Positions 1 to 28,713 are shown, numbered from the stretch's first letter. The stretch is 28,713 nucleotides of DNA from an uncultured Thermoplasmata archaeon (GCA_964399335.1 CAYNQI010000011.1:1-28713); one strand, 5' to 3'. A program made the numbers and translations. Notes: a model not told the origin generated them from the letters alone.

Positions 1-1
1 A

Positions 2-370
2 GAAAAAGTTTTTAGCAAAAAAATTATTTTAACTATTTCAACAGGATTCTCAGCCCTAGCTATAATATTGGTATCTCAAACTGAATCTCTTATGATATTG
101 ATATTGATATCGATATTCTGGGGTATTATAGGGGGACTCTATCACCCTGTGGTTTTCGAGATGATAGCAGATGGAACGGCAAAAGAGGACAGAGGAAAAG
201 GTATGGGTATAAGGGGTACTATGGGTACGATAGGTTCTTTCTCGGGCATAATCATCTTCTCAAATCTTGCAGAGATATTTTCAGTTGGAACCGCATTATT
301 GATAGCAGGTATATCGATGATCATCGGTGTGATATCCATAGAGTTTTACTTGAGGCCAGGAAAGAAATGA
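2..370 (+). CDS. MFS transporter, C-terminal part (5'-truncated by window edge)
   Basis: The frame is open from position 2 (EKVFSKKIILTISTGFSALAIILVSQ...), upstream of the TTG at 68. It has hydrophobic helices and the MFS-like loop 'ADGTAKEDRGKGMGIRGTMGTIGSFSG'. Confidence 0.8.
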   Translation, partial: EKVFSKKIILTISTGFSALAIILVSQTESLMILILISIFWGIIGGLYHPVVFEMIADGTAKEDRGKGMGIRGTMGTIGSFSGIIIFSNLAEIFSVGTALLIAGISMIIGVISIEFYLRPGKK

Positions 371-591
371 TCCATGTTCAGTACTTTTTGATGGTTCTGG
401 GTTTCAGTATGATAAAACATTCCTAATGAATAGTCTGTTCATCTTGGGGATATTGTTCATGTTTGTCGGGTTCCCCAGTCAAATTCCATATCGAAGACCT
501 GATATACTGTTCTATCGTAGTTGTAGTAGTATCCTATCTAGTTCTATGAACCTATCGTAGATACCCAATAAAATAGCGGTGAATATCCATT

Positions 592-1080
592 TCACTTATA
601 TATATCCGGTATGACCACATTATCGCCCAACATGATATCATTATCTTCAAAGAATCCCCGGTTCACTTCAAGAGCGAATCTATATGGCTCTTCAGGTATG
701 TGTACCTCAGTAGTTTCCGGTACCATATGTTGAATATCCATTATCGTTCCGCTCTCAGAGATAAAAGCTATAGAAAGCGATACGTACGTATCCTTCATCC
801 AAAATCCTCCTTCAACTTCCTCTTCAAATACGAAAAGCATACCGCAGTTATCACACAGCGTTTCTCGACCCATCAATCCCTTTTCCTTTTGTTCATTATC
901 TTCAGCTATTAGAACACTCATTTCGATTTCTTCTTTACTTGAATTAATAATAAAGATAGTTTCTTCTTCAAAATGGATGGTATCTTGAGTACCTCTGATA
1001 GCGAACCATATCACAAGCATCAATACTATAATCAATGCTAAGTAAAGAGCTAAATTTTTCTTCTGAAGTTTTATTTTCAA
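592..1080 (-). CDS. DUF192 family protein with N-terminal membrane anchor/signal
   Basis: Motifs 'EKGLMGRE', 'GMLFVF', 'FWMKDTYVSLSIAFI', 'FALEVNRGF'; N-terminal hydrophobic stretch; TTG start with GAGG upstream. Confidence 0.9.
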   Translation of the reverse strand: MKIKLQKKNLALYLALIIVLMLVIWFAIRGTQDTIHFEEETIFIINSSKEEIEMSVLIAEDNEQKEKGLMGRETLCDNCGMLFVFEEEVEGGFWMKDTYVSLSIAFISESGTIMDIQHMVPETTEVHIPEEPYRFALEVNRGFFEDNDIMLGDNVVIPDIYK

Positions 1081-1163
1081 TTTTACAGCCTCGTACTTAC
1101 GATATTATGATTTGAATCTGATATATACGTTATGCAGGACTTAAAAACATTCTCATCAGATCT

Positions 1164-2123
1164 TCATCTCCATTTTTTTCTAAAGGAGATCCAAGCTGGT
1201 TTTTTTTCGAAACCCAGTTTTTCGTTAAGATGAACTATACCCTTATTCTTCGTTTCGTTACTTGTCTTGATCTTAGAGATCCCATTTTCCTTTGCTTTCT
1301 TGATAACCTTAACTTTCATGGCTGTTGCTATACCTCTACCTCTGTACTCCCTTTTTACACCTGTAAGATAAGTGGAAAGAGAATTGTCTTCTTTCTCGAG
1401 CACATTGCTGCTCATCCCGATGAATTCACCTTCTTTGACGGCTATTATGCATCCTTCGAAGAAACGTCCAGGATGGTTGAATACTTTTTCGATGTATCTT
1501 TCGTAATCCATATGTGTATAATCGTCGTGCATAGGAACATCTTCCATCAGAACTTCGTGGAGTTCGTATAATCTTCTTTTCTTTTCTTCGGTATGTTCGA
1601 TGTCTTTCAGGGATTTTAAAAAGATATCTTCTTCAGCTAACTTATCCTCCAATCCTCCATAGTCACTAAAATCGAATTCGTCAACATCCAGTACAGATAC
1701 CCATTCCCTCATGAAAGGTTCGAAACCTCTGTCTTTTAGGAAACGGATAGATCTTTTTTTGTCTTCTTTAGCATAACACACGAGTTTTGATGGATCAAAC
1801 TTATCTAACTCTCCCATCAGATGGTTGTAAAGCTTAGAACCGTACCCTTCTCCTTGATAGTCAGGATGTATTTCTATATCGATCCTGAATTTTCCAGGTT
1901 GATAGTTACCTTCCCATTGTGTGTATAAACTATGTCCGATAAACTCCTCATCTAGCTCTGCAATATATCTTTGATGTTTACACTTTTCTGCTCTATTGTT
2001 ATCAATATGTTTGAAAAATTCAACACTGTTTTTTCTATCGGGATATAATAGGTTGTGTAAATTTACGATATCCTCATAATACGATTCATCGAATTTTGAA
2101 ATCCGGAGATTTTTCTTATCCAT
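1164..2123 (-). CDS. Tandem (two-domain) GNAT N-acetyltransferase
   Basis: Two acetyl-CoA-binding motif A copies ('HPDYQGEGYGSKL', 'REYRGRGIATAMK') and two 'xxGF' motif B ends. Confidence 0.9.
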   Translation of the reverse strand: MDKKNLRISKFDESYYEDIVNLHNLLYPDRKNSVEFFKHIDNNRAEKCKHQRYIAELDEEFIGHSLYTQWEGNYQPGKFRIDIEIHPDYQGEGYGSKLYNHLMGELDKFDPSKLVCYAKEDKKRSIRFLKDRGFEPFMREWVSVLDVDEFDFSDYGGLEDKLAEEDIFLKSLKDIEHTEEKKRRLYELHEVLMEDVPMHDDYTHMDYERYIEKVFNHPGRFFEGCIIAVKEGEFIGMSSNVLEKEDNSLSTYLTGVKREYRGRGIATAMKVKVIKKAKENGISKIKTSNETKNKGIVHLNEKLGFEKKPAWISFRKKWR

Positions 2124-2159
2124 GGGTTCTAGATATAAAAAAATTCAAAATATTAAAGA

Positions 2160-2173
2160 TTAACTATAGTTAA
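2160..2173. promoter_or_regulatory. Perfect 14-bp palindrome TTAACTATAGTTAA, candidate operator in a divergent promoter
   Basis: The sequence is its own reverse complement and lies between the divergent GNAT and membrane-protein starts. Function is inferred. Confidence 0.35.
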
Positions 2174-2243
2174 CAATGGAATAACATAGAAATCAATACG
2201 TATAAATAAAGCTCCATAATATTAATGAATTAGGTGGAAGATA

Positions 2244-2705
2244 ATGGACGGTATCAAACTGAGTGATCAGAACTTGTTCACAAACGATGATGTTGAAACA
2301 GCTAAAAACAAGATCCGCTCAATCGTGTATTCCGAATCCAGCACGAATTTAACTAGTTACCAGAATATATTAGAAGGAAAGAGTACACTGAATTCCTACG
2401 AGTTTGAATTTTATCCTCAACAGAACGGAACCACAATTCAGGCTAAGTATGGTGTGACTACTTTAGGTTTGATACTCGGCATAATATTACTTATTCCTGG
2501 AGTGATCTTTGGTGCTATAATTTTCATCTTATGGTATCTTAAGATGGATGAGGTAAAAAGTGCTTTAGGTAGAGCTTTTCCACAGTACGTTCCACCACAA
2601 TATGCATATCCACAGAGTCAAACACCACCACCACAGGAACCAGCGAATGAAGAAAGTACTCATTCCACTCAAGGCGATCCAAAGACCCCACCACCTCCCG
2701 AATGA
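2244..2705 (+). CDS. Hypothetical membrane protein with Pro/Gln-rich C-terminal tail
   Basis: AGGTGG SD upstream of the ATG; hydrophobic segment 'LGLILGIILLIPGVIFGAIIFILWYL'; tail ends 'KTPPPPE'. Confidence 0.75.
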   Translation: MDGIKLSDQNLFTNDDVETAKNKIRSIVYSESSTNLTSYQNILEGKSTLNSYEFEFYPQQNGTTIQAKYGVTTLGLILGIILLIPGVIFGAIIFILWYLKMDEVKSALGRAFPQYVPPQYAYPQSQTPPPQEPANEESTHSTQGDPKTPPPPE

Positions 2706-2716
2706 TCTGACTATAA

Positions 2717-3166
2717 TTATTTATGAGATTTCAACTCTTCAAAGACAGACTCAACGTTCTTACCAGTTTCGTCGATTATAGCTTGCCAACCTTCGTTATC
2801 CGGAGCTATGCCTAATAATCGGGCAGCTTTCATGATGGATATATGGTAGACTGTTTGTACCCCTGGTTCCTGTTCCCATATGACCATATTGCATGGAAAA
2901 AGGCCTCCGATCTTCATGGTTATATCCAGGGCTTTATCAGCAACTTTGGCATTGCAGGCACCCAATACGTAATACGGATCTTTATCGGCTCCTACTTTTT
3001 TGTTCAACACCTCAGAAGGTGAGAACTCAACAAGTATCCCGAAACCGTTATTTTCACAGACCTTTCGTACGTATTCAACAGCCTCTTCGTGTCCCATCTC
3101 TAACCTTGCTGTTTGTTCTCCGATATCGTCGGAATCCAATATATTAGGATCTATCTTCAGTATCAT
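2717..3166 (-). CDS. DUF302 family protein
   Basis: Motifs 'GFGILVEFSPSEVLNKK', 'YYVLGACN', 'GLFPCNMVIWE'. The start is placed at ATG 3166 because GGTGAT lies just upstream (the ORF track starts at 3178). Confidence 0.85.
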   Translation of the reverse strand: MILKIDPNILDSDDIGEQTARLEMGHEEAVEYVRKVCENNGFGILVEFSPSEVLNKKVGADKDPYYVLGACNAKVADKALDITMKIGGLFPCNMVIWEQEPGVQTVYHISIMKAARLLGIAPDNEGWQAIIDETGKNVESVFEELKSHK

Positions 3167-3171
3167 TCTGA

Positions 3172-3594
3172 TCACCATTCTACGTCAACGTTTACTCCAT
3201 CTGTCAAAGTGTTATCTACGGGACATCTATGCTGTACAGTTTCCATAAACTCTGTGATTTTTTCTTCAGGAATGCCTTCAATTTTTTTTACTTCCACTTT
3301 AATACTTTGTAGTCCAGATGGAACATCTGCTTTTCCCATTACTCCACGTGGATCTAGTTCTCCATGGATCTCTAGGCTGAAATCTTTTAGTTCGAACCCC
3401 ATCTGCTGAGCTACGATAGTCCCAGTAAAATCTAGACAGCCCACAATAGAAGCAAGTAGAATTTCAATCGGGTTTGGACCTTTGTTCGCACCTCCAATTT
3501 TTTCTGGCTCATCGATAGTTATAGTAAAATCTCTGATCTTTACTTTGGATTCGAACCCACTCTTTTTATCCAGAACGGCTTTATATTTATTCAT
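3172..3594 (-). CDS. OsmC/Ohr family protein
   Basis: 'IDEPEKIGGANKGPNPIEILLASIVGCL' and 'HRCPV' carry the two conserved Cys. ATG 3594 follows a GGTGGA SD; ATG 3609 is an alternative start. Confidence 0.9.
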   Translation of the reverse strand: MNKYKAVLDKKSGFESKVKIRDFTITIDEPEKIGGANKGPNPIEILLASIVGCLDFTGTIVAQQMGFELKDFSLEIHGELDPRGVMGKADVPSGLQSIKVEVKKIEGIPEEKITEFMETVQHRCPVDNTLTDGVNVDVEW

Positions 3595-3943
3595 TTTTTC
3601 TCCACCCATGTTATCATATACGTTATAACAACATTATATAATAAATCTGTGGAGAACTTTTTGATTTATGAAATGAAATAAGAAATCATATAAATCTGTA
3701 CATCCATACTGTTCAGAGTTAGAGAAGCTCACGGTTCGACAGTGGGGGAAGGGGTCACATTAGAAAAAAACTAGAAATCAAAGCCCACTTTTTAGAACAC
3801 TGGTTTGAGAAGAAAGGGTTCGAGCCACTTCAAATGTGATAGAAACTAATAGATATCGAACAATCCGTCGAATTTACCGAAAACTCTATTCCTCTAGGAT
3901 GAAAACCAAGTCGTAATCAGACATATACCAGTCTGCAACCAAA

Positions 3944-3962
3944 AATTACCTATATAGTAATT
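3944..3962 (+). promoter_or_regulatory. Probable acs TATA box (TATATA 3951-3956) flanked by inverted repeat AATTAC/GTAATT
   Basis: TATA-like element about 45 nt upstream of ATG 4001; the 6-bp inverted arms are seen directly. Confidence 0.4.
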
Positions 3963-4000
3963 CATTACAGATAGAATAGTTAGAGATATAGGTGTTTAAA

Positions 4001-5953
4001 ATGACAGAAGAAGAAAGTCATATCGAATCAAGAATGGAAGGTAAGGACATATACTCTCCTCCTGAGGAGTTCAAAAAACAGGCGAACGTAAATGATCCAG
4101 AAATATACAAGTACGCTGAAGAAAACTACGAGGAATTTTGGGCGGACCTTGCTGAAAGACTCGATTGGTATGAAAAGTGGGACGAAGTTTTGAAGTGGGA
4201 TCCACCTCATGCTGAATGGTTTGTTAATGGGAAATTAAATGCAGCATATAACTGTGTGGATAGACATGTTGAGAATGGAAAAGGCGATAAGACAGCTCTT
4301 ATCTGGGAAGGAGAACCGACAGACGAAACTAGGAAATATACTTTCTCTGAATTAAAAGATGAGGTTTCAAAATTCGCAAATGGTCTTAAGGAATTGGGAG
4401 TTGAAAAAGGAGATATCGTAACATTTTATCTTCCGATGATTCCTGAGCTTGCTATCGGTCTTCTCGCTTGTGCCAGGATCGGTGCACCTCACAGTGTCGT
4501 TTTCGGAGGTTTTTCTCCTTCAGCACTGAGAGAAAGGATGAATGATGCCGAATCAAAATTCTTAGTTACAGCTGATGGATATTACAGAAGAGGTAAAGTA
4601 ATCAATATGTGGGAGAATGCTGAAGAAGCGTTAGAAGGTGCATCACACGTCGAAAAAGTGATATCGGTGGAAAGGATCGGAAGAGATGACGTTGAATACA
4701 AAGAAGGAAGAGATGTTGTATATGATGAATTAGTTAAAGATCAATCCGTGGAATGTGAACCCAAAAAGATGGACGCAGAGGACATGCTTTTCTTGATGTA
4801 CACAAGCGGTACAACAGGTAAACCAAAGGGTGTTGTACATACTACTGGAGGATATTTAACAGGTACATCTGCAACCCATAACTATGTCTTCGACATCAAA
4901 GATGACGACATATACTGGTGTACAGCCGATATAGGTTGGATCACAGGCCACAGCTACATCGTTTATGGCCCATTAGCTAACGGAACAACCACATTGATGT
5001 ACGAGGGAGCACCGGATACACCCACAAAGGACAGGTTCTGGCAGATAATCGAAAAATATGAGGTGACTAAACTTTACACAGCTCCAACCGCTATAAGATT
5101 GTTCATGAAATGGGGTAGAGAGTATCCTGACAAACACGACCTATCGAGTTTGAAGGTTTTAGGTTCTGTAGGAGAACCGATCAATCCTAAAGCTTGGAAA
5201 TGGTATCACGAAGTCATAGGTGGAGGAGATTGCCCCATCGTTGATACTTGGTGGCAGACCGAAACCGGTATGATGCTGATCACACCTTTACCAGGGATCA
5301 CCGATTTGAAACCGGGTAGTGCAACACATCCATTCCCAGGTTTAAAAGCAGATATCTACGATGCCGCTGGAAACAGCCTTGAAGCTAACCAAGGTGGATA
5401 TTTGGTTATCAAAAGACCTTGGCCATCAATGTTAAGAACACTTTACAAGGAACCAGAAAGATATGTAGAAACATACTGGTCAGAGTATGAAAAAGGTATA
5501 TACTTCGCTGGAGACGGTGCTCGAATAGACGAAGATGGATATTTCTGGGTCGTAGGTAGGATAGATGATGTTTTGAACGTTGCAGGACACAGACTCAGCA
5601 CAATGGAGATGGAAAGTGCACTGGTTGATCACGAAGCAGTTGCTGAAGCTGCGGTAGTTGGAAAACCCGATGAAGTAAAAGGACAAGTTCCTATCGCTTA
5701 CGTGATCTTAGAATCCGGTCGTGAAGAATCTGATGAATTGGCAAGTGAATTGAGGGCACACGTCGGAAAGATCATAGGTCCGATAGGTAAACCAGCAGCA
5801 GTTAGATTCACAAGAGATCTACCAAAAACAAGATCTGGAAAGATAATGAGAAGGATCTTAAAGAAACTTGAAAAAGGAGAATCCGCTGGAGATACATCCA
5901 CTCTAAGAAACCCAGATATCGTAGAAGAGATCCGAGAGATGGTCAACGAGTAA
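4001..5953 (+). CDS. acs: Acetate--CoA ligase (AMP-forming acetyl-CoA synthetase)
   Basis: 'YTSGTTGKPKG', 'WCTADIGWITGHSY', 'DTWWQTETG', 'LPKTRSGKIMRR', 'GDTSTL'. AGGTG SD at 3990-3994 supports ATG 4001 over GTG 3992. Confidence 0.97.
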   Translation: MTEEESHIESRMEGKDIYSPPEEFKKQANVNDPEIYKYAEENYEEFWADLAERLDWYEKWDEVLKWDPPHAEWFVNGKLNAAYNCVDRHVENGKGDKTALIWEGEPTDETRKYTFSELKDEVSKFANGLKELGVEKGDIVTFYLPMIPELAIGLLACARIGAPHSVVFGGFSPSALRERMNDAESKFLVTADGYYRRGKVINMWENAEEALEGASHVEKVISVERIGRDDVEYKEGRDVVYDELVKDQSVECEPKKMDAEDMLFLMYTSGTTGKPKGVVHTTGGYLTGTSATHNYVFDIKDDDIYWCTADIGWITGHSYIVYGPLANGTTTLMYEGAPDTPTKDRFWQIIEKYEVTKLYTAPTAIRLFMKWGREYPDKHDLSSLKVLGSVGEPINPKAWKWYHEVIGGGDCPIVDTWWQTETGMMLITPLPGITDLKPGSATHPFPGLKADIYDAAGNSLEANQGGYLVIKRPWPSMLRTLYKEPERYVETYWSEYEKGIYFAGDGARIDEDGYFWVVGRIDDVLNVAGHRLSTMEMESALVDHEAVAEAAVVGKPDEVKGQVPIAYVILESGREESDELASELRAHVGKIIGPIGKPAAVRFTRDLPKTRSGKIMRRILKKLEKGESAGDTSTLRNPDIVEEIREMVNE

Positions 5954-5977
5954 ACCCTTTCCAACAAAACCCTTTAT

Positions 5978-6622
5978 TTATTTTTTAATTTTACATTTCA
6001 AGGTATAAACCATCCCTATCATATGACTGTTGATTCTTTTAACATCGAAATCAGCATTCAATATCTTTTCTATATCCCTATCCATATGGGTCCTACCGAA
6101 AAGCTTTGCAGACAACATCATGGGTATGAAAAAGAGAAAAGCAGCTTTACTAGGAGGTTTACCGGTATCGATAACTATCATTTTTCCATCTTTTTTTAAT
6201 ATCCTAGCACATTCTTTTGCAGCTTTTTTTGGGTTGGGTAAAGTTGTAAAGGTAAAAGTAGCTATGATCCTATCGAAGCAGTTATCTGGGAATTGAGAAT
6301 TTTCTATATCATCGTATCTTACACTTGCAGTTTCGTCGATCTCATCTTTTTCGATACGTCTTTTTGTTCTTCGAAGCATGCCTTTACTGATGTCGGTTCC
6401 TACGACTTTTCCTTTATCTAGATAAGATGATATCTCAGGTAATATTTGACCAGTACCTGTACCGATATCAAGAACTTTCTCATCACCAGACAGTTCTAAA
6501 GACTCAATGGCTTGAGTTTTCCATTTTTTTTGTGGTCTACCGATTAGAGGAAAATTGTCTATTTTATCGTAGAATGAATTCCACTTGTCGTATCTTGACG
6601 CCACTTTTTCCTTATCTGCCAT
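5978..6622 (-). CDS. Class I SAM-dependent methyltransferase (UbiE/PmtA-like; substrate not assignable)
   Basis: Motif I 'KVLDIGTGTG', 'VVGTDISKGML', 'FPDNCFDRI', 'ARILKKDG'. Confidence 0.9.
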   Translation of the reverse strand: MADKEKVASRYDKWNSFYDKIDNFPLIGRPQKKWKTQAIESLELSGDEKVLDIGTGTGQILPEISSYLDKGKVVGTDISKGMLRRTKRRIEKDEIDETASVRYDDIENSQFPDNCFDRIIATFTFTTLPNPKKAAKECARILKKDGKMIVIDTGKPPSKAAFLFFIPMMLSAKLFGRTHMDRDIEKILNADFDVKRINSHMIGMVYTLKCKIKK

Positions 6623-6679
6623 CTAAGTATTGAAGATGATATCAATTATAAAAAGTCTACACAACGTTAACAAAAACGA

Positions 6680-7633
6680 TTACCAAACAAAAGCCATACC
6701 TAAAGTAAGTTCTTGATACACTATAAGATACGAAATCACGTACCCTAATATAGCCCCGGTATTTAGAAGTGGTAATCCAGCTTGAGGATTTCCTTTCAAA
6801 ACAAATCTCATAAGGACTAAAACTCCGACTACAGATCCAATTATACATCCAAAGGCGACTAAAACCGGTGCATAAAATCCAGCTACGATAATACCAGGAA
6901 GATGATAACTGGCCGAAACAGCAAGGATCCCGGGAATTATCAAGTCACCTAAACCGATGAAAACAGCGTCTCTCTTTTCACTTTTATCTACTTCCTGCAT
7001 TATACCTTCTTTTTTGTAAAATGAATAGCTCAGTTTTTTGGGTATGACTAGTACCACAGGCAACTTCATCTTCATCACACCAGAAGCTAGTGATATCATA
7101 TGTTTTGTCTTGTAAACTGAAATGAAATCATAGACCGCCAAGACAATCAATAAGACAAAAACAGGCAATATCCCGAAACTCATCCCAAAAATAGCTGCAA
7201 TGCCTGCACCCATAACAATACCTATACCGTCAACAACATACCATTCAGGGAATTTATACAATGTGTATGTCAGGGATATCGCTAAAAATATTGATATCGA
7301 TAGAGGTATATCTAATGAGAACCCACCAATCCTAAATATGTATGGTATAAAATAGAAAAGAACAGGATAAAATACATAGAATATAGTGAGTCCTACTACC
7401 CCTAATATAGCGTACTGGATGAAATCCCCTTTTGTATATTTCATCACAGCTAGCATTATACCTGTAAATATGATTATGAATGCTACATAAATTAGGGGGT
7501 TAATAGGATCGTCAACATCCTCCCCAAAAGCCTGATATTCTTGAGGAAAGATGTTTACTACAGCTACCGCTCCTATCTGTACTATCACCATCAAGCAGGC
7601 AATTGCGACAACAGGAACGTACTTTCTATCCAA
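6680..7633 (-). CDS. Presenilin-like (PSH/A22) intramembrane aspartyl protease
   Basis: Catalytic 'LAVYDFISVYKTKHM' and 'GLGDLIIP', C-terminal 'PQAGLPLLN', multiple TM helices; TTG start with AGGTG SD. Confidence 0.93.
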   Translation of the reverse strand: MDRKYVPVVAIACLMVIVQIGAVAVVNIFPQEYQAFGEDVDDPINPLIYVAFIIIFTGIMLAVMKYTKGDFIQYAILGVVGLTIFYVFYPVLFYFIPYIFRIGGFSLDIPLSISIFLAISLTYTLYKFPEWYVVDGIGIVMGAGIAAIFGMSFGILPVFVLLIVLAVYDFISVYKTKHMISLASGVMKMKLPVVLVIPKKLSYSFYKKEGIMQEVDKSEKRDAVFIGLGDLIIPGILAVSASYHLPGIIVAGFYAPVLVAFGCIIGSVVGVLVLMRFVLKGNPQAGLPLLNTGAILGYVISYLIVYQELTLGMAFVW

Positions 7634-7644
7634 AACTCACACCT

Positions 7645-8286
7645 TTACAATCTACTAGCAAAGGCCATTGTGCCCTTTACACTGTTCACACGGATCTTTA
7701 CTTCTTCACCCTTCGTGGTGCCTGGTACATATATGATATATTTTCCAACCTTAGCTACTCCGTCGCCTTTACTACCGATATCCTGTATTCGAACCTCGTA
7801 TATTCCACCTTCTTCTATACGTTCAGATTCAGCAGTTTTGTGACCTCTTTTCTTTTTACCTCTTACAGGCCTATGTGCACCACATGCATCACATTCTAGA
7901 ATGGTTATACGTCCGTCTTTAACTAGCCGAGTATCAGGGCGACCACATTCTGAACATAATACATATTTTTCAACATAACTTTCGATCTTATCTCTGATCT
8001 TTCTTGGATTGATTTTGCCTTTAAAAACTACTCTCCCATTTTCTCTATCTCCAGCAGTGGCTAATTCTCTTAGTAAATATTTGAGGAGTTTTTCAGGTTC
8101 TCTATTAAGTTGATTTGATATATCTGTAAAGTTTCTTAATATAGTTGTATTTCCTTCGACCATGGCATCTATTTCAGGTATTTCGAATCTTGAATGATTT
8201 GATATCTCATCGGGAAGGTCTTTTCTAGCTCTGCTTAATAAGTCATCGTAATCATTACCTTCCCCTTCTGGTTCATCTTCAGTCAT
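7645..8286 (-). CDS. eif2b: Translation initiation factor aIF2 subunit beta with C-terminal TRAM domain
   Basis: 'RFEIPEID...EGNTTILRNF', 'LLRELATAG', zinc ribbon CSECGRPDT...CDACGA, TRAM 'YEVRIQDIGSKGDGVAK'. ATG 8286 is preferred to TTG 8295; the start is uncertain. Confidence 0.95.
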   Translation of the reverse strand: MTEDEPEGEGNDYDDLLSRARKDLPDEISNHSRFEIPEIDAMVEGNTTILRNFTDISNQLNREPEKLLKYLLRELATAGDRENGRVVFKGKINPRKIRDKIESYVEKYVLCSECGRPDTRLVKDGRITILECDACGAHRPVRGKKKRGHKTAESERIEEGGIYEVRIQDIGSKGDGVAKVGKYIIYVPGTTKGEEVKIRVNSVKGTMAFASRL

Positions 8287-8406
8287 AGTATCCAAATGTC
8301 GTTAGGAACGTTTACTTTAAAAATGTATTGGTTAGAAGAAATCACCCGATATATTATCCAATGGTTTTGTGATAGATTTTTATACGATTGAATTATTGTT
8401 AATGAT

Positions 8407-8847
8407 ATGTACGAGAGAGTTGTTATTCCCACAGATGGGTCGGAAATCGCTAAAAAAGGTGTGATGGAGGGACTCCAGATGGCTAAATGTTTAGGGGTAA
8501 AAGCGGTAGCAGTTTATGTGCTTGATACCACTGAATATCAAGGTTTACATCATTCGAGCATAAAGAGTTCAGCAAAACGTGGTTTAAAGGAAACAGGTGA
8601 AAACGCACTCCAAGATGTTAAAGATTTAGCGAGAAATATTGGAGTTGAACTTGAAACAAGGATAGAGGAAGGAAAGCCTTACAAAGAGATCAATAAGATC
8701 GCTTCCGAAAGAGATATAGTCTTTATCAGTAGTCACGGCCTTTCTGGTTTTACTAAATTCTTTTTAGGCAGTACAACTGAACGGGTTCTCAAAAATTCAA
8801 ATGCAACCGTTGCTGTAGTAATGGGTGGGTATGTAGAAACAGAGTAA
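8407..8847 (+). CDS. Universal stress protein (USP)
   Basis: 'YERVVIPTDGS' and 'ISSHGLSGFTKFFLGSTTERVL'. Confidence 0.93.
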   Translation: MYERVVIPTDGSEIAKKGVMEGLQMAKCLGVKAVAVYVLDTTEYQGLHHSSIKSSAKRGLKETGENALQDVKDLARNIGVELETRIEEGKPYKEINKIASERDIVFISSHGLSGFTKFFLGSTTERVLKNSNATVAVVMGGYVETE

Positions 8848-8858
8848 AAAATTATTTT

Positions 8859-9362
8859 TTAAGCTTGTTTTACATCACGTCTACAAGGTGATGGTAGCTT
8901 CATCGATGCCTTTCTTAGTGCTTCTTTAGCAGATACTTCATCGTCTTCATCTACCCAAACTTTGATTACAGGTTGCCCAGATTTTACTCTCGCTGCATTA
9001 CCTACTGTTTTACCGAATGATCTTCTCATACCTTCTGACAATCTATCTGCTCCGGCCCCAGTTGCCTGTTTGTTTTCCCTTAATACATGATGAGGATAAA
9101 TCAATATCTTGGCTCTGAAATTTCCCTCACCTACGTTTTTTGTTAAGTAACGGGTCAACACAACACGTGCGGCTTCGAGAGCATCATCTTTGATCTGGCA
9201 TTTTTCCTCTACTCTCATAGTAACCTCTAGATCAAAATCATCCTTTCTGTTGCCCATGGTAAATTGACCTACACGGACATGTGGAGTTCCACCTATGTAC
9301 TCCTTTCTCGTATAACTTTGACCTTTTATTTCTCTATACATACTTCCTGGTTTGCGGGGCAT
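8859..9362 (-). CDS. rpl10e: 50S ribosomal protein uL16 (archaeal L10e)
   Basis: 'MPRKPGSMYR', 'ALEAARV', 'YPHHVLRENKQATGAGADRLSEGMRRSFGK', 'KASMKLP'. Confidence 0.97.
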   Translation of the reverse strand: MPRKPGSMYREIKGQSYTRKEYIGGTPHVRVGQFTMGNRKDDFDLEVTMRVEEKCQIKDDALEAARVVLTRYLTKNVGEGNFRAKILIYPHHVLRENKQATGAGADRLSEGMRRSFGKTVGNAARVKSGQPVIKVWVDEDDEVSAKEALRKASMKLPSPCRRDVKQA

Positions 9363-9401
9363 AATACATCGCCTTCATAACATGATGGTATATATAAGTC
9401 T

Positions 9402-9890
9402 TTACCTGTAGAGAGAAGGACCTGTTTTCGTACTGGACATTTCATCTTCTTTAGGAACTGCGCCTCCCAGGGATTGGAAGTGTATCGTTGTTCTCATACC
9501 CATGTTGATGACGTTTTGAATGGTATCAAACAACTTAGTCTTGTTCAGGTCTTCCATATAAATGTGCTTTTTTATAACAACAGAATCTGGTAGTTTATTT
9601 TCGTCACGATGTATGTTGTAAATTACAGCATCTACCGACAAGAGCATTACAAGAGATTTTTCAAAGCTATTTCTTTGCTTATTATCAAGTTGTTTTATGA
9701 TTTTTTTATGTTCATTACTAACATTCAATTTATAAACTATTTCTAATCTGTTAATATACCTCAAAGGTTTTCCAATTAATACTGTTCTGTTTCCATGCTT
9801 TACTTGAATTATCCAATCTAACTTAGGATGGTCGTTCACCTTATATTCTCTGTCATCCTCGTCTAACCATTCTAATATCTGTTCTTTCAT
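9402..9890 (-). CDS. DUF2299/YbjN-like archaeal protein
   Basis: N-terminal 'ILEWLDED' and C-terminal 'IYMEDLNKTKLFDTIQNV' resemble DUF2299 as I recall it; not confirmed by search. Confidence 0.55.
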   Translation of the reverse strand: MKEQILEWLDEDDREYKVNDHPKLDWIIQVKHGNRTVLIGKPLRYINRLEIVYKLNVSNEHKKIIKQLDNKQRNSFEKSLVMLLSVDAVIYNIHRDENKLPDSVVIKKHIYMEDLNKTKLFDTIQNVINMGMRTTIHFQSLGGAVPKEDEMSSTKTGPSLYR

Positions 9891-9920
9891 GGTATCTTAA
9901 AATGACTTAAAGTCTTCACC

Positions 9921-9936
9921 TATAATAACCCTTTCG
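9921..9936 (-). promoter_or_regulatory. BRE-TATA promoter (CGAAAGGGTTATTATA) for the DUF2299-like gene
   Basis: Archaeal BRE+TATA pattern about 30-45 nt upstream of ATG 9890. Confidence 0.55.
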
Positions 9937-9950
9937 AAAATATAAGTTAT

Positions 9951-10511
9951 TCAAACTATTACAATTTCTAAGAAATACAGTACAATCAGAGGTATCATAA
10001 CCATTAGAAAATCATCATCGATTATTATCGACGGATATTCTGCAGATATTGCTGTTAATGATCCGGTTATTGAGAGTAACAGGATCAAAGCGAATGTGTA
10101 GGGTGTGAAAATATATAAAATTACAGTTGCTATAACCCCCCAGGCGATCAGAGGGACGTAAGGATAAAACTGTGGAGCATGATACTTCAGTTCACCGATA
10201 AGAGGATCAACAACCCCCATCCCTATAAAACAAACAACGTTAAGATGCATGGGGAACAATACTAGAGCGATACCCGCGGCCATGGCAGCCCATGCGTAGG
10301 CGGCTATCTGCTTTTTTTCGTAATCTCTCATACCGAATATATGCCATTCATTATACAACCGTAAACCTTCAAATGCTAAAATAGAAACAACCAATATTAT
10401 CAGAAGTGATCTTTTATAGTATCCAAATATCTGTTCTGGTAATAAGTAATAAACTAAAACGATCCATGTCAGAGAGTGTATAATCCTTCTTAGCAGATGA
10501 CCCTCATTCAT
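9951..10511 (-). CDS. Dolichol/phytol kinase-like membrane protein (SEC59/DGK1/VTE5 superfamily)
   Basis: 'LRRIIH', 'RDYEK', 'GMGVVDPLIGELK', 'AEYP..IIDDDFLM'; polytopic; AGGAG SD. Confidence 0.7.
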   Translation of the reverse strand: MNEGHLLRRIIHSLTWIVLVYYLLPEQIFGYYKRSLLIILVVSILAFEGLRLYNEWHIFGMRDYEKKQIAAYAWAAMAAGIALVLFPMHLNVVCFIGMGVVDPLIGELKYHAPQFYPYVPLIAWGVIATVILYIFTPYTFALILLLSITGSLTAISAEYPSIIIDDDFLMVMIPLIVLYFLEIVIV

Positions 10512-10607
10512 TATTTTCTCCTTGTTAGATTTAGTTTTTAATATGCGATGGATTATGTAATATCTAAAGTTGTTTGTAAAAATATAAAAATAAAGGGGTT
10601 TTAGAGA

Positions 10608-11924
10608 TTATAGCTCTTCTATACTGCCTTCCTCTTCTCTAAGGTCTAGGACTCTTTTTGCCTTACCTACTGTTCTTGGTAGTGTTCCTGGTGGTAAGAG
10701 TTTCACCCTAGCCTTTATGTTCAGTATAGCCGTGATGTTTTCTGAAGTCCTCTCCAATAATTCTTCTTCGTCATACTTGTCCGAGTTATAGTATTCTCTG
10801 TCAACTTCCACTCTAACGAAAAGTTTGTCTAAAACATCTCTATCAACGATTATCTGGTAATGTTCACCGATGCCTTCAGTTTCTAAAAGAGCTTCTTCGA
10901 TCTGGCTTGGGAATACGTTCACACCACCAACGATCAGCATATCGTCGCTCCTACCTTCTATGCGCTTTATCTTAGGATGATACCTGCCACATTCACACTC
11001 TTCGTATTCAATAGTCGCGATATCCTTTGTTCTGTACCTCAATAACGGCATTGCCTCTCTGGAAAGCATGGTGAAAACCATCTCTCCTTTTTCTCCTTCT
11101 GGTAGTACTTCTCCCGTATTTGGGTCGATAGTTTCTACATAGAATTCGTCTCCCCATATATGAAGTCCATCTTGTTCAGGACATTCAACAGCTACTCCAG
11201 GACCATAAAGTTCGGACATGCCATAGACATCCTGGGCATTCAAACCGAATGAATTTTCGATACTTGTTCTAGCCTCTTCACTCCATGGTTCCGCACCGAA
11301 CATTCCGACTCTAAGATTGAAGTCCTGGCGGGGGTCAAATCCATGCTTTTGGGCAGCCTCTGCCAGATAGATTGCATACGATGGCGTACAAGCAAGAACT
11401 GTGGTCTGGAAGTCATTCATCATCTGGATCTGCTTTTTTGTGTTACCTGTTGATGTTGGTAGCACTGAGCATCCTAGTTCTTCAGCACCTTGATGGAAAC
11501 CTAAACCACCGGTGAACAATCCATATCCATATGCGTTCTGAACTATATCTGAGGATACAACTCCTGCTGTTGAATAACATCTAGCCATCAGATCGTTCCA
11601 AGTGTCCATGTCGTTACGAGTGTATGAAACAACCGTTGGTTTACCCGTAGTTCCACTGGAAGCATGGAATCGAACTACATCATCTTTATTCACTGCCAAG
11701 ATCCCATAGGGATAGTGGTCTCTTAGATCATCTTTTACAGTGAAAGGGACTTTATGTACATCCTCTAGACTGTTGATATCCTTTGGCGTTATGCCTTCGT
11801 TTTTGAATCTCCTCTTATACATGGGAACATTATCATAGGCATACTTCACCATCTTCAGCATCTTCTCTTCCTGTACCTTTCTGATCTCGTCCCTCTTCAT
11901 CAATTGAGCTTTTTTATTGAACAT
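10608..11924 (-). CDS. paaK: Phenylacetate--CoA ligase family protein
   Basis: 'VPFTVKDDLRDHYPYG', 'FHASSGTTGKPT', 'AYGYGLFTGGLG', 'YGMSELYGPG', 'LLRYRTKD', 'GRSDDMLIVGGVNVFPSQIE', 'LPRTVGKAKRV'. The true substrate cannot be determined from sequence. Confidence 0.92.
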   Translation of the reverse strand: MFNKKAQLMKRDEIRKVQEEKMLKMVKYAYDNVPMYKRRFKNEGITPKDINSLEDVHKVPFTVKDDLRDHYPYGILAVNKDDVVRFHASSGTTGKPTVVSYTRNDMDTWNDLMARCYSTAGVVSSDIVQNAYGYGLFTGGLGFHQGAEELGCSVLPTSTGNTKKQIQMMNDFQTTVLACTPSYAIYLAEAAQKHGFDPRQDFNLRVGMFGAEPWSEEARTSIENSFGLNAQDVYGMSELYGPGVAVECPEQDGLHIWGDEFYVETIDPNTGEVLPEGEKGEMVFTMLSREAMPLLRYRTKDIATIEYEECECGRYHPKIKRIEGRSDDMLIVGGVNVFPSQIEEALLETEGIGEHYQIIVDRDVLDKLFVRVEVDREYYNSDKYDEEELLERTSENITAILNIKARVKLLPPGTLPRTVGKAKRVLDLREEEGSIEEL

Positions 11925-11972
11925 ATATTTCCACCTTGAATTTTATCTTAGACCACTGAGTATAGAGAATGA

Positions 11973-11986
11973 TTATAAGTTTTTCG
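11973..11986 (-). promoter_or_regulatory. BRE-TATA promoter (CGAAAAACTTATAA) upstream of paaK
   Basis: BRE+TATA pattern about 50 nt upstream of ATG 11924, with an AGGTGG SD between them. Confidence 0.55.
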
Positions 11987-11996
11987 AAAAACTATA

Positions 11997-12476
11997 TCAC
12001 AATATACTTTCTATAAAATCAGTGATTTCGTCTAGGTGTTCTCTATCTTCGACCATTTTATCTTTTAAACTCAAAACTTCCTTAGGAACTCCAATTATTT
12101 CCTTCATATCGGTGAACGTTTTAGATTCTCCTCCTCCACCGTGTGTACAAAAAAATGCTATCTGATCAATTTTGTCTTTGTACTTTTCTAAGTATGTACG
12201 GATCGCTGGTGTCACTTTCCCTGCCCACACGGGTGTGCCAACAATTAACATATCAAAATTTTTAGGATCGTAAGAAATATCCCCTATCTCCGTTTTCTTT
12301 CTCATCATAGCATCTTTACCAGCTACGATGTATCCAGTCTTCCCATCTCGATCTTTTTTATCTATTACTTCCTCCGTTTTGACTTCTATGCCTCTTTCAG
12401 CCAATGAATCTTCGATATGTTCTGCTGCTTTTTTAGTCGTTCCTGTCCGTGAATAGTACGAGATGAGTATCTTCAT
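11997..12476 (-). CDS. Flavodoxin family protein
   Basis: FMN loop 'YYSRTGTTKKAA', 'IVGTPVWAG', 'AFFCTHGGGG'. ATG 12476 or 12482. Confidence 0.9.
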   Translation of the reverse strand: MKILISYYSRTGTTKKAAEHIEDSLAERGIEVKTEEVIDKKDRDGKTGYIVAGKDAMMRKKTEIGDISYDPKNFDMLIVGTPVWAGKVTPAIRTYLEKYKDKIDQIAFFCTHGGGGESKTFTDMKEIIGVPKEVLSLKDKMVEDREHLDEITDFIESIL

Positions 12477-12539
12477 GATCACTCTGATTTTACAACTATA
12501 ACAGGATATATCAATCTTATTATTTTATGAGAATCCATG

Positions 12540-14129
12540 TTAGAACCCCATGCTGACGAACAGAGCGGTCATCATACTAAGTATCAAAGTTAGTATGAAA
12601 ACTATCAACAGGTGCTTACGCAGGATTTCACTCTCCAATTTACCTCCTTTTCCTATGGTAGCCACTGCATTTGTGATCTTGGAAGGAGTTATCGCAGATG
12701 CTACACCTCCTGCAACACCGTGACTTGCGTAAACTGTCATGAATTGTTTATCGGTTAGTCCGATCTGTTCTGTCACCTGTCTTTGTATACCGAAGAATAA
12801 TACGTTACTGGCAGTTTCACTACCTCCCACGATGGCACCGAATATACCTAAACTTGCCGCCACAAAAATGTATCCGGGTCCAAATATATCACCTAGTACG
12901 ATCCCAACGATGTAGTTCATATTGTATTGTTGAGCTATTAACTGTAAAGACTCGCCTCCCAGTTCGTGACCGCTAAAAGCCATAATGTATGCGATTGAAA
13001 AGAACAAACTGTAAGCTATGAACGGACCCCATATCCTTTGAGACCAGGTTTTTAAAACAGTTCTTGTTTGTTCCTTAGTGGGTTTAAGAAGATAAAATGA
13101 GGCAAAGGCAGCCACAGCGATCCAAAAATAGACCTGAGCAAATACGTTGAATTGGACTGTTTCGTATGCGATTATCCAGCTAGTGAAACCAGGATCAATA
13201 GATCTCAAAAATATGTTTATCGAGGGCACACTAGCAATAGATGCAAGTATGATCAGAAGAAGCCATGGAGATAGTGCCCTGAGTAGCTTTTTCTTATCCA
13301 TTGGTTCATGTTCTAATTTTATACCATTTCTCTTCCTTTCCCAAACGAAATAAGCATAGAGTACTATCATTGAAAGTATACCTGCAATAACACCTAGGAT
13401 CATGATAGGTGCTCTTATGACGACAAGTATTATTGATGAAACACCTATGACTAGACCTGAAAGTACTGCAGGTACTATTCCCTTTTTCAAAGATTTTAAA
13501 CCACCGATTATCCAAAGCATAGCACATGAGATAACAGTAGCTATCACCGGTAAAAATAGGGCAATCCTATATGCAAAGTCGTAGCCGAATTCCAAAGCTG
13601 TCATCCCAAGTTGGTCTGCGAATAGATCCGCAGGAAGAGTTATCGGTATTGAAAGTAGTGCGAAACTCGTACTAGCATTGTACCCTAATACCGATATCGC
13701 AACTGCTGAAGAGGGACCGAAACCCATGGCTATCAACAATGGCGGAAATAAAGCAGGTGTGACAACTCCTAAAGATGTCACAAAGGTTCCGAAACCTATC
13801 CCGATGAATAGTGCCTGTTCTTCACGTGTATGGGCTACCCTCTTGATAGCTAATGAAATTGTTTCTAATGCCCCTACTTCTTTCATTAAAAATATTAGAA
13901 GCATTGTAAATACAATCGCAATGCTGATACCGAATGATTGAAAGAAACCGTAGATGGTAGCAGCTGTAGCTATATATATACTGGTTTCGAAAAACAAAAC
14001 TGCTATGATAAAACAGATGATCAATCCAAATATCGCCATCTCATGTGTCCTTCTTTTAAATCCGATTATACCTATGAATACGATCAACAAGGGAAGCAGC
14101 ACCAATAAAAATTTTACTCCTAGGGGCAT
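12540..14129 (-). CDS. L-lactate permease (LctP) family carboxylate transporter
   Basis: Polytopic; 'GIGFGTFVTSLG', 'LGAIVGGSETASNVLF'-like C-terminal motif ('FGAIVGGSETASNVLFFGIQ'), 'AITPSKI'. The start is placed at ATG 14129 because TTTATAAA (14159-14166) abuts ATG 14159. Confidence 0.88.
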   Translation of the reverse strand: MPLGVKFLLVLLPLLIVFIGIIGFKRRTHEMAIFGLIICFIIAVLFFETSIYIATAATIYGFFQSFGISIAIVFTMLLIFLMKEVGALETISLAIKRVAHTREEQALFIGIGFGTFVTSLGVVTPALFPPLLIAMGFGPSSAVAISVLGYNASTSFALLSIPITLPADLFADQLGMTALEFGYDFAYRIALFLPVIATVISCAMLWIIGGLKSLKKGIVPAVLSGLVIGVSSIILVVIRAPIMILGVIAGILSMIVLYAYFVWERKRNGIKLEHEPMDKKKLLRALSPWLLLIILASIASVPSINIFLRSIDPGFTSWIIAYETVQFNVFAQVYFWIAVAAFASFYLLKPTKEQTRTVLKTWSQRIWGPFIAYSLFFSIAYIMAFSGHELGGESLQLIAQQYNMNYIVGIVLGDIFGPGYIFVAASLGIFGAIVGGSETASNVLFFGIQRQVTEQIGLTDKQFMTVYASHGVAGGVASAITPSKITNAVATIGKGGKLESEILRKHLLIVFILTLILSMMTALFVSMGF

Positions 14130-14213
14130 ATCTATCGCCGTTGGGATAAGTAGTGTCATTTATAAATATTATCGAGTGTTTTTGTTCCTTTTTTACAATT
14201 GATAACAAAATTC

Positions 14214-14228
14214 CGAAAGTCATATTAA
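14214..14228 (+). promoter_or_regulatory. BRE-TATA promoter (CGAAAGTCATATTAA) of the acd operon, probably leaderless
   Basis: The TATA-like element ends about 24 nt before ATG 14252, and there is no SD before that ATG. Confidence 0.45.
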
Positions 14229-14251
14229 GGTCCTGTTTTACTCCGCTATCG

Positions 14252-16387
14252 ATGGCTGAAAAAGAAAAAGATCTCATCCCTCTCTTCGAGCCTGATTCGA
14301 TAGCTATAGTTGGTGCATCCAGTAAAAAAGGGAAGGTCGGGAATATTTTACTTTCGAACATCGTTAACTCGGGATATCAGGGCAATGTTTATCCTGTAAA
14401 TCCTAAGGGTGGAGAGATATACGGAAAAGAAGTTTACGGATCCATAGAAGAGCTACCTGAGGGTATAGATCTTGGAATAATTGTGATACCTGCTAAATAC
14501 GTGAGAGAGGCTATCCAAAAATTAGGTGAAAAAGGCATACAACATACGATAGTCATCACATCAGGATTTTCAGAGATCGGTAATACCGAGGAAGAAAACC
14601 TCATAGTTGAAGAGGCGGGCAAACACGGTATGAGGATACTTGGTCCAAATGTGTTCGGTATTTATTCTTCAAAAGTTGATCTAAACGCAACTTTTGGTCC
14701 ATCAAAGGTCGCAGGTGGAGAGATCGCGTTGATTTCCCAGAGTGGTGCACTAGGTATTGCCATGATAGGTAAAACAGCCATGCAGTACTTGGGTCTTTCA
14801 GCTATCGTGAGTGTCGGTAATAAATCAGATATCGATGATATGGACCTTATCGATTATTTTTCAGATGATGATGAAAGCAAAGTTATCATGATATACATGG
14901 AGGGATTACAAAACGGCCGCGAATTTATCGAAAAGGTAGAAGATGATATCCCTCCGGAAAAAACTGTTATCGTTATAAAAGCGGGTCGTTCTGAAAAAGG
15001 AGCTACTGCAGTCGCTTCACATACAGGTTCCTTAGCTGGTTCAGACAGAGTTTTCAGTTCAGCTTTCAGGCAAGCAGGTATCTTAAGAGCAGATACCATA
15101 AACGAGGCTTTCAACTGGTCAAGGGCCTTCTCTAACACACCTTTACCAAAAAATGATAAAGTGGTAGTCGTGACTAATGGAGGAGGCATAGGTGTTCTCA
15201 GTGCAGACGCAGGTGAGAAGTATGGTGTGGAGTTATTAGACGACCAGACTTTCCTCAAGGAAACTTTCCAAGATACCATACCTCCCTTTGGATCAACTAA
15301 GAACCCCATCGATATAACCGGCCAAGCCGGGAAGGAAGAATATGAAAAAGCCTTGAGAAAGGCCTTTGAAAGTGACGAGATCGGAGCGGTGGTCGGGTTG
15401 TACTGTGAAACAGGTACCACCGATGACGACGAAGTCGCAAAAGCTATAAAAGAAATCCATGACGAATATGGTGACGAAAAAACAGCGGTTTATACCTTCA
15501 CTGGAGGGGAAGAAGCCTATGATTGTGTACAATGGCTTAGAAAGAATAAGATATCTGCTTATACAGAAACCGATGAAGCCATGTCGTCTTTAGGTGCATT
15601 ATACAAACGCAAAAGATACCTTGAGAGGATGGAAGAGATGGAAGAAATAGAAGAACCGAATATAGATGTTAAGGGGATAAAGAAAGTTATCGATGAAGTA
15701 GCTAAAGAAGGTCGGATCAATCTTCTTGAGGATGAAGCTAGGACGGTATTAGATCTAGCAGGTATACCCATGGCTAAAGGTAAAGTTGTTAATACACTTG
15801 AAGGTGCAGTTGAAGTTGCTGAAGAGATCGGTTATCCTGTTGTGCTTAAAGTTGTTTCTGAAGATATCATCCATAAATCAGATGCCGGTGGATTGGCATT
15901 GAATTTAGAAAATGAAAAAGAGGTTGTGGATGCTTACCAGGCTATATACTCTAACTGTAAAAACAAATATCCTGACGCCCATATACGTGGTATCTCGGTT
16001 GCAGAGATGCTGAAAGGTGGAGAAGAAACGATAGTAGGGGGAACTCGAGACAACTCATTCGGACCTATGGTCATGTTTGGGTTAGGAGGCGTTTATGTAG
16101 AGATCTTAGAAGACGTCGTCTTCCGAGTAGCTCCCGTATCTAAAAGGGAAGCAAGGAGGATGATAGGAGAGATCAACGCATTCCCTGTTTTGGTGGGGGC
16201 GAGAGGTCAAACACGAAAAGATCTAGATGCTTTGGCAGATATTATATATCGGATGTCCTTTTTGATGAATGAAGTGGACGAGATATCAGAAATAGACTTA
16301 AATCCGATCAAGGCTTTCGATCAAGGTAAAGGTGCAAAGTCTGTAGATGTTGCTGTATCAATTAAAAGAAAGGTGATAGAAAAATGA
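14252..16387 (+). CDS. acd: ADP-forming acyl-CoA synthetase, fused alpha-beta (acetate--CoA ligase, ACD)
   Basis: 'LFEPDSIAIVGAS', 'RILGPNVFG', 'ISQSGALG', 'VSVGNKSD', phospho-His motif 'ASHTGSLAG' (His codon 15020-15022), ATP-grasp 'GYPVVLKVVSEDIIHKSDAGG', 'FGPMVMFGLGG', 'EIDLNP'. The 33 codons before ATG 14252 overlap the divergent promoter and are unlikely to be coding. Confidence 0.95.
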   Translation: MAEKEKDLIPLFEPDSIAIVGASSKKGKVGNILLSNIVNSGYQGNVYPVNPKGGEIYGKEVYGSIEELPEGIDLGIIVIPAKYVREAIQKLGEKGIQHTIVITSGFSEIGNTEEENLIVEEAGKHGMRILGPNVFGIYSSKVDLNATFGPSKVAGGEIALISQSGALGIAMIGKTAMQYLGLSAIVSVGNKSDIDDMDLIDYFSDDDESKVIMIYMEGLQNGREFIEKVEDDIPPEKTVIVIKAGRSEKGATAVASHTGSLAGSDRVFSSAFRQAGILRADTINEAFNWSRAFSNTPLPKNDKVVVVTNGGGIGVLSADAGEKYGVELLDDQTFLKETFQDTIPPFGSTKNPIDITGQAGKEEYEKALRKAFESDEIGAVVGLYCETGTTDDDEVAKAIKEIHDEYGDEKTAVYTFTGGEEAYDCVQWLRKNKISAYTETDEAMSSLGALYKRKRYLERMEEMEEIEEPNIDVKGIKKVIDEVAKEGRINLLEDEARTVLDLAGIPMAKGKVVNTLEGAVEVAEEIGYPVVLKVVSEDIIHKSDAGGLALNLENEKEVVDAYQAIYSNCKNKYPDAHIRGISVAEMLKGGEETIVGGTRDNSFGPMVMFGLGGVYVEILEDVVFRVAPVSKREARRMIGEINAFPVLVGARGQTRKDLDALADIIYRMSFLMNEVDEISEIDLNPIKAFDQGKGAKSVDVAVSIKRKVIEK

Positions 16388-17415
16388 AAAATCTCATAAT
16401 AGCTTCTACTAGACCCGATGCGGGTAAAACAACTGTAGGTTTGGCTATAGCGCTTTTAAATGAAGGTACTTTCAATTATTTGAAACCCTTTGGAGATAGA
16501 CCGATTTATAAGAAAAAAAGACTCATCGATTATGACGCAAAACTTTTCAAAAATATATTGAACTTAGAAGAGGATTATGAGAAGTTTTGTGTGGGTTTTG
16601 ATCACTCAAAAATCAAATATGCCTATGACAAAAAGACTATCGAAAATAAGATCAAAGATAGGATAGAAGAGATGAGGGAAAGCAAGGAAAGTGTTATCAT
16701 CGAAACTGGTGACGAATGGAGTGTTGGCTCATCTATAAATCTAGATCCTGTCTCTTTATACGAGTACACAGATTCAGAGATAATCATCGTTGCAACGGGA
16801 AACCGAACTAGTATGATAGATGATCTTCACACAGTGTCTAAATATTTCCAGGCTCAAGACATACCTGTTAAAGGTGTGGTTTTGAACAAGGTGGAATCGG
16901 TTGAAGATATACAGAATTTTGCAGTAGATGAAATAGAATCACTTGGCATGGATGTTATAGGCATCATACCCGAGATAAAGGACCTCTCTTTAACCAGAGT
17001 GAGTTTCATCAACGATATGCTGTTCGGTAAAGTTGTTGCCGGTGAAAATGGTTTGAACAACCTCGTTGAAAACGTTTTCGTAGGTGCCATGAGCGCCGAA
17101 GAGATAGTTAGAAACCCACATTACCAAAAAAGAAGGAAGCTGGTCATTACAGGTGGAGACAGGTCAGATGTTGTTTTAGCTTCTTTAGATGAAGAAACAT
17201 CCGGGGTGGTTTTGACCAATGATATAATACCGCCGAGCAATATCATATCTAGAGCAGATAGAGCAGGAATTCCTTTAATATCAGTTCCATTAGATACCTA
17301 TGAAGCTGCTAGAAGGATCGAACGAATGGACAGGATCACTACCATCGAAGATGATTTTAAGATAAAAAGGATCAAAGAAGACATCACCCCTAGGATAGAA
17401 ATTGATTTAGAGTGA
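16384..17415 (+). CDS. BioD-like P-loop + DRTGG domain protein (N-terminal half of long phosphotransacetylases; no Pta catalytic domain)
   Basis: 'IASTRPDAGKTTVGLAI', 'YLKPFG', 'VIIET', 'GVVLNKV', 'VGAMSAE', 'LVITGGDRSDV', 'IPLISVPLDTYEAA'. ATGA overlap with the acd stop; AGGTGAT SD at 16371-16377. Confidence 0.88.
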   Translation: MKNLIIASTRPDAGKTTVGLAIALLNEGTFNYLKPFGDRPIYKKKRLIDYDAKLFKNILNLEEDYEKFCVGFDHSKIKYAYDKKTIENKIKDRIEEMRESKESVIIETGDEWSVGSSINLDPVSLYEYTDSEIIIVATGNRTSMIDDLHTVSKYFQAQDIPVKGVVLNKVESVEDIQNFAVDEIESLGMDVIGIIPEIKDLSLTRVSFINDMLFGKVVAGENGLNNLVENVFVGAMSAEEIVRNPHYQKRRKLVITGGDRSDVVLASLDEETSGVVLTNDIIPPSNIISRADRAGIPLISVPLDTYEAARRIERMDRITTIEDDFKIKRIKEDITPRIEIDLE

Positions 17416-17463
17416 CATAGAAAGAGTTAAGTAAACTTTCAGAAGTCTTTTTGATGATAGAGT

Positions 17464-19311
17464 GTGAAATACATGCCATATGATGTAGATTATGTAGAGG
17501 CTAGAGATGCTTTAAATAAGATAGGGAGAGGTGATAGGGTATTCGTAGGATCTGGAGCTGCAGAACCTCAATACTTAGTTAAGGAATTGACCGAATTGGC
17601 TTCGGAATTTACTGATACTGAAATATTCCATATCCAGACCCTTGGTGTTGCCCCCTATACGGAGGAAAAATTCGAGGATAGTTTTAGGCATAATGCATTC
17701 TTTGTCGATGACAATACTAGGGATGCCGTTGCAGAAGGGAGAGCGGATTACACACCTATCTTCATGAGGGATATACCAAAACTATTCAAAACAGGCAGGG
17801 TTCCACTGGACGCATCGTTGATACAGGTATCTCCTCCCGATGAGCACGGATGGATGAGTTTAGGTGTGGCAGTCGATATCATAAAATCTGCTATTGAAAA
17901 CTCTAAGATGGTCATAGCTCAGGTAAATCCCAAGATGCCTAGGGTCCATGGTGATTGTTTCATCCATGTAGATGAAGTGGATTATCTAGTTCATTACGAG
18001 GAAGACCTGTTGGAATTCGATCCAGTAGTTTCTGGAAAAACCGCTGAGGAGATAGCGGGAAATGTGAGTAGACTGATAGAAAATGGTGCTACAATCCAGA
18101 TAGGATACGGAGCCGTTCCCAATGCTATATTGGAACATCTAGAGGTCAAGGAAGATTTAGGCATCCATACAGAGATGCTTTCTGAAGAACTCGCTAATCT
18201 GATCGAAAGGGGGATCGTTACTAATCAAAAAAAGAGTATCCATAAAGGGAAAAGTATAGCCTCTTTTTTGATGGGTACTCGAGATCTTTATGATTTTGTA
18301 GACGACAATCCTGGGATAGAACTCAGACCAACAGATTACACAAATGACCCCTTCGTCATAGCCAAGAATTACAAGATGACCGCGGTGAATACCGCACTTC
18401 AGGTGGATCTAACTGGGCAGGTGTGTGCTGATTCTTTGGGATACAGCTTCTACAGCGGGATCGGTGGACACGCTGATTTTATGAGAGGTGCAGGTTATGC
18501 TGAGGACGGTAAATCTATCATCGCTTTATCATCTACTGCTCAGGATGGAAAGGTTTCTAGGATCGTTCCATCCCTAAATGAAGGCGCTGGTGTGGTTACA
18601 ACTAGAGGGGATGTCGAATATGTAGTGACTGAATACGGTGTAGCTTATTTGAAAGGTAAGAACATACGCCAGAGAGCCATGGAATTGATAAATATTGCAC
18701 ACCCCAAATTCAGGGAAGAACTACTTAGAAAGGCGAAAGAACATCATCTCGTGTATCAGGACCAGGTCCTTGTCTTAGATGAAGGAGGAAGGTATCCAGA
18801 TGAACTCGAAACTATCAAAACGATAAATGATAAAGAATACATATTCAGGCCTATGAAGCCTACTGATGACGAACTGCTGAAAGACTTATTCTACTCTTTA
18901 TCCGATGAAAGCAGGTACAAACGTTTCATGAGCACCCGTAGGGATCTACATCACGATAGGAGGCAAGAATTCGTACAGATCAACTATAATAAGGAGATGG
19001 CCATAGTGGTAGTCGATCCCGAGATCGAAGGGCCTGATAGGATGGTAGGCGAGGCGGACTACCGTATCAAGGAAGGGCAGAACGTTGCTGAAATTTCAGT
19101 TATGGTCAGGGACGAGTACCAGAGTATGGGTATCGGGTCGGCATTGGTAGAATATCTGACCATGATAGCTAAGAATCAAGGTCTATACGGATTCACAGCT
19201 GAAGTTCTAGCAGATAACAAGAAGATGCTCAAAGTGTTCGAAAAGATGGGCTATGATATAGAAAAGAAGAGAAAATACGGTGAATATGAGTTACGTATGA
19301 GGTTTGTTTAA
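17464..19311 (+). CDS. Family I CoA-transferase/acetyl-CoA hydrolase fused to a C-terminal Pat-type GNAT
   Basis: N-terminal part: 'GDRVFVGSGAAEP', 'GRADYTPI', 'QVSPPDEHGWMSLG', 'TIQIGYGAVPNA', 'LGIHTEM' (catalytic Glu), 'QVDLTGQVCADS', 'SGIGGHADF', 'TEYGVA', 'IAHPKFREEL'. C-terminal GNAT: 'LSDESRYKRF', 'INYNKEMAIV', 'AEISVMVRDEYQSMGIG', 'AEVLADNKKML..FEKMGY'. ATG 17473 is an alternative start. Confidence 0.92.
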   Translation: MKYMPYDVDYVEARDALNKIGRGDRVFVGSGAAEPQYLVKELTELASEFTDTEIFHIQTLGVAPYTEEKFEDSFRHNAFFVDDNTRDAVAEGRADYTPIFMRDIPKLFKTGRVPLDASLIQVSPPDEHGWMSLGVAVDIIKSAIENSKMVIAQVNPKMPRVHGDCFIHVDEVDYLVHYEEDLLEFDPVVSGKTAEEIAGNVSRLIENGATIQIGYGAVPNAILEHLEVKEDLGIHTEMLSEELANLIERGIVTNQKKSIHKGKSIASFLMGTRDLYDFVDDNPGIELRPTDYTNDPFVIAKNYKMTAVNTALQVDLTGQVCADSLGYSFYSGIGGHADFMRGAGYAEDGKSIIALSSTAQDGKVSRIVPSLNEGAGVVTTRGDVEYVVTEYGVAYLKGKNIRQRAMELINIAHPKFREELLRKAKEHHLVYQDQVLVLDEGGRYPDELETIKTINDKEYIFRPMKPTDDELLKDLFYSLSDESRYKRFMSTRRDLHHDRRQEFVQINYNKEMAIVVVDPEIEGPDRMVGEADYRIKEGQNVAEISVMVRDEYQSMGIGSALVEYLTMIAKNQGLYGFTAEVLADNKKMLKVFEKMGYDIEKKRKYGEYELRMRFV

Positions 19312-19323
19312 GGTGAGTTCTAG

Positions 19324-20058
19324 ATGTCAAAAGAGGTTTATGATGGGCAATGGGATATAGATTACACACCGGTTCAAGAGATAATCGAAGAAGCAAAGGA
19401 TCGGAAAAGGTCAGTGCTTTTGGAAAGTGAGGCTAGAGAGATACTTGAATTAGCAGATATACCTTTTGCACGCGGTAAGGTCGTTCACTGCATCGATGAA
19501 GGTGTGAAAGTCGCTGAGGAGATAGGATATCCAGTTGTTCTAAAGGTCGTATCCGAAGATATCCTACACAAGATGGATGTAGGAGGAGTAAGGACCGGTA
19601 TCGAGGATGAAAATGAATTTGTAGATGCATACGAATCCATATGCACTCAGGTGAGAAATAAAAAACCAGATGCTAAAGTTCAAGGGATATCCATTGCAGA
19701 ACATATTAGTGGAGGCGAGGAAGTTATTTTAGGTGGGATGACGGATCCTTCCTTCGGTCCAGTTGTGATGTTCGGCATGGGTGGGATTTACGTTGAACTT
19801 CTGAAAGATGTGGTTTTTCGAGTGGCTCCTATAAGCACACAAGAAGCATGTGAGATGATCCGTGAAATCCAATCTTTCTCTGTATTGATCGGGGCAAGAG
19901 GTAAGAAAAGAAAAGATGTAAAAGCAATAGCTGAGATGATATCTAAGCTCAGCGAATTGATATATTTTGTCAACGGTATCCAGGATATAGATCTTAATCC
20001 TGTCGTTGCTTTAGAAGATGGTGCAGTGGCTTTGGATGTTGCTGTCAACATAAAGTGA
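19324..20058 (+). CDS. Stand-alone ACD beta (ATP-grasp) subunit
   Basis: Colinear with the C-terminal third of the 14252-16387 protein; 'GYPVVLKVVSEDILHKMDVGG', 'FGPVVMFGMGG', 'DIDLNP'; AGGTGA SD at 19311-19316. Confidence 0.9.
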   Translation: MSKEVYDGQWDIDYTPVQEIIEEAKDRKRSVLLESEAREILELADIPFARGKVVHCIDEGVKVAEEIGYPVVLKVVSEDILHKMDVGGVRTGIEDENEFVDAYESICTQVRNKKPDAKVQGISIAEHISGGEEVILGGMTDPSFGPVVMFGMGGIYVELLKDVVFRVAPISTQEACEMIREIQSFSVLIGARGKKRKDVKAIAEMISKLSELIYFVNGIQDIDLNPVVALEDGAVALDVAVNIK

Positions 20059-20129
20059 AAAGTTCATATCTGAAATCTCGTTTTAGTATAATCGTAATCT
20101 TTATTTAATCACTTTATATATGCCACATC

Positions 20130-21110
20130 ATGAAAGCAGTTATCTTATCTGGAGGATTTGGGACTAGGATGCGACCACTGACTTATACTACACCTAAACC
20201 TTTGTTACCTATATTGAATAAACCATTGATCCGACATATCGTAGATCAATTACCTGAAGAGGTCGGTGAAGTTATTCTTGCAGCTAATTACAAAATAGAC
20301 ATGCTAAGAGAGTATTTTGAAGAGGCTGATATTGATAAAAAGGTTCGTGTTGTAGATGAACCTAAGCCATTAGGGACTGGAGGAGCAGTGAAAAACGTAG
20401 AGGAATATCTTGACGACACTTTTTTTGTAATTAATTCAGATATAATATCAAGTATCGACCTTAAAGAATATTTGGAATTTTACAGATCGAAAAATGGAGT
20501 AGGTGCGATATCTGCATGGGATGTAGAAAATCCAGAAGAATTTGGTATATTTGAATTGAACGATAACCATCGGATATTACGATTCCAAGAAAAACCGGAG
20601 CCTTGGGAAGCTTTTTCTAATACCATAAATGCTGGGCACTATATTTTGGAACCAGAAGTCTTAAACTTGATACCACCTGGAGAAAAAGTTTCCATGGAGG
20701 ATGAGATATTTCCACTACTTGTGGATGACGGTCTATTTGGATATGAGTTTGATGGTTACTGGGTTGATTGTGGAAGACCTTCCAGTTTTTTCAAAGCTAC
20801 GGAGGAATTGTTGAAACATAGAGGCGAAAAAAATCTTGTCGGAGATAGAAGTTTTGTCCAAGGCAAGGTTGAGAATTATTCGGTTATAGGTATTGACTGT
20901 ACGATCGGTGACAGTGTGATATCGAATTCTATCCTATTCGACGGGGTCGAGATCGATGATGGATGTGTTATCGAGAACAGCATCATCGGTTATGATGTTA
21001 TTATCGAAGATGATGTAAAAGTAGTAGATTCGATAATATCTGATAACGTTTATCTTGAAGAGGGAAAAGAGTTCATCGAAAAGAAAATAAAACCCGAAGG
21101 AGCGGATTAG
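20130..21110 (+). CDS. NDP-sugar synthase / sugar-1-phosphate nucleotidyltransferase (mannose-1-P guanylyltransferase-like)
   Basis: 'AVILSGGFGTRMRPLT..TPKPLLP', 'EPKPLGTGGA', 'FQEKP', 'INAGHYIL', 'YWVDCG', C-terminal hexapeptide-like repeats. Confidence 0.92.
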   Translation: MKAVILSGGFGTRMRPLTYTTPKPLLPILNKPLIRHIVDQLPEEVGEVILAANYKIDMLREYFEEADIDKKVRVVDEPKPLGTGGAVKNVEEYLDDTFFVINSDIISSIDLKEYLEFYRSKNGVGAISAWDVENPEEFGIFELNDNHRILRFQEKPEPWEAFSNTINAGHYILEPEVLNLIPPGEKVSMEDEIFPLLVDDGLFGYEFDGYWVDCGRPSSFFKATEELLKHRGEKNLVGDRSFVQGKVENYSVIGIDCTIGDSVISNSILFDGVEIDDGCVIENSIIGYDVIIEDDVKVVDSIISDNVYLEEGKEFIEKKIKPEGAD

Positions 21111-22463
21111 ATGCCGAAGTTGTTCGGAACGAATGGAGTTAGAGGTATCGTTAACGAAGAAATGGATGTGGATTTAGCTGTGAGATTAGGTAAATCAGTA
21201 GGTACCTGGTTAAAAGGCGGCAGTGTTGCCATCGGGACCGATACAAGATTGTCCAATGAGATGTTAAAGAACGCTGTTTGCTCCGCTTTAGTAGCTACTG
21301 GATGCGATGTTATCGACTTGGGAGAAGCACCAACACCAGCTATTCAGATGTATACAAGAGAAAACACCGATCTAGGAGTAGCTATAACGGCATCACATAA
21401 TCCTCCACAGTTCAATGGGATAAAGTGCATCGATGGCGACGGAACCGAATTGATAAGATGGAAAGAAGAAGAGATAGAGGAGATATACTTCTCAGAGGAG
21501 TTTGAATTGGTTGAATGGTCGGAAGTTGGTAAGGTATCGTCAGACGATGCTAAGAAGATGTACATGGATGCTGTCAAGACCAAGGTTAATAAAAGTAAGA
21601 TCGAAAAAGCAGATCTTAAAGTTATAGTCGACTGTGCCAATGGAGCAGGTTGTTACACAACACCCTACTTATTGAAAGATCTCGGGTGTGATGTAGTGAC
21701 TTTAAATGCCCAACCCGATGGTGCTTTTCCAGGCCATGACAGTGAACCCACTGAAGAGAATTTGATCGACCTTATCAATTTGGTAAAAGAAACAGGTGCG
21801 GATTTAGGTATTGCTAATGACGGCGATGCGGACCGTACAATCTTTATCGATGATAATGGCAGGTATCTACACGGAGATAAAACCTTGACACTGATGGCTA
21901 AAAAGATAGTCGAGGAGAATGATGGAGGGATAGTCGTTACTCCCGTAAGTTCTTCTACCAGCGTCGAAGACGTTGTTGAAGAAGCCGGAGGAGAACTCAT
22001 ATACACAAAAGTTGGTTCTCCTATCGTTGCTAGAGAGATGATTGAGGAAGGAGCGATTTTCGGTGGTGAGGAGAACGGTGGCCTGATATTTGCTGATCAC
22101 CAGTACTGCCGTGATGCTGGCTTGACAGCAGCTAAGATCGTGGAGATCGTTGCAACTGATGGTCCACTTTCAGAGCTTGTAGACGGTTTACCTAAATATG
22201 CCTTGGATAAAAGAGGAATAGCTTGTCTAGATGAAATGAAAGATGAGCTTATGTCACAGTTGAAGAAAGAGTTCGATGAAGAGGATTACGATGATACTGA
22301 TGGTTTGAAAATCTATTACGATGAAGGTTGGGTGCTTATAAGGCCTTCTGGAACCGAACCGAAATATAGAGTTTACTCACAAGCTAAAGAGATAGATATC
22401 GCTAAGGAACTAGGTAGAAAGCATCAGAAAATAGTAAAGAAGATTCTAAATGAGATCGGTTGA
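21111..22463 (+). CDS. Alpha-D-phosphohexomutase (PMM/PGM/GlmM family)
   Basis: 'LFGTNGVRG', phospho-Ser 'TASHNP', metal loop 'DGDADR', 'GGEENGG', 'IRPSGTEPKYRVY'. Confidence 0.95.
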   Translation: MPKLFGTNGVRGIVNEEMDVDLAVRLGKSVGTWLKGGSVAIGTDTRLSNEMLKNAVCSALVATGCDVIDLGEAPTPAIQMYTRENTDLGVAITASHNPPQFNGIKCIDGDGTELIRWKEEEIEEIYFSEEFELVEWSEVGKVSSDDAKKMYMDAVKTKVNKSKIEKADLKVIVDCANGAGCYTTPYLLKDLGCDVVTLNAQPDGAFPGHDSEPTEENLIDLINLVKETGADLGIANDGDADRTIFIDDNGRYLHGDKTLTLMAKKIVEENDGGIVVTPVSSSTSVEDVVEEAGGELIYTKVGSPIVAREMIEEGAIFGGEENGGLIFADHQYCRDAGLTAAKIVEIVATDGPLSELVDGLPKYALDKRGIACLDEMKDELMSQLKKEFDEEDYDDTDGLKIYYDEGWVLIRPSGTEPKYRVYSQAKEIDIAKELGRKHQKIVKKILNEIG

Positions 22464-22594
22464 AAACCTTTTTCGGGTCGATACCGTATTCGTATGACAA
22501 ATACCCCCATTATACCAAAATTATAAATAATGTATATACCCTATTATGTATTGTCAGACATTTTGTCGGACTACGAAGGAGCTAGTGGGATAGG

Positions 22595-23500
22595 ATGCAG
22601 TTTAGGAAAAAAAAGCAGGAAACCGACCCGACGACTAAGAGGTTAATAGAACAAGGTATAATAAATATAAAATCTGATGAAGATTCTAAAGACAAACCAA
22701 CCAAAGAAAAACTAAGAGAATTTGGCAAAGTTACTTACGATTTCTGGAGTGGAGTAAAATACACATTAATTTTGTCTGCACTATTATGGTGGCTGCCTCT
22801 TTTCGGACCTATGTTGGCTGGTTATGTAGGAGGTCGAAGGACAGGTGGTCCTAAGAAAGGCATAGCTGCAGCGGTCTTGGCATTGGCGGCTATTTTTGGT
22901 ATACAGCTTGCTTTCACACACAATATAATCCCGTCTAATGTTTTATCCGTTCTAGAGATGCCTAGCAGCATTTTGGCAGTTGCCTATCAAAGACCTATGT
23001 TAACACCATATATTCGCTTTTTAGAATTATACTGGAGTTCTTTTTTCACATCTGTTCTAGGTGGCTTACCGTACTCACCTAACAGCTACTTGATAACGAT
23101 AATTTTTGCCTATGTCGGAGGAGTTGTCTCCATAGAAAAGAAACTAGAAATAGAGGATATAACCGGTTCCGGGCAAACGATCAATATCAACCTATCTAAA
23201 GTAACTAGAACACAGTCATCTAATAACACACCTAGTGATAAAAAGAGGATGTTAGTAGACTCTAATTATAACTATAACCCAAGAGCAGAAAGGCAATCGA
23301 ATAAACCCAAGAGATGGGAAGACCTTAAACCCATACAGTACAGCCAAAATAAACAGAAAAAAGATGATTGGGATAAGAAAAAGGATAATCAAAAAAATAA
23401 AAAATTCCAAGACAAATCTCGCAAACAGTCTGTGAAATTTTCTAAAAGGCCTGTCAGACATCATAGTAATTCTGAAGGCGATGATTGGGAATTCCTGTAA
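22595..23500 (+). CDS. Hypothetical membrane protein with basic low-complexity C-terminal tail
   Basis: 301-aa ORF with TM segments ('LILSALLWWLPLFGPMLAGYVGGRRTGGPKKGIAAAVLALAAIF') and a K/N/Q/D-rich tail. Confidence 0.75.
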   Translation: MQFRKKKQETDPTTKRLIEQGIINIKSDEDSKDKPTKEKLREFGKVTYDFWSGVKYTLILSALLWWLPLFGPMLAGYVGGRRTGGPKKGIAAAVLALAAIFGIQLAFTHNIIPSNVLSVLEMPSSILAVAYQRPMLTPYIRFLELYWSSFFTSVLGGLPYSPNSYLITIIFAYVGGVVSIEKKLEIEDITGSGQTININLSKVTRTQSSNNTPSDKKRMLVDSNYNYNPRAERQSNKPKRWEDLKPIQYSQNKQKKDDWDKKKDNQKNKKFQDKSRKQSVKFSKRPVRHHSNSEGDDWEFL

Positions 23501-23549
23501 AATCGTCAAGCATAGAAGTTATTAATCCCGTAACGTATCAGCATGTATA

Positions 23550-24593
23550 ATGAAAATACTCCACCAAGACCCTAGAACAGGTAAAATCAAGCTCAGAGTC
23601 GATAATCTGGACGACCTATGGCACATTAAGAATATTTTGAATTCGGGGGATATTGTTTCAGCTGTTACTTTCAGAAGGGAGGAAACTCAAAGTGACAAGC
23701 TCCGATCGGATAGGGGTGAGAAGAAAAGGATGAGATTGGACATCGAGGTCGAAAAAGTAGAATTTCACGAATTCACTGATAGACTTCGTATTTTAGGTGT
23801 CATCGTCGATGGGCCTCAGGATCTAGGCTCTTACCATACTCTGAACCTTACTGATGGGGATCAACTGACCATCATCAAAGATGAATGGAAAGATCATGAA
23901 TTGAACCGGTTGAAAGAGGCTGTTGAACATAGTCAAAAACCGGTGATCACCTTTGTAGGGTTAGAGCAGGACGAGGCAACTATCGCTATAATGAGGCAGT
24001 ACGGCGTCAAAGAGATGGCACATATCTCACCTAACATCAGCGGTAAGTTTTACGACTCTGAAAAGGTCAGTAAAAAAGATTTCTTCAAGATGATCATAAC
24101 GAAATTAGAACATATCATGGAACCGGAATCTCCTCTTGTGATATTTGGTCCTGGATTTTTCAAAGAAGATTTCTACGAATGGGCTAAAGATAAACATCCT
24201 AGTCTGATGAAATATGCTGAAGTCATCCCCGCCGGGGAAGGAGGGATGACAGGTTTACATGAAGTCCTGAAAAAAGGTAAGGAAAGGGGGAGTTTAGACG
24301 GGCAGAGGATGTCTTTTGAAAGTGAGAAGGTAGAAGAACTTCTTAAAGAGATCAAGAAAGATGGCGCATACGCTTATGGTTTAGAGTCAGTAGGACGGGC
24401 CGTTGAATTGGGAGCTGTGGATGAACTGATGGTTTTAGATACGAAAGTTCGGGATGAAGAAGGTGAAAAGCTGATGAAAAAGACTGAACAGCTCGGCGGA
24501 GACGTAGTGGTTATAAGCAGTACACATGAAGGTGGAGAGAAACTCGAAGCTCTTGGTGGATATGGGGCATTACTTCGGTATAAGATCGAATGA
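23550..24593 (+). CDS. pelA: mRNA surveillance / ribosome rescue protein pelota (aPelota/Dom34)
   Basis: 'DNLDDLWHI', 'FHEFTDRLRILG', 'GSYHTLN', 'GPGFFKEDF', 'AYGLESV..AVELGAVDEL', 'STHEGGEKLEALGGYGALLRY'. Confidence 0.96.
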   Translation: MKILHQDPRTGKIKLRVDNLDDLWHIKNILNSGDIVSAVTFRREETQSDKLRSDRGEKKRMRLDIEVEKVEFHEFTDRLRILGVIVDGPQDLGSYHTLNLTDGDQLTIIKDEWKDHELNRLKEAVEHSQKPVITFVGLEQDEATIAIMRQYGVKEMAHISPNISGKFYDSEKVSKKDFFKMIITKLEHIMEPESPLVIFGPGFFKEDFYEWAKDKHPSLMKYAEVIPAGEGGMTGLHEVLKKGKERGSLDGQRMSFESEKVEELLKEIKKDGAYAYGLESVGRAVELGAVDELMVLDTKVRDEEGEKLMKKTEQLGGDVVVISSTHEGGEKLEALGGYGALLRYKIE

Positions 24594-24667
24594 AATTTAG
24601 GAGATATAAGAAAAAGTAAAGGAAGGTTTTTTTTAAAATTATATTTGGTACTGAGGCAGGGGATTAT

Positions 24668-27600
24668 CTATCCCCATATATCCTCCTCGTCCGGGGTTGA
24701 TTGTTCTTCGGTTATTTCACCTTCAAGTACTTCTTCATCGTTTTCGTTATTAGATTCTTCGTATGTTCCTTCTTCGTCAAGTACTTCTTCATCGTTTTCG
24801 TTATTAGATTCTTCGTATGTTCCTTCTTCGTCAAGTACTTCTTCATCGTTTTCGTTATTAGATTCTTCGTATGTTCCTTCTTCATCTTTTAGATCACTTT
24901 CAGTTTCTGATCTGTCTTCAGGTAAATCCTCCTTCTCATCTGAGGATTCCTCCTTGTGTTTAGAATCTATTTTATCTTGCTCAATTCCTACCTTGGAGTA
25001 TATTGTATACAGTACTGCTAACAGAGCGATTATGATCAGAATCAAGAAGAATAGATTCGTCATGTAGATCGGCGTTGGATATTCCTCGAATTCAACCGAT
25101 TCTTCACTGGTATCGGTTAGAACTATTTCCTGATCTTCTTGTAAATCCACATTTGTTAACAGATAAGTTGTTCTGAATGAAGCACTTATATGGTAATCAT
25201 CCCTAGCCGGAAGCCTGAAAACATATTCTCCATCAGTTGAATATCCAGTCCATACCTGCTCTTCCGTTGTGACCTTTAATTGTACGTCATCTAGATCTTC
25301 CCCGTTCTTATCCACTGTGCTGATTGTTAAATAGTATACGTCAGATTCTATATCAAGTGACCAGCTATTTTCTTCTGAAGTTACTTCATGTTGACTTTCA
25401 TGAACTGTAGTTCTCAACCATTTTACTTCGATATCCCAATTCTCAGCGGGTATTCTTATCTCAACTTCGCCCTGAGCATCCGTGTAACCCGAAAAGTATT
25501 GTTTAAGAGTATCTTCATATGTAACTCTAACCGGTGCAGAACTTAATGGAACATCTCTATCGTCCCTTACTGATAAATCAAGGTAATAGATGTCTGAATC
25601 TGCCGTTATGTTGGTGTCTTCGGTAAGTTGTTCTGTTTCTGTATGAACGACTACATTCTTCCAGTGGACCGTAAATGTTTGTTCACCTCTTGGTAATAGG
25701 AATTGAATATGCCCTTCGGTATCACTGATCCTGTCAGAGATTATGTTCCTATCTGATGGGAGTTCAGAATGTCTAACGATGACTTTAGAGTTTTCTACTG
25801 AGATATCTCTTTCATCTACAACATAAAAGTTAACATAATATACCTCCGCATCTATAGTTTCTGGGGCTTCCGAAAGTATGTCTTCATCAACCGTCATATC
25901 TTCGTCGTAAACAACGACACTTCGCCATTCAACTAAGATCGAGATCTCTCCAGCCTCACCAACAGGTGTAGGAACTCGGATGCTTATAGTACCGTTTTCA
26001 CCAGTCACACTCGAATCAAAATTCGTTCCTTCAGTGTCAAAACTGGCTCTTGCGTTGTTCAATGGATTTCCTCTAGAATCGACTATCTGGAAGGAAACGT
26101 GATAGATATCCTCTACATGTATCACCATCTCTTCGGAAGCGTCGAATACTACTGGGCTGTCATAAACCATTACACCGTTCCAGTGTAGAGTTACCTGATT
26201 TGTTGCTCCGGGTATCCTTGAGAATGATCTTCCGTCTTCTGAAGTTAATTCTGTGTGTAATAGTGTATCACCGTGTGAAACTCTAAGTCTGCCTCCACCA
26301 ACTGGGACATCAAAATCATCCTGGACCAGGAAGTCTATATGATAAACGTCCGTGATAGCAGTCATCGACATGTCCTGATTTAGATCTATTTCATCTTGAT
26401 AAACGTCTACGTTCTTCCAACTGATGGATATATCTAGCTCCACACCAGGCAATCTCATCTCTGGTACGGAACCGTCCGTTAAAGACGTGTCTTGTTCTAT
26501 CAAACTGTTTCCTATGTAGAACTCTACTCTCGCATTTTCAAGAGGTTCTCCTTGGTCGTCAACGATGTTCATATCCAAGTAGTAAACCTCGCATAGAATC
26601 TTGTAATCCTCACTAGAATCAATAACCATATCGTCATTATAGATCTCAGCACCTTTCCATCGGACTTCCATGTTCAACATAGTCCCAGGTAATCTCATAG
26701 AAACGTTTCCATCTTCTCCTGTTGTATCACTGGTAAGTGTTCCTGCTGTATGGTGAGATACAGTGATCCTTGCATCGGATATGATTTCATCCCTACTGTC
26801 TATGGTAAATAGTTCGACATGATAAACAGAGCATTCCAATTCTATACTTTGGTCAGTTCCAGTTATATCTACGTCCGTCACGTCGACTTCTATACCTCTC
26901 CAGGTAGCTCTTATCCTGTGAAGACCTCTCGGTAATCTCATCACAAGTCTACCTGTTTGGTCAGTATTACCAGTATTCGCGATGGTATCTGTTTCAAGGT
27001 TCCGGGCCACTAATCGTGTATTTTCTAGGTCATATCCGAGATCATCTACCGTTTGAAGTTCAACATAATATATCTCTAGTTCAACATCTAAAGACCTATT
27101 GCTTTCGAATTGTTCTGCATAGAGTTCTTTAACCTCCACACCTCTCCATTGGAAATTCAAGTCATAAGTGAAATCTCCTCCAGTTCCGGGCAGTCTGACT
27201 GTTAAATTTCCATTTATATCAGTCAATTTAGAGTCCGCTATCCTTCGTGTATCGTTGAACCTTATAGATACGTGGACCTCCGGAACAGGTACTTCTTCGG
27301 TATCCATCGTGTGGATGTTGAGATAGTATACGTCCGTATAGATCGTCAATTCTACACTTTCGTTCAAATAATGCTCTGTAGAATCAACTTCTCTACCAAG
27401 CCATTCAGTTCTCAAAGAATAATCTCCTACTGGGGATTGAGGTAAATGGACGTAACCATCAGTATCCGTTATCTCGCGGATCAATGTGCTATTAGGATGA
27501 CTGATAAAGATGTTTGCATTCGGTACCGGTTCTCCGGCTACATCGACGACCTTATAGGATGTATCATATACGGAACAATTCAAAGTGATAGCATCTTCAT

Positions 27601-28713
27601 AGGGCACATTATCGCTCACTTGGTACGTGGTCTCGTTTACCAATACATCTTCCCAGTAAACTCTGAAGATATATTCGCCTTCTGTGATACTGATATTCGT
27701 GACCCCTTCGTCATTTGTTACGTTACTAGTTACCAATTCCTCTTCTGAAGAGTAAGCTGCAACTTCTGCGTATTCTAGGACGATGTCCATCGAATCGACG
27801 GTTTGGAAGTGTATGAAAAATCTTTCCGCACCGATCCAGAAATCTTTTTCAAAGGATTCAAGATGTCCTCCGTAGGTTTCATCGCCTGGGTTATCAGGAT
27901 ATCTGTAGTTGTAACCGGTGTTATCTACTGTTGAGACAATGGCGGTGTATTCTCCTTCAGCCTGTCCACCGTAGTCCCATTCATAGGTAAAATTACTTCT
28001 GTAAGACGTATCGTTCCCTGTAACTCTTGTCATCGGCTCTCTATAGAATACGGTGCCATCAGGCCCCTCTACTGTCAAATTTACTCTGCTTATATCATAC
28101 CCACCGAAAGGATTCGTGATAGATGTGTTGAAGTGTATGGTAGTTTCATCTGCTCCAAGGCGGAAATCGTAGGATTCCTCGAATTCTGAGTTAAGGATCG
28201 TGAAAGTATCCACGTCGATGTAGTCTTCTGTTTCCACTTCTATTCTGCTTGGATACTCCGAGTCGCCGAAAGCGACCCTTTTTACGAAGTTATCACTACT
28301 CTCGATGACGAATTCTACTCTCAATGATGATTCAGGTGATATCGTATATTCATCGATATCCGTGGATACAGAATATTCGTTGAATATCGTTCTAGTGTTG
28401 TCATAGCTTACAAACCCTTGATCGATGAAATCCTCTGTACCATCTGGTTGTACTTCATAGAGGTTCATCGTAAGATCTAAAGTATTAGTGTGTCCGTCAG
28501 CTTCTGCAATGTCGATCCACATATTGATAGTGGAAGTTCCGTTAAGGGTAAATTCTCCGGCAAAAGGTGGATTTAGATACCAGTCATGAGTTATGGTAGA
28601 ACTGTACTCAAAATCTGTTATATGCTGATCTTCACCCATGGTAGTATTCATGGTCATTACATCAACATTCTCGTTGACCGTTCCAGTTTCATTATGCAGG
28701 TACATGGTTTTGG
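24668..28713 (-). CDS. Large acidic cell-surface protein with 11 carboxypeptidase-regulatory/Cna-B-like repeats, C-terminal TM anchor and acidic tail (probably 5'-truncated)
   Basis: Single ORF of at least 1345 aa. The frame stays open to the window edge (AAA ACC before ATG 28705) and no signal peptide is visible. Repeats of ~80-88 aa; TM 'NLFFLILIIIALLAVLYTIYS'. The fold assignment is inferred. Confidence 0.85.
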   Translation of the reverse strand, partial: KTMYLHNETGTVNENVDVMTMNTTMGEDQHITDFEYSSTITHDWYLNPPFAGEFTLNGTSTINMWIDIAEADGHTNTLDLTMNLYEVQPDGTEDFIDQGFVSYDNTRTIFNEYSVSTDIDEYTISPESSLRVEFVIESSDNFVKRVAFGDSEYPSRIEVETEDYIDVDTFTILNSEFEESYDFRLGADETTIHFNTSITNPFGGYDISRVNLTVEGPDGTVFYREPMTRVTGNDTSYRSNFTYEWDYGGQAEGEYTAIVSTVDNTGYNYRYPDNPGDETYGGHLESFEKDFWIGAERFFIHFQTVDSMDIVLEYAEVAAYSSEEELVTSNVTNDEGVTNISITEGEYIFRVYWEDVLVNETTYQVSDNVPYEDAITLNCSVYDTSYKVVDVAGEPVPNANIFISHPNSTLIREITDTDGYVHLPQSPVGDYSLRTEWLGREVDSTEHYLNESVELTIYTDVYYLNIHTMDTEEVPVPEVHVSIRFNDTRRIADSKLTDINGNLTVRLPGTGGDFTYDLNFQWRGVEVKELYAEQFESNRSLDVELEIYYVELQTVDDLGYDLENTRLVARNLETDTIANTGNTDQTGRLVMRLPRGLHRIRATWRGIEVDVTDVDITGTDQSIELECSVYHVELFTIDSRDEIISDARITVSHHTAGTLTSDTTGEDGNVSMRLPGTMLNMEVRWKGAEIYNDDMVIDSSEDYKILCEVYYLDMNIVDDQGEPLENARVEFYIGNSLIEQDTSLTDGSVPEMRLPGVELDISISWKNVDVYQDEIDLNQDMSMTAITDVYHIDFLVQDDFDVPVGGGRLRVSHGDTLLHTELTSEDGRSFSRIPGATNQVTLHWNGVMVYDSPVVFDASEEMVIHVEDIYHVSFQIVDSRGNPLNNARASFDTEGTNFDSSVTGENGTISIRVPTPVGEAGEISILVEWRSVVVYDEDMTVDEDILSEAPETIDAEVYYVNFYVVDERDISVENSKVIVRHSELPSDRNIISDRISDTEGHIQFLLPRGEQTFTVHWKNVVVHTETEQLTEDTNITADSDIYYLDLSVRDDRDVPLSSAPVRVTYEDTLKQYFSGYTDAQGEVEIRIPAENWDIEVKWLRTTVHESQHEVTSEENSWSLDIESDVYYLTISTVDKNGEDLDDVQLKVTTEEQVWTGYSTDGEYVFRLPARDDYHISASFRTTYLLTNVDLQEDQEIVLTDTSEESVEFEEYPTPIYMTNLFFLILIIIALLAVLYTIYSKVGIEQDKIDSKHKEESSDEKEDLPEDRSETESDLKDEEGTYEESNNENDEEVLDEEGTYEESNNENDEEVLDEEGTYEESNNENDEEVLEGEITEEQSTPDEEDIWG
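24723..24886. repeat. Tandem repeat, 54-bp unit x3, encoding (DEEGTYEESNNENDEEVL)3 on the - strand
   Basis: Units 24723-24776, 24777-24830 and 24831-24884 are identical except for G>A at 24884. Confidence 0.97.
25082..27823 (-). repeat. Eleven diverged protein-level repeats, consensus about (V/I)Y(Y/H)hxhxhhDxxgxph...TxxxG...RLP...hxhxW
   Basis: Units begin RFFIHF, VYDTSY, VYYLNI, IYYVEL, VYHVEL, VYYLDM, VYHIDF, IYHVSF, VYYVNF, IYYLDL, VYYLTI. No DNA-level identity is apparent by eye. Confidence 0.85.

Follow-up and report, generated by a model that had tools for sequence, protein, structure and literature searches.

Four closely packed plus-strand genes with intact catalytic motifs, at 14252–20058 in a MAG of Candidatus Saliniplasma (Thermoplasmatota; genome 80% complete), raise the question of whether an ADP-forming acyl-CoA synthetase (ACD), a DRTGG protein, a CoA-transferase fused to a GNAT domain and a second ACD beta subunit form one system, and what that system might do. 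Here we call the genes g1 to g4 and refer to the whole analysed stretch of DNA (28,713 nucleotides; GCA_964399335.1, CAYNQI010000011.1:1-28713) as the window.

Locus and operon layout

The operon is preceded by an AT-rich divergent intergenic region of 92 bp (14160–14251), lying between the start of a lactate permease gene (14159, minus strand) and that of g1; as read from the sequence, it contains the TATA-like TTATAAATA and is presumed to be the operon promoter region. The first gene, g1 (14252–16387, plus strand, as are the following three; 711 aa), overlaps g2 (16384–17415; 343 aa) by 4 bp (ATGA). The database orthologues of g3 are all 612 aa long and begin M-[PS]-Y-D-V, which favors ATG 17473 (612 aa) over GTG 17464 as its start; the gene ends at 19311, 12 bp before g4 (19324–20058; 244 aa). 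AGGTGA Shine-Dalgarno motifs stand before both g2 and g4. A sequence-only reading of this DNA had described four same-strand genes with a 4-bp overlap, gaps of 48 and 12 bp and strong Shine-Dalgarno motifs before the second and fourth, and this description stands except for the gap between g2 and g3, which the new start of g3 makes 57 bp. The domains it listed for the four products agree with the Pfam results, and the catalytic residues it considered intact (the ACD histidine in SHTG, the CoA-transferase glutamate in HTEM, and the GNAT glutamate and QxxGxG loop) were all verified.

Spread and conservation of the cassette

The genes g1, g2 and g3 are a conserved three-gene cassette that is widespread in anaerobic archaea and bacteria. 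The g3 fusion was present in at least 597 species genomes, and holders of the fusion or the cassette include Asgard archaea, Methanothrix, syntrophs, Thermotogota, Bipolaricaulota and hundreds of uncultured anaerobes. Archaeal and bacterial g3 proteins share ~50–55% identity, with a mean column identity of 72%. Among the best 80 g3 loci, 29 carried the full, tight cassette (ACD, DRTGG protein and g3 fusion), usually in the order g3-g1-g2 and often with 4-bp overlaps, and 12 more had g3 within 10 kb of an ACD gene, a DRTGG gene or both. The repeated association of these genes in many phyla puts their clustering far beyond chance. The phyletic profiles of g3 and g2 agreed in 37 of 40 relatives, and the pairwise identities of the three cassette proteins were correlated (rho 0.70–0.79). 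Neither an ACD nor a DRTGG gene was found near g3 in about a quarter of the informative loci (16 of 57), so g3 can evidently work alone.

Recurrence elsewhere was one of the points on which the sequence-only reading had staked its proposal, and it is borne out for g1, g2 and g3, which are found together and translationally coupled in phyla of both archaea and bacteria. It had also known of no characterised system with the same composition; none was found in the literature, and the cassette is apparently unstudied.

The ADP-forming synthetase and its DRTGG partner

The g1 product is a fused alpha-beta ADP(NDP)-forming acyl-CoA synthetase, with CoA_binding_2, Succ_CoA_lig, Ligase_CoA_2 and ATP-grasp_5 domains (Pfam E-values 1e-72 to 1e-18). 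Its closest solved relatives are the ADP-forming 4-hydroxybutyrate-CoA ligase of N. maritimus (8wzu, E 1e-155) and ACD1 of Ca. Korarchaeum (4xyl), and with these and the Pyrococcus ACD it shares the full domain set and both phospho-histidines. The histidines, His257 in the alpha part (in ASHTGSLAG) and His541 in the beta domain, were invariant in the aligned cassette ACDs (32 and 21, respectively). Unlike these known enzymes, g1 fell below the cut-off of every substrate-defined NCBIfam equivalog (acetate, 4-hydroxybutyrate, 3-hydroxypropionate), scoring 606 against 1300, 502 against 567, 496 against 1200 and 417 against 1300 bits. Its domains and both histidines thus place g1 in the ACD class, outside the substrate-defined equivalogs, and it is apparently catalytically competent, in keeping with the earlier view of an apparently active ACD; it differs from the ACD-like domain of Pat in its retained histidines. 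A further difference from known ADP-forming ACDs lies in its neighbours, with g3 usually before the ACD gene and a DRTGG gene at its 3' side in every cassette locus compared.

That DRTGG gene, g2, encodes a stand-alone protein with a BioD-like P-loop domain (AAA_26) followed by DRTGG. Its AF2 model (pLDDT 89) matched dethiobiotin synthetase (TMt 0.66–0.69) and the DRTGG protein AF1212 (TMt 0.79), and a GKT P-loop and the motifs KP.G.R..Y.KKRL and IT.GDR.D are conserved. No PTA_PTB domain was detected by Pfam in g2, nor was one found in the 80% complete genome. Judged by its domains, g2 is the N-terminal (regulatory) half of a class II Pta without the catalytic half. The same two domains occur in the same order in the N-terminal region of class II Pta (E. 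coli Pta), and in the stand-alone AAA+DRTGG proteins AF1212 of Archaeoglobus (2ioj) and DVU3031 of Desulfovibrio, the latter uncharacterised but required for growth on L-lactate (see PMC10102598, PMC4481167). Both g2 and the class II Pta region adjoin an enzyme that makes acetate from acetyl-CoA; in contrast to class II Pta, g2 lacks PTA_PTB, keeps the GKT P-loop and has an ACD as its partner in place of Pta. A fused form of g2, which would be an argument for binding, was not found, though this is weak evidence.

The CoA-transferase–GNAT fusion

Pfam assigns AcetylCoA_hydro, AcetylCoA_hyd_C and a GNAT domain to g3. Its N-terminal part (17473–18789, ~residues 1–439) matches 4-hydroxybutyrate CoA-transferases in the PDB over their full length (E 1e-109 to 3.5e-129), and Glu234, in HTEM, aligns with Glu238 of Clostridium aminobutyricum AbfT (3gk7) and was invariant in 14 of 14 diverse members. 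The HTE and GIGG(Q/H)ADF motifs are kept across phyla, the latter reading GGH in the host archaeal family. Alignment and motifs thus identify this half as a family I CoA-transferase of the AbfT/Cat2 group, with its predicted catalytic glutamate. It shares that glutamate and a GGQ-type motif with the 4-hydroxybutyrate and butyryl-CoA:acetate CoA-transferases AbfT and Cat2, but differs from them in its C-terminal GNAT, in the GGH motif of the host family and in its score against TIGR03948 (butyryl-CoA:acetate CoA-transferase), which at 276 bits lies below the cut-off of 674.8.

The C-terminal part (18790–19311, ~residues 440–612) is a Pat-type GNAT, predicted to be a protein lysine acetyltransferase. 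Its closest solved relatives are PatZ (9isq/9it0), the GNAT of S. lividans PatA (4nxy), mycobacterial Pat (4orf/4ava) and Sulfolobus Pat (3f8k), and the best five are all protein lysine acetyltransferases, which bears out the earlier assignment to the Pat kind; the NCBIfam model for mycobacterial Pat is matched at 4e-22. Glu540 aligns with PatZ Glu809 (13 of 14 members have E at this position and the remaining one has D), and the QxxGxG acetyl-CoA loop reads QSMGIG at residues 550–555. The alignment with PatZ begins ahead of the GNAT domain, in the linker, and spans the stretch V746–T763, described as the substrate gating motif (PMC12184503).

With the type I/II Pat enzymes (E. coli PatZ/YfiQ, Salmonella Pat, S. 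lividans PatA), g3 therefore shares the GNAT subtype, the catalytic glutamate, the QxxGxG loop and the gating-motif stretch, together with a large CoA-ester-binding domain ahead of the GNAT and an adjoining ACD-family sequence. In type I/II Pat, however, the ACD-like domain lacks the catalytic histidine and binds acetyl-CoA as a regulator (see PMC8556138, PMC12184503), whereas the GNAT of g3 is fused to a CoA-transferase and the cassette ACD forms a protein of its own, with its catalytic histidines retained. Where the described regulatory domains in cis are ACD-like or of the cAMP-, ACT- or NADP-binding kinds, the N-terminal domain of g3 is a CoA-transferase; this architecture is not among the five published GNAT types (PMC8556138, PMC12184503), and no paper describing the g3 layout was found. 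Bacillus AcuABC and E. coli YdiF with YiaC, unfused sets that control or feed lysine acylation, resemble the cassette in that a GNAT is tied to acetate/acyl-CoA enzymes and to deacetylases through an operon or a pathway, but there the parts are separate, the GNATs are of other subtypes, and an ACD and a DRTGG protein are lacking.

Regulatory context and proposed function

An AMP-forming acetyl-CoA synthetase (Acs) is encoded on the plus strand of the window at 4001–5953; its product has ACAS_N, AMP-binding and AMP-binding_C domains, scores above the TIGR02188 cut-off and carries the lysine motif PKTRSGK, making it a candidate target of the g3 GNAT. AMP-forming ligases were the sole other recurrent neighbour of g3 (9 of 84 loci), and eight of these nine had the PxxxxGK motif. 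The link between Acs and g3 is nevertheless weak: Acs is nearly universal in relatives with or without g3, and it neighbours g3 at only some 10% of loci. The host genome also encodes one Sir2 and three HDAC-type deacetylases.

We favor, at a probability of roughly one half, a reading in which the operon serves the acetate/acyl-CoA node, with a three-gene cassette that runs acyl-CoA to acetate and ATP, a GNAT that acts on AMP-forming synthetases, and g4 as a local addition. The CoA-transferase would move CoA from other acyl-CoA esters to acetate, giving acetyl-CoA, which the ACD would convert with ADP and phosphate to acetate and ATP; g2 may tune the ACD as its homologous domain tunes Pta. The GNAT would acetylate the active-site lysine of AMP-forming acyl-CoA synthetases such as Acs, its activity set by the CoA-ester state bound or produced by its own CoA-transferase domain. 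The net result would be that acetate activation is off during acetate excretion, and the Sir2 and HDAC-type deacetylases could reverse the acetyl mark.

In bacteria, no metabolic switch is understood better than the reversible acetylation of lysines in acyl-CoA synthetases. The enzymes that write this mark have been sorted into five architectures (PMC8556138, PMC12184503), to which the cassette would add a widespread sixth, whose sensing domain still resembles a working CoA-transferase and whose acetyltransferase is wired to an enzyme making ATP from acetyl-CoA. The cassette also provides the uncharacterised BioD-like/DRTGG proteins with a consistent partner, the ACD, a pairing that could explain the role of the N-terminal half of long Pta. 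Because fermenters, syntrophs and acetoclastic methanogens have their energy yield governed at the acetate node, an extra layer of control there is worth testing at the bench.

Alternative readings

With its glutamate retained and conservation equal to that of the GNAT half, the CoA-transferase half is probably a working enzyme and more than just a sensor. This would also suit a self-feeding writer of lysine acylation, in which that half makes a non-acetyl acyl-CoA from a free acid and acetyl-CoA and passes it to the fused GNAT, so that enzymes come to bear the organic acid in hand (for example as lactyl, propionyl, butyryl or (4-)hydroxybutyryl marks) while the ACD recycles or supplies acetyl-CoA and, with g2, balances acetyl-CoA/acetate and ATP. 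An unfused precedent exists in E. coli, where lactyl-CoA made by YdiF serves the GNAT YiaC in lysine lactylation (PMC9636275), and both the lactate permease divergently upstream of the operon and the importance of DVU3031 for growth on L-lactate (PMC10102598) speak for this reading. The permease, however, is not conserved beside the operon even within the genus (it is present at the L093 locus of genome G002 and was not found in the stretch of G001 examined, L091). Acetyl-CoA, moreover, is the main donor of the Pat-type GNATs studied so far, and we consider this reading improbable, if the foremost of the alternatives. Slightly less probable again is a self-regulating complex in which the ACD and/or g2 are targets of the GNAT or control it in trans, as the ACD-like domain controls the GNAT of PatZ, and the cassette regulates itself and not Acs. 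The ACD-plus-GNAT composition recalls type I/II Pat (PMC8556138, PMC12184503), the canonical order sets the GNAT end of g3 against the start of the ACD, often with the 4-bp overlap, and g2 has the invariant lysine-rich motif Y.KKRL. Against this, both catalytic histidines are kept in the cassette ACD, unlike in the Pat regulatory domain, g3 also occurs without any ACD nearby, and its GNAT is already joined in cis to a large N-terminal domain. The cassette could also be the ancestral layout from which the ACD–GNAT fusions of Pat arose.

We judge it unlikely that the operon is purely metabolic, regulating no proteins and using its GNAT half to acetylate a small amine or amino acid. GNATs are versatile, and in the Atlas the neighbours other than the fusion are stand-alone GNATs that carry no annotation; yet the five best solved relatives all act on protein lysines, the PatZ alignment runs from the linker through the gating motif (PMC12184503), and no small-molecule pathway genes recurred beside g3 in the neighbourhoods of its loci. 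The sequence-only reading had placed all four products, the spare beta subunit included, in one complex, for which we see very little likelihood. The tight one-strand spacing and the strong Shine-Dalgarno before g4 are consistent with such a complex, as is the order g1-g2-g3-g4, kept in ~10 of 14 genomes of the host family. However, g4 was found in no canonical cassette outside this family and is missing at two loci within it (L094 and L100), g1 already has its own beta domain, and g4 evolves faster than that domain, being highly diverged at L097 and L102. The proposed four-gene system is thus better described as three genes, joined in the host family by a fourth that arose through duplication of the g1 beta domain.

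The free beta subunit

Pfam finds only ATP-grasp_5 in g4, as a full domain with a conserved histidine (His82); compared with known ADP-forming ACDs, it is an ordinary beta subunit. Its identity to residues 470–708 of g1 is 55%, and in the tree its orthologues nest within the beta clade of the host family's own g1; on this basis we regard g4 as a family-specific duplicate of the g1 beta domain and a local addition outside the cassette. Across the family, the presence or absence of the free beta mirrors that of alpha-only ACDs in 10 of 11 genomes, the exception (G005, 92% complete) having an alpha-only ACD without a free beta. The host genome encodes such an alpha-only ACD on another contig (C14:17180–18586), with no beta gene adjoining, so that g4 has a potential partner in the same genome. 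Given this match, g4 is most likely the shared beta subunit of alpha-only ACDs encoded elsewhere, and would provide these paralogues with their ATP-grasp subunit. A single beta common to several ACD alpha subunits has been reported for Thermococcales.

A conserved three-gene cassette

The operon of the window (14252–20058, + strand) contains a three-gene cassette that recurs across several phyla, joined in the window's family by a fourth gene. The cassette encodes a fused alpha-beta ADP-forming acyl-CoA synthetase (ACD; g1), a BioD-like/DRTGG protein (g2) and an AbfT-type CoA-transferase fused to a Pat-type GNAT (g3). At least 597 species-representative genomes carry the g3 fusion, at about 50–55% identity, with carriers including Thermoplasmatota, Hodarchaeota and Methanothrix among archaea, and Thermotogota, Bipolaricaulota, Nitrospirota, Desulfobacterota, Chloroflexota, Spirochaetota and others among bacteria. 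Among the 80 best loci fetched around g3 homologues, 29 held the full cassette, with gaps of a few bases or 4-bp overlaps; 27 of these were ordered g3-g1-g2, and two (L007 and L008) had the window's own order. An ACD and/or DRTGG gene lay within 10 kb of g3 in 12 more (two of them frameshifted canonical cassettes), 16 had neither gene with at least 3.3 kb available on both sides, and 23 were too short to score for these neighbours. Pairwise identities of g1, g2 and g3 were correlated (rho 0.70–0.79, with p-values inflated by kinship), as would be expected from joint inheritance or transfer. Across 40 relatives, g3 was carried by 22 of 23 further members of the window's family and by 5 of 16 genomes from the class's other families, and g2 shared the profile of g3 in 37 of the 40. 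The only other recurrent neighbour of g3 was an AMP-forming acyl-CoA synthetase (9 of 84 loci), eight of the nine carrying the motif PxxxxGK.

Several loci depart from the common arrangement. In three Nitrospirota loci, a DRTGG gene (about 30% identity) comes after a more distant ACD (about 36%) near g3; since these pairs are divergent from g3 (L018, L029) or 7 kb away from it (L030), the ACD-DRTGG pair is more general than the cassette. A Spirochaetes MAG has a tandem pair of g2 copies behind the ACD (L015:14173–16553), L074:1023–5728 holds a tandem pair of g3 paralogues, and in L064:8599–11839 a GNAT-less CoA-transferase gene lies immediately upstream of g3. The four-gene operon in the same order on an Aenigmatarchaeota-labelled contig (L007, JBKHKA010000025.1; g3 83% and g1 71% identical to the window) points to mis-binning or recent transfer.

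Operon structure

All four genes proved to be real + strand open reading frames: g1 at 14252–16387; g2 at 16384–17415, overlapping the g1 stop by 4 bp; g3 at 17473–19311; and g4, a free ACD beta (ATP-grasp) subunit, at 19324–20058 after a 12-bp gap. The sequence-only reading had described this spacing correctly except for a 48-bp gap between g2 and g3, which is 57 bp because ATG 17473 is the preferred g3 start over GTG 17464: every orthologue in the databases has 612 aa and begins M-[PS]-Y-D-V. The strong ribosome-binding sites it had noted are AGGTGA ahead of both g2 and g4. Since the next gene (20130) is preceded by a T-rich spacer and its own TATA-like TTTATATA, g4 is most likely the last gene of the operon. 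The closest database proteins come from Candidatus Saliniplasma and Natronoplasma MAGs, members of a hypersaline-lake Thermoplasmatota group known only from MAGs (see PMC11332174); the assembly containing the window is itself 1.57 Mb in 212 contigs and 80% complete.

Catalytic potential of the ACD and the CoA-transferase–GNAT fusion

We identified g1 as a fused alpha-beta ACD from its CoA_binding_2, Succ_CoA_lig, Ligase_CoA_2 and ATP-grasp_5 domains, while g3 combines both acetyl-CoA hydrolase/transferase halves with a GNAT. Glu234 of g3 (HTEM) aligned to Glu238 of Clostridium aminobutyricum AbfT (3gk7), the catalytic glutamate of that enzyme, and a GIGG(Q/H)ADF motif is conserved, in its GGH version in the window's archaeal family. 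Two ACD histidines, His257 (ASHTGSLAG) and the beta-domain HKSD histidine His541, are invariant among cassette ACDs, whereas in Pat proteins of types I and II the ACD-like domain is described as inactive because it lacks the histidine (see PMC8556138); the earlier contrast between a dead Pat domain and a probably active ACD is thus consistent with the alignments. The g3 GNAT could be aligned to PatZ of E. coli, starting in the linker, which places Glu540 on PatZ E809 and QSMGIG on the phosphate loop (for residue roles see PMC12184503), so that all the catalytic residues predicted to be intact were located. Neither g1 nor the CoA-transferase half of g3 reached an NCBIfam equivalog cut-off and therefore no substrate was assigned, though the top matches of both were 4-hydroxybutyrate enzymes, a weak lead to a possible substrate. 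Modelled with AF2 from a 14-row alignment, g3 gave a structure (pLDDT 64, pTM 0.53) too poor to place its two halves, and an Atlas search with the GNAT part, CoA-transferase clusters left out, returned only unannotated stand-alone GNATs.

The BioD-like/DRTGG protein

Pfam assigned AAA_26 (BioD-like) and DRTGG domains to g2, and a confident AF2 model (pLDDT 89) resembled dethiobiotin synthetase over residues about 1–205 and the DRTGG protein AF1212 over the remainder. Conservation of the GKT P-loop, KP.G.R..Y.KKRL and IT.GDR.D across 32 orthologues makes nucleotide binding plausible. This composition matches the "regulatory half of Pta" of the sequence-only reading, without PTA_PTB, but the rest of Pta was not found: no PTA_PTB domain was detected in the genome (80% complete), which rules out g2 as half of a split Pta. 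No longer protein containing g2 was found at E ≤ 1e-10, weak evidence either way on fused forms. In Desulfovibrio vulgaris, the lactate/acetate operon encodes DVU3031, a stand-alone AAA+DRTGG protein that is termed uncharacterised and is required for growth on L-lactate (see PMC4481167, PMC10102598).

Origin and possible role of the fourth gene

Although g1-g2-g3 recur together, the free beta gene was found in no cassette outside the window's family among the best 80 loci, which argues against the four-protein machine first envisaged, with g4 as its spare ATP-grasp subunit. Within the family, about 10 of 14 fetched loci had the order g1-g2-g3-g4; g4 was absent in L094 and L100, g3 stood alone in L095 and L101, and an alpha-only ACD gene lay upstream of g1, divergently, in L098, L103 and L104. 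The g4 product has an ATP-grasp_5 domain alone. In a maximum likelihood tree of beta domains, its orthologues (9 rows, support 98/98) nested within the family's g1 beta clade (25 rows, support 100/97) on longer branches than those of g1, and by this placement g4 is a family-specific duplicate of the g1 beta domain; the tree rules out an ancient independent beta subunit. The terminal branches of the g4 copies from two family genera (L097:6865–7503 and L102:6960–7646) measure 3.2 and 2.0 substitutions per site, an extreme divergence that suggests relaxed selection or a new role.

Sharing of one beta among several ACD alpha subunits is known in Thermococcales. In the window's genome (80% complete), g1 and g4 are the only genes with an ATP-grasp_5 domain, and a solitary alpha-only ACD with ASHTASLAG lies on contig C14 (17180–18586). 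It is not an orthologue of the operon-adjacent alpha-only genes (about 30–33% identity), and several alpha-only paralogues therefore exist. Among 11 family genomes, six had both a free beta and an alpha-only ACD (G000, the window's own, G001, G003, G007, G013 with three alpha-only genes, and G023), three had neither (G009, G012, G017), G011 lacked g4 and had a beta gene right next to its alpha-only ACD, and G005 (92% complete) had an alpha-only ACD without a free beta. On the simplest reading of this distribution, g4 is probably the beta subunit that alpha-only ACDs have in common, and the cassette does not count it as a spare part.

Proposed function of the cassette

We infer that the CoA-transferase and ACD would together convert acyl-CoA, ADP and Pi to the acid and ATP through an acetate/acetyl-CoA shuttle, with g2 modulating the ACD. 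The Pat-type GNAT would acetylate AMP-forming synthetases, keeping acetate excretion and acetate activation from coinciding, and the products of one Sir2 and three HDAC-type genes found in the genome could remove the mark. A candidate target is encoded in the window: an AMP-forming acetyl-CoA synthetase (Acs; 4001–5953, + strand) that scores above the TIGR02188 cut-off and carries the acetylatable-lysine motif PKTRSGK. Acs lies on the operon's contig, about 10 kb or less away, in the same genus (G001, G002, G003) and on other contigs in other genera. Nearly every relative has Acs, whether or not it carries g3, making the phyletic link uninformative.

Other functions can be envisaged for the same parts. 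The GNAT could modify small molecules, but protein lysine acetyltransferases account for all five of its best solved relatives (PatZ, Streptomyces lividans PatA, Mycobacterium smegmatis Pat, Mycobacterium tuberculosis Pat and Sulfolobus Pat). The fusion might instead be an acylation writer that generates its own donor, for which YdiF/YiaC offers a precedent (see PMC9636275), or the proteins might form a self-regulating split-Pat complex. Reviews and a 2025 PatZ structure paper describe five architectures for GNATs, and a CoA-transferase domain features in none of them (see PMC8556138, PMC12184503). Literature searches yielded nothing specific on the fusion or the cassette, in agreement with the earlier statement that no characterised system of this composition was known.

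Neighbouring genes

Upstream of the operon, a PaaK-like AMP-forming ligase (AMP-binding and AMP-binding_C_2) and a flavodoxin are encoded at 10608–12482 (− strand), a pair that also adjoins the operon in family genomes L008, L091, L092, L099, L100 and L102. A divergent lactate permease gene (12540–14159, − strand) lies between them and g1; its position is not conserved within the genus, and a lactate link was rejected. Elsewhere in the genome, on contig C58 (1636–5644), the genome's only Sir2-type gene (3718–4239, − strand) directly adjoins a succinyl-CoA synthetase alpha gene (3136–3543).

Three further genes of the window lie on the − strand. A 319-aa protein (1164–2123) has a tandem pair of GNAT domains and so resembles bacterial acetyltransferases of "type V", and a single 216-aa frame (7645–8295) joins eIF-5_eIF-2B (translation initiation factor 2 beta) to a C-terminal TRAM domain. 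At 24668–28711, a very large surface-type protein (over 1345 aa; its frame does not close within the window) carries CarboxypepD_reg, Big_1 and macroglobulin-like repeats.

Follow-up and report, generated by a model that had tools for sequence, protein, structure and literature searches.

In a 28,713-nt stretch of DNA from an uncultured Thermoplasmata archaeon (GCA_964399335.1, CAYNQI010000011.1:1-28713; the whole stretch is called the window here), we identified a gene whose predicted product joins, in one reading frame, a family-I CoA-transferase resembling AbfT and TtCoAT (roughly 430 aa) to a GNAT module of the Pat type (roughly 180 aa). The architecture, intact motifs in both domains, the affinity of the GNAT to Pat-type enzymes, a wide distribution and a conserved operon were observed, and we consider it moderately probable that the protein is bifunctional, combining a Pat-type acyltransferase with a probably catalytic CoA-transferase/sensor domain and acting on the acetate/acyl-CoA node. 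The gene, its N-terminal domain and the motifs of that domain are located as follows:

17473..19311, plus strand: gene for the predicted CoA-transferase::Pat-type GNAT fusion, 612 aa from the ATG at 17473 (alternative GTG at 17464, giving 615 aa)
17473..18765, plus strand: predicted family-I CoA-transferase domain (AbfT / Cat2 / TtCoAT type), from PDB sequence matches to 9vag, 3eh7, 2oas and 3gk7
18166..18174, plus strand: HTE motif with the codon of the catalytic Glu (GAG, 18172-18174; E234 counted from the ATG, E237 from the GTG)
18457..18480, plus strand: GIGGHADF, matching the GXGG motif of the oxyanion loop in family-I CoA-transferases, from the alignment

The open reading frame on the plus strand extends from GTG 17464 or ATG 17473 through 19311, and the ATG is the likelier start, since the database entries of its relatives have a length of 612 aa. 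Pfam analysis (GTG numbering) revealed the domains AcetylCoA_hydro at aa 18-181 (2e-38, 132.8 bits against a gathering cut-off of 24), AcetylCoA_hyd_C at aa 271-424 (9e-68, 227.5 bits against a gathering cut-off of 23.7) and the GNAT domain Acetyltransf_1 at aa 505-597 (2.6e-12). An artefact of assembly or a frameshift was ruled out by the identical in-frame architecture of more than 120 database proteins and of all 85 loci examined. The nearest named relatives belong to Candidatus Saliniplasma, a genus of the Halarchaeoplasmatales (Thermoplasmatota), and showed 95% identity. An AF2 model of the full-length protein was mediocre (pLDDT 73, pTM 0.60), and the interface between the domains is not readable from it.

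For the N-terminal 430 aa, the best match in the PDB was TtCoAT of Thermus thermophilus (9vag, 1.2e-129), which aligned end to end, while Foldseek placed the CoA-transferase domain on 3gk7 with a TM of 0.81 on the target. E234 (ATG numbering) aligns with the gvHTEm segment of both 9vag and 3eh7. Together with this catalytic Glu, the domain displays the further features of family I, namely both Pfam domains above their gathering cut-offs and the GXGG(X)DF loop. A preliminary description of this DNA had already likened this part of the protein to 4-hydroxybutyrate/butyryl-CoA:acetate CoA-transferases and named the catalytic Glu; Pfam, the PDB alignment and the HTE motif agree on a CoA-transferase of the 4-hydroxybutyrate/short-chain-acid type with this residue. 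No substrate can be assigned to the domain, because the curated equivalog models score far below their cut-offs; TIGR03948 of NCBIfam (butyryl-CoA:acetate CoA-transferase equivalog) reached 276 bits, below its threshold of 674.8. TtCoAT moves CoA from acetyl-CoA onto many short-chain acids and is required for growth on butyrate (bioRxiv 10.1101/2025.10.31.685773).

The C-terminal part of the protein comprises the following features:

18766..19308, plus strand: predicted Pat-type GNAT module including the pre-GNAT extension (YPDELE at 18793-18810), from PDB sequence matches, BLASTP, AF2 with Foldseek, and the tree
18901..18927, plus strand: SDESRYKRF, aligned with the gating motif of PatZ (V746-T763), low-confidence in the AF2 prediction
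18982-19002, plus strand: NYNKEMA, from the motif check
19087..19092, plus strand: Ala-Glu of AEISVMV, aligned with the AE of PatZ at the catalytic-base position (Glu codon GAA, 19090-19092)
19120..19137, plus strand: QSMGIG, corresponding to GNAT motif A, the loop Q/R-x-x-G-x-G/A that binds the pyrophosphate of acyl-CoA, from the alignment
19201-19254, plus strand: EVLADNKKMLKVFEKMGY, from the motif check

Every motif and codon named in the preliminary description was recovered at its position. A search of PDB sequences with the module returned Pat enzymes as its nine best matches (PatZ, Streptomyces lividans PatA, mycobacterial Pat and Sulfolobus Pat; 1.4e-15 to 1.4e-9), other GNATs following at 6e-5 or weaker. 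BLASTP against E. coli PatZ resulted in 28% identity (5e-22); the alignment starts in the pre-GNAT linker (YPDELE against YPHQLEE) and spans both the gating-motif segment and the AE catalytic position, E540 of the fusion in ATG numbering being the residue at the catalytic-base position. The conserved extension in front of the GNAT core (YPxxLE ... Y.RF) is Pat-specific and aligns with PatZ 706-760. Modelled alone by AF2, the module reached a pLDDT of 81.6 and a pTM of 0.80, its sole internal stretch of low confidence falling within the part that corresponds to the PatZ gating motif in the alignment. The ten best Foldseek matches of this model were PatZ, SlPatA, Rv0998 and MsPat, and SpeG and RimJ-like folds appeared from rank 11 onward. 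Among the NCBIfam models, mycobacterial Pat was the best GNAT model (4e-22; next model 3e-8), with 78 bits against a cut-off of 460 over profile positions 131-275 of 317. This model is longer than the GNAT module that it matched.

A quick, unrooted maximum-likelihood tree was calculated from 158 GNAT modules, with E. coli PatZ as its one characterised Pat, the others being compared by their ranks in the PDB searches. Type I proteins including E. coli PatZ formed one clade (SH-aLRT 96), which was placed among lineages fused to CoA-transferases, the deep branches of this unrooted tree being weak. The comparison with Pat enzymes that the preliminary description had suggested did not place the GNAT far from them, either in the tree with E. 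coli PatZ or in the PDB ranking. Its view of the C-terminal part as a Pat-type GNAT is borne out by sequence, motifs, predicted fold and tree alike, and the module is accordingly named Pat-type here, with a putative activity on protein lysines.

The fusion represents a large family that is common in uncultured anaerobes. A word-indexed search revealed more than 120 full-length proteins of the same architecture with 53-57% identity, from Thermoplasmatota, Thermococci, Theionarchaea, Micrarchaeota, Bipolaricaulota, Actinomycetota, Pseudomonadota and Dethiobacteria. They are named just 'GNAT family N-acetyltransferase' or 'acetyl-CoA hydrolase', so that the suspicion that such fusions might already exist as uncharacterised annotations was justified: they are widespread in the databases under generic names. 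With an alignment of the GNAT only as query and one genome per species, at least 525 stretches from many archaeal and bacterial phyla were confirmed, and in all 85 loci examined the CoA-transferase precedes the GNAT in frame; 80 loci among these matches came from genomes of many phyla that had been assembled from metagenomes or obtained from single cells. Against 1.84 billion cluster representatives, the module matched 2,133 proteins at E <=1e-10, and the best 150 of these 2,133 were mostly CoA-transferase fusions or pieces of them, type I Pats appearing at about 1e-21. Short Pat-like GNATs also occurred in this search, many of them gene fragments bearing CoA-transferase tails, and a shared-word search for stand-alone short relatives gave fragments and one 176-aa protein only. 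A search for longer proteins uniting CoA-transferase, GNAT and ACD (ADP-forming acyl-CoA synthetase) found none, its two matches carrying no GNAT, which is weak evidence. Two variant architectures were also seen, one of 960 aa with a 4Fe-4S domain ahead of the fusion and one of 783 aa with a response-regulator receiver domain after it.

In the window, the fusion is accompanied by several genes of acetate and acyl-CoA metabolism:

3992..5953, plus strand: Acs, an acetyl-CoA synthetase of the AMP-forming type, ending in LPKTRSGKIMRR, a candidate substrate of the GNAT
10608..11924, minus strand: PaaK-like AMP-forming ligase with the C-terminal LPRTVGKAKR, a second candidate substrate of the GNAT
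14252..16387, plus strand: ACD with fused alpha and beta parts and an intact phospho-His motif SHTGS, operon partner of the fusion
16384..17415, plus strand: AAA_26 + DRTGG protein (Pta N-terminal-like), its start overlapping the ACD stop (ATGA)
19324..20058, plus strand: stand-alone ATP-grasp_5 (ACD beta-like) gene, 12 nt past the fusion, with the ribosome-binding site GGTGA

The order of genes is ACD, AAA_26 + DRTGG, fusion and ATP-grasp_5 subunit, and the stand-alone ATP-grasp_5 neighbour is kept in 11 loci of the window's clade. Other genomes usually show the order fusion, ACD, DRTGG, the stop of the fusion overlapping the ACD start in many loci. Among the 50 loci flanked by 3.3 kb or more on each side, ACD and DRTGG were found at 32, an AMP-forming Acs adjoined the fusion at five, and 36 had either ACD and DRTGG or Acs. 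A stand-alone AAA + DRTGG protein has been described from a lactate operon of Desulfovibrio, where its role is not known (PMC4481167). The strongest contextual clue comes from the conserved operon, in which an active ACD and the DRTGG protein accompany the fusion; this link could, on the other hand, mean a mere metabolic coupling of CoA-transferase and ACD and be silent on the targets of the GNAT. Judged by its sequence, the operon ACD is a real enzyme and not a Pat regulatory domain: SHTGS was invariant in 37/37 operon ACDs, and the ACD of the window matched true ACDs at 1.3e-155 as against 9e-76 for PatZ. On the same grounds we rejected a 'split Pat', in which the neighbouring ACD would serve as the regulatory domain in trans. 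The genome, which is 80% complete, harbors only one Pat-like GNAT, namely the fusion, besides one Sir2 and three HDAC-type deacetylases. Acs of the window retains PKTRSGK, and its C-terminal LPKTRSGKIMRR is the classical target motif of Pat enzymes.

The conservation of the two active sites depended on how widely the family was sampled. Within the window's subfamily, none of the aligned fusions (30/30) and none of the loci (76/76) departed from Glu at the catalytic position of the CoA-transferase, and 73 of these 76 loci kept the GXGG loop. The acidic residue of the GNAT was present in all 30 aligned fusions (26 Glu, 4 Asp), as were the Q and both G of the Q-x-x-G-x-G loop. Such a pattern indicates strict selection on both active sites in this subfamily. 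The wider fused family was sampled by 37 full-length representatives of clusters at 50%. In these distant proteins, the transferase column held Glu in 23, Asp in four and a non-acidic residue in 10, and the GG of the GXGG loop survived in 17, while the acidic residue of the GNAT was retained in 35. In the GNAT tree, losses of the Glu were scattered over several distinct clades with support. A contig could be assigned to five of the representatives carrying a non-acidic residue, and in this small sample none had ACD, DRTGG or Acs as neighbours; two divergent fusions with intact sites, likewise a small sample, adjoin an ATP-grasp subunit or a ferredoxin and a 2-oxoacid oxidoreductase.

Since the GNAT residue is kept in 35/37 and the transferase Glu is non-acidic in 10/37, acyl transfer by the GNAT appears to be the constant function of the fusion. 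Lineages with a non-acidic residue keep the GNAT site, so the partner domain would contribute something that does not need CoA-transfer chemistry. By analogy to the regulatory domain of PatZ, the partner domain may bind CoA thioesters, mediate oligomerisation or give the substrate pocket its shape. The conservation pattern leans towards a role as sensor or scaffold rather than obligatory channelling, with catalysis as a retained second function. In our reading, the CoA-transferase domain of the ACD-linked subfamily, to which the window belongs, probably also retains a metabolic job.

From these observations we infer a protein-lysine activity, its targets, an activity of the CoA-transferase and a coupling of the domains along the following lines. 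The C-terminal module would be a protein N-epsilon-lysine acyltransferase of the Pat type, and the CoA-transferase domain would take the position that an ACD-like (types I/II) or a ligand-binding (type III) regulatory domain has in known Pats. The CoA-transferase of the window's subfamily is probably still catalytic and, together with the co-transcribed ADP-forming synthetase, might interconvert short-chain acyl-CoAs and acetyl-CoA for the formation of ATP, or in the reverse direction. Through binding of acyl-CoA or CoA, it could report the acyl-CoA state to the GNAT, which would acylate enzymes of the acetate/acyl-CoA node, the likeliest targets being AMP-forming ligases that carry the PX4GK lysine. 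As an outcome, ATP-making and ATP-spending routes would be kept from running simultaneously.

Several other explanations were weighed against this bifunctional protein. That the CoA-transferase domain is nothing but a regulatory domain, which binds acyl-CoA or CoA or mediates oligomerisation without any metabolic role, would follow the example of the inactive ACD-like domain of PatZ; type I and II Pats depend for their activity on a regulatory domain that binds acetyl-CoA (PMC8556138, PMC12184503), and degenerate lineages of the fusion exist. We consider this unlikely for the window's subfamily, in which the Glu and the loop are so strictly kept (76/76 and 73/76 loci) as to imply selection on catalysis, and all five degenerate representatives looked up were without ACD, DRTGG and Acs, as opposed to intact ones with ACD, an ATP-grasp subunit or a 2-oxoacid oxidoreductase. 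Conversely, following the first option of the preliminary description, the CoA-transferase might make propionyl- or butyryl-CoA from free acids and pass it directly to the fused GNAT, leading to propionylation or butyrylation of proteins. In favour of this, the subfamily strictly preserves two intact active sites, and the nearest characterised homologue takes many short-chain acids. Acyl-CoAs diffuse freely, however, and in the distant fusions the GNAT site persists where the Glu has become non-acidic (10/37) and the GXGG loop is often degenerate; the fusion is therefore not dependent on CoA-transfer chemistry, and we regard direct channelling as very unlikely. A more elaborate reading, to which we give a slightly better but still poor chance, regards the fusion, the active ACD and the DRTGG protein as one physical machine, in which the covalent glutamyl-CoA state of the transferase, as a direct read-out of the ratio of acyl-CoA to free acid, would gate lysine acylation; the operon arrangement, with a gene for the GNAT abutting one for ACD, would then also be the source from which type I/II Pats arose via gene fusion and loss of ACD catalysis.

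The GNAT might also act on its own protein, acetylating lysines in the CoA-transferase domain to which it is fused, or in a neighbouring one, in the way that TT_C1711 acts on TtCoAT in Thermus. TtCoAT, the nearest solved homologue, is indeed the major acetyltransferase-dependent acetylated protein in T. thermophilus, but the main site there, Lys5, is not conserved in the fusion, whose N-terminus MPYDVDYVEARD has no lysine; the Thermus paper itself states a limited conservation of Lys5 and reports that the activity of TtCoAT was unaltered by acetylation (bioRxiv 10.1101/2025.10.31.685773). Such a self-regulation seems highly improbable, and for the Thermus Lys5 site in particular it was rejected, as this residue is absent from the protein of the window. 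Finally, the GNAT may have as its substrate a small amine, or an N-terminus, that is related to the acid on which the CoA-transferase works. The sequence gives no certain reading of the substrate class, and SpeG/RimJ-like folds do follow in the Foldseek ranking from rank 11, but with the ten best structural and the nine best sequence matches all being Pat acetyltransferases, and with the Pat-specific extension aligned to PatZ 706-760, a substrate other than protein lysine has in our view hardly any likelihood.

No metabolic switch of prokaryotes is better understood than the reversible acylation of lysines in acyl-CoA synthetases, yet its enzymology derives from a few cultured bacteria. Since Pats are known for recruiting folds of CoA-thioester enzymes, the fusion is unsurprising in principle. 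As a sixth Pat architecture, it would carry the lysine-acylation scheme into a large unstudied part of the anaerobic biosphere. Hundreds of uncultured species, archaeal as well as bacterial, possess the fusion, and its link is to the ATP-yielding ACD and not to Acs alone. Moreover, the family offers a natural series from an intact to a degenerate partner domain, in which the change from an enzyme to a regulatory pseudo-enzyme could be studied.

Bacterial lysine acetyltransferases have been sorted into types I-V, and no CoA-transferase is among their partner domains (PMC8556138, 2021; PMC12184503, 2025). The remark in the preliminary description that the characterised Pat classes lack such a partner therefore holds for types I-V. 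The survey in the cryoEM paper on PatZ queried known types only, and the words 'CoA transferase' are absent from it (PMC12184503). In the literature searched in full text, subscription journals lying outside this scope, neither the fusion nor the operon is described, the nearest published observations being the acetylation of TtCoAT by a separate GNAT in Thermus (bioRxiv 10.1101/2025.10.31.685773) and the stand-alone AAA + DRTGG protein of Desulfovibrio mentioned above (PMC4481167). With respect to the known types, Pfam detected neither a CoA_binding, Succ_CoA_lig or ATP-grasp_5 domain in the fusion, as expected for types I and II (the ACD is a separate gene), nor an N-terminal cNMP-, ACT- or NADP-binding domain, as expected for type III.

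The closest parallel is type I, represented by E. coli PatZ (YfiQ) and Salmonella enterica Pat (PDB 9isq, 9it0), whose GNAT shows a homology that begins at the pre-GNAT linker YPxxLE and runs to the end of the module, and gave the best fold match. Both PatZ and the fusion possess a large N-terminal domain derived from a CoA-thioester enzyme ahead of the GNAT, and both are tied to enzymes of acetate and acetyl-CoA. Unlike in PatZ, however, the partner in the fusion is a family-I CoA-transferase and not ACD-like, and a separate, active ACD is encoded next door; while the ACD-like domain of Pats is described as inactive in reviews, the partner in the fusion keeps its catalytic residues. In S. lividans PatA (type II; GNAT PDB 4nxy, 4u5y), the similarity is found in the GNAT (5e-15; TM 0.84 on the target), which in 4u5y is bound, as a PatA-kind GNAT, to the C-terminal domain of Acs, but PatA has its GNAT at the N-terminus, ahead of an ACD-like domain, and possesses no CoA-transferase. 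Mycobacterial Pat (Rv0998 / MSMEG_5458; type III, cAMP-gated), which provided fold matches at ranks 5-10, has its regulator N-terminal to the GNAT as in the fusion, though this regulator is a cyclic-nucleotide-binding domain.

On the side of the partner domain, TtCoAT (TT_C1083; PDB 9vag) and AbfT of Clostridium aminobutyricum (3gk7) share the end-to-end alignment, the catalytic Glu and the GXGG loop with the archaeal protein, and TtCoAT is itself linked to protein acetylation. Both are stand-alone enzymes in contrast to the fused domain, and in Thermus the acetyltransferase is a separate protein with an alanine-dehydrogenase-like NAD+ sensor as its regulator. Altogether, the comparisons describe the fusion as a predicted acetyltransferase of the Pat type, whose partner domain lies outside the known classes and is still enzyme-like, in a conserved acetate/acyl-CoA operon.

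Besides the fusion of CoA-transferase and Pat-type GNAT and the gene for the ADP-forming acyl-CoA synthetase (ACD), its operon partner, the following features were annotated in the window:

1164-2123, minus strand, protein of 319 aa with two tandem GNAT domains, 1.9 kb from the Acs gene, which encodes an AMP-forming acetyl-CoA synthetase
12540-14159, minus strand, lactate-permease-like gene, divergent from the ACD gene
19324-20058, plus strand, stand-alone ATP-grasp_5 (ACD beta-like) gene downstream of the fusion
22595-23500, plus strand, ORF of 301 aa without Pfam match
24668-28705, minus strand, ORF of 1345 aa extending to the window end

In its longest version, the ACD frame starts with GTG 14153, which would lead to an overlap with the start of the lactate-permease-like gene. 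Since alignments with homologues do not begin before about residue 31-44 and a start at ATG 14252 yields 711 aa, matching the length of relatives (703-723 aa), ATG 14252 is the likelier start.

Within the window's clade, 11 loci have the ATP-grasp_5 gene downstream of the fusion. A separate contig of the window's genome (C14, c. 17654-18061) carries an alpha-only ACD (483-aa frame), and further alpha-only ACD genes lie upstream in divergent orientation in three other loci (L019, L020, and L023), so that the orphan beta gene may be part of a second, split ACD.

In a minority of genomes, an AMP-forming Acs with 49-54% identity to that of the window is located immediately upstream of the fusion, replacing the ACD adjacency (L032, L056, L064, L069, and L005, the P0070 locus, which also harbors a Sir2 gene at its edge). 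In two loci of Spirochaetota (L083 and L086), ACD is followed by two consecutive genes for the DRTGG protein, a tandem duplication of this Pta-N-like gene.

The tandem-GNAT protein revealed a weak match to the Pat-type GNAT profile (3.3e-4). Within the fusion family, CoA-transferase-GNAT is preceded by an N-terminal 4Fe-4S dicluster region in P0184 and P0187 (960-967 aa), and followed by a response-regulator receiver domain in P0120 (783 aa) or by a C-terminal extension of 400 aa without Pfam match in P0202 (965 aa).
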